Below, in pieces: positions 1 to 62,238 of a stretch of DNA of 62,238 nucleotides. Within the stretch, counting starts at the first letter, position 1. The number at the start of each line of letters is the position of its first letter. A program made the translations under genes and the position numbers. Source of the DNA: Thermoplasmatota archaeon. GTDB taxonomy: Archaea > Thermoplasmatota > Poseidoniia > Poseidoniales > Thalassarchaeaceae. Location of the stretch: positions 1-62,238 of the forward strand of contig JAYZFV010000032.1 of the NCBI GenBank assembly GCA_036336595.1, in the 5' to 3' direction. The notes below the pieces were generated by a model. It worked only from the letters and a program-made list of their open reading frames with translations, was not told the origin of the DNA and did not search any database.

Positions 1-723
1 CTGATCACACCGCGTCTGGCCCTGACAGCCGCTGAGTACCTGGCCTTCGAGCACGACTACCACGTTCTGGTCATCTACACTGATATGACGAACTACTGCG
101 AGTCACTGCGTCAGATTGGCGCTGCTCGCGAGGAGGTTCCCGGACGGCGCGGATATCCCGGTTACATGTACACAGACCTAGCCATGCTGTACGAGCGAGC
201 AGGCATCGTGAAGGGCAAGAAGGGGAGCATCACGCAGTTCCCCATCCTGACGATGCCAGGTGACGACATCACTCACCCGATACCCGACCTGTCGGGATAC
301 ATCACCGAGGGACAGATCGTCATCTCGCGTGAGTTGCACCAGAAGGGCATCTACCCCCCCATCAACGTCCTGCCATCTTTGTCTCGTCTGATGAATGCTG
401 GAATAGGGGAGGGCAAAACCCGCGAGGACCACAAGTCGGTCTCCGACCAACTGTACGCAGCCTACGCCCAAGGCCGCGAGCTCAGGGGGCTGGTGGCGAT
501 TGTTGGAGAGGACGCCCTCAACGAGCGCGACCTGCAGCTACTGAAGTTCTCAGACATCTTCGAGGATCAGTTCCTCAGGCAGAGCCGTGACGAAGACCGC
601 TCGATAACGGAGGGTACGCTCGACCTCGCGTGGAACCTCCTGACCAACATCGACACCAAGTACCTCGTCAGACTGGACCAGAAGTGGATAGACAAGTACC
701 ACCCGACTGAGAGAAAGTCGTGA
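1..723 (+). CDS. atpB: A/V-type ATP synthase subunit B (5' end cut by window edge)
   Basis: Frame 1 is open from nt 1 ([34 protein letters not shown]...). B-subunit hallmarks present: [55 protein letters not shown]. Followed by subunit D as in archaeal atp operons. Confidence 0.93.
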
Positions 724-752
724 ACCGGAGAGGGGCACTGAGGGGGTAGAAC

Positions 753-1370
753 ATGGCTCTTGACATCAAGCCAACCAGGTCCGAGCTGATCAACCTCAAG
801 CGTCGCATCAAGCAAACCGAAAACGGATACAATCTACTGAAGATGAAGCGGGACGGGCTGTTCCACGAGTTCAGGACCTTACTCTCGGAGATGATTTCGG
901 CCAGAGAGGAGCTCGTCGGAACGTACCGCGATGCGGTTCAGTCAATCAGCCTAGCGAGCGCCATCGAGGGAGGTCTGGCGGTCAAAAGCGCCGCCAGCGC
1001 CATCTCCCGTCACCCCGAGGTGACCGTTACCCGCCGCAATATCATGGGGGTAGTCGTCCCCAATGTGGTCGGGATCAATCTGACCACCACCTTCGACGAG
1101 CGAGGGACCGGACTTATCGGTGGCTCGGCGTACATCGACGAAGCCTCGGATGCCTACTCGTCCCTAGTCGTCAAGATAGTCAAGGCCGCGGAGATGGAGG
1201 CTACCCTCAAACGCCTTCTAGTGGAGATCGAGGCGACCAAGCGCAGGGTAAATGCCCTCGAGTACGTGGTAATTCCCCAGATGGAAGAGGCTCGGAACTT
1301 CATACAACTCCGGCTCGAAGAGATGGAACGCGAGGAGACCTTCCGCCTGAAGCGCTTCAAGAACAAATGA
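753..1370 (+). CDS. atpD: A/V-type ATP synthase subunit D
   Basis: MALDIKPTRSELINLKRRIKQTENGYNLLKMKRDGL... plus a C-terminal coiled-coil (ATKRRVNALEYVVIP) typical of subunit D. Lies 29 nt after atpB. Confidence 0.9.
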   Translation: MALDIKPTRSELINLKRRIKQTENGYNLLKMKRDGLFHEFRTLLSEMISAREELVGTYRDAVQSISLASAIEGGLAVKSAASAISRHPEVTVTRRNIMGVVVPNVVGINLTTTFDERGTGLIGGSAYIDEASDAYSSLVVKIVKAAEMEATLKRLLVEIEATKRRVNALEYVVIPQMEEARNFIQLRLEEMEREETFRLKRFKNK

Positions 1371-1424
1371 GAGGACATGTCCCTACTGCCATAGAGCGAG
1401 GGGTCAAATCGGACCCCCTCCCGC

Positions 1425-3863
1425 ATGGCTCTGTCGGGTGAGCATATGTCAGATTCCGAGCCCATCGTCATCGATATCGAGACTTGGGGGGCACAGGAAC
1501 TGTACGAGGTGATCACCGCGAGGTACTTCGTCCTAGGTAACGAAGGGGCAATTCCCGCATCCTGGGAGGTTCGGGGGCTCGATGGAAAGAACACGAGCGA
1601 TCAGTTGGTTCGTCTGAATAGGCACCTAGAACCGCTAGGCATGGTGGGTGTTCTCGAGGACAGGAATCCACCCACGCTCTCGATCACCCACTATCCCTCG
1701 AGTCATTCTGTTCTGCGAACGTGGCAACAGGCCATCGTGTGGTTCCTCATGGCGGGATTCATGACCATGGTCGGCGCTAGTTGGCTTGCGAGATATGATT
1801 CTGAGAGCAGCGCCCTCCAAGCAGGCGCGGTCAGCCAATCCGCCCTATTCTTCACGCTCCCCATCGTGGCCTCGCTCCTGATGGCCAGCCAGTTGAGAAG
1901 TATCGTTGCAAAGCGTTACGGTGTCGAGATTGGCCACCTGGTCCCAATCGTATTTCCCATTCCGACGCCCTCTTGGCCTTTCGGAATAATCGGTGCCATG
2001 GGGCAGCGCCGTACCGACCTTCTGCCTATGCCCAATCGAAGGGCCCTTGGACTCATCGAGATCGTAGTTCCTCTGACGCTCTTCGTTGCCGGCACTTCGC
2101 TTACCATGGTCGGCTTGAGCATCACATCCAGCACTCCGCCGAGCCTCGACGAGGCACCCGTCATCTTCGAGGCCAATGCGATAGTCCAGATTCTCTCTGC
2201 GTCCTGGTTGGGGGGAGACTTCGGCATCAGGCTCCAGTGGCTTCACCCCACTGGAATCGCGGGTATCGGCCTGTCTATCGTAGGCTGGGGGCTGATGCTG
2301 CCGATTCCGGGATTCCCAGGTGACAGGGCGCTGCACTCCCTGATCGGTCCATCTGAGATGAGGGACAGCAGCATCCAGACGTCCATCTTCGTCGTGATGC
2401 TGGCAGTTCTGGTGCTCGTGTTCACCACCTCGGACTACATGCCGTGGATCTTCCTCGCTGCTGTCGGGGCGTGGCAGAGGTTCAGCCCCGAGATCGTTCC
2501 ACAGCCATTTGTCGTGGACGAGTACGCTGGATTGGACGATCAGGTGAGGGGGCGACTCGCTTCCATAGTGCTCGTCGTGCTGATTGCCGGCTTCCCGGGC
2601 ATGATGCCCTCGAGCCTGTTAGACGACTACGATGCGGGGCTCTCTACCGATAGTTGGCCCGATGAGCTTGCGGTTCAGCCTGGCGAGGAGTTATCCTACT
2701 CACTAGTGCTCGAGCCTGAAGGGGTCCTACCGGTAACAGGATGGCTGCAGATGCGAATCGAGGGGGGGATGGCGGGCCAATGGGGCATCTCATCCGAATG
2801 TCTCGACATGCGGGGTAATTGCCCGTTCTCAGGCGTCCTACAAGCAAACAAGGGCGAGGTCCCCATCACAATCACCCCACCTGAGGCCAGTGTCGTTCCA
2901 CACTCCCTGAGAATCCTGATCGATGTCCAGGGGAACCAGAAGGAGCACGTCATCGGGCTCATTCACGCTGACTCCTCCGGACCGCTCCAGACGTTCTGGG
3001 CCCTTGTGGACGGTGGCGTCGCCCCATTGATCTGCATTGACGTGAGAATCTCAGAGGGCGATTCCGGCAACCTGACCACAAATGACCCGTATTGGGACTT
3101 CGCGAACGATACCGAGCTGCGCCCTGGAATGCAAGAGATCTGCCTGAGAGGGCATGAGGGGGCAGTGCAGTCCTCCGAGGGCACGGACGAGCAACACAGG
3201 AAGTTAGGCCCCGAGGTAGTGTTCGAACGCGACGACGGCTCGAACGAGACCTGGCAATTGGCAATCGAGGGCTCCGAGCCGGCATTGCATATCTCTGGGG
3301 GGGAGTGGTCGCTCCCGAGTTGGTTCGCAGCCGGCTCTGAGAACGTCATCTACCATGCTGACAGCGGCTCGGCATTCTGCCCATCTGGCGATATGGCCGC
3401 AGAGGTGGACACGAACGAGAACTGGTCGAGGACGCTCGAGGACTACTCGCCCATCCAAATCGCCGGTGATCGTAGTGGGAACGGAACTCTGGGCCTAGGT
3501 GACATTGGCTGGATGGCCGTGTGCTCGGGAGACGGTATGGTCGAGTCCTATCGAATCGTTGAGGGAGTGGACGTGTTGATCGTCCCAGGTAGCATCGGAC
3601 AGGGGCTAGACGCCTCTGAGTTCGTCGTTCACAACAGGGGCGGCGAACAGCTTGCGGTCTCTGTCGAATGGCACGGGGACTCTCCAGAGAGCGACATCTG
3701 GGGCGTTTCCATACCTGATTTCGTCGAGCCAGGTGGCTCGGCCGTAGTGGAGGCCCTCCCCACTGGTGAGCTCCCGCTTCATCGAGCCTTGTGGGTATAC
3801 GCGGACGAAGATGGGATCGTAGTCCACCTTGCCGCCCGTTGCCCGACAGTGGGGTGCGCATGA
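1425..3863 (+). CDS. Polytopic membrane protein with a degenerate M50 (site-2 protease-like) core and a large C-terminal extracytoplasmic domain
   Basis: The segment AKRYGVEIGHLVPIVFPIPTPSWPFGIIGAMGQRRTDLLPMPNRRALGLIEIVVPL is colinear with the M50B pattern HExxH-x-ARRxGV..P.FIPF...GTFGAVI...P.PNRRALFDIG. ASQLRS sits where HExxH is expected. Multiple TM helices are followed by about 400 aa of non-membrane, beta-rich-looking sequence. Confidence 0.7.
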   Translation: MALSGEHMSDSEPIVIDIETWGAQELYEVITARYFVLGNEGAIPASWEVRGLDGKNTSDQLVRLNRHLEPLGMVGVLEDRNPPTLSITHYPSSHSVLRTWQQAIVWFLMAGFMTMVGASWLARYDSESSALQAGAVSQSALFFTLPIVASLLMASQLRSIVAKRYGVEIGHLVPIVFPIPTPSWPFGIIGAMGQRRTDLLPMPNRRALGLIEIVVPLTLFVAGTSLTMVGLSITSSTPPSLDEAPVIFEANAIVQILSASWLGGDFGIRLQWLHPTGIAGIGLSIVGWGLMLPIPGFPGDRALHSLIGPSEMRDSSIQTSIFVVMLAVLVLVFTTSDYMPWIFLAAVGAWQRFSPEIVPQPFVVDEYAGLDDQVRGRLASIVLVVLIAGFPGMMPSSLLDDYDAGLSTDSWPDELAVQPGEELSYSLVLEPEGVLPVTGWLQMRIEGGMAGQWGISSECLDMRGNCPFSGVLQANKGEVPITITPPEASVVPHSLRILIDVQGNQKEHVIGLIHADSSGPLQTFWALVDGGVAPLICIDVRISEGDSGNLTTNDPYWDFANDTELRPGMQEICLRGHEGAVQSSEGTDEQHRKLGPEVVFERDDGSNETWQLAIEGSEPALHISGGEWSLPSWFAAGSENVIYHADSGSAFCPSGDMAAEVDTNENWSRTLEDYSPIQIAGDRSGNGTLGLGDIGWMAVCSGDGMVESYRIVEGVDVLIVPGSIGQGLDASEFVVHNRGGEQLAVSVEWHGDSPESDIWGVSIPDFVEPGGSAVVEALPTGELPLHRALWVYADEDGIVVHLAARCPTVGCA

Positions 3864-4813
3864 TGCGTATCGCAGTCCTCGGCGTGGGTTCGGTCGGAGG
3901 GGTTCTGGTCGGTGCTCTCGCTGACACCGAAGTTGGGCTGCTATGCGTATCCAGGGGGGAGACCGCCGCCTCCTTACGAGTTGGGTTGGTGATTCACACT
4001 CCCGAGGGCGCGATAGAGATGGTATCTCCGGACCGCTATGACGTCCTGGGTACCGAGGAGGGGCCGGTTCCCGACGCGCACGTCGGTACTTGCGACGTAG
4101 CCATCATTGCCGGTAAGGCCTCGACGACACCAATTCTAGCATCGCTAGCCGAGGAGGTCCTGTCACCGGGTGGGCTCGCCATCAGCATCCAGAATGGACT
4201 GGGGCACGCCGAGACGCTCGCGCAAAGGGTAGGTCGCAAGCGCGTCCTCGGAGGCTCGACCACCCACTCTGCGTGGAGGGACGGAGGTGGCGCAGTACAT
4301 TGGTCCGGCAGGGGCGCGGTCGAGTTCGGGGGACTGGACGGAGGCGACATGGCTGGTGTTTCGGCGGAGTTTCACGATGCGCTGGAGGTGGCGGGTCTGA
4401 ACCCCAAGTGGTCCGCTGACATTCAGAGTGTGATCTGGAGGAAGCTGCTCATCAACGTCGCCATAAACCCGGTTTGCGCCATCGCCGGAGTTCGCAACGG
4501 CGCCCTCGCTCAGATGCCCGAGCTGTGGGAGCAGTCGATAGAGTCCTTGCGAGAGGCCGAGCTCGTCGCTCGGGCGGCTGGGATCGATATGGGCGATGGT
4601 GACATCGAGGACTACCTACGCAAGGTCGTCATAGCCACTGCGGGCAACCGAGTCTCCATGCTGCAAGACCTGATGGCAGGGCGAAAGACAGAGATCGACG
4701 CACTTTGTGGTGAGGTAGTTGCCAAGGGGGGGGAATTGGGTGTGCCGACCCCTAGGAACGAGATGCTGCTTGCACTGGTCAGGGGCATAGAGATGTCCCA
4801 GAACCACGACTAG
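3860..4813 (+). CDS. panE: 2-dehydropantoate 2-reductase (ApbA/PanE family)
   Basis: MMRIAVLGVGSVGGVL Rossmann N-terminus; WRKLLINVAINPVCAI and GRKTEIDALCGEVV motifs. Start chosen at the ATG overlapping the upstream stop (ATGA); the longer ORF from 3791 is Arg/Pro-rich read-through. Confidence 0.8.
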   Translation: MMRIAVLGVGSVGGVLVGALADTEVGLLCVSRGETAASLRVGLVIHTPEGAIEMVSPDRYDVLGTEEGPVPDAHVGTCDVAIIAGKASTTPILASLAEEVLSPGGLAISIQNGLGHAETLAQRVGRKRVLGGSTTHSAWRDGGGAVHWSGRGAVEFGGLDGGDMAGVSAEFHDALEVAGLNPKWSADIQSVIWRKLLINVAINPVCAIAGVRNGALAQMPELWEQSIESLREAELVARAAGIDMGDGDIEDYLRKVVIATAGNRVSMLQDLMAGRKTEIDALCGEVVAKGGELGVPTPRNEMLLALVRGIEMSQNHD

Positions 4814-5478
4814 GCAGTAGTGGCCTTGTAAGCGTAAGCAGCCGCGCAGCCGCCTGCTATCTGAGGGGCCAGATGCATCCAAACATCGGTCGGCTCCAGC
4901 GCCCCTGAGGCCAACAGGGAGGTGGTTACCGCAGGGTTGAACGAGGCGCCGGAGATGCCACCCACAGTCAGAGCGCCAGCGAGGACGACGAAGGCTATCG
5001 CGGCGCCGTAGTACTGGTTGCCCTCAGTCGCTTCCGAGGTCGCGACGTGAAGGATCACGTATGCTAAAGCGAAAGTGAACAGCAGCTCGGCGGTCACGGC
5101 CGATGTCGGGTCCATGACGAGGGGTGTGACATCGGTGTCGCTCACCAGCAAGTTTCCCGCGACAAGAGCGGCAATCGCCCCGGCGACGACTTGTGCGAGG
5201 ATGTACGGCACGACGTCGGACCTGTCACAAGCCCCCCTCAAGTAGACGGATATCGTTACGGCGGGGTTGTAGTGTGCACCCGAGACGTGGCCTCCAGCGT
5301 ATATCATCACCATCAGCGTGGAGCCGATGGCAAAGGGCGCCATTGCCCCTGCGGACCCCATTACCGCTGCTGTGCAGACCGTCAGTGACAGGAAGAAGGT
5401 CCCAATGAACTCCGTTATCAGCTTGGCCTGCATGGTGTGCTCCGACATGGTACCTCGGCTTCGCGCGCCGTCCATCAA
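4810..5478 (-). CDS. Aquaporin / MIP-family channel
   Basis: Two NPA boxes (HYNPAVT and SFNPAVT) and six hydrophobic segments. The start overlaps the upstream fpg stop by 4 nt; alternative ATGs at 5448 and 5433. Confidence 0.9.
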   Translation of the reverse strand: MMDGARSRGTMSEHTMQAKLITEFIGTFFLSLTVCTAAVMGSAGAMAPFAIGSTLMVMIYAGGHVSGAHYNPAVTISVYLRGACDRSDVVPYILAQVVAGAIAALVAGNLLVSDTDVTPLVMDPTSAVTAELLFTFALAYVILHVATSEATEGNQYYGAAIAFVVLAGALTVGGISGASFNPAVTTSLLASGALEPTDVWMHLAPQIAGGCAAAYAYKATTA

Positions 5479-6368
5479 CGTGGGCAGACGGGACAGAAGA
5501 ATGTCGATCTGTTGGACTGAACGATCCTGCTGACCGTTCCCGAGCAGCCGTCCCCGAGGCAGGGCTCGTCCTCCCTGCCGTAGACCAGAAAGTTGTGCGT
5601 GAAGTACCCCATCGCGTCATCCCCGTCGACGCCACGGAAGTCCTGCAGGGTCGAGCCGCCGGCGTCGATTGCCTCGGTGATGACGTCGTGCGTCGCACCG
5701 GTGATCCTCTCTACACTCCCGGACACCGCCGTCCTGCCAGCCACGCTGGCTGCAGATCTCCTAGGAGAGACCCCTGCGCGATGCAGGATCTCGCAGACGT
5801 AGATGTTGCCTAGTCCCGCCACAGTCTTCTGGTCCAGCAGAGCGGACTTGATAGGAGTCCTTCGGCCCCTAAGTCCCTCCGCTAGTTCCATTGGGGTCAA
5901 GTGATTGGGGGTCGGCTCGGGCCCGAGGCTTGCGAGCAGCTTGTGGCTGTCCTGCTGGTCCGTGGGAAAGCAGTCCATGATCCCAAATCGACGATGGTCG
6001 GAGTAGACTGCCCTGCTTCCGTTCCCAAGGTGAATGACGACCCAGTCGTGGGGGCCCTCGCCGCTTCCCACCGAAGCCCCGTTGGCGAACCTCCCTGGCC
6101 TGCTCTCGAGATCGTCCCCCAGCAGGGTCCATCGGCCGCTCATCCCCAAGTGGCAGAGCCATGTGAGTCCCCCCTCAAGCCTGATCAGGAGGTACTTTGC
6201 ACGCCGGTCCACCCGCTCGACCAGCCTTCCTTGGAGCATGCCACCGAATCCCTCCGGGAATGGGAATCTGAGATCCCCCCTACGGAGTTCCACGTCCCTG
6301 ATCCGCCGACCCGCGAAGTGTCGCTCGAGACCACGACGGACCGTCTCGACCTCGGGCAACTCGGGCAC
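5475..6368 (-). CDS. mutM: Formamidopyrimidine-DNA glycosylase (Fpg/Nei family)
   Basis: Canonical N-terminus MPELPEVETVRRGL (catalytic Pro2/Glu3), H2TH region LLDQKTVAGLGNIYVCEILHRAG, and a C-terminal zinc finger (CLGDGC...FFCPVC). Confidence 0.88.
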   Translation of the reverse strand: MPELPEVETVRRGLERHFAGRRIRDVELRRGDLRFPFPEGFGGMLQGRLVERVDRRAKYLLIRLEGGLTWLCHLGMSGRWTLLGDDLESRPGRFANGASVGSGEGPHDWVVIHLGNGSRAVYSDHRRFGIMDCFPTDQQDSHKLLASLGPEPTPNHLTPMELAEGLRGRRTPIKSALLDQKTVAGLGNIYVCEILHRAGVSPRRSAASVAGRTAVSGSVERITGATHDVITEAIDAGGSTLQDFRGVDGDDAMGYFTHNFLVYGREDEPCLGDGCSGTVSRIVQSNRSTFFCPVCPR

Positions 6369-6460
6369 GGCTCTCGATTTAGCAGAAGGGCCATTACCCT
6401 TGGGAATCCAAGAGTATTGGTCATCGTAGGGTTAATCTTCAATGAAACCACCGGAATATC

Positions 6461-6847
6461 ATGGAGCAGGATTCGGAGGCACCGGACACCATCGTGCTAG
6501 ACGGTAGCCCCAACGTCTCGGAGGGATCTGCGCCCGAACAGATCTACGTCCAGGGGGGCCAATTAGGGCCGGGCGGGCTGCCTCCGACGACCAACGCAAC
6601 CGTGGCGCTTGTCCTTACCATAGTGGGCCTGGTGATGTGCGGGCTTTGCACTGCAATACCCGGACTCATTCTCGCGAACGGTGCCCTCGCGACAACGAAC
6701 CAATACCCGGGGCACCCGGATGCAGGCGTTGCCAAGGCGGCACAGGTAGTCGGATGGGTTACAATAGTAATTTGGTCGCTGATAATATTGCTGTACGTGG
6801 CAATCTTCGGCTTCGTTGGCCTTGCAATTTGGTCAGAAGGCGCCTAG
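6461..6847 (+). CDS. Small membrane protein (DUF4190-like)
   Basis: Two long hydrophobic helices (VALVLTIVGLVMCGLCTAIPGLILA; VVGWVTIVIWSLIILLYVAIFGFVGLAIW) after an acidic N-terminus. The family assignment is by resemblance only. Confidence 0.5.
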   Translation: MEQDSEAPDTIVLDGSPNVSEGSAPEQIYVQGGQLGPGGLPPTTNATVALVLTIVGLVMCGLCTAIPGLILANGALATTNQYPGHPDAGVAKAAQVVGWVTIVIWSLIILLYVAIFGFVGLAIWSEGA

Positions 6848-7588
6848 AGAGCATCTGAAGACCACGTGCTGCTCCTCCAGTCCTGCGAGGTCTATCCTCT
6901 CGACCACCTCAAGATCTGACTCCCCCAGAACGCGTGCAGCCTTGGCGAAGCGGGAGTCGTCATCACCGTCCGATGCCCGCTCGCTGGCAGCCTTCAGGCT
7001 TAGCAGGCCCACGCCACCCGGTGCGAGGAAGGCGGCTGCCATCCTGACGAAGGTCTCGGCCTGGTCGGCGATGCTGAGGTCCTGGTGAATCCAGTCGGCC
7101 CTGCCCCTGATGAAGGGGGCGACCGTCCCGGGGTGCCGGGCATCGCCCAGTACGGGGACCAGGCCACTCCTGCGTTCGGCCAAGGTCGCCAGGTCCCTCA
7201 TCATCCGAGGGGAAATCTCGACTGCGACGACCTGTCCGCCGTGGTGGTTGTCCGCTCCGCAGACGATGTCGTGGATGTGGCTGACAGTCCCGCCGCTAGA
7301 GGCTCCGAGGTAGAGGCAGGTGGAGCCGGTCTGAGGGAGCAGTTCTGAGGGCTCGCCCCCGGTCCTCTGAAGGGCTGCGGCAACCTTCGACTTGGCAGGG
7401 TCCCACTTCCTCCACTCGATCCGCCCGTCCCTCTTCCGACGCTCGCCCCTGACCGATACGCCCCTCACGGCGTTCCGCGACCACAGGCTTCTGCCCTCCC
7501 TCCTCGCTCCCCAACCGAGCGGGACAGGACTTTTGGGCAGGAAATCACCTCCTCTTCGGCGGTTTGGGGAACTTCGCCTTGATGGCAT
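6833..7588 (-). CDS. flpA: Fibrillarin (C/D box sRNP 2'-O-methyltransferase)
   Basis: EWRKWDPAKSKVAAAL, CLYLGASSGGTVSHIHDIV and VVAVEISPRMMRDL (SAM-binding motifs). Immediately downstream of nop5 as in most archaea. The start is uncertain: ATG 7588 lies 44 nt inside nop5, and alternatives are CTG 7540 or GTG 7468. The 412-aa ORF to 8071 is read-through. Confidence 0.85.
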   Translation of the reverse strand: MPSRRSSPNRRRGGDFLPKSPVPLGWGARREGRSLWSRNAVRGVSVRGERRKRDGRIEWRKWDPAKSKVAAALQRTGGEPSELLPQTGSTCLYLGASSGGTVSHIHDIVCGADNHHGGQVVAVEISPRMMRDLATLAERRSGLVPVLGDARHPGTVAPFIRGRADWIHQDLSIADQAETFVRMAAAFLAPGGVGLLSLKAASERASDGDDDSRFAKAARVLGESDLEVVERIDLAGLEEQHVVFRCSLGAF

Positions 7589-8549
7589 CGACCTGCCTGT
7601 TAATCTCGTCGACCTGCTCCTGACTCCACGGTACACCGCCGAAGTGATCGACTCGGACGGCGATGCTCGCCTTGCCTGCAAGGAAGCGGGCGATCTTGCC
7701 GCGAACCCATCTGGGGGAGCGGCTAACCTGGGGCATGGAGAACAGGACTGCTCCGTGCTTTGGAGGGGGGGCTCCCCTCCTGTGAGCTGCCATAGCCGCA
7801 TGGGCGCCGAGAACCTGCAGGGAGCCCGAGGGCATCCTGGACAGGCGCTCTCTGCCACCTGCGAGGACCACGAGCTTGGCTGCGCCGAGCGGGCCGATGA
7901 GAGCGCTGAGCGATGGTATGTGTCTGGAGGCAATCTCTCGGATTGCGTCCTCGTGCTCTTGCAGCCTCCGGGTTGATGCGACGACGCCACAAGCGTGGCT
8001 CTTGAGCGCCCCCCACTCGATTTCCGTTGGCGCATGCACGGGAGGGGCGACGCCGAGGGCCTCGGCTGCATCTGCGATCTTCGAAGCGTCTGCTATCGCC
8101 GAAGGGATCTGGGGCCTCTGGCCATCCAAGTCTGCCTCGGTGATGAATAGCCCCGCCCACTCGACGCAGCGTGCCTCGTTCGTCGTCCAGGCCGACCTCA
8201 GCTCTACGGTAGCGGAGACTAGCATGTCTAAGCGTCTGTCGACATCGCCTGCTGCATCCGCCACGCCTCTCTTGGCCAGCATCGTGGTAGCCTCTTGTAG
8301 GAGTTTTCTCCCCTCCTCGTCGAGTTCAGGCCAATCGGGATCGGAGATAGCGCCGAGAGGATCTGGTGTCGCCCCGGGGAAGCGGTCGAGGAGGGTCCTC
8401 GTCTCCGAGACGAGCCTGCCTGCTTGGAGTTGAGCGAGCCGATCGGTGAGGGTGGAAAGTGTTCTGTGCCCGTCCCAAGCGATCTCGTCCAGCACGTTTC
8501 CGTCTTCGTCGAGAACACGTGCCAACCTCCAGTCATAGTGGATTTTCAC
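7545..8549 (-). CDS. nop5: Nop5 (Nop56/58) C/D box sRNP protein
   Basis: Nop-domain sequence LGAAKLVVLAGGRERLSRMPSGSLQVLGAHAAMAAHRRGAPPPKHGAVLF...RWVRGKIARFLAGKASIAVRVD, with a basic C-terminal tail. Confidence 0.9.
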   Translation of the reverse strand: MKIHYDWRLARVLDEDGNVLDEIAWDGHRTLSTLTDRLAQLQAGRLVSETRTLLDRFPGATPDPLGAISDPDWPELDEEGRKLLQEATTMLAKRGVADAAGDVDRRLDMLVSATVELRSAWTTNEARCVEWAGLFITEADLDGQRPQIPSAIADASKIADAAEALGVAPPVHAPTEIEWGALKSHACGVVASTRRLQEHEDAIREIASRHIPSLSALIGPLGAAKLVVLAGGRERLSRMPSGSLQVLGAHAAMAAHRRGAPPPKHGAVLFSMPQVSRSPRWVRGKIARFLAGKASIAVRVDHFGGVPWSQEQVDEINRQVDAIKAKFPKPPKRR

Positions 8550-8678
8550 ACGTCACCCAAGACGCATTTCCGCTTGAACGGTGCGGAAGGCATCGAAAAG
8601 CGTTCGAACGAATGGTTGAAGAGTCAGTCGGGTCAGCGATGCTTGGTTCGCGTTTCTGCGGTAATGGTGCGTGAGAGC

Positions 8679-9059
8679 ATGTTCTGTCCCGAGTGTGGTT
8701 CTCTATCCTACCCCGATTCCAAGGGTTGGGTGAAGTGCCCCGACTACAAATGCGGATATGAGGGGCCCTTGTCAGGAACAGATGGGAAGGGCTCCGAATT
8801 CACCGACCCGATGACCGGGGAGACCATCGATCTCTCCAAGACGAGGGCGACCACTGACTCCAAGTCCCTCAAACACCTGACTGAGGTGGTTGAGGAGGAG
8901 GGACCCAGGGGCACGCTTAGGGTCGGCGACTACATCTGTCCCAAATGCGATGGCGACAGGACCTTCGTCGAGCTTCGTCAGACTAGGGCCTCGGACGAAC
9001 CTGAGACCAAGATTTGCACATGCGAGACCTGTGGCCACAGGTGGCGGGAGTACCAGTAA
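8679..9059 (+). CDS. tfs: Transcription factor S (TFS / RpoM-like)
   Basis: N-terminal Zn ribbon MFCPECG...CPDYKCG. C-terminal Zn ribbon CPKCDG...CETCGH with the acidic hairpin QTRASDEPET. Alternative ATG at 8664; the 211-aa ORF from 8424 is upstream read-through. Confidence 0.85.
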   Translation: MFCPECGSLSYPDSKGWVKCPDYKCGYEGPLSGTDGKGSEFTDPMTGETIDLSKTRATTDSKSLKHLTEVVEEEGPRGTLRVGDYICPKCDGDRTFVELRQTRASDEPETKICTCETCGHRWREYQ

Positions 9060-9130
9060 TCTCACCGATGTGACTCACCAAGAAGCATCAAGAGCCTTCT
9101 ATTACGAAAAGGACGAGAGGGCGTGTGCGG

Positions 9131-9880
9131 ATGCTAAGGATAACCGCTAAACAGCAGCTGATGAGGGAGATCGTCGACATTCTCTCCGTGCTCACTGACG
9201 AGGCGAAGCTAGTCTGGGGCGAGAAGGGACTGGGCGTCAGCGTGGTCGATGGTTCCCACGTTGCCCTCCTATCCGCTACTGTCGCCGACGAGTGCTTCGA
9301 GATGTACGAGGTAGAGCCAGTCGAGATTGGCCTCGAACTAGGCAAGATGAGGGATCTCCTCACCCTCGCTGGGCCGAGCGACCTGGTGGAGATGGATTAC
9401 GACGAGGCAGTTGGAGCGATCAACGTCAGGGTGGGAGAGGTCCACCGAATTCTCAGGGGCGTTGATACGAGCACCATGGACGATCCCAACCTCCCCCAAT
9501 TGGACTTCCAATCGAAGGCTGCCATCGACTCCGAGAAGCTCTCAAGAGCGCTTCGTGCCGCGAAGTTCGTAGGCGAGCTGGTGGACCTAAGCATGGATAA
9601 AAACCAGATGACGGTGTCAGTCACTGTAGAGGCTGGTGAGGGCGTGAACGTCCGCTTCGAATCTGGAGAATTGAGTGAATTGGCCTGCGCCTCCCCCACG
9701 CACTCGACCTACTCCCTGCAGTTCCTCGACCCGCTCACAAGGAAACTCGCGGGTGGGCTGACGAACGAGGTCACTCTTGAGTTCCAGGACAAGTACCCAC
9801 TCAGACTGACTTGGATGAGCAATGAGGGCGGTGCGAAATGGACCTACTTCCTGGCACCAAGAGTGATGAATGACCCGTGA
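9131..9880 (+). CDS. pcn: DNA polymerase sliding clamp (PCNA)
   Basis: LVWGEKGLGVSVVDGSHVALLSATVADECFEMYEV..IGLELGKMRDLL and YSLQFLDPLTRKL..VTLEFQDKYPLRL match the two-domain PCNA pattern. First ATG at 9131 (a GTG at 9125 is also possible). Confidence 0.9.
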   Translation: MLRITAKQQLMREIVDILSVLTDEAKLVWGEKGLGVSVVDGSHVALLSATVADECFEMYEVEPVEIGLELGKMRDLLTLAGPSDLVEMDYDEAVGAINVRVGEVHRILRGVDTSTMDDPNLPQLDFQSKAAIDSEKLSRALRAAKFVGELVDLSMDKNQMTVSVTVEAGEGVNVRFESGELSELACASPTHSTYSLQFLDPLTRKLAGGLTNEVTLEFQDKYPLRLTWMSNEGGAKWTYFLAPRVMNDP

Positions 9881-9913
9881 ACTCATCAATGAGGCCCCTC
9901 AGGCAAAACTGAG

Positions 9914-10999
9914 ATGGTTGCTAGCGTCTGCGTCATCGTCCCAACAATCCGTAACGCTGTTGAGCTGGGAGTAGCGTTGGACGGACTATCCAACCAGACC
10001 CATCCTGAGGTCGACGTCCTAGTGGTAGGGCCGGACGACGACCCGGGGCGCCAAGTCACGGAGTCCAAGGGTGTGCGCTACCTGGGTGACATGGGTTCGC
10101 GGACCAGGGCGGATGCCTGCAACGTCGCGATAGAAGCCACGGAGTCCGAAATCGTTCTGTTCACCGATGACGACGTGATCGTCCCCGATGACTGGGTTGC
10201 CAATCTAGTGAGGTGGTTCGATCGGCCCGAGGTAGCAGGTGTGGGAGGGCCGAACTTCGCACCCCTAGAGTCGTCGACGCTGTGGCAGCGAGTGATTGAC
10301 GTCTCCTTTTGCAATCGCGTCTTCACAGCAGGTACCAACTACGGCAGGCAAGCTAGGGGCCGCCTCGAGGAGGTTGAGCAGCTCCCCGGCGTGAACTCCG
10401 CATACAGGAGGTCTGTGCTTACGGAGGTTGGTGGGTTCGATTCTGGTGCGATTGGCGCGGAGGACGTGATACTGGACCATAGGATCAGGGTAGCGGGACA
10501 CAGGCTATGGTCCGATGGAAGTGCGGTTATGTGGCACAGACGGCGCAATCTCGGCCGTGTAAAGAGGCAAATCCGCAACTACGGACTGGTCAGGACTCTT
10601 GCCAGCATGGAGTACCCGGGGCTCTGGGGCTGGAGCCACATGCTCGTTGCCGTATTCCCCCCCTTGGTCCTCCTCTCCTTCTCCCTGTTCGTCTGGGGTG
10701 CTCTGAACGGTGGTCTGGCGTGGCCTGAGTTCTGGGACATCTCTGCGGAAGCCGTGCCAATGGGCCCGGAGAGGGTGGCTGTACACCAACTCCCGACACT
10801 CGCTGTCGTGTACAACCTAATCGCGTGGTTCGGGGCGGCTAGTGGGAGTTCTCCGAATCGAGCTCCCTTGACCGTGTTCCTCTCCTCCGTAGTGACCTAC
10901 ATGCTACATTGGAACTACGGATTGGGCATCCTGCAGGGTCGGTGGAGGATATTTACGGGTCGTCCTGGCCTCCAGATTGACGATAGGGCCAGAGGCTAG
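9914..10999 (+). CDS. Family 2 glycosyltransferase with C-terminal membrane domain
   Basis: VCVIVPTIRN...LSNQTHPEVDVLVVGPDDD...LFTDDDVIVPDDW (DxD) GT-A fold signature, followed by several TM helices. Confidence 0.8.
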   Translation: MVASVCVIVPTIRNAVELGVALDGLSNQTHPEVDVLVVGPDDDPGRQVTESKGVRYLGDMGSRTRADACNVAIEATESEIVLFTDDDVIVPDDWVANLVRWFDRPEVAGVGGPNFAPLESSTLWQRVIDVSFCNRVFTAGTNYGRQARGRLEEVEQLPGVNSAYRRSVLTEVGGFDSGAIGAEDVILDHRIRVAGHRLWSDGSAVMWHRRRNLGRVKRQIRNYGLVRTLASMEYPGLWGWSHMLVAVFPPLVLLSFSLFVWGALNGGLAWPEFWDISAEAVPMGPERVAVHQLPTLAVVYNLIAWFGAASGSSPNRAPLTVFLSSVVTYMLHWNYGLGILQGRWRIFTGRPGLQIDDRARG

Positions 11000-11001
11000 A
11001 C

Positions 11002-12903
11002 TCAGACTTCGGCCACGCTCAGCTCACCGGTTTGGATTGACCATTGGGAGGCGTAGACATTGTCGTTGTCCAGAAGTTCGTTGTGAGTTCCACGCTCGAC
11101 AATTGCTCCATCGACCATGGCGACGATCTCGTCCGCGTTGCGAATCGTAGCGAGGCGATGGGCCACTGCGATGGTGATCCTCTGCTCGTGCCCGTTGGAG
11201 CCGCCGAACAGAGACTGCTGGATGCGCTTCTCGGTCTCGGAGTCGAGAGAGGCGCTGGCCTCATCTAGGATTAGCAGGTCCGGGTCCTTTAGAAGGGCTC
11301 GAGAGAGGCTGATTCGGGCACGCTGTCCGCCGGAGAGCATTACCCCCCTATCGCCCACCATGGTGTCTAGGCCATCGGGCAGCTCGGACACGAACTCCCA
11401 AGCGCCAGCTGTCTCGAGGGCCTGTTGGACCTGCTCGTCTGAGGTCTCGCGGGCATAGGCGACGTTGTCGCGAACGGTACCGAAGAACATGAATGGATCC
11501 TGCGAGACGAAGCCGACTCGATCTCGGACCGATTCTATCGCGTAGTCGTTGATGTCTATGCCGTTTACCAGTACCCTGCCTTGCTGGGGCTCGTAGAAGC
11601 GCTCAACGAGCTTGAGGATGGTGCTCTTTCCCGCCCCGGTGTGGCCCATCACGCCGAGGAAGTCGCCCGAAGACGCGGAGAAAGAAATCCCGTTAAGCGC
11701 GTTGACCTTGGATGTAGGGTAGGCGAACGTCACATCGTCGAAGGAGATCGACCTGATTGGGGCATTGAGCGGAATCGCGTCTGGCTTGTCGAAAATCGAT
11801 GGCTCCAAGTCAATTAGCGCGAACACGCGCTTTGAGGCCGCTTCTCCTCTCTGGAGTTGGTTCAGCAGCATCCCGAGTATGAACATCGGCATGGTCATCC
11901 TCGTTGAAATGAGGAGGAAGGTGACGAACTGCCCGACGGTGATTTCACCGGACTCCATCAGCCATCCACCGGCCGATACCAACAGCCCGAAGGAGAGGCC
12001 TGCGACAACGTAGATGCCGGGGATGAACCGGTTGCGCAGGTTGGAGGCATGAATGGCTTGATCCCTGTATTCGCCGCTCTCGCCCTCGACGCGGGAGCGC
12101 TCGAATGCGCTGGCGTTGTAGGCCTGTACGACTGTGATTCCAGAGAGAACGTTCTCGAGGATCGCGACGATTCCACCTGTGCTCTCTCGTTGCTTCCTGT
12201 ATCGCCGCTGGACCCGGGTCGAGAACCAAACCACCATGGGTATGATGAGAACCAACGGGATGAATAGAATCAGTGCCAGCTTCGCGGACATCCAGAACAT
12301 TATCGCGAAGGCCGTGGTGAAGGTGATGACGATTCGAATCATACTGGTACTGGAATCGGAGACGATGTCCTCCAGTTGTGCGACGTCGGCCGACAGCACA
12401 GACATCAGATTGCCTGTCTGCCGAGTCTCGAAGTAGGAGGCTTCCATCGCCATCAGGCTCGTGGTCGCATCCATCCTGATGTCGTGCTGGACCTTGTAGG
12501 CCGTCGACTGCCAGAGGTACTCGCTGATGCCTTGGAAAACAGCGAGAAAAGAGAAGGAGACGAGGATCAGTAGGCCGAAGCCGATTTCGACAGAAGCTAT
12601 CGGTCCGATCGAAGGCAGGAGGTCAGAGTTGACAAGGGACTCTATTGTCGAGTCGGTGTAGACCCTGTTCTGGTAGTAGTCAGCGGCCATCCCGATTGCG
12701 ATGAAAGGTATGAGGTCGAAGGCCCGGGCCGCGGCGTTGGCCGCAATGCCCCCCATGGCCCTCCTCCAGTAGCGCTTGATGTAGGGCACTATCCGCCAAA
12801 TCTTGCGGCCGACCACCTGCTTCTCGTCTGAGAGGTCGGACTCGTCCTTACTGATTCCAATTCTCCCTGAGTCGGTTCCTCCGTCCTTGTCTGACACAGT
12901 CAA
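11002..12903 (-). CDS. ABC exporter, fused permease/ATPase (MsbA/ABCB-like)
   Basis: Six-TM N-terminal domain. Walker A GHTGAGKST, signature LSGGQRARISLSRAL, Walker B LLILDEASASLD. Confidence 0.9.
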   Translation of the reverse strand: MTVSDKDGGTDSGRIGISKDESDLSDEKQVVGRKIWRIVPYIKRYWRRAMGGIAANAAARAFDLIPFIAIGMAADYYQNRVYTDSTIESLVNSDLLPSIGPIASVEIGFGLLILVSFSFLAVFQGISEYLWQSTAYKVQHDIRMDATTSLMAMEASYFETRQTGNLMSVLSADVAQLEDIVSDSSTSMIRIVITFTTAFAIMFWMSAKLALILFIPLVLIIPMVVWFSTRVQRRYRKQRESTGGIVAILENVLSGITVVQAYNASAFERSRVEGESGEYRDQAIHASNLRNRFIPGIYVVAGLSFGLLVSAGGWLMESGEITVGQFVTFLLISTRMTMPMFILGMLLNQLQRGEAASKRVFALIDLEPSIFDKPDAIPLNAPIRSISFDDVTFAYPTSKVNALNGISFSASSGDFLGVMGHTGAGKSTILKLVERFYEPQQGRVLVNGIDINDYAIESVRDRVGFVSQDPFMFFGTVRDNVAYARETSDEQVQQALETAGAWEFVSELPDGLDTMVGDRGVMLSGGQRARISLSRALLKDPDLLILDEASASLDSETEKRIQQSLFGGSNGHEQRITIAVAHRLATIRNADEIVAMVDGAIVERGTHNELLDNDNVYASQWSIQTGELSVAEV

Positions 12904-12953
12904 CGGGGGGAGCGAGCACCGTTTGAATGCATCAGTCAGAGAATTTGATTTCG

Positions 12954-13027
12954 TGGTGCGCCGGCCGGGATTTGAACCCGGGCCATGAGCTTGGAAGGCT
13001 CAGATGCTACCCCTACATCACCGACGC
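12954..13027 (-). tRNA. tRNA-Gly (anticodon UCC), CCA encoded
   Basis: Hand-folded cloverleaf on the minus strand. Acceptor GCGUCGG/CCGGCGC (one G-U). D arm AUGU-AGGGGUA-GCAU. Anticodon arm UGAGC-CUUCCAA-GCUCA (UCC at 34-36). T arm CCGGG-UUCAAAU-CCCGG. Discriminator A plus CCA; 74 nt. Confidence 0.9.
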
Positions 13028-13300
13028 TCGAGCAGTCGAGCATCGACCCGCTATAAACCGATTCGGTGTTCTCACAGGCCTTCAAAAGCGAGAGCGTGCG
13101 GCAACGGGCATGCTGGTCCGGCAGCGTCTTGGAATAGCGGTGATGATCTTGTTTCTCCCCATCAATGGCCCTCTGTGGAGGATGGCTATCGAGTCTCTTG
13201 GGCGGACCATCCCCCTCGGCGAGTTCTCTTTCTTCGCCCTTTCAGTTCTGCTGTTCGTTATTGGTGCCCTGATGACCTTCACTCCCGAACTGGAGTTGGG

Positions 13301-14185
13301 TCAAAGGCCATAGAGGGCCTTGGGCCAGTCTACGTGGATATTTGTCATCAGATTGGTGACCTCGTCCTCATCCCATCCGCCCGAGAGCAGAGAGTCGCAG
13401 AGCTCGCGGGTCCTCCTTGGCACGGTCTTCGGTCCCAGAACCGCCCCCGGCCTGCGCGGGTCGTCGAGGTAGTCAGTCTCCATGCCCCATGGGGAACAGG
13501 CACTTCGAGCACTCCCGGTCAGTGCCTCCACGCTACCCTTGCCAACACTTACCGTAGCTGACAGACCGTGAGTGAACCCTGCGCTGACGTCGGCCGGGGC
13601 ATAGTGCCTGACTGCCTGGTCCAATGGAAGACCGGCCTTACCACAGAGCTCGGAGAGCCCCCTGCAGGTCTTCTCCCCGTTGTCCTCGACATGCAACTGT
13701 ATTGTCACGCCTGCGCCTGAGGCCATCGACATGACCTCGAGTAGGAGGTCGTTGGCGGCTGTCCAAGTCATCTCGTCCACGGGATAGTGGGGGCGGCCGA
13801 CTTCGCCGAGGCAGTCTGCCTCGTCGGCCTCGATGTGGTCCAAAGCTAGACCGACTGCCTCGATGTGGAGTTCAGTCGAACGCTCCAGGCCAAGCGGTTC
13901 GATCTGATGCTCCCAGGCCACGGGATGGGGGCCGAGTGCCACGCCCACGTCAATGCCGTGAGTGGCCCTGACCTCGTCGGCCATGTCCAAGGTCTCGGAG
14001 TAAGCGGTTCGGTAGCCATCGATGTCGGTTGGTAAGGCCCCTGAAAACCCGGGTTTGTGCACCAGCATGATTCCGGTTCCTCCACTCTGCACGAAATCGG
14101 AGATTGCCGCCAGAAATCTGTTCTCACGGTCCAAATGCATGTGTTGGTCTATGATTGGTCCTTTCCACACTCCGCCTTCGAGCAT
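13301..14185 (-). CDS. TatD-related metal-dependent hydrolase
   Basis: IIDQHMHLD (HxH metal motif) at the N-terminus, later LHVED and HY..AD motifs, TIM-barrel amidohydrolase-like. ATG at 14185 sits 2 nt after the upstream stop; the longer ORF to 14329 overlaps the upstream gene. Confidence 0.72.
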   Translation of the reverse strand: MLEGGVWKGPIIDQHMHLDRENRFLAAISDFVQSGGTGIMLVHKPGFSGALPTDIDGYRTAYSETLDMADEVRATHGIDVGVALGPHPVAWEHQIEPLGLERSTELHIEAVGLALDHIEADEADCLGEVGRPHYPVDEMTWTAANDLLLEVMSMASGAGVTIQLHVEDNGEKTCRGLSELCGKAGLPLDQAVRHYAPADVSAGFTHGLSATVSVGKGSVEALTGSARSACSPWGMETDYLDDPRRPGAVLGPKTVPRRTRELCDSLLSGGWDEDEVTNLMTNIHVDWPKALYGL

Positions 14186-14189
14186 GATC

Positions 14190-14717
14190 TCACGCCAAAG
14201 CGCCTTCAGCCTCGAGTTGGGAGGACCAGTAGTCGACGGCCATCTCCGCAACGCTCCTAGATGGCTGTCCGAGGACCAGCCCCCGCCCATTGTTGAACAG
14301 CAGGATCGTGCATCTGTGCCTCTTCGCATCTATCCTGAGCGCATCCAACATGAGATCGTGCTCTGCCTCGGAGAATCTCTCCCCTGCGAGTCCTAGGAGA
14401 ACTGCCCTGCCGAGAGAGAAGCTCGCTAGCATGTCTCCCTTCTCAACGATCAGTCCGGACTCTGGCATGCCGATGCCGAGGAGGAACTCCTCAGCGATCA
14501 GGGTAGCCGCCTCGATGTTGGTTATGCCGTGGACTAAGATCGAGCCCTGAGGCTCGATGACAAGAGTGGCGCGGGGGTTCTCGTGCCCGACTACGGCGTA
14601 GGCCCCGTTGCTTCGTCCTCCACCCAATTGTACGGCATCTTCGAGGGTGACCGGGATAAGGGGGATGAATCGGAAGGCCTGTGTCTCGACCTCAATGTAG
14701 GCTCGTTCCTCGGTCAC
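14190..14717 (-). CDS. Divergent two-repeat TBP-fold (TATA-binding-protein-like) protein
   Basis: Two internal repeats each end in a TBP-like strand-turn-strand-helix pattern: PRATLVIEPQGSILVHGITNIEAATLIAEEFL and HRCTILLFNNGRGLVLGQPSRSVAEMAVDYWSSQL (compare TBP ..KVALLIFSSGKLVVTGAKS.ED...A...). Overall identity to canonical TBP is low. Confidence 0.45.
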   Translation of the reverse strand: MTEERAYIEVETQAFRFIPLIPVTLEDAVQLGGGRSNGAYAVVGHENPRATLVIEPQGSILVHGITNIEAATLIAEEFLLGIGMPESGLIVEKGDMLASFSLGRAVLLGLAGERFSEAEHDLMLDALRIDAKRHRCTILLFNNGRGLVLGQPSRSVAEMAVDYWSSQLEAEGALA

Positions 14718-15637
14718 GCCTCTGCCTCCATTGTCTCCACTGCCCGGCAGGCCAAGAGGCTAGCCTCGATGGCGGGGACATGGGCCTGTTGAACGGGTGC
14801 CAATAGTGTGGTCCCCTGTGTTCCGCTTTCATCAATCCTGCTGTTTCTGAGATCTGACAACGCACCTCTCAGACGCGCAGCGATGCGCACATCCCTCTCT
14901 GCGACGAGTGCTTCCGTCAATCCTTGTCGCTCTTCTAGCCACCAAGCGGCGCACACTGTGGCTGCTGCACCTAGGTCGGCGTCTATCCTCTTGGATGGTG
15001 TGACTTTTGGGATGGCCATCTTGCGTGACTTGGCCCACCTTTTCGACCTCCCTATGGTAGCAAGTAGGTTGCGTATTCTGACTTGCTCGTCTGCGCATCT
15101 TGAGAGCCAGTCCGCCCATTCCCCGTCGTCCAAATCGGGGATTACGGAGTAGATGGGCATCCCGCCCCTGGAGTTCTGTGCATGGTGCAGAAGGCGAATT
15201 GGCTCAGGGTCGGGGATAGCCGGGCCCTCCACCTCCAAGTCCCGTAGGTCCTTGACCAGAATACCAAGGGTGGTTCCGGAGGCAGCGGCGGACTCGACGT
15301 GGACGCCGGGGCTGCGTTTGTCCTCCTCCTCCTCTTCCTTCATCGCTTCGAGTTCGTCAGAGGATGCCAGGAGGGCCAAGCCATCCCATTCACGAGGCCT
15401 CAAGGAGGCTGGCATCCTGATGCACGGCAGGTAGGGCCACAACACGATTGTGCCGCCATCGGGATCCTCATGGACTGAGGGTTTCCAGCGCAATTCCGGT
15501 ATGGCCACACGCTCCCGAGACGTCGCCGTCGGTTCAATACAACGGTGAAATCGGAATTGCCGAGTTCGAAATACTGTAGCATTCAAGGGTGATGGGCTTT
15601 TGAACAGGACTGATGGAGATCGATGGGCCCTACTCAC
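14714..15637 (-). CDS. Hypothetical protein (TraB/PrgY-like C-terminal remnant)
   Basis: The C-terminus VAERDVRIAARLRGAL...TTLLAPVQQAHVPAIEASL resembles the ERDxxMA...GxGH..GI end of TraB-family proteins. Acidic linker EEEEEDK. The start is uncertain: the ATG at 15637 overlaps the opposite-strand thioesterase, and GTG 15508 is an alternative. Confidence 0.4.
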   Translation of the reverse strand: MSRAHRSPSVLFKSPSPLNATVFRTRQFRFHRCIEPTATSRERVAIPELRWKPSVHEDPDGGTIVLWPYLPCIRMPASLRPREWDGLALLASSDELEAMKEEEEEDKRSPGVHVESAAASGTTLGILVKDLRDLEVEGPAIPDPEPIRLLHHAQNSRGGMPIYSVIPDLDDGEWADWLSRCADEQVRIRNLLATIGRSKRWAKSRKMAIPKVTPSKRIDADLGAAATVCAAWWLEERQGLTEALVAERDVRIAARLRGALSDLRNSRIDESGTQGTTLLAPVQQAHVPAIEASLLACRAVETMEAEA

Positions 15638-16068
15638 TCGAACCTGTGGTTTTGCTGAATGAGGTGTTTCCTGGCCACACCAATGCCTTGAACACGCTCT
15701 ACGGTGGAAGGCTGATGTCGATAATGGACACTGCTGCGGGAATGTCGGCTTCGAAGTTCGCTCATCGGGAGTTCGTCACCGTTTCTGTAGATGCCCTGAA
15801 GTTCAGGAGGCCGGCATTCCAAGGTGACGTCATTAGGACCACAGCTAGGGTTGTGTGGACTTCCCCGAGGACTGCGGGCGTCCACGTGGTCTCATGCAGG
15901 CTCTCGCGTTCGGAGTGGGAGGGGGAGGAGATTTGCTCCGGCTTCTACTTCATGGTCGCGATCGATGAGTCGATGAAGCCTGTTCAGATTCCCCAGTTCA
16001 CGCCAGAGACAGATGAAGAGAAGGCCTTGTGGGAGATGGCGGATGCAGCTCGAGAAGCCATGAGATGA
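15613..16068 (+). CDS. Acyl-CoA thioesterase (hotdog fold, YciA-like)
   Basis: FPGHTNALNTLYGGRLMSIMDTAAGMSASKFAHREFVTVSVDALKFRRPAFQGDVI matches the acyl-CoA hydrolase hotdog signature. Confidence 0.85.
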   Translation: MEIDGPYSLEPVVLLNEVFPGHTNALNTLYGGRLMSIMDTAAGMSASKFAHREFVTVSVDALKFRRPAFQGDVIRTTARVVWTSPRTAGVHVVSCRLSRSEWEGEEICSGFYFMVAIDESMKPVQIPQFTPETDEEKALWEMADAAREAMR

Positions 16069-16186
16069 CCGGCGATTGCATGCCACTGCAACGTTACGGC
16101 GATGACTCCGCAGTGCTACAAGTGGTTCAGCTGGTTCCTCCAATGCCCATGCACTTATACCCTGCAAGAGCCGCTCAAGACACGGG

Positions 16187-17836
16187 ATGTACTTAGCCGG
16201 GCCTAAAGGCCCGACGGAGAAGAGGAATGCGGAGCTAATCGGCGGACTCTCCTTAGTCGGGACGCGAGGAACCTTCTGCGCTGTTCTAACGGAGCGTCAG
16301 CTGACCATCGAGAGGTTCGATGGTAAAGGCGTCAGGCTAGACTTGGCTGCAATAGACAGGATGAGGCATCTGAAGGTCCCTCTCCTCCCTGCTGGAACCG
16401 TGCCACTGGGTGTTCTGATCATCTACCTCGGAATAACCACAATCGTGTCACCATGGCAATGGGTAGCAATCGGGGCAGGTACTTTCGTCATCACGTTAAA
16501 CTTCCTGTCCAGGTATTCCATATTGGCAATCGAGACCAGTTCGGGGGATCGGCATCTAGTCTCTGGAGATGAGGGGAATCTGCTCAAACTGTGCATGATG
16601 GTCGATAGGGTGAGGCACGGGAGCACGATCGAGGAAGCTCTCGTAGGCTTGGAGAGCTTGGAGACTGAACTGCCCACATTCCCAGCCCTGAGGGACGCCA
16701 AGGGGCTTCTTCCAGTTCCAGCGGAGATGCAATCGGAGACAAATTCGGTATTGTCTGCGGGCCCTGTGACTGGGGTTCACCGTGACACCGTGAAGATGGA
16801 GGAAGAGCCAATTGTCCTGGACGAGCCCGCTGAACCGCCGCACGTCATGAGCCTGGATCGCGAGCCCGAGGCCGTCCAGACCTCCCTGGACCAGCACGGT
16901 CCAATCGTCACATCGTCACAAAATGCCTACGAGAGAGCATGGGGTGGAAGGCAGGCGCCCTCATGGTATGCGGAGAAGGACCTCGACAAAATCAGGGGAA
17001 ACAGGATAGATTCGGCCGTCACGGACGCCGCCCAGGGTTTGGACCTCTTCGCCAGTGGGGGAATCTTCGACTCCGATTCACCAACCGTGACCCAGGAAGA
17101 AAGTGGACTCCTGCCTTCCTTAGAATTTGACGATATGGACGCTGCTCTCCCCTATACGCAACGCAGTATGTCTAGCTCTCAAATGATCAAGATGGCCCAC
17201 GGCATATCGGGAGTTCCGGACGAGCCTTACCGTAGGCCCATCCTACCTCCGCCGACAGAAGAGGCAGTGCGAGAGGAATGCAAGGCGGGTGTCGTGCGTC
17301 AGGCGAGAGCAAAGCAGGAGTTGAATCAACGAACGAGCTTCGAGATTATGCAGCAATCAGCGAGCCTGGAAGAATACCCCGCATTGAACAAGTTGGCCGC
17401 AACCATGGGGTCCAACAGAATATCGAAGAGTAACAGGGGGGTAAGGGGATTTTCCTCAGGCTGGCTAGGCAGGCTCCTGAGGCCCAGCGGCGGAGTCCCT
17501 GGGGCATATTCACCTAATCGGGGGGGCGTAAGTGCGATTGGCAAGGAGTCGAAAAAGGATCTTGCCCGCTTCCAGTCGTCGCAACACATGAGGCTCAGGA
17601 GCGACCAGGATCACCAAGCCGAAGTCGGAGCGAGGATCAGGGGGATGCAGTCAGCAACCGGGGCGTCATCTGCACGAGACACCCTAGATTCCATCGTCTC
17701 GAGGTTGGCGAGCGGCGAAGAGGAGTCCCCCAGGTTGCTCGAAGCGGCGAACGAAACGCTCAGATTCAGCCAACTCAAGCCCACTTCCTCCAAGGAGGAC
17801 CCGCACCCTCTGCCAGGAATCAGACGGCTTGGGTGA
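16187..17836 (+). CDS. Hypothetical membrane-anchored protein with a long low-complexity tail
   Basis: About 60 aa soluble N-terminus, two TM helices (LLPAGTVPLGVLIIYLGITTIV; WVAIGAGTFVITLNFL), then about 400 aa of Ser/Pro/Glu/Arg-rich sequence with no recognisable domain. Confidence 0.45.
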   Translation: MYLAGPKGPTEKRNAELIGGLSLVGTRGTFCAVLTERQLTIERFDGKGVRLDLAAIDRMRHLKVPLLPAGTVPLGVLIIYLGITTIVSPWQWVAIGAGTFVITLNFLSRYSILAIETSSGDRHLVSGDEGNLLKLCMMVDRVRHGSTIEEALVGLESLETELPTFPALRDAKGLLPVPAEMQSETNSVLSAGPVTGVHRDTVKMEEEPIVLDEPAEPPHVMSLDREPEAVQTSLDQHGPIVTSSQNAYERAWGGRQAPSWYAEKDLDKIRGNRIDSAVTDAAQGLDLFASGGIFDSDSPTVTQEESGLLPSLEFDDMDAALPYTQRSMSSSQMIKMAHGISGVPDEPYRRPILPPPTEEAVREECKAGVVRQARAKQELNQRTSFEIMQQSASLEEYPALNKLAATMGSNRISKSNRGVRGFSSGWLGRLLRPSGGVPGAYSPNRGGVSAIGKESKKDLARFQSSQHMRLRSDQDHQAEVGARIRGMQSATGASSARDTLDSIVSRLASGEEESPRLLEAANETLRFSQLKPTSSKEDPHPLPGIRRLG

Positions 17837-18799
17837 TTACAGGCCGACGATTCTGCGAAACCTGTCCAGCCTCGCATGATATAGGCCCCGCTCCAGACCT
17901 TGTAACTTTGAGGAGCCGAGTCCCCCAATTGTGAAAGATGAAGTGACAACAGCGTGAACCAGGGCCGTACGAATCGCCTCGACGTCGTTCAAGGCCCCGG
18001 ACCTGCCCGAGATGTTCGCGAGGAAGGCCCCCGCAAAGGAATCCCCGCAACCTGTAGGGTCGACGATGTCGTTGGTCGGGAAGGCTGGCAGAGAGAAGAT
18101 CCCACAAGGGAAGTTGGCCAGAACCCCACTGGAGCCTCGCTTGATGATCAAGGCACTCGGACCCTTGCCAGCGGATTCGCCTCCGTGGAGAGCAGAGCCG
18201 GACAGGATGGGTTGAATTGCTCGAGTAAAAACGTCCTCGCCCGAAATCGCACAGACCTCCTCTTCGTTTAGAATGGCGATATCGGCCTTTCTCAGTGCCA
18301 GTGAGAGCTGCTCGAACTCGGTTTCGATCCACATCATGAAGGTGTCAACCGCCGATATCTCCACATTCGGGCATTGGTCAAGGACGGAAACCTGTGATCT
18401 AGGATGCGTATTGGCGCAGAAGAGTACCTTCGGGGAAGTCCATGGACCGGGGATCTCAGGATCGAAGTCACCCAGAACGTTCACCTCGGTGGAGATGGTC
18501 TCCACATTTTCCATCGTACCCCCATACCTCCCCGACCACCTGAACGTCTTGCCATCCAACCTCGATACTCCTGAGAAGTCCAGACCCACTCCCTCTAGCA
18601 TTGACTGGTGCCGCTCGGAGAAATCGGTTCCTACGGGGGCCACTAACCCTACTCGGGGCGTTCGACTGGGAGCCACTGGCATGTGGAATGAGGCCGAGAT
18701 ACCGGCGTGCACTGCTGAGCCGCCTAGTATGTCTGAGCCACTAGCGAACGCGGTCTCGATGTCGTCGTAGCCAATGCTCCCGACGATGACCATCTCCAA
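17837..18799 (-). CDS. PfkB-family carbohydrate/nucleoside kinase
   Basis: C-terminal signature DPTGCGDSFAGAFLA and N-terminal GG-type motif (VGSIGYDDI..GGSAVHAG). Confidence 0.85.
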   Translation of the reverse strand: MEMVIVGSIGYDDIETAFASGSDILGGSAVHAGISASFHMPVAPSRTPRVGLVAPVGTDFSERHQSMLEGVGLDFSGVSRLDGKTFRWSGRYGGTMENVETISTEVNVLGDFDPEIPGPWTSPKVLFCANTHPRSQVSVLDQCPNVEISAVDTFMMWIETEFEQLSLALRKADIAILNEEEVCAISGEDVFTRAIQPILSGSALHGGESAGKGPSALIIKRGSSGVLANFPCGIFSLPAFPTNDIVDPTGCGDSFAGAFLANISGRSGALNDVEAIRTALVHAVVTSSFTIGGLGSSKLQGLERGLYHARLDRFRRIVGL

Positions 18800-20203
18800 C
18801 TAACGACCTCCTGAGAGTAACCCTGGGTGAGTGTCCAAGTAGTCGGTGGTGATGTTCCTTTCCCTAAAGTCGGACTCAGCCAGAATGGCTCGATGCAATG
18901 GTATCAGCGTATCGACGCCTAGTAGGATGGTCTCATCCAGGGCAGCATCAAGCCTGACGATCGCCTCCTCCCTTGAGGGTGCCCACGCAATGACCTTGGC
19001 AAGGAGGGAGTCGAAAGCATCTGGCATGTCATATCCCGTATGTGCGTGAGAGTCTATCCTGACACCCGGTCCGCCTGGCCAATGGCACTCCCAGACCTTG
19101 CCGGGAGAGGGGGTCAAGGTCACTGGATTCTCAGCGTTTATCCTCGCCTGAATGGCATGGCCATTCCACCTGATGCCTTGCTGGGACAAGGCGAGGTCTT
19201 CTCCCGCAGCGACTTGGATGCCTAAGGAGACCAAATCCAGCCCAGTGATCATCTCGGTGACGGTGTGTTCGACTTGAACTCGTGGATTGACCTCCATGAA
19301 GAAGAACTCCCCCTCGGCATCCCTCAGGAACTCGAAGGTCGCGAGGCCTTGGTATCCAATTGCCTCCGCGCCGGCGACCACAAGCGCGCCAATCTCCTGT
19401 CTTACATCTTCACTAAGCCAAGGCCCCTCTTCGAGGATCTTCTGGTGACGGCGTTGGATCGAACAGAATCTCTCGCCGAGGTGAATCGCCTTGCTGCCAT
19501 CACCCAGAACCTGGAACTCTATGTGCTCGGCGTCACCTATGAACTTCTCAAGGAAGACTCGATCATCGCCGAATGCAGATGCTGCTCTACCCTGGCATAG
19601 CCTCAGCGCAGACTGGAAGTCCTCCTTTTTCCCCACTACCTGCATCCCGATTCCACCACCTCCAGAGGCGGCTTTGATGATAAGCGGGAAACCGATCTCT
19701 GTGGCGATCTCGGATGCCTCTTCGGGATTGGCGACCGGTTTGTCCGAGCCCCTCGCCACAGGGATGCCGGCCTTTGACATCGCCTCCCGTGCAGCAATCT
19801 TATCTCCGAGCAGTCGGAGGGACTCGGGTGTCGGGCCGATGAATGTGACTCCCTCGTCAGCTAGGCGTTGGGCGAATGCTGCGTTCTCGGCGAGGAATCC
19901 ATAACCGGGGTGTACTGCATCTGCGCTGACGTCCTTGGCTGCGGCGACGATAGCCTCGATGTCCAGATACGAGGCCAGTGGATCGTCGCGGGGAATGTAA
20001 TATCCCTCGTCTGCTAGCCTGACGGGCAGCGATAAGCGGTCCTCCCTGCCATGGATGACGACAGCCTCCGTGCCCATCGATCGCAGAGAGCGTAGGATGC
20101 GGAGCGCGATCTCCCCACGGTTCGCGATGAGGACACGTCGGAACACGTCCCCCGCTGAGTGCACATTCGTATGAGTGAATCGGCCTACGAAATCAGTAGA
20201 CAT
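18800..20203 (-). CDS. accC: Biotin carboxylase (AccC / pyruvate carboxylase subunit A type)
   Basis: VLIANRGEIALRILRSLRSMG, HPGYGFLAENA, ATP-grasp GGGGIGMQVV, EVNPRVQVEHTVTE. Confidence 0.92.
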   Translation of the reverse strand: MSTDFVGRFTHTNVHSAGDVFRRVLIANRGEIALRILRSLRSMGTEAVVIHGREDRLSLPVRLADEGYYIPRDDPLASYLDIEAIVAAAKDVSADAVHPGYGFLAENAAFAQRLADEGVTFIGPTPESLRLLGDKIAAREAMSKAGIPVARGSDKPVANPEEASEIATEIGFPLIIKAASGGGGIGMQVVGKKEDFQSALRLCQGRAASAFGDDRVFLEKFIGDAEHIEFQVLGDGSKAIHLGERFCSIQRRHQKILEEGPWLSEDVRQEIGALVVAGAEAIGYQGLATFEFLRDAEGEFFFMEVNPRVQVEHTVTEMITGLDLVSLGIQVAAGEDLALSQQGIRWNGHAIQARINAENPVTLTPSPGKVWECHWPGGPGVRIDSHAHTGYDMPDAFDSLLAKVIAWAPSREEAIVRLDAALDETILLGVDTLIPLHRAILAESDFRERNITTDYLDTHPGLLSGGR

Positions 20204-21473
20204 CCCTGAGGTATCGCTTCTCTGTCTTCATCAGCCCGGTCTCGACGAAGTCCTTTGCCTCGTCCGGGCTCAAACCACCATACTCAGCGCAGATTTCAAT
20301 GAGGGTACTATGGACGTCCTTGGCCATGTAATTCTTGTCGCCGCATACGTAGAAGTGAGCCCCATCTTCTAACCAGTTCCAAATCTCCTCACCGTGCTGC
20401 TTCATGAGGTGCTGTACGTAGACCTTCTCAGGACCGGCCCTAGACCAAGCTAGGTCGTGCTTGGAAAGGACGCCACGTTCCTTCCAGTCATCCATCTCAT
20501 CCCTGTAGTAATACTCCCCCTCCTCGGTCCAATCCCCGAAGAAGAGCCAATTACGCCCGTTTGCTCCATCGATGTCTCGCTGTTGAAGAAAGGCCCTGAA
20601 TGGGGCGATTCCCGTGCCGGGTCCGACCATGATGATGTCAGTGGATCCGTCTTGGGGAAGGACAAACGAACGAGTCGGGGACATGAAGACCCCGACTTGC
20701 GTCGCGTTGGTGTCGCACCTTTCGGCCATGAAGCCGGTGCAGAGCCCGGTTCGGTCCCTGTTATGGTGATTGTACCGGACGACGGCTACGGTCAGATGAA
20801 CGGTGCCTTGCTCGAAGTCTGGACTGCTGGCAATCGAGTAGAGGCGGGGCTTGAGCCTGTCCATGCCATCAACCAACTGTTGTGGCGAGAACCCAATGTA
20901 CCCGAAGTCTGTGATGGCGTCGATGTAGTCCCTCGACCATATGTAGTCCTCCATGGATTTAGGATCGGAGGTCAGATCACTCCAGAGCGTGGCTGCCGGA
21001 TCGCCGGCAGCGCCAATCTCGACGTAGTCCTCTGGGACATCTTCGTCGGTGCCGCTGCCTTGCCAATCCACCAACAGGGAGCCATCCGAGGAGGAGTGGC
21101 GCTGACGTCTCACGATCCTCATCTCGATTGGTCCTGTTTCGTTTGACAGGCGGCCCCCCAGGCCCTCGATCCATTTCTTCGAGACACGATGGATCTCGTA
21201 TCTATCGGTGAGGGCCTCCCTCAGGGAACAGTCTCCATGGTGAGTCTCGACCTCTTCTTCTCCTGAGAAGTTGGTAGCGGACAGGAGTCCCTCGACCAAA
21301 TCCGGAGGGCACCTTGGAATGACACCGAGAGCGTCTCCGACCTTGTATGTCATGCCCGAGTCCCCCAGGTCGAACACGATGTGCCTAGTCTCCTTGCGAG
21401 AGCCATCCCCATTGAGGATGAAATTATGGGTAGAGGTAGAGAGAAACGGGTTCTTCGCACTCCAGTCGGACAT
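20193..21473 (-). CDS. FAD/NADPH-binding reductase of the CysJ / cytochrome-P450-reductase (FNR-like) family, no flavodoxin domain
   Basis: RLYSIASSP (FAD binding), MVGPGTGIAPFRAF (NADPH binding), C-terminal YLRDVY. The ORF starts directly with the FAD-connecting domain. The 3' end overlaps accC by 11 nt. Confidence 0.8.
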   Translation of the reverse strand: MSDWSAKNPFLSTSTHNFILNGDGSRKETRHIVFDLGDSGMTYKVGDALGVIPRCPPDLVEGLLSATNFSGEEEVETHHGDCSLREALTDRYEIHRVSKKWIEGLGGRLSNETGPIEMRIVRRQRHSSSDGSLLVDWQGSGTDEDVPEDYVEIGAAGDPAATLWSDLTSDPKSMEDYIWSRDYIDAITDFGYIGFSPQQLVDGMDRLKPRLYSIASSPDFEQGTVHLTVAVVRYNHHNRDRTGLCTGFMAERCDTNATQVGVFMSPTRSFVLPQDGSTDIIMVGPGTGIAPFRAFLQQRDIDGANGRNWLFFGDWTEEGEYYYRDEMDDWKERGVLSKHDLAWSRAGPEKVYVQHLMKQHGEEIWNWLEDGAHFYVCGDKNYMAKDVHSTLIEICAEYGGLSPDEAKDFVETGLMKTEKRYLRDVY

Positions 21474-21579
21474 GCCTTCACTCTCAGTGACCGGGAGTTG
21501 TAGTTCGTTTATGAACGAATGCGGAGGTGGTGCTCCTCTCGAAGCGAAGCATCAAGTCTCGGAGCCTCTAACGCAAGCC

Positions 21580-22371
21580 ATGGCGGAGGTTCTGTTCCTC
21601 GGAACCGGCAACGCATTCTCCCCCCCGGGGAGGATGCACGCCTTGGCCCTGATCGACGGCATCGTTCTGATCGACGCGCCGCCCACCGTCCTTCCGCAAC
21701 TCCGGCGTGCGGGCATTTCGCCCTCGGATATTCAGCACCTGCTAATCACCCACTGGCACGCCGACCACACCTTCGGATTTCCGTTCCTGATGCTCGACAG
21801 GGAGTGGCTGGCCCCGGATAGGAATGCCCGGAGTACGCTGAGCATCCACGCTAGGCCAGGGGGGAGGGAGCGTCTGAGCGAGCTCTGCGAAGTCGGTTTC
21901 CCCGGTAGCCTTGACGCCGCGCTCGGGGAACGAGCAGTCTGGTACGAAGATGAGATCGGGCCCCTAGAAGGGACACAATGGAGCTACGACAGGTTCCCCG
22001 TCAGTCACACTCCCGAGACCGATCCTCACGGGTACAAGCTGATGCACGAGAGTGGAATTTCTATCCTCCACTGCGGAGACTCGGGGCCATGCCAAGAAAT
22101 TGAGGAACGGGCCCCGGTTTCAGATGTCGTGATCCTGGAAATGGGGGTTCCCGACTATGTCGACAGCCCTCATCATCACAACCCGTCCCAAGTAATTTCG
22201 TTCTCTGAGCGGCACCCCCATGCCATGGTTCTGGTCACACACAACTTCGCCCGATCGCCAGATAGCGACCATGGATTCGAAGTACCCGAGTTGCCGAGTG
22301 GAATCCAACAACTCAACGACGGCGATCGTCTTGAAATCGGTGATGACGGTGAGTTATCATTGATAAATTAA
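21580..22371 (+). CDS. Metallo-beta-lactamase-fold hydrolase
   Basis: MAEVLFLGTGNAF... and the HxHxDH motif THWHADH. The ORF upstream of the ATG at 21580 is antisense to the CysJ-like gene. Confidence 0.8.
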   Translation: MAEVLFLGTGNAFSPPGRMHALALIDGIVLIDAPPTVLPQLRRAGISPSDIQHLLITHWHADHTFGFPFLMLDREWLAPDRNARSTLSIHARPGGRERLSELCEVGFPGSLDAALGERAVWYEDEIGPLEGTQWSYDRFPVSHTPETDPHGYKLMHESGISILHCGDSGPCQEIEERAPVSDVVILEMGVPDYVDSPHHHNPSQVISFSERHPHAMVLVTHNFARSPDSDHGFEVPELPSGIQQLNDGDRLEIGDDGELSLIN

Positions 22372-22800
22372 TATTGAATTATTTATCCCATATTTATACT
22401 GTAAATCCAATTCCTTACTTCCAAGAGCAATTATGGATTCCCTGGAAGTGAATTCTGCACAGTCCTGAAGCTGCGAACTTCCCCCAACTTCTAAGTGGTT
22501 GATCACAAAGGTTTACGAAGTTTCCAAAGGAGAAAAATAAATCGATAAAATATGGAGGAAACGATTGACTGCAAACTGTAAATTAGTAATGTATCCATTA
22601 TCCATTGATTGTAAAAATCGACATTACAAGACGTGGGTAATGCGTCGAAAATCTCAATCTTGCAAGACACTCTTATTACCTCCGACTGCCTCGGTTCAGG
22701 GTACGCACTTGCTAGCAATGAACCCAATGGGGTGGAGGATTAGCCATGAGTGGGTTTTTTGCGTTGGTGTTATTTAGTGGAAGGAAATATTTTCGAGAAG
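22372..22800. other. Candidate replication origin (AT-rich, ORB-like boxes) upstream of orc1/cdc6
   Basis: This is one of the strongly AT-rich non-coding stretches of the window and directly abuts orc1/cdc6. ORB-like boxes: TTCCCTGGAA (22438-22447), TTTCCAAAGGAG (22521-22532) and AGTGGAAGGAAAT (22786-22798), in opposed orientation around an A/T tract. Direct repeats ACTGTAAAT (22398, 22575) and TATGGA (22432, 22551). Confidence 0.5.
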
Positions 22801-24015
22801 ATTCTCGGACAGGATAGTCTCTTCACAGATAGGAAGGCTTTCGACCACGCGTTCGAACCCTCGCGCCTGCCTCATAGGGAGCACGAGGTCGATGCGCTCG
22901 TGCGAAACCTAGTCGATGCCCTCAATGGGCACATCCCCTCGAACATGCTCCTCTACGGTGTTCCTGGATCAGGCAAGACCGCAGTTACTAGGTTCGTGCT
23001 AGGGCAACTCCGAGAGAAGGGGAACGAGATGGGGCAGTTCGTGAATACCTACGAAATCAACTGCAGGAACGTGGACACGAAGTACAGGGTTGTTCAGACC
23101 ATTGCGAGTCAGTTGGCACAACGGGGCGACCCCCCCGTGCCGTTTACCGGATGGCCGACGGATAGGGTGATCGAGACCCTAATAATGAGGATGAGCAGGG
23201 CTGGGGGGGTTCACATCATTGTACTCGACGAGGTCGACAACCTAGTCGACCGAGCAGGAGATGACCTGCTATATGCGCTGACTAGCCTGAACACGGTGCT
23301 CGATAATGGCCGATGCTCGATTATAGGGATCAGCAACGATCTGCATTTTACACAGCATCTGGATCCAAGGGTGAGCTCGAGACTCAGCCAGGAGGATGTG
23401 GTGTTCCATCCCTACGTCGCGACGGAGATTCAGAACATTCTCGGCGAGCGCGCTGCGATGGGCATCAGGGAGGGCGTGCTCGAACAGGGCGTGATCAGGC
23501 TGTGCGCAGCGCTCGCTGCTCAGGAGCATGGGGATGCGCGGAGAGCGCTGGACCTGCTCAGAATCTCCGTTCAGAAGGCTGAGCAAAGGGCCCAGTCCAA
23601 GGTCGATACCAAGCATGTGAGGATGGCTCAGAGCCAGTTGGAGTACGATCAGGTTACGCCGGTGCTCAAAACGCTGCCCCTGCACCAGAAGCTAGTTCTG
23701 TTCTCGATCTGCTTGAATGAGGAGAACGGCCTGAGAAACATTTCGACCGGCGAGGTCTACCGTACCTATGCAGACGCCTGTACCAAAATCGGCATCGAAC
23801 CCCTGACCACCAGGCGAGTTTCGTCGCTGTTGAACGAGCTCGATACCATCGGACTGATCATGGCGAGAAACGTCAGCAAGGGCAGAGGCGGTCGGAGCAA
23901 GCAAGTTAACTCGGCCATTCCAAAGGCCATAGACGCGATTTCCCTGATGAGCGAGAGTGAGCCACTGATCAACGAGGCCTCATTTGGGAAGTACCACCTC
24001 CAAGGTCATCTTTGA
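22750..24015 (+). CDS. cdc6: Orc1/Cdc6 replication initiator
   Basis: LPHREHEVDAL, Walker A GVPGSGKTA, Walker B IIVLDEVD, sensor GISND, and a C-terminal winged helix (TGEVYRTYADAC...GLIMARNVSKGRGGRSK). No ATG at the N-terminus; GTG 22750, TTG 22759 or GTG 22777 are candidate starts. Confidence 0.92.
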   Translation: MGFLRWCYLVEGNIFEKILGQDSLFTDRKAFDHAFEPSRLPHREHEVDALVRNLVDALNGHIPSNMLLYGVPGSGKTAVTRFVLGQLREKGNEMGQFVNTYEINCRNVDTKYRVVQTIASQLAQRGDPPVPFTGWPTDRVIETLIMRMSRAGGVHIIVLDEVDNLVDRAGDDLLYALTSLNTVLDNGRCSIIGISNDLHFTQHLDPRVSSRLSQEDVVFHPYVATEIQNILGERAAMGIREGVLEQGVIRLCAALAAQEHGDARRALDLLRISVQKAEQRAQSKVDTKHVRMAQSQLEYDQVTPVLKTLPLHQKLVLFSICLNEENGLRNISTGEVYRTYADACTKIGIEPLTTRRVSSLLNELDTIGLIMARNVSKGRGGRSKQVNSAIPKAIDAISLMSESEPLINEASFGKYHLQGHL

Positions 24016-24065
24016 GCGGAACGGTTCAGACAACGGTTATACCGAAAGGGCAGGTCGCCGGCTCG

Positions 24066-24590
24066 ATGTCAGAAGATGACCACGAGTGGATGAATGCGCT
24101 GCTAAGACCGAGCAGCACCTTGTCCGCCGGTGCCATATTTATCGGGCTATGGGTGCTCTTCCTCACCGCAGTAAACATCGTTAGCGGCGCTTACTCACCG
24201 GGCCACAAGGTCCTGTGGATTGACTTCCTGACTGGTGGCGTCTCGACTAACACCGAGGAGATGGGGTTGGTTCTCGATGACGCGGTGTTCGGGGCTCTCG
24301 GTGTAGCGCTCCTAGCTGCTGGCATAGTTGGCATGGGTAAGTCTCGCGAGGACGGCTTCGCAGGCTGGTGCCTTGAAATGCCCCAGAATCCCATCTTCAC
24401 CAGCCTGTTGTCATCGAAAGATGGATTTGCCAGGACGTTGGCAAGCTGGATGATCCTAGCAGGAGCGGCTTTCTACCTCGTGTGGAGCGCATTGAACACA
24501 ACTTGGGTCGATCCCGGGGTGTACTCGGTCACGATTGCATTGGTAGCTTTTGGATTGGGACTCCACCTTCTACAAGCGGCGGAGTCGTGA
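24066..24590 (+). CDS. Hypothetical membrane protein (about 4 TM)
   Basis: Hydrophobic segments (AIFIGLWVLFLTAVNIV, FGALGVALLAAGIVGM, WMILAGAAFYLVWSAL, VTIALVAFGLGLHLL). First ATG at 24066; no recognised family. Confidence 0.45.
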   Translation: MSEDDHEWMNALLRPSSTLSAGAIFIGLWVLFLTAVNIVSGAYSPGHKVLWIDFLTGGVSTNTEEMGLVLDDAVFGALGVALLAAGIVGMGKSREDGFAGWCLEMPQNPIFTSLLSSKDGFARTLASWMILAGAAFYLVWSALNTTWVDPGVYSVTIALVAFGLGLHLLQAAES

Positions 24591-25610
24591 TCAATCACCG
24601 CTATCAAACCCACTCAGCAGCTTCCTGCAACGCTGTTTGGATTCCTCACTGCACCATCTGAGGACGACGCCTCTGCCCGGCTGCCCGTAGAGCACCACCG
24701 AGCCCAACGGGGCCAGGGGGTGCAAGATTAGTGGGGCAAGGTCCTCCTCCCCTACTACTTCTATGAGGTGGGTCGTACCATCTTCCATCCAAGAGGAGAC
24801 TGCGTGCTCACAGGCTTCCAATAGGGAGGGGGTGAGGGACCCGGCGGGACTCTCGCACTGCAACACCCCGTCGTATGCGGAGGGGTCAATCCCTTCGGCT
24901 CCTTCCCAAGGCTCCCTCCTGGTGAGTCCGTCAACTAGGGCGATGTCGGCGGGTCGGCCGAGGTCCTGCAGCGCGAGGACGGTCACGTCCCCGGCGGCGA
25001 TGACCGGTCCCCATTCAGACTCTATTTGAGAAAGCACCTCTGACATGGCTATGGAAGGATCGGCCTCTGGTCCCGGTACCAACTGGCCGAACGGATCCTT
25101 GAGCTCTGCCTCGACCTCGGGAGTCAGGTTGATTCTGCCCTCTCTCAACGGGTTCGGGATCCAAGGCATACCCGCGCGGTCAATCTCCCCATTCCTGATT
25201 CGAGAGCTTGAGAGCGGCCCCCCATCCCAAGCCCTGAGGTGCTGCACCTCGATGACCTCGAGCGGCTGAAGTTGGTTCTGCAATCTCATTGAATTGATCG
25301 CGTCGCATCTAGGCCGCGTCTCCGGGGTGCAGATAATGGCCCCGGCCTCCAGATGAGTGGGGGCTGGACCATATGGGTCCTCGAGGACTCCAAAGCTAAT
25401 GCGCTCAGGTGACTCCGGGGCCATTCTGTCGCGTATGCCCTGACAACGCTCCTCCCAACTCAGTACCCGGGGATCCTTGGAGCGGGCGGATGAATCTGAG
25501 GTAAGCCACACCTCCAAAGAGGCGCAGGAATCGAGAGATCTCCCTATGAGTCGAGCATGGCCATCATGGAATCGATCGAAGGTGCCGCCGATGAGGCCGA
25601 CTTCATGCAT
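24591..25610 (-). CDS. Fusion of archaeal phosphopantetheine adenylyltransferase and a DUF359 (GTP-dependent dephospho-CoA kinase) domain
   Basis: N-terminal half: GLIGGTFDRFHDGHARLI and SSSRIRNGE (cytidylyltransferase HxGH / S-x-x-R-I-R motifs). C-terminal half: AAGDVTVLAL..GRPADIALVDGLTRRE, VVGEEDLAPL and VVLYGQPGRGVV, the DUF359 signature. ATG 25610 preferred over GTG 25685. Confidence 0.78.
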   Translation of the reverse strand: MHEVGLIGGTFDRFHDGHARLIGRSLDSCASLEVWLTSDSSARSKDPRVLSWEERCQGIRDRMAPESPERISFGVLEDPYGPAPTHLEAGAIICTPETRPRCDAINSMRLQNQLQPLEVIEVQHLRAWDGGPLSSSRIRNGEIDRAGMPWIPNPLREGRINLTPEVEAELKDPFGQLVPGPEADPSIAMSEVLSQIESEWGPVIAAGDVTVLALQDLGRPADIALVDGLTRREPWEGAEGIDPSAYDGVLQCESPAGSLTPSLLEACEHAVSSWMEDGTTHLIEVVGEEDLAPLILHPLAPLGSVVLYGQPGRGVVLRWCSEESKQRCRKLLSGFDSGD

Positions 25611-25998
25611 CAGGGTTCCGCCAGTAGGCCATGCTTTGAGTGCTGTGGGGAAATGTGTGCCCCGGGGCGTAACGGCCACCTTCACGGCGTAGCTCGGGCG
25701 CCTGACCCACCCCGGGACGTCTGTCGGATTGCGGGGTAGTCCCTTGATTCATTCTATACAGTCCTCAGGGGACCTAACGCGATCCGGCCACCTGAATTGC
25801 GCCAACGATCACACCGCACAGACGGTCACGCTGGTCTTCGACAGGTGGTCACCCATTCCGTGGTGCCGTGTTTCATCCTCCACCTCCGGCGAGGGGGTTT
25901 CGTCCGCACGGTGTTGCCGGTTGGGCATCATGCGGCACCCTGAGACGCACAAGAACCCAACGGTGGTTGAAAAGTGCGGTTTCCGACGGACTTTCGAA

Positions 25999-28608
25999 TC
26001 AAGAAAGGCCCGGATGGAACCCCGAGAGACCTAGAATTAGGCGCTCAGCCACCGACTGATCACCACTCATAATCATCTCAATGGTAAATTTCGGCCATCT
26101 ATCGGCAGGTTGGGCAAGCCAACCCACTAGATCATGCGTTCTACCGAAGACCGGTGGAGTCTTGTCACGCGCGGACTCGAGGGCGTTCAGCAAGTCACTC
26201 AACGGGTCGAGATTCTCCGTAGAGATATCGTCGCTGGAAATGTTTCGCATCCTATTCTGTAGCGGTTGTATCAACTCGGGGTCGCAACCTGGGTGCGCGA
26301 TCGAAGAGAGGCCGGGGGCAACACATTCCTCACCAATGGGACGCAGGATGGTGGCGCACCATGGAGACCGGTGGGACAGTAGATCATCCATGCTATCCTC
26401 CTGAAGAAGTCGCATTAGCATCTCAGAGGAGATCGGAGCCCACCACCCCGACGGCAAATCTCTTCGAAATTGCTGAATCGCCTCTAAATCAGCCTTTTGT
26501 TCCCCCAAAGCGTGGTTCAGGAGTTTGGACCATATATTGAGGCAATGGCCCCCTGGTAACTGCGATCCCCGCTCCCTGATTCTGTGAATCATCTCTTCGT
26601 GCTCCTCGGGTGAGCTCTGGGTGTTGCCGTACAACCATGATACCCCTCGCAACGCAGAAAGAGATTCTCTCGGGGGTTCTGACAACCATGCCTCCACTGC
26701 CCAGCCGAGAAGATCGCCATGGGAGTCATCTGGCAGCCAGGCCGAATTCTGGATAAATTGGGAGGCTAACCAAGCCGCGCCTCTGTTTGCTTGGGTTGGA
26801 TCTATGGCTGGCCATGATCGAAGTAGATTGTCAGGATCCTCCCTGAGCTTCGCGGTAATCATCTCTGCGTATAGTTCCAATACCGAATCGGGAGCTTGGT
26901 CGGCGACGCTGGAAATCTTGTCTAGGGGGAGATGATCGACATCCAAGAGGGCGAGCCACTCTGGATCCAGCCTGGTTGACAGACGTTGCCACCTTGGCCA
27001 CCTTGCCCACTGAGGCGAGGCGATCCAAGCTGCAAGTGGGTATCTCGCCTCCATCTGGTTGGCCCACTCCTCATCACCCTCGGGAAATTGTGACGCTGCT
27101 GAGCCGACGATCGATGCCATGTCTCCGTCAAGCTTCAAAGGGGTGAATTCGAGACTAGGAGCACGTCCGAGAATATCCCAAGGGGAAATTGTGTACTGTT
27201 CGTCGTCATGGGATGATGCGATGGCCGTGGTCTCCTCCATTAGCCGGATCGGAATTGTCTTGCCGCCTTTTGTGGAGAAATTCAGCCATGGAAGAGTCCG
27301 CAAACGATCCAAACCCAATCTGTCGAGACCCGTGAAGGGAGGCATCATCTCATCCAATAGCACCAATCTCAAGTTCGGGTGCGATGCAACGACCGATAGC
27401 ACATCGTTGGGCAAGTGAACCCCTATCTCCAGAACAAGCGGGGTCCCGTCAACTTCCTGCAAGGACCAGAGAATGAGTGACTCGATAGCAGACTTCCCCA
27501 GCCCTCTGAGGTCGACTAGTCTGATGGATGATTCCTCGATCGAGAAGCTCGCGCTGCCCCAGTCCCTCCTGAAACGTCGCCATGTCGAGTCGTCGGTCTT
27601 GACCCTCCTGGAAGTCGAGATTCTGTCACGGAGAGCCTGTAGCCTCCTTCGTCGCTCGTGGTCAGTCAGCCTTGGATGCGCCCTCTGTATCCAATAATCC
27701 AGTGCTGACATTGGGTAATCCCTGCCCTCCAGATGTAAACCGCCCAAATCAGCGACCACTACCGCATTCGACTTTGCTGACCTGAGCAAGACCGATCTAG
27801 GGAGCCTCTCCTTTATCGGTGCGGCGATAGGCTGGTTCGGGCGGACATCAGGGGCCATCTCATGGCACGAGCCCAAGAGCCATGGGCCGCGGTGGTAAGC
27901 GAGTTCGGCGAGTGGTGGGTCTGGCTTAGAGCGCGGCGGTGAGAACCACGCCCCCGGAGAGACGGTGATTGACGGATCCTCGTCGAGCATCCTCGCCCTC
28001 ATCACACCAACAACCGAAGCCTGGCCCACGTACGCCTCGATCCTCTCGGGGTCTGCGAGGTCTGGGGGGGCTTCCACCACTTCCATGTTGCCGAGATCGA
28101 ACCAGCGCGGAGAACGCTCTGTCAGCACGGCCCAATTCCAAGACACCCCCTGGTTTCTCGTGGAAGCAGGATGGTCGCCTGAGGGCGGTGGTAGGCGATT
28201 TGGTATTAGCACCAGGGGATCACTAGGCGGACTGAGAAAACAAAGGAGGAGGTTTGCCTCATCCCGGGAGAGGATGCAGCAGCCATTCCGATTTGAGGGC
28301 AGTTCGGTGACGGTCAACGCTTTCGACCACTCGTCATCCTGCATCGTCATCCATCCCTTCTCAGTCAAGCGAATTTGTGATCCACGGCTCCCTGGTGGCA
28401 AGTCGCTGGAGACTAATCCCTCTTCCCTCATCCTGCGAATTTCGGCCGATGCATGAGGCACCCTCAATCCCGAATCCACCGCTAGTTCACTCACAGTTGC
28501 TTCACCCTCTGCGAGCCTAGAAATGAGCCTCGAACGATGCTTGCTCCTTATTCTGCGAGGTGAGATGGAATGGGCCCCCCCCACATCACTCTCGGAACCA
28601 ATTGACAC
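25999..28608 (-). CDS. Large orphan protein with an N-terminal winged-helix DNA-binding domain
   Basis: Uninterrupted 869-codon ORF (GTG start). Residues about 25-85 read like an ArsR/TrmB-type wHTH: LISRLAEGEATVSELAVDSGLRVPHASAEIRRMREEGLVSSD...IRLTEKG. The rest is Trp/Leu-rich, probably helical repeats, with no recognisable catalytic motif or P-loop. Confidence 0.6.
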   Translation of the reverse strand: MSIGSESDVGGAHSISPRRIRSKHRSRLISRLAEGEATVSELAVDSGLRVPHASAEIRRMREEGLVSSDLPPGSRGSQIRLTEKGWMTMQDDEWSKALTVTELPSNRNGCCILSRDEANLLLCFLSPPSDPLVLIPNRLPPPSGDHPASTRNQGVSWNWAVLTERSPRWFDLGNMEVVEAPPDLADPERIEAYVGQASVVGVMRARMLDEDPSITVSPGAWFSPPRSKPDPPLAELAYHRGPWLLGSCHEMAPDVRPNQPIAAPIKERLPRSVLLRSAKSNAVVVADLGGLHLEGRDYPMSALDYWIQRAHPRLTDHERRRRLQALRDRISTSRRVKTDDSTWRRFRRDWGSASFSIEESSIRLVDLRGLGKSAIESLILWSLQEVDGTPLVLEIGVHLPNDVLSVVASHPNLRLVLLDEMMPPFTGLDRLGLDRLRTLPWLNFSTKGGKTIPIRLMEETTAIASSHDDEQYTISPWDILGRAPSLEFTPLKLDGDMASIVGSAASQFPEGDEEWANQMEARYPLAAWIASPQWARWPRWQRLSTRLDPEWLALLDVDHLPLDKISSVADQAPDSVLELYAEMITAKLREDPDNLLRSWPAIDPTQANRGAAWLASQFIQNSAWLPDDSHGDLLGWAVEAWLSEPPRESLSALRGVSWLYGNTQSSPEEHEEMIHRIRERGSQLPGGHCLNIWSKLLNHALGEQKADLEAIQQFRRDLPSGWWAPISSEMLMRLLQEDSMDDLLSHRSPWCATILRPIGEECVAPGLSSIAHPGCDPELIQPLQNRMRNISSDDISTENLDPLSDLLNALESARDKTPPVFGRTHDLVGWLAQPADRWPKFTIEMIMSGDQSVAERLILGLSGFHPGLS

Positions 28609-28865
28609 GAACTATCACCTACAAATAAAGTCACATTGCAACCTAGTATTAAATTATACTATTTCATTACATTTAATTACACATTTCCACTGGAAAAGTT
28701 ACTGCTTCCAATTGTGCACCGTATATTAGGTGTGATTATTCACAGTATTGTGTCACTATCTGTAACCAACGAGGCGAATTATATACAGAAGCGTTATATC
28801 ACCATCCGCCCTCCTGTGAAAGACGGCTCGAGGACAGGGGCGCGGATAACCCAGGGTGATGGAAA
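28609..28865. other. AT-rich divergent intergenic island with an exact mini-ORB core
   Basis: Sharp drop in GC. TTTCCACTGGAAAA at 28684-28697 (reverse complement contains TTCCAGTGGAAA). CCAATTG-containing repeats at 28598-28608 and 28708-28719. ATTACA tandem repeats at 28667-28682. TATA-like TTATATAC at 28779-28786, upstream of the 83-aa gene. Confidence 0.5.
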
Positions 28866-29117
28866 ATGAGAACAACTAGACTAAGGCAGAAGATCAAGAA
28901 ATTCCTAGATGAGAGGGGGGAGGCGAACACGACCGAGATCCTCGAGCACGTGAACTCTACGATGAGGCACGGGACGACACCTCAACAGCTTGGTAACGTC
29001 CTATCGAAGGACAAGGACATCCTGAAGGTCGCCACGACCAAGCGCGGTGGCGCGCTATCGGGAAGGTACGAGATATGCGTGTGGCAGGTCCGCCCGGGCG
29101 CTCTAGACAAGAGCTGA
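28866..29117 (+). CDS. Small (83 aa) winged-helix-like protein
   Basis: Pattern helix-turn-helix plus wing: KIKKFLDERGEANTTEILEHVNS...TPQQLGNVLSKDKDILKV...GRYEICVWQV. No family assignment possible by eye. Confidence 0.45.
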   Translation: MRTTRLRQKIKKFLDERGEANTTEILEHVNSTMRHGTTPQQLGNVLSKDKDILKVATTKRGGALSGRYEICVWQVRPGALDKS

Positions 29118-30143
29118 TCAGACTTCCAATTCCTCGCTCCAGTCACCGCTGCGAGCCAATCCGCTCATGTTGGCACGGTGCGAGAAGGCGCGTTGGCTGG
29201 CGGCACTAGAGTCGGCTCCGGAGCCAGCCCACTTCCTCAGGGCCTCGGACTGGAGCGCCCTGCCATAGGAGTACGAGAGCTCCCAAGGGTGCTCGACATC
29301 CATCTTATTCATCAGATTCAGGTGGGCCGTGGCGTCCTCGTCGGATTGTCCCCCGGAGAGGAAGACGATGCCGGGGAGATCGTGGGGGACGTGATGGGTC
29401 AGGCAATCCACGGTCATTTGGGCAACCTCCTCCCTAGAAATCTGTGTCTCGCATCCCTTGCCGGCGATCACCATGTTCGGTTTGAGCAGGGAGCCGGGGA
29501 TGTGCACGCCCTGGGCAGCGCACTCGGCGAAGGTTGCGTCTAGGGTAGAGGCTGTGACTTCGAAGCAACGCTGGGCGTCATGTTCCCCCTCCATCAGGAC
29601 CTCTGGCTCGATGATGGGCACTAGGCCCTGCTCCTGGCAGATGGCAGCATACCGTGCGAGTGCGTGGGCGTTGACGGAGATGCAGGCCGCGCTTGGAATG
29701 CCATCTCCGATTCTAATCACAGCGCGCCACTTGGCGAAGCGGGCACCCATGGCGAAATACTCGGTGCAGCGCTCCCTGAGACCATCGAGTCCCTCAGTCA
29801 CCTTCTCATCTGTGTGATGTGCTAGGTCCTTGGCTCCAGTATCGACCTTGATCCCGGGGTGAATGCCCCTAGCGGAGAGTGCATCGGGAATCGGAGTCCC
29901 ATCGTCCATGGACTGGCGTATCGTCTCATCGAATAGGATAACGCCGCTGACGGCCGACTCGTAGCCCTCGGTGGCGAACAGGTTGGCACGATACGCACGC
30001 CTTGCCTCTGATGATGGTTCTACTCCGACTGCTTGCAGTCTGTTTGACATCGTCCCGTTGCTCTCATCGGCAGCAAGAACACCCCTCCCAGGAGCCACTA
30101 GCTCCCCGGCTGTTCTCTCCAAGAGTTCCTTATCCAATCCCAT
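29118..30143 (-). CDS. fba: Fructose-bisphosphate aldolase, class I (classical eukaryote/bacterial type)
   Basis: GVLAADESNGTMSNRL, GIKVDTG, and the Schiff-base lysine context SLLKPNMV; LSGGQSDEDAT and WELSYSYGRALQ are canonical class I (Glycolytic family) motifs. Confidence 0.9.
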   Translation of the reverse strand: MGLDKELLERTAGELVAPGRGVLAADESNGTMSNRLQAVGVEPSSEARRAYRANLFATEGYESAVSGVILFDETIRQSMDDGTPIPDALSARGIHPGIKVDTGAKDLAHHTDEKVTEGLDGLRERCTEYFAMGARFAKWRAVIRIGDGIPSAACISVNAHALARYAAICQEQGLVPIIEPEVLMEGEHDAQRCFEVTASTLDATFAECAAQGVHIPGSLLKPNMVIAGKGCETQISREEVAQMTVDCLTHHVPHDLPGIVFLSGGQSDEDATAHLNLMNKMDVEHPWELSYSYGRALQSEALRKWAGSGADSSAASQRAFSHRANMSGLARSGDWSEELEV

Positions 30144-30231
30144 GCCTCGTCACCACGGAGGGTGGAGTCAGAAAAGAAGCCATCGTCGGAAATCTCTGTG
30201 ACTCAGCAGCGATTGAGGGCGGGAATTCCCC

Positions 30232-31185
30232 CTATGCGTCAGTCTCGGAGGAGACAAGCCTGTGAACCCCGGAAGAGACCTCTATGACCTCTGATTGCAC
30301 GGAGGCCCTCCCGTTGCCGAAGAACTCGACGCCTCTGGTTCGGCCACTGCACACGCCGGTGCCGATGAAGACCGAGTCCTCCGATGCACAAAGTTCGTCG
30401 CGATCCCAGATTCGCTCAATGTCGCCTTCTATCATGAGTTCGGCGCGCTCCCGGTGCCCCTCGTTCTTGAACACGAGGCGCCCCTCGAACGGGGCATCGA
30501 GTCCACGCAGGGCAGTGGCGGTGATGACTCCCTCTGGTGCTGCCCCTATGCCCATCAGCATGTCGATCTGAGAATTTGGGTCTGCAGCATCGAGGGCGGC
30601 GGAGATGTCCCCGTCACCTATGAGCACGATATCGACGTCGAGCGCACGCAGGTCACGGAGGAGGTCCTCGTGCCGGGGGCGTTCCATTACCACGATTCGG
30701 AGGTCGTTCGGGCGCTTGTCGAGAGCCGCGCAAGCCGCCTCGACGTTGTAGGCCACGTCGGCCTCGAGGCTGACTTCGCCGGCCACGGCCGCGGGCCCGG
30801 CAATCTTGTCCATGTAGCAGTCTGGAGCGTGAAGAAGCGAGCCCCTCGGGCCCGCAGAGAGTACTGCCATAGCATTCGGGAGGTCCAGAGCTACGTGGTT
30901 TGTGCACTCCAAGGGGTCAACTGCGATGTCGATTGATGGTGCAGAAGGATCGCCCTGCATCGATCCGAGCGGCTCCCCTATCCAAAGCATGGGCGCATCG
31001 TCGCGCTCTCCCTCACCGATGGCGACCCTGCCGTCGAACGGAACGGTGTCGAAGACTGCTCGCATGGCCTCTACTGCAGCCCCATCGGCTCCCTTGCGAT
31101 CACCGTGACCCTTCCATTTGGCGGCAGCCACAGCAGCAGCCTCGGTCGCACGCAGAAAGTGCGGGACAAGGTCGGTAGTCGCCAT
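30232..31185 (-). CDS. glpX: Fructose-1,6-bisphosphatase class II (GlpX type)
   Basis: ATEAAAVAAAKWKGHGDRKGADGAAVEAMR, IGEGERDDAPMLWIGEPLG, DIAVDPLECTN, GIGAAPEGVITA. ATG 31185 chosen; the upstream 123 codons of the ORF are Arg/Ala-rich read-through. Confidence 0.88.
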   Translation of the reverse strand: MATTDLVPHFLRATEAAAVAAAKWKGHGDRKGADGAAVEAMRAVFDTVPFDGRVAIGEGERDDAPMLWIGEPLGSMQGDPSAPSIDIAVDPLECTNHVALDLPNAMAVLSAGPRGSLLHAPDCYMDKIAGPAAVAGEVSLEADVAYNVEAACAALDKRPNDLRIVVMERPRHEDLLRDLRALDVDIVLIGDGDISAALDAADPNSQIDMLMGIGAAPEGVITATALRGLDAPFEGRLVFKNEGHRERAELMIEGDIERIWDRDELCASEDSVFIGTGVCSGRTRGVEFFGNGRASVQSEVIEVSSGVHRLVSSETDA

Positions 31186-31210
31186 GTGGCGGGGAGGGGG
31201 GGCGAGACGT

Positions 31211-31711
31211 TCAATCCTGCGGGTCGCCCTTTGACTTCCTAACCACGCGGACGCCCTGCACCCTGGCGTTCGGGTACTGGCCTTCGGCGTCCTTCTCAAT
31301 CGGCTTGAGCATGTCCCAAGCACACAGAAGCCCGGCGCTGACGCCACACAGCGCCTCCATCTCCACACCCGTCGTCCAGTGAGTCCGAACCGAAACGGTG
31401 CAGCGCAATCCTGCTTCCTCGACCTCCCAATCGACCGTGCAGCCCTCGATTGGCACGGGGTGGCAGTGCGGCAGGGTCCTAGGCGTCTCCTTGACAGCCT
31501 GGATTGCAGCAACGGTGGATGCCTCGCGCACGTCGCCCTTGGGTGAGCGGCCATGCGCGACCACGTCTAGTCCCTCGGGGGACAGCGTCAGAACACCAGT
31601 GGCAACGGCCTCACGGGCGACGACCGGTTTCGAGCCGACATCTACGATACCTGTCCACGAGCCCTCCATAACCACACCAGACACCCCTCGGATGGCATTC
31701 TCCCTCTTCAT
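31211..31711 (-). CDS. moaC: Cyclic pyranopterin monophosphate synthase MoaC
   Basis: IVDVGSKPVVAREAVATG, KGDVREASTVAAIQAVKETPRTLPHCHP, TGVEMEALCGVSAGLLCAWDMLK. ATG 31711 (or 31669); the remaining upstream ORF is read-through. Confidence 0.85.
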   Translation of the reverse strand: MKRENAIRGVSGVVMEGSWTGIVDVGSKPVVAREAVATGVLTLSPEGLDVVAHGRSPKGDVREASTVAAIQAVKETPRTLPHCHPVPIEGCTVDWEVEEAGLRCTVSVRTHWTTGVEMEALCGVSAGLLCAWDMLKPIEKDAEGQYPNARVQGVRVVRKSKGDPQD

Positions 31712-31763
31712 AGGCTCGCAAGAGCGGCATTGGGATGAAATACCAACATGTGGATTGGACAGC

Positions 31764-32024
31764 ATGGCGGAGGCGTTCCGTGACAGGGCCACCCCCGGGA
31801 CGGTGCCGATCCTGATATCGGGCTTGGCGCACGACAGGCCCGCTACCGATGGCGTCAAGCTACAGGTGATCGACGACCTCTGCGTTGGCTGCTCGTACTG
31901 TCTGATGGCTTGCAAAGACGATGCACTAGTCGTCGAAGGGCTGTGCGAGGTCATCGAGCAGAACTGCACCGACTGCCTCCTTTGCCTGCTGTGGTGCCCG
32001 ACGGGCGCCTTGGTGTACGCATGA
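31764..32024 (+). CDS. 2x[4Fe-4S] ferredoxin-like protein
   Basis: The C-terminal 55 aa carry two cluster motifs: CVGCSYCLMAC and CTDCLLCLLWCP. Divergent from moaC with a 52-bp spacer. The start ATG 31764 is inferred. Confidence 0.6.
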   Translation: MAEAFRDRATPGTVPILISGLAHDRPATDGVKLQVIDDLCVGCSYCLMACKDDALVVEGLCEVIEQNCTDCLLCLLWCPTGALVYA

Positions 32025-32033
32025 GGTGGGGCA

Positions 32034-33377
32034 ATGGGGAGATCGAAGGCCGTAGTGATCGGTGCGGGCATCGGGGGGTTATCATCAGCGGCCCGACTCG
32101 CGCAGACAGGAAAGTACGACGTCTCGGTCTATGAGAGGATGTCGTTCGCTGGAGGCCGCTTCACCCAACACGACCACGACGGATTCCAGATTCCCACTGG
32201 CGCGGTCCACATGATCCCACACGGGCGCAAGGGACCGTTCGCAGACCTCCTGTTGGGGAAGCGTGGCAAAGAAGGGCTGGATCTCGGGCGTCACGGCGTC
32301 GATTTCCTCCCGACGACCAAGTTCGCGTGCCAACTCAAGGACGGAGGGCTCCACGGCGCCAATTCCGTCTACGGGATCCTGCCTTGGTTCCCAATGAAGA
32401 ACACGCTGAACCTGCCCCGGCTCCTCGCTAAGCGCGCTAAGCGACCCTGGGGGGATGAGGGCGAGGATGGGCGTACGTGGCTGAAACGCTTGTTCACGGA
32501 TGACTTCATTGACTTCTTGGACGCGTTTTCCAACTTCGCCATCAGCCTGCGCTTCGACCAGATGCCCGCCTCGACGGTCGTCAGGATACTGCAGAACTCA
32601 TTCTGGAGCGACAGGCCCCACATTCCCAAAGGTGGGTGCAAAGGGGTGATTGACGGATTGAGGGCCGATTTGAAGCAGCATGGGGCGCGGGTCAAGCTGT
32701 CGCACGAGATCACCGAGATTCTGCCTGGGAATGCGGAGGAGTCCACCAAGGGGAACCGGTTCTGCATAGGCGTGAGGCGCCGAGGCAGGGAAGCCCCGAC
32801 CTGGATAGGTGCCGATGCGATCGTCCACAATGGCGGGCACCCCAACCTCCTGAGCTCCCTCTCTGACGACTTCGAGGTGGCAGAGGGCGTCCGCGAACAG
32901 GTCGCGAACACCCAGGCAGTCGGCGGAATCGGCTTCGTCTTCGACCTTGACGACGAGATTCCGCATCGCGACAGCGGGGTGACGATGCTGCCGAACCTCG
33001 ACAGGGTCGGTGGCTACGTGATACCGACCTTCTCGGAGCCTGAGTTGGCTCCAGAGGGAAGACACATGATGATCACGCACCAGTACGTTCCCGACCCCAG
33101 CGTGAAGTCCGAGATTGCCAAGGGCAGGGAGGACCTGCACGAGGCGATACCCTGGCTCTCCGACCACGGCGAAGAGCTGTGCGTACACACCTACCACAGG
33201 AACTGGCCCTGCAACCGCGCCCCGCAGGGAGCGGAGCTCCCAGCTGACATCGGGGTCGAGGGCATCAGGCTCGTCGGGGATGGGGTGAAGGGGCATGGGT
33301 GGATGATGGTCGAGGGGATTGCAGCCAACGTTCCGAGCGCTGTTAGGGACGTCAGCAAGACGATGGATGCGGCCTAG
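32034..33377 (+). CDS. FAD-dependent oxidoreductase, phytoene-desaturase (CrtI/COG1233-like) family
   Basis: N-terminal dinucleotide fold KAVVIGAGIGGLSSAARLAQTGKYDVSVYERMSFAGGR. Length and the C-terminal GDGV..G motif fit the amine-oxidase/CrtI superfamily. Confidence 0.78.
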   Translation: MGRSKAVVIGAGIGGLSSAARLAQTGKYDVSVYERMSFAGGRFTQHDHDGFQIPTGAVHMIPHGRKGPFADLLLGKRGKEGLDLGRHGVDFLPTTKFACQLKDGGLHGANSVYGILPWFPMKNTLNLPRLLAKRAKRPWGDEGEDGRTWLKRLFTDDFIDFLDAFSNFAISLRFDQMPASTVVRILQNSFWSDRPHIPKGGCKGVIDGLRADLKQHGARVKLSHEITEILPGNAEESTKGNRFCIGVRRRGREAPTWIGADAIVHNGGHPNLLSSLSDDFEVAEGVREQVANTQAVGGIGFVFDLDDEIPHRDSGVTMLPNLDRVGGYVIPTFSEPELAPEGRHMMITHQYVPDPSVKSEIAKGREDLHEAIPWLSDHGEELCVHTYHRNWPCNRAPQGAELPADIGVEGIRLVGDGVKGHGWMMVEGIAANVPSAVRDVSKTMDAA

Positions 33378-33809
33378 TCAGCCGAGTCCGGCCTTCCAGA
33401 ACTCACCGTCCACGCGTACTTCCTTCTTCCAGAGCGGTGCCTGCCCCTTCAGCTCGGAGATCAGCCAAGAGCAGGCGGCGAAGCCCTCCGTTCGATGTGC
33501 GGATCCCACGTGAATGCATACGATCGGCTCACCCGGTCCCACCGAGCCGGTTCGATGTGCCACCACCACGGAGCTGACTCCGAACCTATCGACAGCCTGC
33601 TCGGCAAGGCCCTCTAGAACCCCGGGGAGCATCTCCCCCCAAGCGTCGAACTCCAGTCGCTCGACGGTAACTCCGTCCTCTTGTCCCCGTGTCAGGCCGA
33701 CGAAGCTGACGACGCTGCCGCAACCATCGGCGTCGACCATAGCTCGAAGCGCTTCGGGGTCGAGTGTGTCTTCGGCGACTTCCACGTGGACACTGTCGCT
33801 GCTGGACAT
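33378..33809 (-). CDS. moaE: Molybdopterin synthase catalytic subunit MoaE
   Basis: GSVVSFVGLTRG, VAHRTGSVGPGEPIVCIHVGSAHR and LKGQAPLWKKE are MoaE hallmarks. Confidence 0.85.
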   Translation of the reverse strand: MSSSDSVHVEVAEDTLDPEALRAMVDADGCGSVVSFVGLTRGQEDGVTVERLEFDAWGEMLPGVLEGLAEQAVDRFGVSSVVVAHRTGSVGPGEPIVCIHVGSAHRTEGFAACSWLISELKGQAPLWKKEVRVDGEFWKAGLG

Positions 33810-33896
33810 GCTCTCGGTCCCTGAGCGCTGGCATTACTGCTTCAATCCGCCGCTTGCGAACCATTCGTTCAAGGCTGGCACCCTCCTCTTGCAATC

Positions 33897-35210
33897 GTGG
33901 ACCGGCGAGGAGCAGGTGCTGATGAGGCCAACGCGAGGCGGCGAAGGGCCGAGGCCGAAGCGGAAGCCGCACGAAAGGCAGCAGAATTAGCGAAGCCGAA
34001 GCACATCCTGGGCGCTGGGCTGTCGGGGTTGTCCGCAGCAACCATCCTAGCCAGGGCTGGATGTGAGGTCCACGTGCACGAGATACGCAGCGACAGCGGG
34101 GCGCGGTTCGATGGCGACTTCCAGGGGATCGAGAACTGGACTAGCGGTGTGGACTTCTTCGACGAGATGCGTGAGTGGGGCTTCGACACGGAGGATTTCA
34201 AAGCGGATGCGTTCGGCGTCATCGACCTCGTCCACCCCGACGATGCAATCACCAACCCCAGAACAGACGGCGTCGCCTTCAGGATCGTACAGAGGGGGAC
34301 TGATGGGCACACCATCGACCAGAGCTTCAAGCGGATGGCGGTGGAGGCGGGGGCCGAGATCCACTACGACACTCGAAGGGAGCCCGAGGACTGCCATATC
34401 GTCGCCGCAGGGCCCAAGGAGACTAGCGCGGTGGCATACGGTGAGATCTTCCACACCGACCACCCCAATCACGTCACCTTCCAACTCAACGACAAGCTGG
34501 CCCCTGGTGCCTACTCCTACCTCATCGTCATCGACGGCATCGGACTGATCTGCACGTGCCTGTGGCGCCAGCAGCGCAAGAGCAGCCGCCACCTCAACGA
34601 GACCATCGCTTGGTACGAGCAGCACTACGACCTCAACAGGAGGCCGATCAAGAGAGTGGGGGGCAAGGGCGACTTCGGGCTACCGACGAGGTACGTCCAC
34701 GAGGGACGCTACTACGTCGGCGAGGCCGGCGGGCTGCAAGACTGCATGTGGGGCTTCGGAATGAGATACGCGATCACCAGCGGCGTGCTCGCCGCCAAGT
34801 CGATCCTAGGCGAGTGCAACTACGAAGCCGAGGTCCGCGGTCGCCTCCTCCCACTCGTCAGGACCAGCGCAATCAACCGCTTCCTGATGAATCGGGTCGG
34901 AGACCGCGGCTTCAAGATGGTTATCAACCACTGGATGCGCGACCAAGAGAAGAAGGGGGACGGGCTTGCCTTCATGCAGTGGCTGTACAAGCCGGGAATC
35001 GTCCGGAGCCTCCTCTGGCCGATGGCGAAACTGGGGATGCTCCGTCGCAAGCGGCTGGCCGACGGTAGGACCGTGCACCGCATGCCGTTCAGAAAGGCCC
35101 GGAAGAGGGACGTTTGGGAGCCGAGCGCTAGGGCTGTGGAAATAGGTGAGGAGTGGAGGGCGATCCAGCGAGGCGGGGGGAGACTGTCCTTCGGAGAATC
35201 GGATGCCTGA
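33897..35210 (+). CDS. FAD-dependent oxidoreductase, geranylgeranyl-reductase-like
   Basis: ILGAGLSGLSAATILARAGCEVHVHE dinucleotide fold and YVGEAGGLQDCMWGFGMRYAITSG (GD-type motif). GTG start, with an odd Ala/Arg/Glu-rich leader; the true start is uncertain. Confidence 0.72.
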   Translation: MDRRGAGADEANARRRRAEAEAEAARKAAELAKPKHILGAGLSGLSAATILARAGCEVHVHEIRSDSGARFDGDFQGIENWTSGVDFFDEMREWGFDTEDFKADAFGVIDLVHPDDAITNPRTDGVAFRIVQRGTDGHTIDQSFKRMAVEAGAEIHYDTRREPEDCHIVAAGPKETSAVAYGEIFHTDHPNHVTFQLNDKLAPGAYSYLIVIDGIGLICTCLWRQQRKSSRHLNETIAWYEQHYDLNRRPIKRVGGKGDFGLPTRYVHEGRYYVGEAGGLQDCMWGFGMRYAITSGVLAAKSILGECNYEAEVRGRLLPLVRTSAINRFLMNRVGDRGFKMVINHWMRDQEKKGDGLAFMQWLYKPGIVRSLLWPMAKLGMLRRKRLADGRTVHRMPFRKARKRDVWEPSARAVEIGEEWRAIQRGGGRLSFGESDA

Positions 35211-35238
35211 GGGCGCATCTCGCCTCCGTTTGGTTGAT

Positions 35239-36120
35239 ATGGCGTCCCTCGGTGGAATCTCCATGACATCGTGGCCTGAACTGGAGCCGATGGAGAACAA
35301 CCTGGTGAACTACGGGGTCACCGACAACGGCATCGCCGTCATCGAGCTGTCCTCCGACTCGTCCGGAGAGCCCTGGACTGAGGGCAAAACCTCGGTCAAC
35401 ACCTACACCCATGCCATGATGCGGGACATCGACGAGGCCGTGCTACGCGCCCGCTTCGACGATGACGTCACTGTGATCATCCTCACCGGGCACGGGGAGA
35501 AGTTCTTCTCCGCGGGTGCGAGCATCAGTATGCTTGACTCCGTCACCCCCGGCTTCAAGTACTTCTTCTGCCTTCACGCCAACGAGACACTCAGCAGGCT
35601 CGAGCAGACCCCCAAGCTAGTCATAGCCGCCCTCAACGGCCACGCAGTCGGCGGTGGGCTCGAGATCGCGATGTCCGCCGACATTCGTATCGCCCGCAAG
35701 GACTCGGGGCAAGTCGGCCTGCCAGAGGTGTCATTGGGGGTGCTCGCCGGAACCGGTGGTACCGCTAGGCTCTCTCGCCTCGTCGGCAAGGCGAAGGCTA
35801 TGGAGATCATGGTGACCGGCAGGAAGTTCTCGTACGAGGAGGCCAAGGACATGTCCCTGGTCCACGACATCTGGGATGGCAGCCTCGGGGATTTCCAACA
35901 GGACGTCATTGACTACGCTGGCCAGTTCACCCTCCCAATGGCAGCCAGCAAGGCGATTGGGAACATCAAGCGCAGCGTCCAGAGCGGGATGGAGATCCCG
36001 CTCGAGTACCACCTTGCGTTGGAGCGCGAGCTGCAGTCGGACCTGTTTCAGAGCTCGGATGCCAAGGAAGGCATAGCTGCCTACGTCGAGAAGAAGACGC
36101 CTCGCTTCAAGGGCGAGTGA
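35239..36120 (+). CDS. Enoyl-CoA hydratase/isomerase (crotonase) family protein
   Basis: VIILTGHGEKFFSAGASI and ALNGHAVGGGLEIAMSADIRIA (oxyanion-hole motifs). Possible ATG starts at 35203, 35239, 35263 and 35290. Confidence 0.85.
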   Translation: MASLGGISMTSWPELEPMENNLVNYGVTDNGIAVIELSSDSSGEPWTEGKTSVNTYTHAMMRDIDEAVLRARFDDDVTVIILTGHGEKFFSAGASISMLDSVTPGFKYFFCLHANETLSRLEQTPKLVIAALNGHAVGGGLEIAMSADIRIARKDSGQVGLPEVSLGVLAGTGGTARLSRLVGKAKAMEIMVTGRKFSYEEAKDMSLVHDIWDGSLGDFQQDVIDYAGQFTLPMAASKAIGNIKRSVQSGMEIPLEYHLALERELQSDLFQSSDAKEGIAAYVEKKTPRFKGE

Positions 36121-36191
36121 GTGGGCACGCACTCTGCGGGTGCGGAGTGCAGACGCAACCTCTGATATACCGGCCCCTATTGCCCGTCACA

Positions 36192-37334
36192 ATGGCAGAG
36201 ACCGAGGTAGTGGAGAGTTATCCCACCAACTTCGAAGCGTGGATTCAGGAGTTCAACGAGTGGCAGACTCGGATTGGCTTCGACCCCTCGTGGCTGGGTG
36301 ACTACCGCTTCGACATCAAGTTCGACTGGGACACCGCCGGAGGCGAGATCGAGTTCGGGGACTTCTTGGGGATGCCGAAGTGGGAGCGGCGGATGCAGAT
36401 TCCCCAGCAGAACATCCGCGACGCCATTGTCAGCATGGTCAACGTCCAGGGCGATACCGAGTTCGCTAGCGTCGAGCAGCAGAATCACCTCCTTGCGTCC
36501 GCGCCCACTGAGTACGATCGGAAGTCAGCCCTCCGAATCATGTGCGAGGAGCAGCGCCACGGCTGGCAGATGGCCTACTTGTTGTGCGCCTTCTTCGGGG
36601 AGCAGGGGGTGCGCGAGGCAGCCAAGCTCCTGGAGCGCAATGCCCAGGATGGCACTAGGATACTCGGCTCGTTCAACGAACCGATCGACCACTGGCTGGA
36701 CTTCTTCATGTTCACGCACTTCATCGACCGCGACGGCAAGTACCAGCTGAAGATGCTGAGCACTTCCTCGTTCAAGCCTCTTGCAGCGAGCATGGGGCCG
36801 ATGCTCAAGGAGGAGTCCTTCCACCTGGGCACCGGGGCCAACGGGCTGCGCAGGGTAGTGAAGCAGGGGGTGATTCCCTGTGCGCTGATACAGAAGTACG
36901 TCAACAAGTGGGCTAGCACCGGTCTCGATCTGTTTGGCACCGACGACTCGAGCAGTGCCCAGTGGGCCTACGTCTACGGCATCAAGGGGAGATACGACGA
37001 GCGCGAGGCGGCAGTGGAGGCAGACCGGGAGCACTTGAACGAGGCCAGCAGAGAGCTGTACTTCCAGGAGTTGCGCGGCGAGATGAAGCGAATCAGCAAG
37101 GTTCGCAAGGAGGGCGAGCCGGATCTCCACATCCCCTCTGACAAGTTTCGCAGGGGAATCGGCAAGTATGCTGGGGAGATGTACACCGTCGAGGGCGAGC
37201 CCTTCGAGGGCAGCCAGGGGGAGTACGAGGCCTATCTCGCCTCGGTCCTGCCAAGCGAGGAGGAGGAGGAACAGCTCGTCAACGAATACATGCAGCAAGA
37301 GTGGATACAGTACCGCGAGTGGAAGGGAGACTGA
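36192..37334 (+). CDS. BoxB-like di-iron acyl-CoA oxygenase (benzoyl-CoA 2,3-epoxidase subunit B family)
   Basis: GDTEFASVEQQNHL, MCEEQRHGWQMAYLL (ExxH), WLDFFMFTHFIDRDGKYQL and MLKEESFHLGTG (ExxH) run colinear with the BoxB catalytic core as I remember it from Azoarcus BoxB. ATG 36192. Confidence 0.72.
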   Translation: MAETEVVESYPTNFEAWIQEFNEWQTRIGFDPSWLGDYRFDIKFDWDTAGGEIEFGDFLGMPKWERRMQIPQQNIRDAIVSMVNVQGDTEFASVEQQNHLLASAPTEYDRKSALRIMCEEQRHGWQMAYLLCAFFGEQGVREAAKLLERNAQDGTRILGSFNEPIDHWLDFFMFTHFIDRDGKYQLKMLSTSSFKPLAASMGPMLKEESFHLGTGANGLRRVVKQGVIPCALIQKYVNKWASTGLDLFGTDDSSSAQWAYVYGIKGRYDEREAAVEADREHLNEASRELYFQELRGEMKRISKVRKEGEPDLHIPSDKFRRGIGKYAGEMYTVEGEPFEGSQGEYEAYLASVLPSEEEEEQLVNEYMQQEWIQYREWKGD

Positions 37335-37353
37335 ATCCCTTGGGGGGGCTTCC

Positions 37354-37917
37354 ATGCAGCATGTCGCTCTGACCTCGTTCGACAAAGAGCGTTGCAAGCC
37401 GTTCTTTGACCGCCTGACCGAGTACTTTCACCAACACCATCACTCGGAGGAGCAGGATGCCGTATCCTACGAGGAGCTGCTCTACCGCATCCGCAGGCCC
37501 TACACCCCGCAGATGCTCGACATGATTGACGAGTGGATGGGTCTCGAGCGCCGTGACTGGCGCGAGGATGCACAGAGGGAGGTGCTGCTCTCGCTCTACG
37601 CCATTCGCTACCCGGACACACTCCTGATCGAGAGTCTGACCGAAAAGGCGCGGTCGGACATCCGCAGGCTCTCAGCCTACCTGCACTTCACCCACCACAC
37701 CTATTCCATCTGGGACGAGGACAGCCGGAAGGGACTGGGGAGGCTTGGAATCGAGATTCCAGACACTGAGCATGCCGACCCGTTTGTGTACGGGGCCTAC
37801 GTCACCGCAATCGAGCTGCTCAAGGACGTTGCTCCCTTCACATGCTTCCTAGAGCACGACGTGCCCCGCCAGCGCCTGTTCCAGGCCGCGCTCGCGGCCT
37901 ACGGGCGCGAGGCGTGA
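37354..37917 (+). CDS. Hypothetical protein (187 aa) inside the BoxB-like cassette
   Basis: ORF with good coding look (MQHVALTSFDKERCKPFFDRLTEYFHQHHHSEEQD...), 20 nt after the BoxB-like gene. No recognisable domain or Cys clusters. Confidence 0.5.
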   Translation: MQHVALTSFDKERCKPFFDRLTEYFHQHHHSEEQDAVSYEELLYRIRRPYTPQMLDMIDEWMGLERRDWREDAQREVLLSLYAIRYPDTLLIESLTEKARSDIRRLSAYLHFTHHTYSIWDEDSRKGLGRLGIEIPDTEHADPFVYGAYVTAIELLKDVAPFTCFLEHDVPRQRLFQAALAAYGREA

Positions 37918-37952
37918 GCACGGCTTATTGCCGTCCGTCGGCTCGCGGTGGC

Positions 37953-38801
37953 ATGGAGATTCGCACTGTGGCGGTCGTCGGTGCCGGGACGATGGGCGTG
38001 GGGATAGCGCAGGTCTGTGCCCAGACAGGATGGCAGACGCGCTTGTTCGATGCGTTTCCCGAAGCGCTCGTGCGCGGGATGAACGCGATCGAGGAGTTCT
38101 GGGACGGTGGGATAGAGCGGGGAAAGACCACTGCCGAGCAGAAGGCCGAGTGGACCGCCAACCTGAGTTCAACGGGTGCCCTGGCAGATGCCGTGGACGG
38201 AGCCGATCTGGTGGTCGAGGCTGTCCCCGAGCTGATTGAGCTCAAGCAGTCGACGTTCCAAGAGCTTGAGGGTCTAGCACCCAGTCATGCCATCCTCGCG
38301 ACCAACACGTCAGGACTGCCAATCTCAGAGATCGCTGCAGCCACCGGTTGTCCTGATCGGGTCATCGGCATGCATTTCTTCAACCCGGTCCCACTGATGC
38401 GGCTTCTCGAGATAGTGCGCCACGATGGCGTCTCGGATGAGACCATCTCTGCAGCCGAGTCCATCGGCGAGGCGATGGGCAAGACCACCATCTTAGTCCG
38501 CGACGTCCCTGGCTTCGCGACCAGCCGCCTCGGCGTAGTGCTTGGAAACGAAGCGATACGGATGCTCGCCGACGGGGTGGCCTCGGCTAGCGACATCGAC
38601 ACAGCGATGCGCCTGGGATACCGTCACCCAATGGGCCCGCTCGAGCTCTCGGATTTGGTGGGACTGGACGTGCGCAGGGACATTCTGAATAGCCTAGCGG
38701 ATGCGTTCCAGGACGAGGCATACAGGCCCCACCCGATGCTGGACGAACTAGTGGAGGCAGGGGATCTCGGGAGGAAGACCGGCAAGGGGATCTACGACTG
38801 A
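37953..38801 (+). CDS. 3-hydroxyacyl-CoA (3-hydroxybutyryl-CoA) dehydrogenase
   Basis: VAVVGAGTMGVGIAQV NAD fold, ATNTSGLPISEIA, IGMHFFNPVPLMRLLEIV, GFATSRL, MGPLELSDLVGLD. Confidence 0.9.
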   Translation: MEIRTVAVVGAGTMGVGIAQVCAQTGWQTRLFDAFPEALVRGMNAIEEFWDGGIERGKTTAEQKAEWTANLSSTGALADAVDGADLVVEAVPELIELKQSTFQELEGLAPSHAILATNTSGLPISEIAAATGCPDRVIGMHFFNPVPLMRLLEIVRHDGVSDETISAAESIGEAMGKTTILVRDVPGFATSRLGVVLGNEAIRMLADGVASASDIDTAMRLGYRHPMGPLELSDLVGLDVRRDILNSLADAFQDEAYRPHPMLDELVEAGDLGRKTGKGIYD

Positions 38802-38846
38802 ACCAACGGAGAGAAGGTCGAGAGATGAAGACTAACGATCTCAGCG

Positions 38847-40937
38847 TTAGTACTTGGACCAGCTCAGCCCCTCCGGGGAGAAGGCGCAGGATCCCTCGCA
38901 GGTGTCGTCTACGGTACCGGTGGTCAGGAAGTGGAAGGCCATGAGCCTGGCCATTGGAAGGCCACCGATCGAGTTGTGCGCTGGGTGAGGCTCCACCCCG
39001 TACGTGTTTCCCTCGGGTGCATGCTCGTAGCCCCCATCAAAGAAGACGCCCACTGAGCCAGCGTGCTCGTGACTCACAGTGCCCGCCAAGCCATACGGGG
39101 TAATGGTTGAGCTATCCAGGAGGGGGATGCCCCCGGTCCGCATCATCCTGCTTGAGGAGATGTTGGAGATCTGGAAGTCACCGATGGAGAACAGGGTCAT
39201 CAACTCGAAGGGCGCGACCTCGCTGCCATAGCCGTCATTCATCAGGTAGAGGAAGGTATCAGTCTCGGTGGAGTCCCACAGGGACTGCAGCACCGACATG
39301 GCGATGGCCCTATCCATCTGGTCAGGGTATCCGAACTCGCTTGCGAAGCCCCAGTAGAACTGGTCGTACTGGGTGCAGCGCTCGATTATTTGCGAGAAGG
39401 CCGAGCCCCCCGCCCAAAGCACCCCCCTGTTCAGGTCCGGGGACAGCCCGATGACGGAGGGGCCCCTGAGGGCGCCATTGGAGTAGCCCGTGTACGTCGG
39501 GCTGGTGGTGTCGATGAGCTTCGTCCCGTTGAGATAGTACTCCGAGAGGTCCGAGCAGGCCCCCACGAATGTTCTGACCATCACCGCCTGGTTGACCATC
39601 GCCTGCTCGAGGCGCTCAGACTGGTGCTGGAAATACTGCATGTTCAGGACAGCGAACTCGATGCTGGTGAAGTCGTCAGAGGCCCAGCCGTAGAAGCTGG
39701 TTCCGAGCATGGCAACGTTGTTCTCGTTCGCCCACGCCCTGAGTCCAGTGGTATTTCCGTCCCCCAGGAAGCCATGCCCCCATATGGTGAGCGGGGCGGG
39801 CTCGCCGTACTCGGCCGCCGTGCTGGGGATGAGGAGCCAGAAGGGTATCTCCCGGTTCTCGACGAATATCGGGGTCCTGTCCTCTGCCCTCTGAATCAGT
39901 GCTGGAGGGTAGAACGACTCTGTGTACTGGGGGGCAGTGTAGGTCCCGGTAATCAGCCAGTGGCTCCTGTTGCCGTCTTCGAACACCTCCGAGTTGCTCT
40001 CCACCGTGCAACCCAGCCCATTCCCAGTCCTGTCCAGTGCGTCGTTCCTCATCGACAGCAGAGGCCCGATGATGGACTCGGTGGATGCGGTGTGGAACTG
40101 CCAGGCTGCCTGCAGGTCAGCGGTAGCCACGTTCGTGTTGGCGTCCGCCCAAGCGAAGAGCCCCTCGAACTGTGATCTCCGGCTCTCGATGTCAGGGGAA
40201 TCGGTGATCACGCCATCCCGAAGGGCGGCGAATCCCTCGTTCGCAGAGATAGGCAAGCCGTGCGAGTCGGCCAGACCGGAGATCAGCACCGCGTAGCGGG
40301 TGTCGTGATCCAGGGACTTGATCGTCCTGATGTGAAGGATCGTCGGGCGGTCATCCTCGGAGCGGGCATCCAACTCGACCCAGTGGGCGATGAACTCGCC
40401 CGAATCCAGATTCAGCAGTTTGGTTGGGTGGTCGGATTCGAGGCTCTTGCCGATCGTGTACTGACCCGCTAGCTCAGAGACATCCGGCTCGGAGGAGAAG
40501 GCCGTCATGATCTGGGAGGAAGGGCTGACGCCGTCTATCTGGTTGATGATGGGTATCTCGACGACGGGAGAGAACGACGAGCCGGGGATCGAGTTCGGTG
40601 CGTAGTTCATCCTGACGCCAGTCACCGTGCTTTCATCCTCCTTGAGGAAGGCGTCCGAGGGGAATGGCAGCATGCAGTGTATTGGATTGGTGTTGTCGCA
40701 GCCATCCCTATGAGGAATCGAGGCGGTTTCTGGGGTGGGGGCTGCCCCGTCGTCGGAAGGGACTGGGGGGGTGCACGAGCCATCGTCGGCAGTTGCAACT
40801 GGATCGAAGTTGGACGCAGTAGAGTCAGTGCAACCCGAAATCTCCTGAGGTTCGTGGGTGACACTGGCAGTGCAGCCAGCGAGAAGCATCGTTGCGACTA
40901 GCAGGATCGAGGCGATCTTGGGGCCCGGTCCACTCAT
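38847..40937 (-). CDS. Secreted/lipobox-anchored putative serine hydrolase with an N-terminal C..DDGSC module
   Basis: Signal/lipobox ILLVATMLLAGC. One CTDSTASNFDPVATADDGSC module. Candidate nucleophile elbow GYSNG and WGHGFLGDG. Otherwise no recognised family. ATG 40937 chosen because it sits immediately before the signal peptide. Confidence 0.55.
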   Translation of the reverse strand: MSGPGPKIASILLVATMLLAGCTASVTHEPQEISGCTDSTASNFDPVATADDGSCTPPVPSDDGAAPTPETASIPHRDGCDNTNPIHCMLPFPSDAFLKEDESTVTGVRMNYAPNSIPGSSFSPVVEIPIINQIDGVSPSSQIMTAFSSEPDVSELAGQYTIGKSLESDHPTKLLNLDSGEFIAHWVELDARSEDDRPTILHIRTIKSLDHDTRYAVLISGLADSHGLPISANEGFAALRDGVITDSPDIESRRSQFEGLFAWADANTNVATADLQAAWQFHTASTESIIGPLLSMRNDALDRTGNGLGCTVESNSEVFEDGNRSHWLITGTYTAPQYTESFYPPALIQRAEDRTPIFVENREIPFWLLIPSTAAEYGEPAPLTIWGHGFLGDGNTTGLRAWANENNVAMLGTSFYGWASDDFTSIEFAVLNMQYFQHQSERLEQAMVNQAVMVRTFVGACSDLSEYYLNGTKLIDTTSPTYTGYSNGALRGPSVIGLSPDLNRGVLWAGGSAFSQIIERCTQYDQFYWGFASEFGYPDQMDRAIAMSVLQSLWDSTETDTFLYLMNDGYGSEVAPFELMTLFSIGDFQISNISSSRMMRTGGIPLLDSSTITPYGLAGTVSHEHAGSVGVFFDGGYEHAPEGNTYGVEPHPAHNSIGGLPMARLMAFHFLTTGTVDDTCEGSCAFSPEGLSWSKY

Positions 40938-40978
40938 GTGCTGTCCGAAGGCGAACGGGTTATCAAACCCCTCGCGTG

Positions 40979-42262
40979 CTAACCGCATTGGACGCAGTAG
41001 ACGCTTTCGGGCTGGCCGCCCTCAATGAATGTGGTGAACCATCCGAGGAAGCCCACGCCCTCCACATCGAGGGTGTAGAACCTCTCCGAAGTCAGAATTG
41101 TGTGCGCCTGGCCGGGAGAGAGGTATCCCGAGTAGGGCATGCCCGCCTCCTCGATTTGAGCATCGGCGCTGACAATGACCATCTTGTAGTCCACAGTCAC
41201 ATCGTTCTCCAGAAGGGCGTTGAAGAAGCGCATGGTCTGGTCGTAGGCGTCGTCGAAGCGCGCGAACCTGATGTCGTTGTCGTGCGTCCAAGTCCGTATC
41301 AGTAGGTCGGCGCTCGTCATCTCGTTGAAGTTGAGCCCATCCAGCGGGAAGTCAGCCAGAGTCGAGTTGAGGCCCCAAATCTCGTAGAAGTCGAAGGTGT
41401 TGTTCGAGACCAGCCCGCCGCTGCCATCGTTGAAAACGGCGATGTCCGCATCAGGGTAGTCATCCGAGGCCAGCGCCCCGTAGAACGGTGCTGGTAGCGA
41501 TCCCGCGCTGGATCCGGTTACGAAGATGTGCGTGGCATCCGGGTAGTTATCGAGCATGTAGGCATAGGCTGTCTGAGCGTTCACGTGCCCATTGTGGTGT
41601 ACCGCCCCACCGGAGTATTCGGTCACCGTATTGCCGATGAAGATGTCGCCCGTGCAGTAGGGTACGAACACGAAGGACCAGTCGGCCAGAGGGTTGTCCC
41701 TGTTGTTGAGGTTGAAGATCCCGCCGTTGTTCGAGTAGACCGAGGAGGCAGTGCTTGGGTTGTCCCAGTCCCCTACCGTGGTCTTGAAGGTCCCTCCTTC
41801 GAACTGGCAACTGTAGTTCTCCCAGCACCCGCCGCCGCCCTGGAAGTAGAGCACCACCCGAGACGGGTCAGCGTGCCTTGACCAGAACGAGTAGTTCGAG
41901 CCGTCCGAGCACTCGCAGTCACCACCAGGGTCGTGTCTGACCCAGTCGATTCCGTAGGACGACTCCCAAGGCGGGTAGAAGCAGGAGCCGTCGTCTTCGG
42001 TCGCTGCGGATTGGTAGTTGGTCGCTGCATCGTCCATGCAACCTATGATCTCGTTGATGTCCCACACGCCGTCTCCATCCGAATCAGCGTACTCGCAGGA
42101 GCCGTCATCCGTCGTGGCTGTGATGTCGAAATTCGTGGCAGATTCGTCTATGCACCCCAGAACGTCTGCATTGGGGTCATCGCTCGGCTCTGACACGCAC
42201 CCTGAGAGCAGCATGCAGCCAACGAGGACTAGAGCGATTGAGGGTCGGTGACAACCACGCAT
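40979..42262 (-). CDS. Secreted/lipobox-anchored pectin-acetylesterase/Notum-like hydrolase with two C..DDGSC modules
   Basis: Signal/lipobox LVLVGCMLLSGC. Modules CIDESATNFDITATTDDGSC and CMDDAATNYQSAATEDDGSC separated by a DSDGDGVWD Ca-binding-like repeat. VVLYFQGGGGCWENYSC and VTGSSAGSL resemble the PAE family GGG-C and GxSxG motifs. Confidence 0.6.
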   Translation of the reverse strand: MRGCHRPSIALVLVGCMLLSGCVSEPSDDPNADVLGCIDESATNFDITATTDDGSCEYADSDGDGVWDINEIIGCMDDAATNYQSAATEDDGSCFYPPWESSYGIDWVRHDPGGDCECSDGSNYSFWSRHADPSRVVLYFQGGGGCWENYSCQFEGGTFKTTVGDWDNPSTASSVYSNNGGIFNLNNRDNPLADWSFVFVPYCTGDIFIGNTVTEYSGGAVHHNGHVNAQTAYAYMLDNYPDATHIFVTGSSAGSLPAPFYGALASDDYPDADIAVFNDGSGGLVSNNTFDFYEIWGLNSTLADFPLDGLNFNEMTSADLLIRTWTHDNDIRFARFDDAYDQTMRFFNALLENDVTVDYKMVIVSADAQIEEAGMPYSGYLSPGQAHTILTSERFYTLDVEGVGFLGWFTTFIEGGQPESVYCVQCG

Positions 42263-42317
42263 GACGAAAGGGGGAAGGGCAGATTTATCAAGGTAGTTTA
42301 TCGTTATTCCACGTTGG

Positions 42318-43379
42318 CTAGAGAGTCTTCGTCAGCATCCTGTGGAAGTGGTGGACCCCGGTCTCCCTGGTCGGGGAGTACCGGCCACGGTCGTAGGCTC
42401 CAGCACCGACGCCACGCTGGGTTGCCTCGACGATTTCCTGATCCTCGGCCTCGATCTTGTCCAAATCGCCCCCGGCTCCCTTGCCAAGCATCGATTTGTC
42501 GCCGACGAAGCCATGGTAGATGATGCGCGTTCGATTGACTGAGAGGGGGACTACGAGGTTGACCGATAGCCCCCAAGGGTAGAAGTTGAGCATCAACCCA
42601 GGGTAGAGCCAGTAGTAGTACGCCGCAACTCGCTCACCGTAGTCTGGCGTGGACTCTGGTAGGTCGAAGGCGGGATCTCCCTCGTTGGCGATGCCGATCT
42701 GGACCACGCCGCCATCGAACAGCTCGGTTCGATAGGAATCGTAGTCAAGCGCGTCGTGGAGGTCCGCGTGGACGTACGGTATGTGGAACCCCTCGAGGTA
42801 GTTATCGACGTACAGCGCCCAGTTAGCCTGGATCTCATACGTGCGATGACGCGATGGGTCGTGCTCGAAGTCCTCTATTGGAATCCATCCGAGCCTGTTC
42901 TGCAACTCTGCTATGCAGCCCTCGAAGCCGATTGGATCGGTACCGGTGAACACGATCCCCTTCCACCTGTGAACGGGGAATTGGGCTAGGTCGTCAGATG
43001 GGCTGGGGAATCCCTCTACACCTTCGAACTCGGGCATGTTCCTGAAGCAGCCGTCCAAGCCGAAGGTGCGGCCATGGTATGGGCATCGAAGAGTCTGGGC
43101 CGAGCACGGCACACCAGCGATCAGCATGCCCCTGTGGGTGCATACGTTCGAGATGCAGCGAACGCCCCCGTCCGTGGTCATGAGCATCGGCTCGCCCACC
43201 AGGGCCCCCATGTGGTCAAGCGGCAAGACATTCATCTCGGCGAGCTGGCTCTCGTGACCGGCGTAGTGCCATGACTCGGAGAAAGTCGCGAGCAGTTCCG
43301 AGAACAGCTCATCATCAGTGTAGTAGCGCGATGGCAGCGTCTGCGCCTTGCGGATATCCGGTTTGATCAAGGGGGACAA
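42318..43379 (-). CDS. Rieske [2Fe-2S] non-heme-iron oxygenase, alpha-subunit-like
   Basis: Rieske motif CTHRGMLIAG...CPYHGRTF. Mononuclear iron motif NYLEGFHIPYVHADLH. No beta subunit or reductase adjacent. Confidence 0.85.
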   Translation of the reverse strand: MSPLIKPDIRKAQTLPSRYYTDDELFSELLATFSESWHYAGHESQLAEMNVLPLDHMGALVGEPMLMTTDGGVRCISNVCTHRGMLIAGVPCSAQTLRCPYHGRTFGLDGCFRNMPEFEGVEGFPSPSDDLAQFPVHRWKGIVFTGTDPIGFEGCIAELQNRLGWIPIEDFEHDPSRHRTYEIQANWALYVDNYLEGFHIPYVHADLHDALDYDSYRTELFDGGVVQIGIANEGDPAFDLPESTPDYGERVAAYYYWLYPGLMLNFYPWGLSVNLVVPLSVNRTRIIYHGFVGDKSMLGKGAGGDLDKIEAEDQEIVEATQRGVGAGAYDRGRYSPTRETGVHHFHRMLTKTL

Positions 43380-43392
43380 GGGGAACGCCGCG

Positions 43393-43896
43393 CTAGCCCT
43401 CGACGCAATCCAATGTAGCCATTTCTACGCTGGACATGTGGTCGACGAAGCGCTTGACCCTGTCGTCGTTCACCCCAAGATCACCAACCCCCAGCCTCGA
43501 CTTGGAGTAGACTTGGAGGACTGCGTCCCCCTCGTCGCAGAACCCGTAGACGACGAAGTCGTCCGGAAATCTCCATAATAGGGACCTGAATACCGCATGG
43601 GTCTGCTCTGGCCACTCTCCGATGATTTCAGTCCTTGGCTCTGAGTCGACCCAAGACCCAACCTCCCCCATTACAATCCCTAGGCTCGAATCGAATCTCA
43701 ACTCCGTGAGACCCTCCCCTCGGTGGGGATCAGGGCCGATCATGGTGCAGTTCTTCGAGTTGTCGGGGCACGAGGTTGGGAAGGCACTAGGCTTGATCGG
43801 TACGTCGGGCGCCATCACCTGAATAGAAGCCACAGCAATTAGGTAGATTGCGACGAGACCTCCGGAGAATGCAGCAGCGCGCCTTCTGTCGGTCAT
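43393..43896 (-). CDS. Hypothetical membrane-anchored protein (DUF1499-like C-terminus)
   Basis: N-terminal TM (FSGGLVAIYLIAVASIQVM). The C-terminal SKSRLGVGDLGVNDDRVKRF resembles the DUF1499 S-R-x-G-x-S-D-x-G-V-N motif. Weak assignment. Confidence 0.45.
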   Translation of the reverse strand: MTDRRRAAAFSGGLVAIYLIAVASIQVMAPDVPIKPSAFPTSCPDNSKNCTMIGPDPHRGEGLTELRFDSSLGIVMGEVGSWVDSEPRTEIIGEWPEQTHAVFRSLLWRFPDDFVVYGFCDEGDAVLQVYSKSRLGVGDLGVNDDRVKRFVDHMSSVEMATLDCVEG

Positions 43897-44396
43897 GACT
43901 CACCTTCGGCTACGATGACCCTAGCCGCCCTGAGTACGCGGTCGTGGAACGTGTAACCCTGTTCGATGACTTCGATGACGCTGCCTGGCTGTGACCCCTC
44001 CGGTCCTGGAACAGTGGCGATAGCCTCCATGCAAGTTGGATCGAAAGGCTTTCCAGCGGCCTCGATCAGACTCGCGCCCTCCGCTTCGAGGGCGGAACTG
44101 ATGCCATCGAGGGTCATTCTTACGCCCTCGATGACTGACTCGGCCCCGTTTTCCCCCTCCTCGGCGGACTCTAGGGCTTTGCTGAGGCTGTCGACCATCG
44201 GCAGCAGTCGCCTGGCTAGTGAGGCACCACCATACCTGATTGCCTCTGAGCGGTCCCTAGCGGCCCTCTGACGCGCATTGGCGACCTCGGCGTTGGCGTA
44301 TTGGATCTCCTTCTCGAGCTCGGCCAATCGCCCCTCCAAATCGGCATCCTCGACATCCTCGGCCTCAGGGGCCTCATCCGAACCCTCCTCTGACAC
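43893..44396 (-). CDS. grpE: GrpE nucleotide-exchange factor
   Basis: Coiled coil LEGRLAELEKEIQYANAEVANARQRAARDR, LLPMVDSLSKAL, GKPFDPTCMEAIA, VIEQGYTFHDRVLRAARV. The start is uncertain: GTG 44396 avoids overlap with ABCE1, while the ATG at 44534 would overlap it by 95 nt. Confidence 0.8.
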   Translation of the reverse strand: MSEEGSDEAPEAEDVEDADLEGRLAELEKEIQYANAEVANARQRAARDRSEAIRYGGASLARRLLPMVDSLSKALESAEEGENGAESVIEGVRMTLDGISSALEAEGASLIEAAGKPFDPTCMEAIATVPGPEGSQPGSVIEVIEQGYTFHDRVLRAARVIVAEGES

Positions 44397-44439
44397 GGAC
44401 GTGGGTTCGAAGCACCACTCAAGAATCCGATGGTCGGAG

Positions 44440-46257
44440 TCAGTCTGCGTAGAAGTATTCGCCAGCTGCCTTCTGCTCGCGGTCCTTGCGGCTCGACGGC
44501 TTGTTGATGCGGGGGCGGTGGGACTCCAGATCACGACGGAAGGTGACGTCGACGTCTGACAGGAAGAGATTCATCCCCTCACGCAGGGAAAGGGGGCCCA
44601 CGGCGTGGCCGTGCTTGCCGCCCTCCCCCTGGAAGACCAGAAGGGAGTCGCTGACGATATCGATGAAGTAAGTGTCGTGGTCAATCACCATGGCAGCCTT
44701 CTCGTTGCTCTCCATAGTCCTCCGGATCGCCTTCGCCGCCTCCATCCTAGCATTGGCGTCAAGAAACGCGCTAGGCTCGTCGAACAGGTAAAGGTCGGCC
44801 TCCTTACCGAGGCAAATCGCGATGCTAACGGCTTGCATCTCGCCACCTGAGAGCTTCTTGGCCCTGAGCTCGAGCAACTGGTCGACCTGCAGTGTACGGA
44901 TGACTTGGGTGTGGAACTCGCCTGACCTCCAAGAGACGCCGATCTCGCTGTCCAGCCACTCCATCACCGTTCCCTCGAAGTCGGTGCTGACATGCTGTGG
45001 CTTGTAGGAGACTTCGGAGTCCATGGTGCACCATCCCTGATCTGGTTCCATTTCGCCGGCGATCATCCTCACCATGGTCGTCTTCCCAGTCGAATTGGGG
45101 CCGACGACGCCGACCACCTCCGCGGACCTCACTTGCCCCTCACCGGTCGTGAGCTCGAACTCGCCGAGTGTCTTCTCCATGTCCCCCCAACGAAGCATCG
45201 CCTGACCGAGCCCCTCGCCCCTCACTCGGCCCTTCAGGAACTGGATGGGCTTGTCTCGGATGCGGATGTTCTCTTCGGGGAGGAAACCATCCAGATAGGC
45301 GTTGATCGCGGTTCTGGTCGATCTTGCGGGAGTGAAAATCCCGTAGGCAGCTCGCTCGCCGTAGACGATGTGGACCAGGTCGCAGAGGACGTCCAGGATA
45401 GCGAGGTCGTGCTCGACAACGATTGCCCTCTTGCCTCGCTCGGCGAGATCCTGGATTATGCGGACGATTCGCATCCTCTCGTGGATGTCGAGGTAGGACG
45501 AGGGCTCGTCGAAGAAGTAGACGTCGGCCTCCTTCAGCAAGGTGGCGCATATGGCGACCCTCTGTAGCTCCCCGCCCGAGAGTGACTGGAGGTCGCGATC
45601 GAGGATGTGTTCGATAGTGAGCGCTTCGGCGTATGATGCCGCCTCACCGCGTTCGTCAACTCTCTCCAGCAGCTCCTTGACCAATCCGTCGAATATATCG
45701 GGCAGCTTGTCGACGTACTGCGGCTTGACGGCCACGGTGGCTTGCTCCTCGGAGACCAGTGCGAGGTAGTCCCTCAGCTCGCCCCTAGGGAACGAAGGCA
45801 GAATCTCCTCCCAAGCCTTCGAGCTCGAGGTCCAGTCCCCCAGATTGGGCCTGATGGTCCCGGAAAGGAGGTTGATTGCCGTGGACTTCCCCATCCCATT
45901 AGGTCCCAAGACCCCGACCACCCTCTCCTCTCGAGGTGCTGGGAGGCGGAATAGGCGGAAGCCGTTCTCGCCATAGCGATGGATCATCTCCCCTTCCAGC
46001 TCACCTGGGAGATTTGTGATTATGAGAGCGTCGAAGGGACACTTGTTGACGCAGATGCCGCAGCCAATGCACAGTGGCTCTGAGACGATCGGCTTGCCGG
46101 TGTCGTCGTCGAACACTATGCACTCTATGCCGTTGCGGACTGGGGGGCAGAAGGCCCAGCATTCCGCGTTGCACTTCTTAGGTTGGCAACGATCCTCGAG
46201 AAGAACGGCCACCCTCATGCTTCTTTCCCCCTGCGTTTCGCTCAATACATCTTCCAT
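44440..46257 (-). CDS. abce1: ABCE1 / RNase L inhibitor-type ribosome recycling ATPase
   Basis: N-terminal Fe-S domain (CQPKKCNAECWAFCP; CIGCGICVNKCP). Two ABC cassettes (GPNGMGKST / LSGGELQRV; GPNSTGKTT / LSGGEMQAV). Confidence 0.93.
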   Translation of the reverse strand: MEDVLSETQGERSMRVAVLLEDRCQPKKCNAECWAFCPPVRNGIECIVFDDDTGKPIVSEPLCIGCGICVNKCPFDALIITNLPGELEGEMIHRYGENGFRLFRLPAPREERVVGVLGPNGMGKSTAINLLSGTIRPNLGDWTSSSKAWEEILPSFPRGELRDYLALVSEEQATVAVKPQYVDKLPDIFDGLVKELLERVDERGEAASYAEALTIEHILDRDLQSLSGGELQRVAICATLLKEADVYFFDEPSSYLDIHERMRIVRIIQDLAERGKRAIVVEHDLAILDVLCDLVHIVYGERAAYGIFTPARSTRTAINAYLDGFLPEENIRIRDKPIQFLKGRVRGEGLGQAMLRWGDMEKTLGEFELTTGEGQVRSAEVVGVVGPNSTGKTTMVRMIAGEMEPDQGWCTMDSEVSYKPQHVSTDFEGTVMEWLDSEIGVSWRSGEFHTQVIRTLQVDQLLELRAKKLSGGEMQAVSIAICLGKEADLYLFDEPSAFLDANARMEAAKAIRRTMESNEKAAMVIDHDTYFIDIVSDSLLVFQGEGGKHGHAVGPLSLREGMNLFLSDVDVTFRRDLESHRPRINKPSSRKDREQKAAGEYFYAD

Positions 46258-46286
46258 GCGGCTTCCCGGAGGCAGCCGCTTTTCGC

Positions 46287-47561
46287 TCAGAGGCCGAGGA
46301 ACCGGAACCTCACATACACGTATGCTGCCAATAGCATCTTCTCGGTCTTCGACAGCTGGACTCTCGCAGTGAACACATCGCCATCGCGCTTGATGATCTT
46401 CTTCATGATCGACTGATAGAAGAATGTCATCGCCGCAGGAGAGTAGCGGGACGATTTGTCGAGCAGGGGGAGCAGCTTGAACGCCCGCTCTCTGTAGCCG
46501 TCTGCACGCTCAAGGTACTCCTTGACGAACGGGGTCCATCCGGGGTGGTCCATCAGCGCCTTTCCACTCTTGACGTCCTCCTCGGTGATGCCCCAGCGGG
46601 CGAGGTCCTCGAGGGGCAGGTAGATTCTGTCACGCTCAGCGTCCTCGGCGACGTCGCGGATGATGTTGACCAGTTGCATAAACACGCCCCAGGACTCCGC
46701 GGACTCGCGCGCTCGTGGGTCGTCGTAGCCGTAGATCTCTATGCAGACCAGCCCCACTGTCGAAGCTACCCTGTAGCAGTAAGAATAGAGGTCCTCGAAG
46801 GTTTGGTACCTATTTCGGTGGAAGTCGTTCTCCATCCCGCTGATCATGTCGTCCAGGAGCTGGCGGTGGATGCCAAACGTCCTCACAGTATCCTTGATTG
46901 CGATGAAGATCGGGTCGGTGGAGGTTATGTCCCCATAGGCCGTTGACAGTTTCTTCCTGTAGTAGAAGAGCTGTGACATCTTGTCGTTGTAGGTCGATCG
47001 GTCGAGAACCGGCTTCCCGGGGCTGAGGCGCTCGATCTTGGCTCGGTAATCCACTGACTCCGGATCGTCTGAGGAGCCTCCGGGGAAGACGTCTACGTAG
47101 TCCCCATCGGCGATGTCGTCGGCCCTCCGGCAGAATGCGTAGTAAGCCATGATGGCACGACGCTCCGTTTCTGGTAGATACTTGAACGAGTGGTAGAAGT
47201 TGCCGGCCTCCCTCCGGGTCAGCTCCTCGCAGTACTCGTAGGCCGTTTCGATCATGTGGTCGGGGACGTCGGGTTCGGTCCAGATGGCGGCATCGATGTG
47301 CCTGAACGGGTTGACCAGTTCCCCCCGTGAGCCGATGACGCCCATGAAGAGGGCCCCCTCGCGCACTGCCTCGAGCGCGGTGATGCTGATGGCGTGTGCA
47401 GCTTCCTTGGTCATGTCAACTGCGGCCCTGATCCTGTCGATGGGTTGGTCGGCATCGTCGAAATCGCCGACGTAGGGGCTCCGCTGAAGCCCGTCATCGG
47501 GCATGTCGGCGACCCGGGTGTCCTGACTCTGTGCCATAGCGTTCCCGAAATCGGGCGGCAA
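46287..47561 (-). CDS. Phytoene/presqualene-diphosphate synthase family protein (CrtB/HpnD-like)
   Basis: YEYCEELTRREAGNFYHSFKYLPETERRAIMAYYAFCRRADDIADG (first Asp-rich motif) and IIRDVAEDAERDRIYLP (second). About 100 aa of N-terminal extension if ATG 47561 is used; ATG 47255 would give a canonical length. Confidence 0.83.
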   Translation of the reverse strand: MPPDFGNAMAQSQDTRVADMPDDGLQRSPYVGDFDDADQPIDRIRAAVDMTKEAAHAISITALEAVREGALFMGVIGSRGELVNPFRHIDAAIWTEPDVPDHMIETAYEYCEELTRREAGNFYHSFKYLPETERRAIMAYYAFCRRADDIADGDYVDVFPGGSSDDPESVDYRAKIERLSPGKPVLDRSTYNDKMSQLFYYRKKLSTAYGDITSTDPIFIAIKDTVRTFGIHRQLLDDMISGMENDFHRNRYQTFEDLYSYCYRVASTVGLVCIEIYGYDDPRARESAESWGVFMQLVNIIRDVAEDAERDRIYLPLEDLARWGITEEDVKSGKALMDHPGWTPFVKEYLERADGYRERAFKLLPLLDKSSRYSPAAMTFFYQSIMKKIIKRDGDVFTARVQLSKTEKMLLAAYVYVRFRFLGL

Positions 47562-47639
47562 CGCGTTCCACTTGAATGTCTCCCGAGTGCGATTGCGGGG
47601 AGCGTCGAATTTCTGACTAGCCCATCAGACGGACTCGCG

Positions 47640-48686
47640 CTAGACGTTGCGATTGGAGTCAAGGAGCTTCTGACTTCGTCGGACAGAGGGCAGGGCAAGG
47701 AGGGTTCTTCTCCTCAGTCGCTTGATTTCAGGCCGCATGACCTTGATGCGCCTCTCAGAGTCCAGGACGTTCTGATCGCGCAGAAGCGCCAGCGTTAGTT
47801 GGCCAATGAGCACCGGCATCATGCACGCTCCGCGCAATCGGAATTGCCCGTGGGGCAGCAGGCCGATGTACTCGACCGCGGAATCCAGGTGAGCGGATGC
47901 TTTGTCGATGTAGCCATCGAACAAAGTTCGGAAACGGTCGATGGACCCCGATTCGAGCAGGTCGCGCGGTGACAAGCCGTGCTCGGACAGCGCTTCGCTC
48001 GGCAGATAGCAACGTCCCAATCGGAGATCCTCCGGGACATCGCGCAGGATGTTGATCAGTTGCAGCGCCTTACCGAACCTCACACCAGTCTCGTACAACT
48101 GCGCCTTGGTTTCGGCATCGGCCTCGAACAGGTGCTCTAGGGACATGTGGGTCCAGAACTCGCCGACGCTACCAGCGACACGATAGGTGTAATCGTCGAG
48201 TTCCTCATCTTTAGCGAGCGCGATGATGGCTTCGCCGCTGGCGTCTGCGAAGCGTCTTAGATCGAGGCTCTGACCGCTGATGATGATGTCGAGGCAGTGT
48301 CGTATGCGCTGTTGATCGACGGAGGGGAACCGCTTGATGCAGTCCACGGACGAGGTGATGCTATCCAGTAGCTTCGCTTCGTCGGGGTTGCTCTGGAGAC
48401 GGGCCAGGGTGGAGAGGTCGGGCAGCGTGGTAGAGCGCTCCTGAATCCGTTCGTTGAACTGCTCAAGAGCCTGCAGTCGCTGGTCAGACGGGCCGTCCTC
48501 CGAATCAGCGATAGTGTCGGATGTGCGGGCCAGAAGGTAGAGCAAGCCGACCTGGGGCCGGATGCCGGAAGGCAGTTCCTTGAGGGTGAGGTAGAACGAG
48601 CGCGACGTCCCTTCCAGAATCGAGTCGAGTTCGGGGTCTAACAGCTCGGGCATGAAACCACTACCTCGGCCACGCGGGTGGCTCAC
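47640..48686 (-). CDS. Squalene/phytoene synthase family protein (SQS/HpnC-like)
   Basis: SRSFYLTLKELPSGIRPQVGLLYLLARTSDTIADS and ILRDVPEDLRLGRCYLP (both DxxxD-type motifs). Confidence 0.8.
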   Translation of the reverse strand: MSHPRGRGSGFMPELLDPELDSILEGTSRSFYLTLKELPSGIRPQVGLLYLLARTSDTIADSEDGPSDQRLQALEQFNERIQERSTTLPDLSTLARLQSNPDEAKLLDSITSSVDCIKRFPSVDQQRIRHCLDIIISGQSLDLRRFADASGEAIIALAKDEELDDYTYRVAGSVGEFWTHMSLEHLFEADAETKAQLYETGVRFGKALQLINILRDVPEDLRLGRCYLPSEALSEHGLSPRDLLESGSIDRFRTLFDGYIDKASAHLDSAVEYIGLLPHGQFRLRGACMMPVLIGQLTLALLRDQNVLDSERRIKVMRPEIKRLRRRTLLALPSVRRSQKLLDSNRNV

Positions 48687-48688
48687 TC

Positions 48689-49618
48689 CTAAGACTCTCG
48701 CAGGCCCGCTTCGACCAGCACGCCAAGCAGGACCTCTCCGATTTTGGAAGGGTCCCTCGCGATATGTATTCCAGCTGCCTGGAAGGCAGCGAACTTCTCC
48801 TCAGCGGTCCCTTTCCCGCCCGAGATGATGGCACCAGCATGACCCATCCGCTTGCCTGGGGGGGCAGTGGCCCCGGCTACGAAGCCGATCAGTGGCTTGG
48901 AGAAATTGTCAGCGGCCCACAGGGCGGCATCCTCCTCGGCCGTGCCTCCGATCTCCCCGATCATGACAACGGCCTCTGTCTCTGAGTCCTGCTCGAAAGC
49001 AGCGAGGCAGTCGATGAAACCGGTCCCCGTAACCGGGTCGCCGCCGATTCCGACGCAGGTGGTCTGACCCTCGCCCACGCCCATCGTCTGGGCCACAGCC
49101 TCGTAGGTGAGCGTGCCAGACCTGGAGATGATGCCGATGCGCCCCTTAGCGTGGATGTATCCGGGCATGATGCCTACCTTGCAGCCACCGCTCTCGCCTG
49201 GGCTGATGATGCCAGGACAGTTGGGTCCGATGAGCCTGACTCCAGGCCTCTGATCGATGTGGGCAACCACCCGCACCATGTCCAGTGTGGGGATGCCCTC
49301 GCTGATGCAGATGACCAGGCCACCGCCGTTGAGCTCGTGGAAGGAGTCGGCGGCCTCCGTGATAGCAGAAGCGGCGAACCTGGCGGGCACGTAGATGACG
49401 CTGGCCTCCGCGCCGGTCTCGGAGATCGCCTCGGACATGGTGTCGTAGACGGGGACGGAGCGTCCCGGGAAGTCGACCGACTGGCCGCCCTTCCCCGGTG
49501 TGACCCCCCCGACGATGTCCGTGCCGTACTCGATCATCCTGGTGGCGTGGAACGTTCCCTGGCTGCCCGTGATTCCCTGCACCAGGACCTTGCTGTTCTC
49601 GTGGACCCATATGCTCAT
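48689..49618 (-). CDS. sucD: Succinyl-CoA synthetase alpha subunit
   Basis: [34 protein letters not shown], and phospho-His context [11 protein letters not shown]. Confidence 0.93.
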
Positions 49619-50826
49619 TGGGACGCACCTCCGATGAGCTTGACGATCGCCGCTCCCGCCTCCGAGAGAGTGCTTACTGTGACGACGTCCAAGTCGCAGT
49701 CGTCGAGGATTTGCTTGCCCTCCGAGTGGTTCGTTCCCGAGAAGCGAACTACGAGGGGGACGTTGAGGCCGATTTCATCGGACGCCTCTATGATGCTGCG
49801 AGCGACCATGTCGCATCGGATGATGCCGCCGAAGACGTTGACCAGGATCCCATCCAGACGGGGGTCCTCGAGAATGATCCCGAAGGCGGCGGTGATCGAT
49901 TCGCGGTCCGCTCCGCCGCCGATGTCGAGGAAGTTCGCCGGTTCGCCGCCGCAGAGCTTGATGACGTCCATCGTGGCCATAGCGAGGCCGGCGCCGTTGA
50001 CCAAGCAGCCTATGTTGCCTTCCAGGTCGACGTACGAGAGTCCGTGCTCGTGTGCTCGGATCTCGATGTCGGACTCCTCCGAGAGGTCACGCAAATCGGC
50101 GCGCCAAGGATGCCTGAATGAGGCGTTGTCATCGAAGCTGATCTTCGCGTCGAGAGCGACCATCGTGCCGTCCTCGGTCCTGACCAGCGGATTGATCTCG
50201 ATCATCGAGCAGTCCCTGTCGACGAATATCGATGCGAGCGCCCCTATCATCTCGACGAAGGATGCGTGAGCCGGTCCCGAGAGGCCCAACGAGTCTGCCA
50301 GCATGCCCTTCTGCTCGTCCTGCAGACCATCCAACGGGTCGATCCAAGCCTTGTGGATTGCCTCGGGATTGGTCTCGGCAACCTCCTCTAGGTCCACGCC
50401 ACCCTCGGTGGAGGCCATGATGAGGATCGAGGCCTCTTCGCGGTCGATGAGCAGGGCCAGGTAGTACTCGTGCGCGATGGCGCAGCCGGCCTCGACGTAG
50501 AGGTTGCTGACGAGCTTGCCGGATGGGCCGGTCTGTTTGGTCACCAGCTTGTGCCCGAGGATGTTCGAGGCGTACTCCTCGACGTCCTCGCGGGAGTACG
50601 CTACCTTCACCCCACCCTCCATGGCCATATCCCCCAAGTCGGGGTGGTACAGGTTTCCCTTGCCACGCCCGCCGGCGTGAATCTGGCTCTTGACGGCGAC
50701 CACCTTCGAGCCCAGCGAGTCATAGGCCGCGAGCGCCTGCTCGACGGTAGTGCAGTGCACGCCTTCCTGGACTGCGACCCCTACTTCCCTGAACAGGGCC
50801 TTGGCCTGGTACTCGTGGATGTTCAT
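49615..50826 (-). CDS. sucC: Succinyl-CoA synthetase beta subunit
   Basis: [53 protein letters not shown]. Overlaps sucD by 4 nt. ATG 50826 preferred over 50850. Confidence 0.93.
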
Positions 50827-50926
50827 GCGACTCGGCCACTCGCACCACATCCTTGAACGATGCGCCCGGTCAGTTCCCTGACGAAAATCGCGAAGTGATG
50901 AAAGGGGGGACTACGTCCGTCTTGCC

Positions 50927-51889
50927 ATGGATGTGGTCGTACTCGCAGGCGGGTTCGGGACCAGGCTTCGGCCGTGGACGGACAGTATGCCCAAACCCCT
51001 GCTCCCTATTCTCGACAAGTCGATGATCGAGCACGTCGTGGCGGTCCTACCCGAGTCCCTGGTTGACCGGGTCCTGATTGCCGCTGGTTACGGGATAGAC
51101 CAGATGCGCGAGTACTTCTCGACGCTTAGCCTGCCATACGAGATGGTTATTGTGGAGGAAACTGAGCCTCTCGGAACTGGGGGCGCCATAGCGAACTGCA
51201 AGGATCACCTGTCCGGTGGGACCTTCTGCGTAATCAACGGCGACCTGATCACGAGCCTCCGAGTCGAGGAGATGCTCGAGGCTCACATCGCGAACGAGGG
51301 GGTTGCGACAATCTCTCTCTGGGAGGTGGAGGATCCATCGAGGTTCGGAGTCGCTGACTTCGACCCCGAGGAAGGCAAGATAAGGCGCTTCCAGGAAAAG
51401 CCGCCCAGGGAGGAGGCCTACTCTAACCTCATCAATGCAGGGACCTACATCCTGGAACCTGATATCTTCAAGCTCATGCCCGAAGGAGCCCACAGCATAG
51501 AACGGGACGTCTACGAGGACCTCGCAGAGATCGGGGGTCTCAACGGGTTCCCATTCGAGGGGTGGTTCGTCGATGCTGGCACCTCGGCCTCGTACATCGA
51601 AGCAGCTCAGGTGTGCATCGCCAACGATCGCTTCAGCAGCGGGACGGTCGAAGGCGACTCGTGGTTCGGCGGGGACACCGACATCGGGGGCGAAGTGTCC
51701 GGCAGTGTCATCGGCGCGGGCACGGGCATAGGCGAAGGGGCGTCTGTGCGCAATTCGGTGGTGCTCGGTGGTGCCACCATTGGTGAGGGTGCCAAGGTCG
51801 ACCGCTGCCTCGTCGGCCAGGGATCCAGCATCGCCGAGGGAGCTGTTCTGGCTGACACCATAGTGGGACACGGCGAACGCTTCGGATGA
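50927..51889 (+). CDS. Sugar-1-phosphate nucleotidyltransferase with a left-handed beta-helix tail
   Basis: VVVLAGGFGTRLRPWTDSMPKPLLPI N-terminal signature. The C-terminal region shows hexapeptide-like repeats (IGEGASVRNSVVLGGATIGEGAKV). Confidence 0.85.
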   Translation: MDVVVLAGGFGTRLRPWTDSMPKPLLPILDKSMIEHVVAVLPESLVDRVLIAAGYGIDQMREYFSTLSLPYEMVIVEETEPLGTGGAIANCKDHLSGGTFCVINGDLITSLRVEEMLEAHIANEGVATISLWEVEDPSRFGVADFDPEEGKIRRFQEKPPREEAYSNLINAGTYILEPDIFKLMPEGAHSIERDVYEDLAEIGGLNGFPFEGWFVDAGTSASYIEAAQVCIANDRFSSGTVEGDSWFGGDTDIGGEVSGSVIGAGTGIGEGASVRNSVVLGGATIGEGAKVDRCLVGQGSSIAEGAVLADTIVGHGERFG

Positions 51890-52596
51890 ATCTGCGCCGT
51901 CAGCGTCAAAGCAGCCCGACCACTCGCGTAAACGTGAGCGACTGCATCGTCGTTGTCAATTTCAAGACCTATCGGAGCGCGCATGGTGCCTCCGCGGAGG
52001 CTCTGGCACGAGCCATGGCTGGTATCGAGACCGAGGCGAGGCTGGTGGCCGCCGTTTCGTCCGTTGACCTCGCTGCCGTTGTGGAAGCGGCTCCGGGAAT
52101 CGAAGTCTGGTGCCAGCACCTCGACCCCATCCAATTCGGCTCGAACACCGGTTGGGTCCACCCAGCCACGGCCATCGAGCGTGGCGCTTCGGGCACGCTG
52201 ATCAACCACGCCGAGCACAAGGTCAGCCACGAGCACGTGGCCGCATTGCTCGAGCAGGTCCCAGATGGCTTCAGCGTGTGCGCTTGCGCCGCCGATGTCG
52301 ACGAGGCGAGGTCCCTGGCCGCGCTCGAACCGACATTCGTTGCTGTCGAACCCCCCGAGCTGATTGGTGGGGAGGTCTCGGTGACCAGTGCGGACCCGGG
52401 GATTGTCAGCGGCACCGCAGCGGCCGTCAGGGAGGTCTCCCAATCCGTTGGGATCCTGTGCGGTGCCGGGGTGAAGACCGGGGGCGATGTCGCCAAGGCC
52501 ATCGAGTTGGGGACCTCCGGAGTGCTGCTCGCTAGCGGGGTCACCAAGGCAGACGACCCGCGAGCCGCATTGCACGACCTTGTCTCGGAACTCTGA
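51886..52596 (+). CDS. tpiA: Triosephosphate isomerase (short archaeal type)
   Basis: VVVNFKTY, LINHAEHKV, VAVEPPELIG, GAGVKTGGDV..LGTSGVLLASGV. The start overlaps the upstream stop (ATGA). Confidence 0.88.
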   Translation: MNLRRQRQSSPTTRVNVSDCIVVVNFKTYRSAHGASAEALARAMAGIETEARLVAAVSSVDLAAVVEAAPGIEVWCQHLDPIQFGSNTGWVHPATAIERGASGTLINHAEHKVSHEHVAALLEQVPDGFSVCACAADVDEARSLAALEPTFVAVEPPELIGGEVSVTSADPGIVSGTAAAVREVSQSVGILCGAGVKTGGDVAKAIELGTSGVLLASGVTKADDPRAALHDLVSEL

Positions 52597-52680
52597 GCAA
52601 GGATGGTCGGGGCCACCAGGAAGGGCTTCGTATCCGACCACAGCCCTTTTGTCTTTGTCGGCAATCGGGGGTCGGTTACC

Positions 52681-53499
52681 ATGGGCGACGACAAGGACGG
52701 GAAACTCAATAGAATTGGCAAGAAGAAGTACAACGAGGAGCTATTCAGGCTCCAGCTCGACCTAATCAAACTGCAGGAGTGGGTCAAGGCGGAGGGGCTC
52801 AAGGTCGTCGTGATCTTCGAGGGCCGCGACGCAGCGGGCAAGGGCGGCGTCATCAAGCGCATAACCCAATACCTGAACCCGCGCGTCGCGCGGGTCGCCG
52901 CGCTACCAGCACCAACTGACAGACAGAAGACCGAGTGGTACTTCCAGCGCTACGTCAACCACCTGCCGGCGGCCGGGGAGATCGTGCTGTTCGATCGCAG
53001 CTGGTACAACCGCTCCGGAGTGGAGCGTGTGATGGGCTTCTGCACTGAAGACGAGTTCCGCGACTTCATGCGGTCCTGCCCGAATTTCGAGAGGATGCTG
53101 ATCAGGTCGGGGACGATCCTGATCAAGTACTGGTTCTCGGTGTCAGACGACGAGCAGCTCAAGAGGTTCAAGGCCAGGCTCGACGAGCCGCACAAGCGCT
53201 GGAAGCTGAGTCCGATGGACCTGGAGTCTCTGACCCGGTGGGAGGAATACTCGGAAGCGAAGGACATCATGTTCGCGCATACCGACACCAAGCAGGCCCC
53301 CTGGTACGTGGTCAACTCGGATATCAAGCGCCACGCCCACCTCAACTGCATCAGCCACTTCCTATCGATGGTCCCGCACGAGGACCTGACGCCATCGCCG
53401 ATCGAGCTGCCCGAGCGCAAGCAGGCCAAGGGCTACGTACGACCGCCGATGTCCGAGCAGACCTTCGTACCGAACCATCACGAGTCGCTCATGGACTGA
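52681..53499 (+). CDS. ppk2: Polyphosphate kinase 2 (PPK2)
   Basis: VVVIFEGRDAAGKGGVIKRI (Walker A), YFQRYVNHLPAAGEIVLFDRSWYNR, and lid KRWKLSPMD. ATG 52681 preferred over 52603. Confidence 0.88.
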   Translation: MGDDKDGKLNRIGKKKYNEELFRLQLDLIKLQEWVKAEGLKVVVIFEGRDAAGKGGVIKRITQYLNPRVARVAALPAPTDRQKTEWYFQRYVNHLPAAGEIVLFDRSWYNRSGVERVMGFCTEDEFRDFMRSCPNFERMLIRSGTILIKYWFSVSDDEQLKRFKARLDEPHKRWKLSPMDLESLTRWEEYSEAKDIMFAHTDTKQAPWYVVNSDIKRHAHLNCISHFLSMVPHEDLTPSPIELPERKQAKGYVRPPMSEQTFVPNHHESLMD

Positions 53500-53503
53500 G
53501 GAA

Positions 53504-53902
53504 ATGGAACGGGAGCCGGTCAATCTCTCAGAGGCCCTTTCGTCCTTCCAAACGCTTTGGAGCCCGCGCATCATTGCGCAGATGAACGACTACGACGTCC
53601 GCATCGCGCATGTCGAGGGCGAGCACGTCTGGCATGCGCACGAGGACACAGACGAGTTCTTCCTCGTTCTCGGGGGGGAGTTCAACATCGCAATGCGCAG
53701 TGACGATGGCGAGGAGCGGGTCGTGAGGCTGCAAGAGGGCGACACCTACGTGGTTCCCAAGGGTGTTTCCCATAGGCCATCCTCACCCGGGGCATCGATT
53801 CTGATGTTCGAGCCTACGGGGACCATGTCAACCGGTGACAGCGGAGGGGGAGACATCCCCGAGGGCGTGGACAAGACCACTGGCCACAAGCTCAACTATT
53901 GA
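53504..53902 (+). CDS. Cupin-domain protein
   Basis: Cupin motifs GEHVWHAHEDTDEFFLVLGGEF and GDTYVVPKGVSHRP. Confidence 0.75.
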   Translation: MEREPVNLSEALSSFQTLWSPRIIAQMNDYDVRIAHVEGEHVWHAHEDTDEFFLVLGGEFNIAMRSDDGEERVVRLQEGDTYVVPKGVSHRPSSPGASILMFEPTGTMSTGDSGGGDIPEGVDKTTGHKLNY

Positions 53903-53930
53903 TTTGGCAGGCGTATTGGGCGCCCCGTGG

Positions 53931-56900
53931 CTACAATGTGCTCGTGGAGGTCAGCGACTTCCGGTGGATAAGTCCGAGCACGGCGGGGGCGAGAACCATG
54001 CTGGCCAGAAGCGAGAGGGCGATCATGATGGCGCAGAACAGCCCGAAGGTCGAGAAGAAGCCCATCTTGGACTGGTTGATCACCATGAACCCGGCGATGT
54101 CCGATACCGCGGAGCCAAACAGCGCGAGGCCCGAAGCGCTGCCCACGGCTGCCAGTGAGAGGTGGGGCGTCGCCCCATTCTCGCGCTCCTCGCGGTACCT
54201 CTCTATGACGTGTATGACGTAGTCTATGCCCACTCCGAGGGACATTGCTGCGATTGCCACGGTGACCATGTTGAGCCCGTATCCGGCCAGTTCGACCAAC
54301 GCGTACAGCCAGACGATTGCGACGAAGATGGGGCCGGTGGTCACTGTAGCGATGAAGAAGGGCAGGGTGCCCCAGAGGACAGAGAGGACAAGAGCGAGGA
54401 CTGCGAAGAAGACCGCGTAACCCGTTCCCAGCATGAGATAGGTGATCACCGCCGTAACCGCGACTGTCGACCCCACTCTGCGAGCGAAGTCAGCGCGGTC
54501 CCGCATCTCCTCCTCCCATCGCTGCCTCGCCGAGGTCTCCTCCCGGAAGCCCCACCACAGGGTGATTGTGCAGAGCACCACGCCCAGAAGCAGGGTGCCC
54601 TGCATCTCTTCCTGCATCGAGTCAGCGGCGACGAACCTGACGACGGGCTCGCCGGTCGGGATCGCCCAAGTGACCGGGTACTCCTCGTCGGCCGAGGAGA
54701 TCTCGCCGCGCATTCTGAGGGAGTTCCGCGCAAGCTCCTGCAACGGTGCCATGTCCTCCTCCAGTTGATCCAGGGACGGCCCGACCAAAGCGAACTGTTC
54801 GGGGCTGGAGATGCCGAAGGTGATTGAGGCGCGAGGGTAGTGCGGGGTCTCGCCGAGTACAGTGAGCCAAGGGCTTTCGTAGTCCAGCTCCTCGGCTGCT
54901 TGGATGTACTCAGCGGCTATGGAAGGTGGCATTGAGGGGTAGCCGCCACTCTTGGGGACCCCCCTGGTCAGCACGAAGCCGTATAGGAATACCAGGCACT
55001 CCCTGTCATCCAGGGAAGGCAGGCCTAGGAAATCCTTGTCGCAGCCGACTCCCCCCTCACTTGCGGATGGGTCCCAACCCGCCTCTACGAAGGGGGTTAT
55101 GTTCCATGCCATCGCGGCCTTGGCGAAGACTAGTATCTCGTCTATGGCTCGCAGCTCTACCTCTCCCGTCGGAAGGCGAGAAATCTGGTCCGGGTCCTCC
55201 GGTCCGTGAGAGTTCACGTTGATACGGAGCTCTCCGAAGGCGGCTATCACCTTGGGATTCGCCATGTCGCCCTCGATCAGAATGGAGCCTGGCTCGCCCT
55301 CGTCGCTGAAGCGCTCGTTGACCAGGCTAATCCCCACCGCTAGGTCGGAATCGCCCTCGATGAAATCCTCGACCTGGAAGTCTCCCTCTAGAGAGAGCAT
55401 CATCGGAACGGCCACCGCGGTGATCAAGATGGTCAGCACGGCGACCACCGGGGCGTATCTCGCTGAATTGGTCGTGACCGCGGCCAGCCACGTCTTCGGA
55501 ATCATGTGCACCAGACCCTCCTTCTCCTCCTGCAACTTCCCCCTTGACTCCATCCACTGGTCGAAGTCGTAGCGGGCCAGCGGGACCCAAAGGCCGGTGA
55601 GGATGAATGCGGACAGCACCCCGAGACCGGCTTCTATGCCAAAGGAGCGCAGGGCGGCAATGCTCGAGGTCATGTTGGCCATGAACGCGACTATGGTGGT
55701 GGTCGAGGTCAGCAGGATAGCACGGCCGACTCTGGTGACAGCGGTGTGAGCAGACCGCTCGGGACTGGCTCCCCCCCTTCTCTCCTCCTTGTACCTGTGC
55801 AGCGCGTGTAGGCTGTCGTCTATGCCAAGAGCCAGGACCAGAATCGGCAGGAGATTGGAGAACTGTGAGCGGAATATCACTTCCATCCCCGATCTCTGCC
55901 CCAATATTATCGTCCATCCGATCAGGCCCTGCATCCAAATCAACGACAGTACCAGGCCGACTGACACGATGGCCACATCGGACGCCCTCCTCAGACTGAG
56001 CCACAGCAGCATAGTGACAACCAAAGCCATTATCGCAATCAGAAAGGCGCTCGACAGCAGCTCGCGGTTGATCTCGACGTTGACGCCCTCAGCTAGCATC
56101 AGAGTGACGACCATGTCATCAGTGGCTCTCAGGTCCTCCTCGAGGGCCAGATAGAGCCATTCCATCGAGCAGAGTTCCTCGCCCGCCAGAGCTCTCTGGC
56201 GACACTGCTCGACCGAGTTGTGGATTGGTTTGGTCTCAAGTGTGACTCCGTCCCACTCATATCCGAAATCCGAACTGGAGTTCAACCACGAGAATGACCA
56301 GCCGTTTCTCTGCATGGCCTCTCTTTCGAAGTTGATGAGCAGCCACGCAGAAGACGCCGACCAACGCCCAGGGCCCCATTCCTCGGCAGTGATGGTTCCG
56401 TCCGCGAGGAGTTGGTGGTCGTAAGGTCCGAACACAGTGCTTGATTGGTCCGGGGTGAATCCTCGATCCTGGGACAGGAGCCTGAGGAAGGCGCCTGAAC
56501 TGTGATTGGCCAGCCTGTGTGCGGCTAGGTCGATGTGAGACTGAGTGAGGTTCTCGTCGTCGAATGACAGGCACTCGAGGACGTCGCAGTCGACCCAGTC
56601 GGTTGGCGGCGGTGCCATGGTCAATGTCTTGGGGTCGATCCTGGGGCTAGTCAAGGCTGATTGACCCGACATGAATGCCCTAAAGTCGGTTGCGAGGTCG
56701 AGTATGCCCACCACAGGCTCACCGGTGATCTGGGATGCGAACGAGAGATAGAACTCGGAGATCTCGTGCTGCCTCAGGTACTCGGCCTTGGCGTCGATCT
56801 CCCTCAGCACGGTGAGGTTGAGTATCCCGCCCACGGGGTTGGTCGCGCCTAGGCCGTCACCGGTATAGTCGGCTATCATCACGACGTCGGAGTCCGGCGC

Positions 56901-57194
56901 GCCGAAGTAATTCGGGTCTCGCAGGTATATCCCGAAGGCCTCAATCCCGCCGGCTGAGGAGAATTCCTCCATGAGGACATCGTTGGCTTCGAGCTCCGGT
57001 GACTCTAGGTCGTAGGACTCAATGTCGATTGGGCTGAATGCAGCCGATAGCCCTGGGAGCATCAGCAGAGTGATGACGAATACGAAGGGATGGGCCTGCT
57101 TGCTCCTGGGGACAAGGAAGTCCGCGACATGGGCGAAATCCCTCATAGCGCGGTCCCGCGCGAGGGGGTATTTCACTGGTTGCGTACGGATCAC
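53931..57194 (-). CDS. RND-superfamily (MMPL / HAE3-like) membrane transporter
   Basis: Two 6-TM bundles, each preceded by a large loop, with duplicated motifs LALGIDDSLHALHRYKEER and SLGVGIDYVIHVIERYREER typical of MMPL/HAE3 exporters. Confidence 0.85.
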   Translation of the reverse strand: MIRTQPVKYPLARDRAMRDFAHVADFLVPRSKQAHPFVFVITLLMLPGLSAAFSPIDIESYDLESPELEANDVLMEEFSSAGGIEAFGIYLRDPNYFGAPDSDVVMIADYTGDGLGATNPVGGILNLTVLREIDAKAEYLRQHEISEFYLSFASQITGEPVVGILDLATDFRAFMSGQSALTSPRIDPKTLTMAPPPTDWVDCDVLECLSFDDENLTQSHIDLAAHRLANHSSGAFLRLLSQDRGFTPDQSSTVFGPYDHQLLADGTITAEEWGPGRWSASSAWLLINFEREAMQRNGWSFSWLNSSSDFGYEWDGVTLETKPIHNSVEQCRQRALAGEELCSMEWLYLALEEDLRATDDMVVTLMLAEGVNVEINRELLSSAFLIAIMALVVTMLLWLSLRRASDVAIVSVGLVLSLIWMQGLIGWTIILGQRSGMEVIFRSQFSNLLPILVLALGIDDSLHALHRYKEERRGGASPERSAHTAVTRVGRAILLTSTTTIVAFMANMTSSIAALRSFGIEAGLGVLSAFILTGLWVPLARYDFDQWMESRGKLQEEKEGLVHMIPKTWLAAVTTNSARYAPVVAVLTILITAVAVPMMLSLEGDFQVEDFIEGDSDLAVGISLVNERFSDEGEPGSILIEGDMANPKVIAAFGELRINVNSHGPEDPDQISRLPTGEVELRAIDEILVFAKAAMAWNITPFVEAGWDPSASEGGVGCDKDFLGLPSLDDRECLVFLYGFVLTRGVPKSGGYPSMPPSIAAEYIQAAEELDYESPWLTVLGETPHYPRASITFGISSPEQFALVGPSLDQLEEDMAPLQELARNSLRMRGEISSADEEYPVTWAIPTGEPVVRFVAADSMQEEMQGTLLLGVVLCTITLWWGFREETSARQRWEEEMRDRADFARRVGSTVAVTAVITYLMLGTGYAVFFAVLALVLSVLWGTLPFFIATVTTGPIFVAIVWLYALVELAGYGLNMVTVAIAAMSLGVGIDYVIHVIERYREERENGATPHLSLAAVGSASGLALFGSAVSDIAGFMVINQSKMGFFSTFGLFCAIMIALSLLASMVLAPAVLGLIHRKSLTSTSTL

Positions 57195-58159
57195 AGGCCA
57201 CTGTCCCTGAGACTCTCGAGCGCCTCTCGTTGGGACTTGCTGAGTTTGTCTGGCTCGGCGAGCGTGAACTCGATGTCGAGCGGCCCTCCGGCGTGACCGT
57301 GGCCCTGCAGCCTCCTTCGATCACCGATGCGAGTCCCCTCGGGAACGTCGATCTGCACTCTCTTTCCTGCAGGCGTCCTGATCCTGACCTTGCCTCCCAG
57401 AAGCAGTGTCGTGATGGGTACGGTCACCTCCTGGATGAGCCTGCCGTCCTCCCAGCGACGTCCCTCGTCGGCGTCGAGCCTGAGCGTGATCAGCAAGTCC
57501 CCGGACTCTCCCTCGGGGTGCTCGTGGCCCATGCCCTTGAGGCGCAGCAGCTGCCCGTGCTCGGCGTCAGGCGGGACCTTGACCGTCAGCGTGCTGCCCT
57601 TGGTTTGGACTCCGGTGCCATTGCAGGCCGCGCAGCGCTTGGAGGTCCCGAAGCTGGAGCCACTGCACTTGGCGCACCTCCTCATGCGGCGGTGGCTGAA
57701 CCTGACCTCGGTGCCGCTGACAGCTTGCTCCAGAGTGATATCCAGCCCTGCCTCTATGTCGGCCCCTCGTGTCGGCTGCACCGGCTGTGAACGCTGAGGG
57801 GGGTGCTGCTCGAAACGGACGTCGAAGCCGGGGGTAGCGGTGGCTCCTCGCCCGCCCATGAACTGGGAGAGGATGTCGCCGAGGTCAACCCCGCCGAAGC
57901 CGCCACCGAAGGACGGGCCCCCCCTCCCGCCCCGGAACATTTCCTCCATGCGACTACGCTGGTCGTGCTCGCTGCGGGCTTCGGCGGTGCCGATGGCCTC
58001 GTAGGCGGCCTGTATCGCTTTGAAGCGCTCCTCTGCCGCCGCATCGTCGGGATTCCTGTCGGGGTGGTACTGCCGAGCCAACTTGCGGTACGCGCGCTTG
58101 ATCTCGGCGTCGGTTGCGTCCCTAGAGACGCCGACCACGCGGTACGGGTCCTCGGCCAT
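57191..58159 (-). CDS. dnaJ: DnaJ (Hsp40) co-chaperone with a shortened zinc-finger region
   Basis: J domain DPYRVVGVSRDATDAEIKRAYRKLARQYHPDRNPDD, a G/F region, and only two CxxCxG repeats (CAKCSG, CAACNG). The stop overlaps the MMPL gene start by 4 nt. Confidence 0.88.
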   Translation of the reverse strand: MAEDPYRVVGVSRDATDAEIKRAYRKLARQYHPDRNPDDAAAEERFKAIQAAYEAIGTAEARSEHDQRSRMEEMFRGGRGGPSFGGGFGGVDLGDILSQFMGGRGATATPGFDVRFEQHPPQRSQPVQPTRGADIEAGLDITLEQAVSGTEVRFSHRRMRRCAKCSGSSFGTSKRCAACNGTGVQTKGSTLTVKVPPDAEHGQLLRLKGMGHEHPEGESGDLLITLRLDADEGRRWEDGRLIQEVTVPITTLLLGGKVRIRTPAGKRVQIDVPEGTRIGDRRRLQGHGHAGGPLDIEFTLAEPDKLSKSQREALESLRDSGL

Positions 58160-58248
58160 CGAATCTGTCCGGCAGGGGCGTGCCTTCAATCTGATGAGCG
58201 AGGGATATGTGCCGATGCGCTAATCACGAGGTCTGGATTCGAGGTGCC

Positions 58249-58848
58249 ATGGGCGTGGGGTGGGCGGTCTTCCGCAACTACGTCGAGCATGCCAAGGAGA
58301 TCTTCGGTGACATCACCGACTATCCCCGCTTCTTCCTGATGCCCCCCTCGGCCATGGTCGAGGCCGACGGGAGCGGGGGCAACGTCGTCACCCTGCTGGC
58401 GCCCGACGAGCACATCGACCACGAGGTCGAGATGGTGATTCGGCTCGGGGAAGACCTCGATCCCGTCGAGATGTGCGTCGGCATCGACACGACCAACAGA
58501 ACTCGGCAGGGCCTCGCGAAGGAGAAGGGGTGGCCATGGCTCGAGGGGAAGGGGTTCCGAGGCTCGGGGGTGCTTGGCACCTGGGCGGCGTGGGACAACA
58601 GGGCAGTGGAGATTGGCCTCTCTCTGAACGGCGATACCAAGCAGCAGGCATCGACCGACCTGATGGTGCACTCGGTGGATTCGATCCTGGGGCATCTGAG
58701 TGGGTGGTACGACCTCTCTCCCGGCGACCTGGTGTGGACTGGTACACCGGAGGGCGTGGGGCCGATGCACCCTGGAGATGTCATCGAGGCGTGGATGAGG
58801 AACTCTGACGGCGATACGGTCAGCGTGCTCAACGCCGTCTGCGAGTAG
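58249..58848 (+). CDS. Fumarylacetoacetate hydrolase (FAH) family protein
   Basis: IDHEVEMVIRLG, GKGFRGSGVLG, LSPGDLVWTGTPEGVGPMHPGDVIE. Confidence 0.8.
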   Translation: MGVGWAVFRNYVEHAKEIFGDITDYPRFFLMPPSAMVEADGSGGNVVTLLAPDEHIDHEVEMVIRLGEDLDPVEMCVGIDTTNRTRQGLAKEKGWPWLEGKGFRGSGVLGTWAAWDNRAVEIGLSLNGDTKQQASTDLMVHSVDSILGHLSGWYDLSPGDLVWTGTPEGVGPMHPGDVIEAWMRNSDGDTVSVLNAVCE

Positions 58849-58885
58849 GACAAACATTCAGTATCACCGCCCCTGGTGTGCATCC

Positions 58886-60139
58886 ATGGACGGAGGCACC
58901 CGTCGCATCACGGGAACCCGGCTGATCGACCACGATGGCGCTGTCCAGCAGGGTGACTTCCTGCTGCACCCGGACGGCTCCGTGTCTCCCAGCAAGGGTG
59001 ACGAGGACGTGGTCGAGAGCATCGACGGCTCGATGCGTCTGGCCACGCGATCCTTCCAGAACTGGCACACTCACCTCGGTATGGTCCTCAACAAGTCGAT
59101 GGGGGAGGCCCTCCCGCTAATGGAGTGGCTCGAGACCTCGATCTTCCCGGTCGAGAAGAACCTGACCGCCGAGTTCGTGGAGGCAGGCACGAGGGCCGCG
59201 GCCGCGGAGATGATCGCCACGGGGACCACCTTTGTATGCGACATGTACTACCACCCAGACGTAGTCGGCCATACGCTCTCAAAGAGCGGGGTTAGGGGGA
59301 TCGTCTGCGGGCCCATCACAGAATTCCCGACTCCCTCCTACCCCGAGGGGCCGGGACAGGCCCTCAGCACGATGGAGCGCCTGATCGCCGAGGGCACGCC
59401 TCGCCCGGAGAGAGTCGATTACGGCATCGGCACCCACTCTGTCTACACCTGCTCCGAGGAGACCCTGAAGAAAGCCTCCGAGATCTCCCGGGACACCGGC
59501 TGCACCCTGAGCATCCACACCTCGGAGACCAGGGAGGAGGTGGCGGACTGCCATGCCGAGCACGGCATGTACCCGATCGAGTACCTCGACTCGATCGACT
59601 ACTTCACAGAGGGCACGGTCTGCGCGCACTGCGGCTGGGTCACCAAGAAGGAGATGCGCATCCTCGCTGGCCACCACGCCCACGCAGTCCACTGCCCCGT
59701 CAGCAACCAGAAGCTGGCGTGCGGAGGCACGATGTCCTATCCCGCGATGAGGGAGGCGGGGGTCGACGTGCGTCTGGGCACCGACGGGGCGGCGAGCAAC
59801 AACGCCCTGGACATGCGCGCTGAGGCCAAGGCCGCCAGCCTGGTCCAGCGCCACGACCACTGGGATGCGAGGATCCTCGACCCGTCCGAGACCTGGAGGC
59901 TTGCCACTAACGGTTCGACCGACTGGGTCACTTGGGACCTTGACGACATCAGGATGCGGCCTTGGGGCCGTGGTGGCAGGAGGCTCCTCGCCAACCTGAT
60001 CTACTCCGGTGGCAGGGTGCTCGACGTCTTCGTCGGTGGCGAGGCGCTGCGGCGGGATGGCACCACCCTAACTATCGATGAGCGCGCCGCTGCGATCACA
60101 CTCGAGGATGCGGTCACAGAGTACTACGCGAATCTCTGA
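58886..60139 (+). CDS. Amidohydrolase, MTA/SAH (or related nucleobase) deaminase-like
   Basis: HxH motif NWHTHLG, LEWL...IFP, later HTSE and GTDGAASNN motifs of the ATZ/TRZ-MtaD subgroup. Confidence 0.78.
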   Translation: MDGGTRRITGTRLIDHDGAVQQGDFLLHPDGSVSPSKGDEDVVESIDGSMRLATRSFQNWHTHLGMVLNKSMGEALPLMEWLETSIFPVEKNLTAEFVEAGTRAAAAEMIATGTTFVCDMYYHPDVVGHTLSKSGVRGIVCGPITEFPTPSYPEGPGQALSTMERLIAEGTPRPERVDYGIGTHSVYTCSEETLKKASEISRDTGCTLSIHTSETREEVADCHAEHGMYPIEYLDSIDYFTEGTVCAHCGWVTKKEMRILAGHHAHAVHCPVSNQKLACGGTMSYPAMREAGVDVRLGTDGAASNNALDMRAEAKAASLVQRHDHWDARILDPSETWRLATNGSTDWVTWDLDDIRMRPWGRGGRRLLANLIYSGGRVLDVFVGGEALRRDGTTLTIDERAAAITLEDAVTEYYANL

Positions 60140-60186
60140 CTCAATGGGTTCGGAAATGCTCAATACTCAAACCACAAGTCAGCATC

Positions 60187-61140
60187 GTGGATTCAAGCGA
60201 GTCCGGTTTCCCAACGAAGCTTGCCTCTGCGTTGGATGCCATCGGCAACACGCCGATCGTCCAACTCCAGAAAATCGTTCCCGATGGCTGTGCTGACGTA
60301 TATGTGAAGCTGGAGTCATTCAACCCTACCGGGTCGAAGAAGGACAGGATGGCCCTCTCCATGATAGAGGGCGCAGAGAGGAGGGGGGAGCTCCGCCCTG
60401 GAATGACGGTGGTCGAGTATAGTGGCGGCAGCACGGGCTCCTCTCTCGCTTTCATCTGCGCTGTCAAGGGCTACCATTTCCACGTCATCTCGGCAGATCC
60501 CTTCGGTAGGGAGAAGCTCGACACGATGAGCGCCTTCGGGGCTAATCTCGAGGTCATGGATAGTCCCGAAGGGAAGATCACGGCCGAGGTGGTCCGGGGG
60601 ATGATTGACCGTGCAGCCGAATTGGCCGAGGATGAGGACTACTTCTTCACTGACCAGCTGAACAATGACGACGTCATCCCAGGATTCGAGAGGATGGGGG
60701 ACGAGATTATCGAGCAGATTGGTGGGCCCATCGATGCCTTCTGCGATTCAGTAGGCACCGCCGGATCGCTTCTAGGGGTCAGGGAGGCATTCCACAAGGC
60801 GGGCCAGAACACGAAGATAGTCGCCCTCGAACCAGCTTCATCCCCGATCATGACCGAGGGGCGGAGGGGAGGGCACAAGGTCGAGGGCATTGGGCTCGGA
60901 TTCATCGTGCCCCACTTAGAGGGCGAGCCCTACGATGAGGCACGGGCCATAGAAGAGAGCGTGGCGCGTGAGACGGCGGTTCGTCTGGCTCGCGAGGAGG
61001 GCATCTTCGCCGGCACATCGAGTGGGATGAATGTGGCGGGTGCCCTCGAGCTGGCCGCCGAATTGGGGCCGGGCAAGACTGTCGTGGCGATTGCCGTCGA
61101 TACAGGTTTGAAGTACCTCTCAGAAGGGTTGTTCTCTTAG
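60187..61140 (+). CDS. Cysteine synthase / PLP-dependent beta-replacement enzyme
   Basis: IGNTPIVQL, PLP-lysine motif ESFNPTGSKKDRMA, GGSTGSSLA, GTAGS loop. Confidence 0.85.
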   Translation: MDSSESGFPTKLASALDAIGNTPIVQLQKIVPDGCADVYVKLESFNPTGSKKDRMALSMIEGAERRGELRPGMTVVEYSGGSTGSSLAFICAVKGYHFHVISADPFGREKLDTMSAFGANLEVMDSPEGKITAEVVRGMIDRAAELAEDEDYFFTDQLNNDDVIPGFERMGDEIIEQIGGPIDAFCDSVGTAGSLLGVREAFHKAGQNTKIVALEPASSPIMTEGRRGGHKVEGIGLGFIVPHLEGEPYDEARAIEESVARETAVRLAREEGIFAGTSSGMNVAGALELAAELGPGKTVVAIAVDTGLKYLSEGLFS

Positions 61141-61301
61141 TGAGCTCTCGTGGACGCATGTGAACCGATCCGACGAGGTCGGCTTGAGTTGTGGCTCAGA
61201 AGATCTTGGCTGCGGTGAGGGTAGGGAAGATGATGCCCCCGAGTACCACGGTGCGGGGCGGAGTCGAGTGATTAATAGGGGAGCCATTTCCACGAAAAGT
61301 C

Positions 61302-61529
61302 ATGGAATGCAACATTGATGCCAGGGGCCAGTACGTTCGAATGATGCTGGGGATTTTTGCGATCATCGGCGCACTCCCATTCGTCCTTGTCACGGTTTAC
61401 GGGGTGCTCGACCCACTGATCGGCTGGACTGTCGTAGCAGGTCTGGTCGCCGCCGGCGCGTTCGGAATCTTCGAAGGATGGTCAGGTTGGTGTATATTCC
61501 GCGCAATGGGAATCAGGACATCGTTGTGA
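61302..61529 (+). CDS. Small membrane protein (DUF2892/YgaP-like)
   Basis: NIDARGQYVRMMLGIF...GAFGIFEGWSGWCIFRAMGIRT matches the two-TM DUF2892 pattern. Confidence 0.55.
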   Translation: MECNIDARGQYVRMMLGIFAIIGALPFVLVTVYGVLDPLIGWTVVAGLVAAGAFGIFEGWSGWCIFRAMGIRTSL

Positions 61530-61535
61530 ATGAGG

Positions 61536-61940
61536 TCATTCGTCCCCTAAGTGTAGATATCCTGACACGAATAGGGCAAACGCCGCTATCATACCTGGCG
61601 CCGCAGGAGCAGGTTCCAAGTATCCATAACCTAAATCGGAGCCTGCAAGGTAAACTAGTGCGAAACTAAGGATATTTACTCCTGCAATCGTCATTGCAAG
61701 AATTGCCTGAGGCCTCCCTTCGATAAATTGGCCAGAAACTAAACAAATAATTGCGATCATGAGGATGTTTGCAGCCCACGCTCTCTCATAGAAAACATCG
61801 TAATCAGTGTAATCAGCACCCCATGCAGCTTCAGCTGATGATCCTCCATTAGTGTAAGTCCACAATCCAAGGATTGTGAATATGGCACCCACGCCTGTCA
61901 ACCACCACTTTGGCGGCATGAATCGTTTTATTGCATCCAT
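61536..61940 (-). CDS. Hypothetical 4-TM membrane protein (lower-GC gene)
   Basis: Hydrophobic segments WWLTGVGAIFTILGLW, ILMIAIICLVSGQF, AILAMTIAGVNILSFALVYL, MIAAFALFVSGYL. ATG 61940 abuts the stop of the next gene. Confidence 0.4.
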   Translation of the reverse strand: MDAIKRFMPPKWWLTGVGAIFTILGLWTYTNGGSSAEAAWGADYTDYDVFYERAWAANILMIAIICLVSGQFIEGRPQAILAMTIAGVNILSFALVYLAGSDLGYGYLEPAPAAPGMIAAFALFVSGYLHLGDE

Positions 61941-61941
61941 T

Positions 61942-62196
61942 TCACTCACCCTCCGATGAGTCGGACGACCCCTCATATGCAACACAAGGAGTTAGCGCAA
62001 CAAGGCCAATAAAACATAGAATCATGAAAAATTCAGCCGGCCCCTCTGAAGGTGCTCCTTCTGCCACGGTCCAGAGATATTGGGAGATTAACAAAGCAAC
62101 CGCTGCCATTACACCACCATGCCAAGGACGCATCGGCCCTACCTCCTTGCCCATTACGGCCGTCAGTAGGAACACCAGAACCCCGATTACACCCAC
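61942..62196 (-). CDS. Hypothetical small membrane protein (may extend beyond window)
   Basis: Hydrophobic ORF (VIGVLVFLLTAVM, VMAAVALLISQYLW, FFMILCFIGLVAL) in the same lower-GC tract. The frame stays open towards the window end. Confidence 0.3.
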   Translation of the reverse strand: MGVIGVLVFLLTAVMGKEVGPMRPWHGGVMAAVALLISQYLWTVAEGAPSEGPAEFFMILCFIGLVALTPCVAYEGSSDSSEGE

Positions 62197-62238
62197 TGCT
62201 AGACCGCCCTGTGCGATTGTCTGCTGGGAAGAGTCTAG

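What the first reader, a model, noticed from the sequence alone, without database searches (positions are those of the whole stretch)
25999..29117. AT-rich island with an exact mini-ORB core, flanked by divergent winged-helix genes including an 869-aa orphan
The 257-bp spacer 28609..28865 is far more AT-rich than its surroundings. It contains TTTCCACTGGAAAA (28684-28697), whose reverse complement carries TTCCAGTGGAAA, the core of the widely conserved archaeal origin recognition box. It also has CCAATTG-containing repeats about 110 bp apart and ATTACA tandem repeats. On one side is an 869-aa ORF whose only recognisable part is an N-terminal ArsR/TrmB-like wHTH. On the other side is an 83-aa wHTH-like ORF. 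In Sulfolobus a secondary origin sits next to a winged-helix initiator (WhiP). The island could therefore be a second Orc1 target or origin, a partition- or defence-type regulatory locus, or the control region of an uncharacterised DNA-binding system.
Basis: partly seen in the sequence, partly recalled or inferred. Interest (0 to 1): 0.66.

Follow-up and report, generated by a model that had tools for sequence, protein, structure and literature searches.

The report
Conserved Orc1 recognition boxes, Marine Group II
The AT-rich gap holds a real, deeply conserved copy of the archaeal origin-recognition motif, and a complete copy lies 530 bp away inside the neighbouring 869-aa gene, so this is very probably where the replication initiator Orc1 binds in these uncultured marine archaea.

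Summary
The window comes from a Marine Group IIb archaeon (Thalassarchaeaceae). The spacer 28609-28865 is the most AT-rich spot in the 62 kb. TTTCCAGTGGAAATG (28682-28696, minus strand) matches the 14-nt core of the published ORBs of the sister order Methanomassiliicoccales. This motif sits at one fixed place in 79 of 86 orthologous sequences.

The main new result is a full ORB with its G-string, CTTCCACGAGAAACCAGGGGGT (28145-28166, minus). It lies inside the 869-aa gene, 530 bp from the mini-ORB. It is the only match to the ORB pattern in 77 of 85 related loci. Its synonymous sites are frozen: Gly154 uses GGG in 100% of sequences and Ser149 uses TCC in 97%. The peptide it encodes falls in a low-confidence linker of the predicted structure.

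The gene order DUF3860 / spacer / 869-aa gene / CoA gene / orc1 holds across Poseidoniales. The 869-aa protein is not an orphan. The 83-aa protein belongs to DUF3860 and matches PDB entry 2OD5.

Best reading: an ORB cluster bound by Orc1, 4 kb from orc1. Origin firing is unproven. There is no inverted pair of full ORBs and no change of sign in GC skew. The kind is known; the case is new.

The parts
28145..28166 (-). Full-length ORB (dyad core plus G-string), CTTCCACGAGAAACCAGGGGGT, embedded in codons ~148-155 (A-S-T-R-N-Q-G-V) of the 869-aa gene
   Evidence: It is the only match to TCCANNRGAANNNNNGGGGT in the window and in 77 of 85 loci, always at this site. The family consensus is CTTCCACAGGAAACGAAGGGGTG; the archaeal ORB consensus is CTTCCAGTGGAAACGAAAGGGGT (PMC4153887). 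Synonymous sites are frozen. The encoded peptide lies in or next to the low-confidence linker aa 144-152.
28681..28699 (-). Mini-ORB. The palindrome is ACATTTCCA-C-TGGAAAAGT. Read on the minus strand, TTTCCAGTGGAAATG occupies 28682-28696. There is no G-string.
   Evidence: It sits at a fixed position ~75-88 nt upstream of the 869-aa start and 530, 518 or 509 bp from the embedded ORB. TCCA and GAAA are invariant, while the centre and the right half degenerate in the more distant clade.
28800..28822 (-). Degenerate ORB-like element, CTTTCACAGGAGGGCGGATGGTG. It lies directly next to the DUF3860 TATA box and covers the inferred transcription start.
   Evidence: It matches the family ORB consensus at 15 of 23 positions, with CACAGGA and GGTG at the same spacing. 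In L055-type loci it carries GGGGGGT. It lies 123-124 bp from the mini-ORB wherever it was detected. This is the weakest of the three elements.
28661..28683 (-). Direct repeats TGTGTAAT-TAAA-TGTAAT (consensus TGTAAY-N4-TGTAAY) between the mini-ORB and the TATA-like box. They are a candidate operator or promoter element, separable from the ORBs.
   Evidence: They are retained in L082, which has lost both ORBs.
28646..28659 (-). TATA-like box GTATAATTTAATAC of the 869-aa gene promoter (inferred)
   Evidence: The conserved form is TAATTTAWTAC, ~45 nt upstream of the start. A Shine-Dalgarno sequence, AGGTGAT, lies 6 nt before the GTG.
28700..28790 (.). AT-rich stretch between the ORB-like elements. 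It combines variable sequence with the conserved TTGGTTACA box and is the only candidate unwinding region if the locus fires.
   Evidence: That it unwinds is inference only.
28791..28803 (+). DUF3860 promoter, GCGTTATATCACC, with the TATA box TTATAT at 28794-28799 (inferred)
   Evidence: The conserved form on the other strand is GGTRATATAAYG. A Shine-Dalgarno sequence, GGTGATGG, lies at 28853-28860.
25999..28608 (-). 869-aa protein specific to Poseidoniales. It has an N-terminal ArsR/MarR-type winged helix (aa 23-97), followed by a beta-rich region, an alpha/beta region and an all-helical region with no known relatives.
28866..29117 (+). 83-aa DUF3860 winged-helix protein under extreme purifying selection
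22777..24015 (+). orc1/cdc6 initiator gene. The conserved start is GTG 22777; the mechanical ORF call starts at 22750.
   Evidence: E 1e-93 to the A. pernix homologue (PDB 2v1u) and 1e-92 to S. solfataricus Orc1-1 (PDB 2qby_A).
22372..22776 (.). orc1-upstream AT-rich island, the second lowest-GC spot in the window. It has no canonical ORB, but carries a conserved quasi-palindrome that resembles the 3' half of an ORB.

Best explanation
The island and the 5' part of the 869-aa gene together form a conserved recognition locus for the replication initiator Orc1/Cdc6.

Shown:
- A full-length origin recognition box lies at 28145-28166.
- A mini-ORB lies at 28682-28696.
- A degenerate ORB-like element lies at 28800-28822.
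- All three read in the same direction. Their spacings are fixed at about 124 bp and 530 bp. They lie 4.1-4.8 kb downstream of orc1.
- They are conserved across Poseidoniales, at the DNA level rather than the protein level.

Inferred:
- The single canonical Orc1 encoded at 22777-24015 binds the full ORB tightly, with its winged-helix domain on the TCCA..GGAA dyad and its AAA+ domain towards the G-string.
- Orc1 then occupies the weaker mini-ORB and the degenerate box cooperatively.
- Two consequences follow. The degenerate box abuts the DUF3860 TATA box and covers the inferred start site, and the mini-ORB lies ~30 nt upstream of the TATA-like box of the 869-aa gene. Orc1 occupancy would therefore gate both divergent promoters. 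The AT-rich stretch between the boxes is the only candidate unwinding element.

I put about 0.7 on 'these are Orc1-bound ORBs'. Given that, I put about 0.5 on this locus being, or being part of, the chromosomal origin, possibly together with the orc1-upstream AT island. That gives about 0.35-0.4 overall for initiation here. The remainder goes to a regulatory or architectural Orc1 site, like the ORB cluster inside the dp1 gene of Pyrococcus.

The TGTAAY direct repeats are a separate element, probably a promoter element or the operator of one of the two flanking winged-helix proteins.
For: - The exact core is unique in the window; 0.02 copies are expected by chance.
- The core equals the published Methanomassiliicoccales ORB core GTTCCAGTGGAAATG. 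Both CCAGTGG and CCACTGG occur among those ORBs, as they do here.
- The mini-ORB sits at a fixed position in 79 of 86 sequences.
- The embedded full ORB is the only match to TCCANNRGAANNNNNGGGGT in 1.57 Mb of related loci. There is one match per locus, always at +442. L052 reads ATTCCAGTGGAAATGAAGGGGT, 21 of 22 identical to M. intestinalis ORB3.
- Codon entropy is 0 at Gly154, against at least 1.62 bits at the other 20 conserved Gly columns. It is 0.21 bits at Ser149, against a median of 1.73.
- The encoded peptide lies in a stretch with pLDDT below 50.
- The ORB persists in homologues that are barely alignable: L081, L083, L084 and L085.
- In L082 both ORBs were lost together, while the winged helix of the 869-aa protein, DUF3860 and the TGTAAC repeats were kept.
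- The window's Orc1 is close to the two Orc1 proteins in the PDB, 2v1u and 2qby_A (E 1e-93 and 1e-92). The recognition helix (TxRRVS) and wing (GRxGK/R) are conserved. That these two were solved bound to ORB DNA is my own knowledge.
- MG-II Orc1 is orthologous to the ORB-associated Orc1/Cdc6.1 of Methanomassiliicoccales.
- There is precedent for orc1 lying between two ORB clusters, one of them inside a coding gene (PMC1904270).
- The two lowest-GC islands of the window bracket the orc1 block.
Against: - No binding data exist; these organisms are uncultured.
- The window holds only one full ORB and one good mini-ORB. Recurrent mini-ORB-scoring positions within 1.5 kb number 2-4. That is below the criterion of more than 4 mini-ORBs used for Thermococcales.
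- The three elements are direct repeats, not an inverted pair flanking the AT-rich stretch. An inverted half-ORB occurs in only 7 loci.
- In Pyrococcus a single mini-ORB is not bound in vivo.
- GC skew at 4-fold degenerate sites, corrected for gene orientation, has the same sign on both sides of 28.7 kb and of 22.55 kb. The left value is 0.017 to 0.100 and the right value 0.015 to 0.103, by bootstrap.
- Isolated ORBs of unknown function are known in relatives.
- One lineage (L082) does without ORBs at this locus.
Confidence: 0.7

Rival explanations
1. Orc1 binds here, but the locus is not an initiation site. It would be a regulatory or architectural ORB cluster downstream of orc1, like the dp1 cluster of Thermococcales. 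It would couple expression of DUF3860 and the 869-aa protein to initiator occupancy. Replication would start in the orc1-upstream AT island or outside the window. This is a sub-case of the best explanation, so its probability is not additional to it.
For: - There is no change of sign in strand skew.
- There is no inverted ORB pair and there are few boxes.
- The degenerate box overlaps a core promoter, and the mini-ORB lies just upstream of the other one.
- Isolated ORBs exist in Methanomassiliicoccales.
- The dp1 ORB cluster is bound by Cdc6, with unknown function.
- The orc1-upstream island carries an element resembling the 3' half of an ORB. In about 14 of 35 loci of the more distant clade, this element ranks 2nd to 4th among matches to the spacer half-ORB profile.
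Against: - The orc1-upstream spacer has no canonical ORB in any of the 80 loci.
- That spacer shrinks to 120-155 nt in L082 and L084.
- Skew is known to fail as an origin predictor in some archaea.
- The strictly fixed spacings of 124 bp and 530 bp are more than simple promoter control would require.
Confidence: 0.35
2. The palindrome is the operator of a local winged-helix regulator, and its resemblance to an ORB is a coincidence. The regulator would be the 869-aa protein controlling its own gene, or DUF3860.
For: - The site lies in a divergent promoter region between two winged-helix genes.
- Short 13-bp palindromes are bound by dimeric archaeal regulators (my own knowledge, e.g. the Lrp/FFRP family).
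- ArsR/MarR regulators commonly control their own genes.
Against: - The resemblance covers 14 of 14 core positions. It is repeated as a 22-nt full ORB with G-string inside the gene.
- Conservation is asymmetric. TCCA and GAAA are kept, while the right half-site decays to TAGAA or AAGAA in the more distant clade. That fits a polar ORB, not a symmetric dimer site.
- The palindrome lies ~30 nt upstream of the TATA-like box and does not overlap it.
- L082 keeps an intact winged helix with the same recognition helix, yet has lost the palindrome.
Confidence: 0.15
3. The frozen codons inside the gene reflect some other constraint at the nucleic-acid level, such as an mRNA structure, an internal promoter or start, or a recoding signal. 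The spacer motif would then be a chance match in AT-rich DNA.
For: - Within the window alone, profile scores for both sites fall inside the range given by shuffled sequence. The top score is 15.3, against a null maximum averaging 13.0 and reaching 19.8.
- Rfam contains nothing that covers this region.
Against: - Cross-genome conservation is decisive, not the single-sequence score.
- The conserved letters are exactly those of the ORB consensus, and the variable ones sit at its variable positions.
- No alternative signal was found.
Confidence: 0.04

Closest known systems
ORB cluster inside the dp1 (PolD small subunit) gene next to orc1 in Pyrococcus and Thermococcus (Matsunaga et al. 2007, PMC1904270)
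   Same: An ORB plus mini-ORBs lie inside or next to a protein-coding gene a few kb from orc1. orc1 is bracketed by two special regions. The arrangement is conserved across an order. Cdc6 binds it in vivo and in vitro, but no initiation role has been shown.
   Different: The host gene here is a lineage-specific winged-helix protein, not dp1. There is one full ORB plus one mini-ORB at fixed spacing rather than many repeats. The orc1-proximal island lacks canonical ORBs, whereas Pyrococcus oriC has them.
ORBs flanking orc1/cdc6.1 in Methanomassiliicoccales (Borrel et al. 2014, PMC4153887, Table 2)
   Same: The sequence is nearly identical: GTTCCAGTGGAAATGA-AGGGGT there, ATTCCAGTGGAAATGAAGGGGT in L052, and TTTCCAGTGGAAATG in the window spacer. 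The initiator is orthologous. The central base is G or C in both sets. Isolated single ORBs also exist there.
   Different: Those ORBs are intergenic and mostly occur as inverted pairs 39-256 bp apart, directly beside orc1. Here the full ORB is within a coding sequence, the elements are direct repeats, and the distance to orc1 is 4 kb.
   Same: An AT-rich region lies next to a gene for a winged-helix protein, in an archaeon.
   Different: The structure search found no Cdt1/WhiP-like fold in the 869-aa protein. Only a generic ArsR/MarR winged helix matched. The boxes here are Orc1-type ORBs, not WhiP sites (my own knowledge of oriC3).

Membership tests
Archaeal origin recognition box (ORB), the Orc1/Cdc6 binding site | Sequence: dyad core TTCCA-N-TGGAAA followed at fixed spacing by a G-string (GGGGT) | tested here: met
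   The site at 28145-28166 has the core, the correct spacing and the G-string. The family consensus CTTCCACAGGAAACGAAGGGGTG compares with the published CTTCCAGTGGAAACGAAAGGGGT. The spacer site meets the core requirement only, so it is a mini-ORB.
Archaeal origin recognition box (ORB), the Orc1/Cdc6 binding site | Located near an orc1/cdc6 gene | tested here: met
   The sites lie 4.1 kb and 4.7 kb from the orc1 stop codon at 24015. The linkage holds in every locus long enough to show it.
Archaeal origin recognition box (ORB), the Orc1/Cdc6 binding site | Conserved as DNA, not as a by-product of coding | tested here: met
   Codon entropy is 0 at Gly154 and 0.21 bits at Ser149, against 1.6-1.9 bits at comparable columns. 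The peptide lies in a low-confidence linker. The pattern is present in 77 of 85 loci.
Archaeal origin recognition box (ORB), the Orc1/Cdc6 binding site | Specific binding by Orc1/Cdc6 (footprint, EMSA or ChIP) | not testable with these tools
   Indirect evidence only: the window's Orc1 matches the two PDB Orc1 proteins 2v1u and 2qby_A at E ~1e-93, with a conserved recognition helix and wing.
Archaeal chromosomal replication origin (oriC) | At least two ORBs in inverted orientation flanking an AT-rich unwinding element | tested here: not met
   The three elements read in the same direction. Only the palindromic mini-ORB is ambiguous. An inverted half-ORB appears at +33 in 7 loci only.
Archaeal chromosomal replication origin (oriC) | Cluster of more than 4 mini-ORBs in an intergenic region (criterion of Cossu et al. 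2015) | tested here: not met
   There are 2 strong and 1-2 weak recurrent positions within 1.5 kb. The criterion is quoted.
Archaeal chromosomal replication origin (oriC) | AT-rich region of low duplex stability | tested here: met
   The island has the lowest GC of the window, 30.7% over 150 bp.
Archaeal chromosomal replication origin (oriC) | Change of sign in strand compositional skew | tested here: not met
   Orientation-corrected skew at 4-fold sites is +0.054 on the left and +0.052 on the right. Both bootstrap intervals exclude 0. The test has low power and is known to fail in some archaea.
Archaeal chromosomal replication origin (oriC) | Initiation activity (marker frequency, 2D gels or nascent strands) | not testable with these tools
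   A 62-kb window is too short for a read-depth gradient, and the organisms are uncultured.
Self-regulated ArsR/MarR-type winged-helix regulator with a palindromic operator | Symmetric conservation of both half-sites, with the operator overlapping the core promoter | tested here: not met
   Conservation is asymmetric in the more distant clade. The palindrome lies ~30 nt upstream of the TATA-like box. It was lost in L082 although the winged helix is intact.
WhiP/Cdt1-like winged-helix initiator (for the 869-aa protein) | Cdt1-type tandem winged-helix fold | tested here: not met
   Foldseek against the PDB matched only single ArsR/MarR/AspA-type winged helices at aa ~20-100, with best E 6e-3. 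Nothing matched the other ~770 aa. A profile search against PDB sequences gave the same result.
Pfam DUF3860 (PF12976), for the 83-aa protein | Profile match above the curated cut-off, and the fold of 2OD5 | tested here: met
   136 bits against a cut-off of 27. Match to 2od5: E 9e-30 by sequence, and E 1.5e-8 with TM-score 0.86 by fold. The next-best fold hits are weak matches to winged-helix proteins.

The most novel reading that the evidence does not exclude
The chromosome origin of Poseidoniales would be built around a full ORB written into the coding sequence of a lineage-specific 869-aa winged-helix protein, with a mini-ORB and a degenerate ORB in the adjacent AT-rich divergent promoter at fixed spacings of 124 bp and 530 bp. 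The two flanking winged-helix proteins would themselves be origin or chromatin factors. These are DUF3860, which is 95% identical across a family in which third codon positions are saturated, and the 869-aa protein. The lineage has neither histones nor HTa.
Probability: 0.2. Interest if true: 0.8.

Novelty: new member of a known kind. Interest (0 to 1): 0.58.

Why it matters
Marine Group II archaea are among the most abundant archaea of the surface ocean, and they are uncultured. The searched paper library holds no description of their origin recognition boxes or origin.

A conserved Orc1 recognition site that can be located exactly gives a concrete anchor for two kinds of work:
- It offers a testable origin position for peak-to-trough read-depth estimates of growth in situ from metagenomes.
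- It supports biochemical work with recombinant Orc1.

The locus is also a clean natural example of a protein-coding sequence forced to carry a 22-nt DNA-binding site. Synonymous sites are frozen, and the peptide sits in what is predicted to be a disordered linker.

The locus also points to two uncharacterised winged-helix proteins, DUF3860 and the 869-aa family, as candidates for replication-linked or chromatin functions in a lineage reported to lack histones and HTa.

Tried and rejected
- **Rfam:** a scan of the whole window and a permissive scan of the spacer found only a tRNA-Gly elsewhere and a chance snoRNA-like hit. No known RNA explains the conservation.
- **Fold and profile searches of the 869-aa protein:** only the N-terminal winged helix matched. 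I ran no further search on a truncated model, because Foldseek aligns locally and showed no hit better than E 0.006 anywhere.
- **Metatranscriptome contigs:** both genes are transcribed at low depth, but the contigs give no transcript ends.
- **CCAATTG repeats:** one copy is coding and neither is conserved, so I rejected them.
- **Is the spacer mini-ORB also upstream of orc1?** No. A profile of the orc1-spacer quasi-palindrome does not find the DUF3860 spacer in the window's own clade. In the more distant clade, a half-ORB (GGTGTGGAAATGAAACTG) in the spacer does resemble the orc1-spacer element. This is suggestive only.
- **Recurrent profile hits elsewhere:** hits at about -3000 (GVEMEA of MoaC), +2930 and +7020 (DPH of the metallo-beta-lactamase) are coding coincidences.
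- **GC skew:** raw skew, 4-fold-site skew and a scan of possible switch positions showed no switch.
- **Read-depth origin mapping:** I judged this infeasible over 62 kb and did not attempt it.


Full report
**What is there.** The window has 59.8% GC and comes from a Marine Group II archaeon. The 869-aa protein retrieves 80 loci from MAGs and single-cell genomes labelled Thalassarchaeaceae, Poseidoniales or MGII. The spacer 28609-28865 is 257 bp. The island around it (28528-28826) reaches 30.7% GC, the lowest in the window. The only comparable island is 22253-22730, directly upstream of an orc1/cdc6 gene. TTTCCACTGGAAAA lies at 28684-28697. TTCCAGTGGAAA on the other strand is the only exact copy in 62 kb, where 0.02 are expected. 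The tandem ATTTCATTAC/ATTTAATTAC repeats are real. The CCAATTG repeats are not meaningful.

**The two flanking genes.** In the 869-aa protein, Pfam recognises only an HTH_5/ArsR winged helix, at aa 23-68. An AlphaFold model (pLDDT 82.8) shows four parts: the winged helix, a beta-rich region, an alpha/beta region and a helical region. Foldseek and a profile search match only the winged helix in the PDB. The protein is not an orphan. More than 289 clusters at 90% identity hold full-length relatives, and 193 clusters at 50% identity exist among 1.84 billion representatives. All relatives seen come from this lineage. The 83-aa protein belongs to DUF3860 and matches PDB 2OD5, annotated as a putative nucleic acid binding protein. 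The remaining fold hits are weak matches to winged-helix proteins. Its amino-acid identity across 77 loci averages 95%, while third codon positions are only 41% identical. The 134-aa database versions of this protein are start-codon over-extensions through the promoter.

**Synteny.** The order FBA, DUF3860, spacer, 869-aa gene, PPAT/DUF359, membrane protein, orc1, spacer, metallo-beta-lactamase holds in every locus long enough to show it. In much more distant homologues (L081-L085) the genes to the left of DUF3860 change. The block from DUF3860 through the 869-aa gene and the CoA gene to orc1 persists. One clade carries a second DUF3860 paralogue between DUF3860 and the spacer. The ~250-nt spacer itself is homologous throughout.

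**Conservation of the motif.** The mini-ORB sits at one fixed place, ~75-88 nt upstream of the 869-aa start, in 79 of 86 sequences. In the window's clade it reads TTTCCA[C/G]TGGAAA. In the more distant clade it reads TTYTCCAnnrGAAAT. TCCA and GAAA are kept while the centre and the right half-site drift. That asymmetry is what Matsunaga et al. describe for Pyrococcus ORBs, where TTCC and GAA are invariant. The motif does not recur in the orc1-upstream spacer.

**Comparison with published ORBs.** Table 2 of PMC4153887 lists ORBs of Methanomassiliicoccales, relatives of MG-II within the Thermoplasmata branch. Examples are GTTCCAGTGGAAATGA-AGGGGT and GTTCCACTGGAAATGG-TGGGGT. The table also gives the archaeal consensus CTTCCAGTGGAAACGAAAGGGGT. 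The same paper places the ORB-associated Orc1/Cdc6.1 of that order with the MG-II Orc1. The window's spacer motif matches the 14-nt core exactly but has no G-string.

**The embedded full ORB.** A profile built from those published ORBs gave a second, equally good hit at 28145-28166 (minus strand): CTTCCACGAGAAACCAGGGGGT, inside the 869-aa gene. Across all loci this site reads TCC-Ann-rGA-Arn-nAn-GGG-GTn.
- The family consensus is CTTCCACAGGAAACGAAGGGGTG.
- L052 reads ATTCCAGTGGAAATGAAGGGGT, 21 of 22 identical to M. intestinalis ORB3.
- The degenerate pattern TCCANNRGAANNNNNGGGGT occurs once per locus in 77 of 85 loci, always here, and nowhere else in 1.57 Mb. It occurs once in the window.
- Codon usage shows that the constraint is on the DNA. 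Gly154 uses GGG in 100% of 73 sequences (entropy 0), whereas the other 20 conserved glycines use all four codons (at least 1.62 bits). Ser149 uses TCC in 97% of sequences (0.21 bits, against a median of 1.73).
- The encoded peptide lies in or next to the low-confidence linker aa 144-152.
- The site survives in homologues that are barely alignable (L081, L083, L084, L085). It is the single strong ORB hit in each of their loci.

**Architecture.** A third, degenerate ORB-like element (28800-28822) abuts the DUF3860 TATA box and covers the inferred start site. The spacings are fixed. From the degenerate box to the mini-ORB is 123-124 bp. From the mini-ORB to the full ORB is 530 bp in 45 loci, 518 bp in 26, 509 bp in 4, and 499-546 bp in the rest. 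All three elements read in the direction of the 869-aa gene.

Between the mini-ORB and the TATA-like box lie the TGTAAY-N4-TGTAAY repeats. L082 has lost both ORBs, and no ORB is found anywhere in its 18.5 kb. It keeps the winged helix of the 869-aa protein, two DUF3860 genes and these repeats. The repeats are therefore separable from the ORBs and are the better candidate for a local operator.

In the more distant clade, a half-ORB (GGTGTGGAAATGAAACTG) precedes the mini-ORB. It is identical over 14 nt to an ORB-bearing primer sequence from T. barophilus. It resembles the conserved element of the orc1-upstream spacer.

**Is it an origin?**
- For: it is the only canonical ORB site within 10 kb of orc1 in more than 80 genomes. 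It adjoins the most AT-rich DNA of the window. The orc1-upstream spacer shrinks to 120-155 nt in some lineages.
- Against: there is no inverted ORB pair, and only 2-4 recurrent mini-ORB positions. Orientation-corrected skew at 4-fold sites has the same sign on both sides (+0.054 and +0.052), and both bootstrap intervals exclude zero. Skew is known to fail in Thermococcales, and its sign here is inconsistent between clades. I therefore treat it as no support rather than as refutation.

**Verdict.** The locus is best explained as a conserved Orc1/Cdc6 recognition cluster (confidence about 0.7). Its role could be initiation, regulation of the two divergent promoters, or both (about 0.35-0.4 for initiation). 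The kind is known: ORBs near orc1, including a precedent inside a coding gene in Pyrococcus. The case is new for Poseidoniales, for which the searched library holds no description of an ORB or origin.

Noticed in passing
window 28866-29117; L081 7172-7702; L082 7209-7711: DUF3860 is more conserved than Orc1: 95% mean amino-acid identity, against 41% identity at third codon positions. It occurs as tandem paralogues in some clades and is fused to a SAP DNA-binding domain in L081. MG-II is reported to lack both histones and HTa (PMC4153887). DUF3860 is therefore a candidate chromatin or origin-associated protein.
   Followed up: partly
window 22372-22776: The orc1-upstream AT island has no canonical ORB. 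It does carry a conserved quasi-palindrome (GrTGTAGAAAATACAyC, degenerate in the window at 22526-22548), a conserved GACACTCTTATTACC box (22666-22680) about 100 nt before the start, and a TATA-like TATTTATA next to the stop codon of the upstream gene. The conserved orc1 start is GTG 22777, not 22750.
   Followed up: partly
L082 (whole locus, 18.5 kb): One distant lineage has lost both the spacer mini-ORB and the embedded ORB, and no ORB scores above background anywhere near its orc1. It keeps the genes and the TGTAAC repeats.
   Followed up: partly
window 28804-28847: An inverted repeat lies in the inferred 5' UTR of DUF3860 (arms of 14 nt, 86% complementary, 16 nt apart). It overlaps the degenerate ORB-like box. 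Covariation was not established.
   Followed up: no
window 28648-28697 (run X4, record 21): A 158-nt contig from an oligo-dT RNA library covers the mini-ORB and TGTAAT-repeat block of a related organism at depth 45.7. Neighbouring contigs have depth 2-4. This could be a short transcript, internal priming on A-rich sequence, or DNA carry-over.
   Followed up: no
proteins P0121-P0190 (database entries of 122-134 aa): Many public gene calls for DUF3860 start too far upstream. They translate the conserved promoter (e.g. ...IQKHYITIRYPVKSG...) as protein. In the window that reading frame is closed by a stop codon.
   Followed up: yes
window 24591-25685 (minus): A single ORF fuses phosphopantetheine adenylyltransferase with a DUF359-type GTP-dependent dephospho-CoA kinase, the last two steps of CoA synthesis. 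It is conserved next to the 869-aa gene in all lineages.
   Followed up: no
window 30232-31554 (minus): The mechanical ORF for the GlpX-type FBPase is 440 aa, with an Arg-rich N-terminal extension. Relatives are ~315 aa (L081, L084), so the real start is probably downstream.
   Followed up: no
L058, L061, L063, L065, L067, L075, L078 at about +33 to +50 of the 869-aa gene: In one subclade an inverted copy of the half-ORB GGTGTGGAAATGAAACTG lies in codons ~11-17 of the gene, 144 nt from the direct copy. The two bracket the mini-ORB and the promoter.
   Followed up: no

Follow-up and report, generated by a model that had tools for sequence, protein, structure and literature searches.

The enzyme closest to the protein described here is BoxB, the benzoyl-CoA 2,3-epoxidase of Azoarcus evansii (structures 3pm5, 3q1g, 3per and 3pf7). 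BoxB is active as a monomer without a structural subunit, and BoxC is needed to relieve its inhibition by product (PMC4498308). Its iron ligands have been named, and the enzyme has been proposed to deoxygenate the epoxide that it forms (PMC5489048). A second system, the phenylacetyl-CoA 1,2-epoxidase PaaA/PaaABCE (3pw1, 4iit; TIGR02156; PF05138), shares with our protein a Pfam family and the ferritin-like di-iron core. The third is the SSO1313-like protein of Sulfolobus solfataricus (4mud), an uncharacterised archaeal member of the same superfamily that is short and partnerless. In marine Group II (MG-II) archaea, a metatranscriptome paper lists boxB among the highly expressed genes (PMC5069720), and the JGI annotation names these archaeal proteins 'benzoyl-CoA 2,3-dioxygenase component B'; the novelty of the present gene is therefore lower than the initial annotation implied.

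We analysed a contig of 62,238 nucleotides from a Thermoplasmatota archaeon of the Thalassarchaeaceae (the window), together with 91 related loci. As initially described, four genes lie on the + strand with short spacers, here of 71, 19 and 35 nt (Table 1).

Table 1. Features of the BoxB-like locus in the window
Feature	Position	Strand	Basis
FAD flavoprotein, distant likeness to geranylgeranyl reductases	33897..35210 (start codon uncertain)	+	Rossmann motif
Crotonase ECH1	35263..36120 (candidate starts 35239, 35263 or 35290)	+	Pfam ECH_1
TATA-like hexamer GATATA	36164..36169	+	read directly from sequence
BoxB-like di-iron acyl-CoA oxygenase, compact form, 380 aa	36192..37334	+	homology, AF2 fold, ligands
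187-aa all-helical protein, no fold match	37354..37917	+	conserved position downstream of BoxB-like gene
NAD-dependent 3-hydroxyacyl-CoA dehydrogenase (HADH), resembles N-terminal part of PaaH	37953..38801	+	Pfam, NCBIfam

A compact protein of the BoxB lineage

Profile searches, which the initial annotation had proposed, gave significant matches of the 380-aa protein to both families concerned: it scored 216.6 bits against NCBIfam TIGR03225 benzo_boxB (E 5.9e-64) and 47.6 bits against Pfam PaaA_PaaC (PF05138), exceeding the gathering score of 28.5. BoxB 3per from the PDB also matched (E 2.6e-47), and homology to BoxB is thus far above chance. The AF2 model of the protein (pLDDT 95) superposed on BoxB 3pm5/3q1g with Foldseek TM scores of 0.82-0.85, the two proteins having the same fold over their full length; identity to BoxB is 35-44%, colinear through the C-terminal domain. 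All six BoxB iron ligands are retained, as E90, E120, H123, D179, E208 and H211, and all 92 short forms keep them unchanged. The motifs quoted at the outset, GDTEFASVEQQNH, CEEQRH, FIDRDGKYQL and KEESFH, are all present in the translation. Together, these results bear out the initial assignment of a BoxB-type di-iron acyl-CoA oxygenase in an archaeon, and place this di-iron protein within the PaaA/BoxB family, on its BoxB branch.

The same comparisons set the protein apart from canonical BoxB. Its TIGR03225 score (~217 bits) lies below the equivalog cut-off of 499 bits, and in the phylogeny it fell outside the canonical BoxB clade, whose bootstrap support is 99%. The protein had been described as roughly 90 aa shorter at the N-terminus; the size was about right (~95 residues), but the location was not, as the shortfall consists of six gaps of 12, 24, 19, 23, 7 and 12 residues spread over the whole protein. 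In addition, substitutions beside the metal site are fixed, and the short-form loci, in contrast to the canonical box cluster, lack a nearby boxA, boxC or benzoate-CoA ligase gene. From these results, we conclude that the 380-aa protein is not a canonical BoxB but belongs to a separate compact subfamily, the short form.

PaaA is only a distant match (E ~1e-5, TM ~0.5, 38.7 bits against a cut-off of 280), and none of PaaB, PaaC, PaaD and PaaE is encoded in any of the 92 loci; the lack of a PaaC-like partner fits the activity of BoxB as a monomer. The SSO1313-like protein 4mud matches (E 7e-21, TMt 0.84-0.87, identity 22-24%), but at just 235 aa it comprises the core helices alone, without the C-terminal domain of the 380-aa protein.

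The substrate pocket of BoxB is also largely preserved. Four benzoyl-contact residues (Q116, T119, S123 and F193) are invariant across the 92 short forms, F203 is kept in 90 of them and either Phe or Tyr occupies position 206; also invariant are W200 and F209, neither of which we found named as a contact residue. This near-complete retention argues for an aromatic, benzoyl-like substrate, and the suggestion that a different kind of CoA thioester is oxidised was not supported. Beside the metal site, the short forms carry the fixed changes P121F, N147M, G151Q/M, L154G, A156Q and T210I/V relative to BoxB, and further fixed changes are A241S and M244L. The substitutions adjoining the metal site mean that chemistry or substrate may differ from those of BoxB, and may leave room for another aryl-CoA. 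The BoxB-like gene is the most highly conserved of the cassette (dN 0.08-0.15, dS saturated).

Conserved neighbours and extended clusters

The run of crotonase, BoxB-like protein, 187-aa protein and HADH, whose conservation in related archaea the initial annotation had left to be checked, is conserved throughout the Poseidoniales, in ~80 species-level genomes. The short form itself occurs in both Poseidoniales families and, beyond them, in some further Thermoplasmatota and in bacteria, Gemmatimonadota among them. As first noted for this locus, the 62-kb window encodes neither a full BoxA nor a long BoxC; we found the same for the 91 related loci. A search of the window and the other 91 loci for an aryl-CoA ligase (BCL or PaaK), a thioesterase or a reductase likewise found none.

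ECH1 (Pfam ECH_1, E 8e-48) is a hydratase-type crotonase with both catalytic glutamates (GGGLE and LPE). When nine crotonases were compared, it was the top match of the N-terminal half of BoxC, at 88-92 bits against at most 60 for the others; identity to this half is 33-35%, and the local motifs GA[SN]I..ML and K..FC...N occur in both ECH1 and BoxC. The best matches of ECH1 itself are ordinary PaaF-like hydratases, not BoxC; NCBIfam BoxC is absent from its top 25 families, and ECH1 has half the length of BoxC and no C-terminal half. In most MGII loci ECH1 adjoins the BoxB-like gene or lies close to it. Its association with the oxygenase parallels that of BoxC with BoxB, a constancy that fits the role of BoxC in relieving BoxB product inhibition. 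Its resemblance to the N-terminal half of BoxC makes ECH1 a candidate ring-opening partner that could substitute for BoxC, so that its presence is no evidence against ring opening.

Unlike canonical BoxB, the archaeal short form is followed by a lineage-specific 187-aa protein. This protein had been called an orphan, yet it is not unique to this contig: almost all Poseidoniales loci of sufficient length have its gene immediately after the BoxB-like one. Among the sequences compared, it is confined to Poseidoniales and to a few loosely labelled relatives, with identities of 64-97% among the listed Thalassarchaeaceae (MGIIb) proteins and ~30-39% in other Poseidoniales; 20 residues are invariant (dN 0.13-0.31, dS saturated). 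It had no match in Pfam, NCBIfam or the PDB, hhalign comparisons with the BoxB family and with BoxC gave a probability of 0.2%, and its AF2 model was poor (pLDDT 65) and yielded no fold match. We regard it as a candidate, and probable, accessory subunit.

The dehydrogenase matches Pfam 3HCDH_N (E 4e-60) and 3HCDH (E 5e-33), scores 330 bits against NCBIfam PRK09260, under the cut-off of 429, and is 40% identical to E. coli PaaH; it is conserved within the cassette. The flavoprotein upstream of ECH1 matches NAD_binding_8 (27.7 bits) and GG-red-SF (31 bits, far under the cut-off). It pairs with ECH1 in most MGII loci that extend that far upstream, in both MGIIa and MGIIb, while in the deep MGIIb lineage L042 an NADPH-dependent FMN reductase lies immediately upstream of ECH1. 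The flavoprotein may act as electron donor or, alternatively, as a C=C reductase.

Most MGIIb and MGIIa loci add to the cassette a block, absent from the 62-kb window, of two further crotonases (ECH2 and ECH3) and an aldehyde dehydrogenase (ALDH). In ECH2 both hydratase glutamates are missing and a 'PD' Asp of the PaaG type is present; its top NCBIfam matches are alternative oxepin-CoA hydrolase and PaaG, both below cut-offs. ECH3 has both Glu, like PaaF, which is among its top NCBIfam matches, again below the cut-off. The Gemmatimonadota cluster comprises TetR, an ECH1 orthologue, ALDH, thiolase, a PaaG-like crotonase, the BoxB-like gene, HADH and a PaaF-like crotonase, with identities to the window of 58-65% (ECH1), 55% (BoxB-like) and 48-58% (HADH). 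Its thiolase shares 59% identity with E. coli PaaJ and has 3-oxoadipyl-CoA thiolase as its top NCBIfam match (567 bits; cut-off 605); L042 likewise has a PaaJ-like thiolase next to the cassette. The neighbour genes of the relatives thus resemble the paa lower pathway (PaaG-, PaaF-, PaaH- and PaaJ-like), with all lower-pathway enzyme assignments falling under curated equivalog cut-offs. Because a PaaG-signature isomerase, PaaF-like hydratase, ALDH and 3-oxoadipyl-CoA-type thiolase make up the lower Box/Paa (dehydroadipyl-CoA) set, the initial view of the neighbours as a generic beta-oxidation cassette, fed directly by the oxygenase, is unsupported.

A proposed ring-cleavage pathway and its alternatives

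The reading that we favour, with moderate confidence, is a streamlined Box/Paa-like aerobic aryl-CoA ring-cleavage pathway composed of the compact BoxB-lineage oxygenase, ECH1 and lower-pathway enzymes. It is based on the homology, fold, ligand conservation, family separation and synteny described above; what we infer is the class of substrate, the order of the pathway and the parts that ECH1, the flavoprotein and the 187-aa protein play in it. The strong conservation of the BoxB-like gene within the cassette and the reported high expression of boxB in MG-II (PMC5069720) also speak for this reading. The 380-aa protein is predicted to be a catalytically competent, single-subunit di-iron oxygenase that, most likely, would consume O2 and two electrons in epoxidising the ring of an aryl-CoA thioester, which would remove the aromatic character of the ring. 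Its substrate would be benzoyl-CoA itself or a near analogue, for example a substituted benzoyl-CoA, or possibly phenylacetyl-CoA. The electrons would not come from BoxA; their source may be the flavoprotein upstream of ECH1 or a general ferredoxin/FNR system. ECH1, in the BoxC role, would open the ring hydrolytically, and the aldehyde dehydrogenase would oxidise the resulting semialdehyde. Dehydroadipyl-CoA would then be converted to succinyl-CoA and acetyl-CoA by the PaaG-signature isomerase, PaaF-like hydratase, PaaH-like dehydrogenase and 3-oxoadipyl-CoA-type thiolase. Several observations count against this reading: the failure to find an aryl-CoA ligase, thioesterase or reductase in the 92 loci, the missing ECH2/ALDH/ECH3 block in the window, the sub-cut-off scores of the lower-pathway enzymes, the PaaF-like best matches of ECH1, the fixed substitutions beside the metal site and the solitary bacterial short forms described below. 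In addition, the highly transcribed MGII HADH has been interpreted as general fatty-acid beta-oxidation (PMC9723583), so the cassette could be a mixed locus.

It is possible, if unlikely, that the enzyme instead acts as a hydroxylase, desaturase or epoxidase on a non-aromatic CoA thioester (alicyclic, isoprenoid, e.g. phytol- or lipid-derived, or straight-chain) whose product feeds the hydratase and dehydrogenase directly, as the initial annotation had it. The window's own cassette agrees with this, as it holds only a hydratase-type crotonase and HADH, and so would the geranylgeranyl-reductase-like flavoprotein constantly found upstream, the glycerophosphodiester phosphodiesterase that follows the BoxB-like gene in Gemmatimonadota, the fixed changes that separate short forms from BoxB beside the di-iron site, and the view that MGII, in which HADH is highly transcribed, consume lipids and fatty acids (PMC9723583; PMC6461757). 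However, the BoxB aromatic cage and thioester-binding Gln are strictly kept, and the PaaG-signature isomerase, ALDH and 3-oxoadipyl-CoA-type thiolase of the relatives are hallmarks of ring cleavage that plain beta-oxidation does not need; moreover, neither an acyl-CoA dehydrogenase nor a fatty-acyl-CoA ligase was seen among the annotated neighbour genes.

Still less probable, in our judgement, is that there is no single pathway: ECH1 and HADH would serve general beta-oxidation, and the BoxB-like and 187-aa genes would form an independent two-gene unit with its own promoter and an unrelated substrate. GATATA, whose centre precedes the BoxB-like ATG by ~25 nt, may act as an internal archaeal promoter and give a leaderless transcript. 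The MGIIa arrangement points the same way: an HTH_10 regulator lies directly upstream of the BoxB-like gene, ECH1 and the flavoprotein are 3-5 kb away on the opposite strand, and an EamA permease gene lies between the 187-aa gene and HADH. More distant bacterial short forms (P0121, P0124 and P0126) also stand alone, without CoA-pathway genes. Against this, ECH1, BoxB-like and HADH genes remain linked within 5 kb in both MGII families and travel together across the archaea/bacteria divide, which is hard to explain without functional coupling.

That the protein serves primarily to detoxify oxygen or peroxide, to deoxygenate epoxides or to handle iron is very improbable: the ferritin-like di-iron fold, high expression in surface waters, absence of a dedicated reductase and the proposal of epoxide deoxygenation by BoxB (PMC5489048) would suit such a role, but short-form conservation goes well past the metal ligands, taking in the C-terminal domain and the residues in contact with the acyl-CoA, and linkage to CoA-ester enzymes is consistent.

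The Poseidoniales (marine Group II) are very abundant, and their conserved cluster looks like a compact, O2-using pathway for the breakdown of aromatic acids.

A compact relative of BoxB

The 380-aa protein gave a significant match to the NCBIfam benzo_boxB model TIGR03225 (216.6 bits, E 5.9e-64) that stayed below the equivalog cut-off of 499.1. It passed the gathering threshold of the Pfam PaaA/PaaC family PF05138 (47.6 bits; threshold 28.5) and scored only 38.7 bits against the PaaA equivalog TIGR02156 (cut-off 280). Similarly, a search of PDB sequences matched it to BoxB with an E value of 2.6e-47, versus about 1e-5 for PaaA. The AlphaFold2 model of the protein (pLDDT 95.1, pTM 0.92) had only BoxB chains as its top Foldseek matches (TMq 0.81-0.85, E about 1e-21); its TM to Sulfolobus SSO1313 and to PaaA was only about 0.5.

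We compared active-site residues in an alignment of 14 canonical BoxB sequences and 92 short forms, as we term the members of this compact BoxB subfamily, with the A. evansii BoxB ligands and contacts taken from PMC5489048. The six BoxB di-iron ligands (E120, E150, H153, D211, E240 and H243) correspond to E90, E120, H123, D179, E208 and H211 of the 380-aa protein, and all six are unchanged in every short form. The benzoyl-CoA contacts Q116, T119, S123 and F193 are likewise invariant among the 92; F203 is retained in 90 of them, and F206 is Phe or Tyr. In contrast, contact T210, which is Thr in all 14 canonical sequences, is Ile or Val in 90 of the short forms. W200 and F209, which are not among the contacts taken from PMC5489048, are invariant as well. 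Beside the metal site, the short forms carry the fixed differences P121F, N147M, G151Q/M, L154G, A156Q, T210I/V, A241S and M244L.

The initial annotation had read the gene as encoding a BoxB-like di-iron oxygenase, and the profile match, the ligands and the modelled fold all bear this out. Its placement of the length shortfall at the N-terminus proved incorrect: the protein is colinear with a 475-aa BoxB as far as the C-terminus, and the difference from the canonical length of about 470 aa is spread over six gaps of 12, 24, 19, 23, 7 and 12 residues.

In a neighbour-joining tree (a distance method, not maximum likelihood) rooted on E. coli PaaC, canonical BoxB formed a clade with 99% bootstrap support, and all short forms fell outside it. 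The Poseidoniales sequences formed their own clade (93%), which grouped with moderate support (61-67%) with short forms from other Thermoplasmatota, Gemmatimonadota, a proteobacterial MAG and metagenomes. When 1.84 billion cluster representatives were searched exhaustively, only 899 relatives were recovered at E<=1e-3. Several clusters of 350-395 aa among them show 35-49% identity, and BoxB sequences of canonical length show 39-44%. The relationship of the 380-aa protein to BoxB is not in doubt. Nevertheless, its score below the cut-off, six lost segments, fixed metal-site differences and position outside the canonical clade demonstrate that it is not a canonical BoxB.

Conservation of the gene neighbourhood

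Among GTDB species representatives, a scan with the short-form pattern returned at least 590 matching stretches; the top 80 were almost all from Poseidoniales (Marine Group II, or MGII, with the families MGIIa and MGIIb). We placed the proteins of the window and of its relatives on the matched loci by tblastn. In the window, an FAD flavoprotein gene, the crotonase gene ECH1, the BoxB-like gene, the gene for a 187-aa protein and that for a 3-hydroxyacyl-CoA dehydrogenase (HADH) are separated by spacers of 19-71 nt, and a GATATA element lies about 25 nt ahead of the BoxB-like ATG.

Coordinates of genes in the window and in related loci (L numbers) compared with it
Locus	Feature	Coordinates	Strand
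Window	CysJ-like FNR gene	20193-21473	-
Window	86-aa 2x[4Fe-4S] ferredoxin	31767-32024	+
Window	447-aa CrtI/amine-oxidase-like flavoprotein	32034-33377	+
Window	FAD flavoprotein, distantly geranylgeranyl-reductase-like	33897-35210	+
Window	ECH1 crotonase	about 35263-36120	+
Window	BoxB-like gene, 380 aa	36192-37334	+
Window	187-aa protein	37354-37917	+
Window	HADH	37953-38801	+
Window	713-aa secreted-looking protein	38847-40988	-
Window	427-aa pectinacetylesterase-like, secreted-looking protein	40979-42262	-
Window	Rieske/Ring_hydroxyl_A oxygenase, no adjoining beta subunit	42318-43379	-
Window	Squalene/phytoene synthase family	46287-47561	-
Window	Squalene/phytoene synthase family	47640-48686	-
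L083	HTH_10 regulator (Pfam-confirmed)	9318-9941	
L045	HTH_10 regulator (Pfam-confirmed)	9246-9938	
L050	HTH_10 regulator (sequence resemblance only)	9294-9935	
L057	HTH_10 regulator (sequence resemblance only)	9321-9965	
L065	HTH_10 regulator (sequence resemblance only)	1961-2713	
L045	Two HGD-D family genes divergent from ECH1; Fur, CoA_binding_2 and HTH_10 genes	2139-4751; 5905-9938	-; +
L042	Two thiolases, 262-aa protein, FMN reductase	818-4850	
L048-L050, L054	CysJ-like reductase, biotin carboxylase, MBL-fold protein	about 6.4-7.8 kb	
L090	GDPD gene	7959-8765	
L091	GDPD gene	11095-11778	

The proposed cassette of ECH1, oxygenase, 187-aa protein and HADH is conserved in related archaea. 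Across MGIIb, the order is MoaE (opposite strand), flavoprotein, ECH1, BoxB-like gene, 187-aa gene and HADH. In most MGIIb genera, HADH is followed by SemiSWEET, a second crotonase (ECH2; opposite strand), an aldehyde dehydrogenase (ALDH) and a third crotonase (ECH3; opposite strand). None of ECH2, ALDH and ECH3 occurs within the 62-kb window; in its lineage, HADH is followed instead by the 713-aa secreted protein, the pectinacetylesterase-like protein and the Rieske oxygenase. MGIIa retains the BoxB-like gene, a 187-aa homologue (about 30% identity), an EamA permease, HADH, ECH2 and ALDH (the latter two on the opposite strand), with an HTH_10 regulator directly upstream of the BoxB-like gene and with ECH1 and the flavoprotein 3-5 kb off.

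Two Gemmatimonadota genomes (loci L090 and L091) carry a bacterial counterpart: TetR, an ECH1 orthologue 58-65% identical to archaeal ECH1, ALDH, thiolase, a crotonase, a BoxB-like protein (55%) and a GDPD-family protein. In L090, the next genes are HADH and a further crotonase; in L091, this pair lies about 9 kb downstream. Among bacterial short forms, the more distant ones are singletons.

Several features of these loci may be recorded separately. In MGIIa and in several other Poseidoniales, but not in the window, the HTH_10 (bacterio-opsin-activator-type) regulator lies immediately 5' of the BoxB-like gene, and a TetR protein (TetR_C_24) takes the equivalent role in the bacterial cassettes. 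In both Gemmatimonadota loci, the slot of the archaeal 187-aa gene is taken by the GDPD (glycerophosphodiester phosphodiesterase) gene, whose sequence overlaps with the end of the BoxB-like gene. In L045, an MGIIb MAG (isolate SI053_bin38), each HGD-D gene encodes 433 aa, and ECH1 is separated from the BoxB-like gene by a Fur regulator, a CoA_binding_2 protein and the HTH_10 regulator. The HGD-D family includes 2-hydroxyacyl-CoA dehydratases and BcrB/C-type benzoyl-CoA reductase subunits. Four contigs filed as bacterial show the archaeal-type arrangement including the 187-aa gene: a Deltaproteobacteria SAG (AH-558-G13, L086), a Salinimicrobium MAG (L049), a Rhodobiaceae MAG (L053) and a MAG labelled only 'bacterium' (L080). 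The first has the complete run of MoaE, flavoprotein, ECH1, BoxB-like gene, 187-aa gene and HADH. Mis-binning or contamination with MGII DNA, not transfer, is the probable explanation for these contigs.

The window is otherwise a housekeeping stretch from a Thalassarchaeaceae (MGIIb) genome (fibrillarin, Cdc6, FBP aldolase, GlpX, MoaC/MoaE, succinyl-CoA synthetase, ABCE1 and DnaJ), and near-identical proteins and loci bear MGII names. The 713-aa and 427-aa proteins both begin with Cys-bounded repeats of ~22 aa ('C.D..A.NFD..A..DDGSC'), and the two squalene/phytoene synthase family genes are in tandem.

Partner enzymes and candidate electron donors

As tblastn queries, we took BoxA, BoxC and the benzoate-CoA ligase of a canonical cluster, together with E. 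coli PaaB, PaaC, PaaD, PaaE, PaaI, PaaK and PaaZ. The window had been described as having no BoxA and no long BoxC, and this now extends to its relatives: neither these nor an aryl-CoA ligase nor the Paa oxygenase subunits PaaB, PaaC, PaaD and PaaE were found in the window or the 91 related loci. In this search, BoxA matched only the CysJ-like FNR gene, via the BoxA C-terminal half, and BoxC matched only the short crotonase, via the BoxC N-terminal half.

When aligned with one canonical BoxC and with PaaF and PaaG of E. coli, the crotonases fell into three types. Both hydratase glutamates, the PaaF-type signature, are present in ECH3 and in its bacterial counterpart, which are 39-43% identical to PaaF. 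ECH2 and its counterpart are missing both glutamates and have the PaaG-type Asp in 'PD'; their top NCBIfam matches are alternative oxepin-CoA hydrolase and PaaG. ECH1 has both glutamates and, in common with the N-terminal half of BoxC, the motifs GA[SN]I..ML and K..FC...N. Among nine crotonases, it is the best BoxC match (88-92 bits, versus at most 60 for the others), and its own best matches are PaaF-like, not BoxC.

The lower Box/Paa route comprises PaaG isomerase, PaaF hydratase, PaaH dehydrogenase, PaaJ/PcaF thiolase and BoxD/PacL aldehyde dehydrogenase. We found that HADH is 40% identical to PaaH and that the Gemmatimonadota thiolase is 59% identical to PaaJ. The best family for this thiolase is 3-oxoadipyl-CoA thiolase (567 bits, below the cut-off of 605), well above the acetoacetyl-CoA thiolase models, and a similar thiolase flanks the cassette in L042, a divergent MGIIb lineage. 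The aldehyde dehydrogenases are of a generic type, and every score behind these lower-pathway assignments is below the curated cut-off. Judged by sequence, the cluster enzymes together are the predicted set of the lower Box/Paa route and not that of plain fatty-acid beta-oxidation. Upstream of ECH1, L042 encodes two thiolases (one of them PaaJ-like and broken by ambiguous bases), a 262-aa protein and an NADPH-dependent FMN reductase.

As candidate electron donors, we regard four proteins as leads: the flavoprotein, the FMN reductase, the ferredoxin and the FNR. The flavoprotein encoded upstream of ECH1 is the sole constant redox neighbour in archaea; it was not detected in L042, where the FMN reductase gene lies immediately 5' of ECH1. 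The Gemmatimonadota cassette contains no reductase. A 'split BoxA' made of the ferredoxin and the CysJ-like FNR is a lead, not a finding: the ferredoxin aligns to the BoxA N-terminus through generic cysteine motifs only, and the FNR is of the sulfite-reductase-flavoprotein type (380 bits, versus 78.6 for the BoxA model, cut-off 459). The FNR, an FAD/NADPH reductase module, lacks a flavodoxin domain. Its neighbours are genes for a biotin carboxylase and an MBL-fold protein, and in some MGIIa (L048-L050 and L054) all three recur 2-3 kb upstream of the BoxB-like gene. The ferredoxin and the CrtI/amine-oxidase-like flavoprotein sit between MoaC and MoaE, in some MGIIb lineages only.

Relatives of the 187-aa protein were detected only in loci labelled as Poseidoniales or as loosely labelled relatives, and searching the PDB sequences with its profile gave no match. 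Its AlphaFold2 model was poor (pLDDT 65, pTM 0.52), and with this model as query, Foldseek against the PDB returned nothing below E 0.9. We rejected two candidate identities: a degenerate ferritin-like or PaaC-like partner (probability 0.2% when compared by hhalign with the BoxB-family alignment) and the lost C-terminal half of BoxC (hhalign probability 0.16%; no BLASTP match).

Proposed function and its meaning for Marine Group II

The reading best supported by our data, and one that we consider reasonably likely, is that the cassette encodes a streamlined aerobic CoA-dependent aromatic ring-cleavage pathway. The compact BoxB-type epoxidase would act on benzoyl-CoA or a close aryl-CoA analogue, ECH1 would take the place of BoxC, and the remaining route would lead from dehydroadipyl-CoA to succinyl-CoA and acetyl-CoA. 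BoxB is monomeric, makes only transient contact with its reductase and needs BoxC against product inhibition (PMC4498308), which makes a version that keeps the crotonase and swaps the reductase plausible. Arguing against ring cleavage are the lack of a nearby aryl-CoA-forming enzyme, the incomplete cluster in the window, lower-pathway scores that all fall under curated cut-offs, the fixed active-site differences from BoxB, and the fact that the MGII 3-hydroxyacyl-CoA dehydrogenase is usually taken as an enzyme of fatty-acid beta-oxidation (PMC9723583).

We think it unlikely that the substrate of the oxygenase is non-aromatic. Also unlikely, and slightly more so, is a two-gene unit unrelated to its neighbours within a mixed locus. 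Because dS is saturated between MGIIb genera, only dN can be compared: that of the oxygenase (0.08-0.15) is the lowest of the cassette, making it the most conserved gene, and that of the 187-aa gene is 0.13-0.31.

We are doubtful of a more specific proposal, in which the protein would be no ring epoxidase but an O2-dependent di-iron oxidase (desaturase or hydroxylase) of an aliphatic or isoprenoid acyl-CoA, working in the main, highly transcribed beta-oxidation locus of the most abundant archaea of the plankton, with the 187-aa protein as a previously unknown partner and the flavoprotein as donor replacing BoxA. If true, this proposal would bring a new chemistry to the PaaA/BoxB family, and lipid catabolism would gain a new entry step. 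A role other than that of an oxygenase is very improbable.

Databases already label the protein 'benzoyl-CoA 2,3-dioxygenase component B' (JGI) or 'phenylacetic acid catabolic protein' (NCBI). Our literature search for short BoxB or Box/Paa genes in MGII yielded only a one-line mention that places boxB among highly expressed MG-II genes (PMC5069720; no boxB rows in its supplements), and no analysis of family status, missing partners, the conserved cassette, the 187-aa partner or the bacterial counterpart.

Poseidoniales dominate the archaeal plankton of the surface ocean and, to our knowledge, have never been cultured; proteins and lipids are inferred to be their main carbon sources. The cassette is found across the order, and strong purifying selection acts on it. 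If it functions as it appears to, it would represent the first CoA-dependent aerobic ring-epoxidation pathway in Archaea, and aromatic acids, or aryl-CoA from aromatic amino-acid breakdown, would join the substrates that MGII draws from marine dissolved organic matter. The short form would then be a minimal BoxB that does without BoxA, the long BoxC and four surface insertions. It would offer a natural experiment on the requirements of the di-iron epoxidase core for an electron donor, relief from product inhibition and an accessory subunit. Because the module is also found in soil Gemmatimonadota, the question reaches beyond the ocean.
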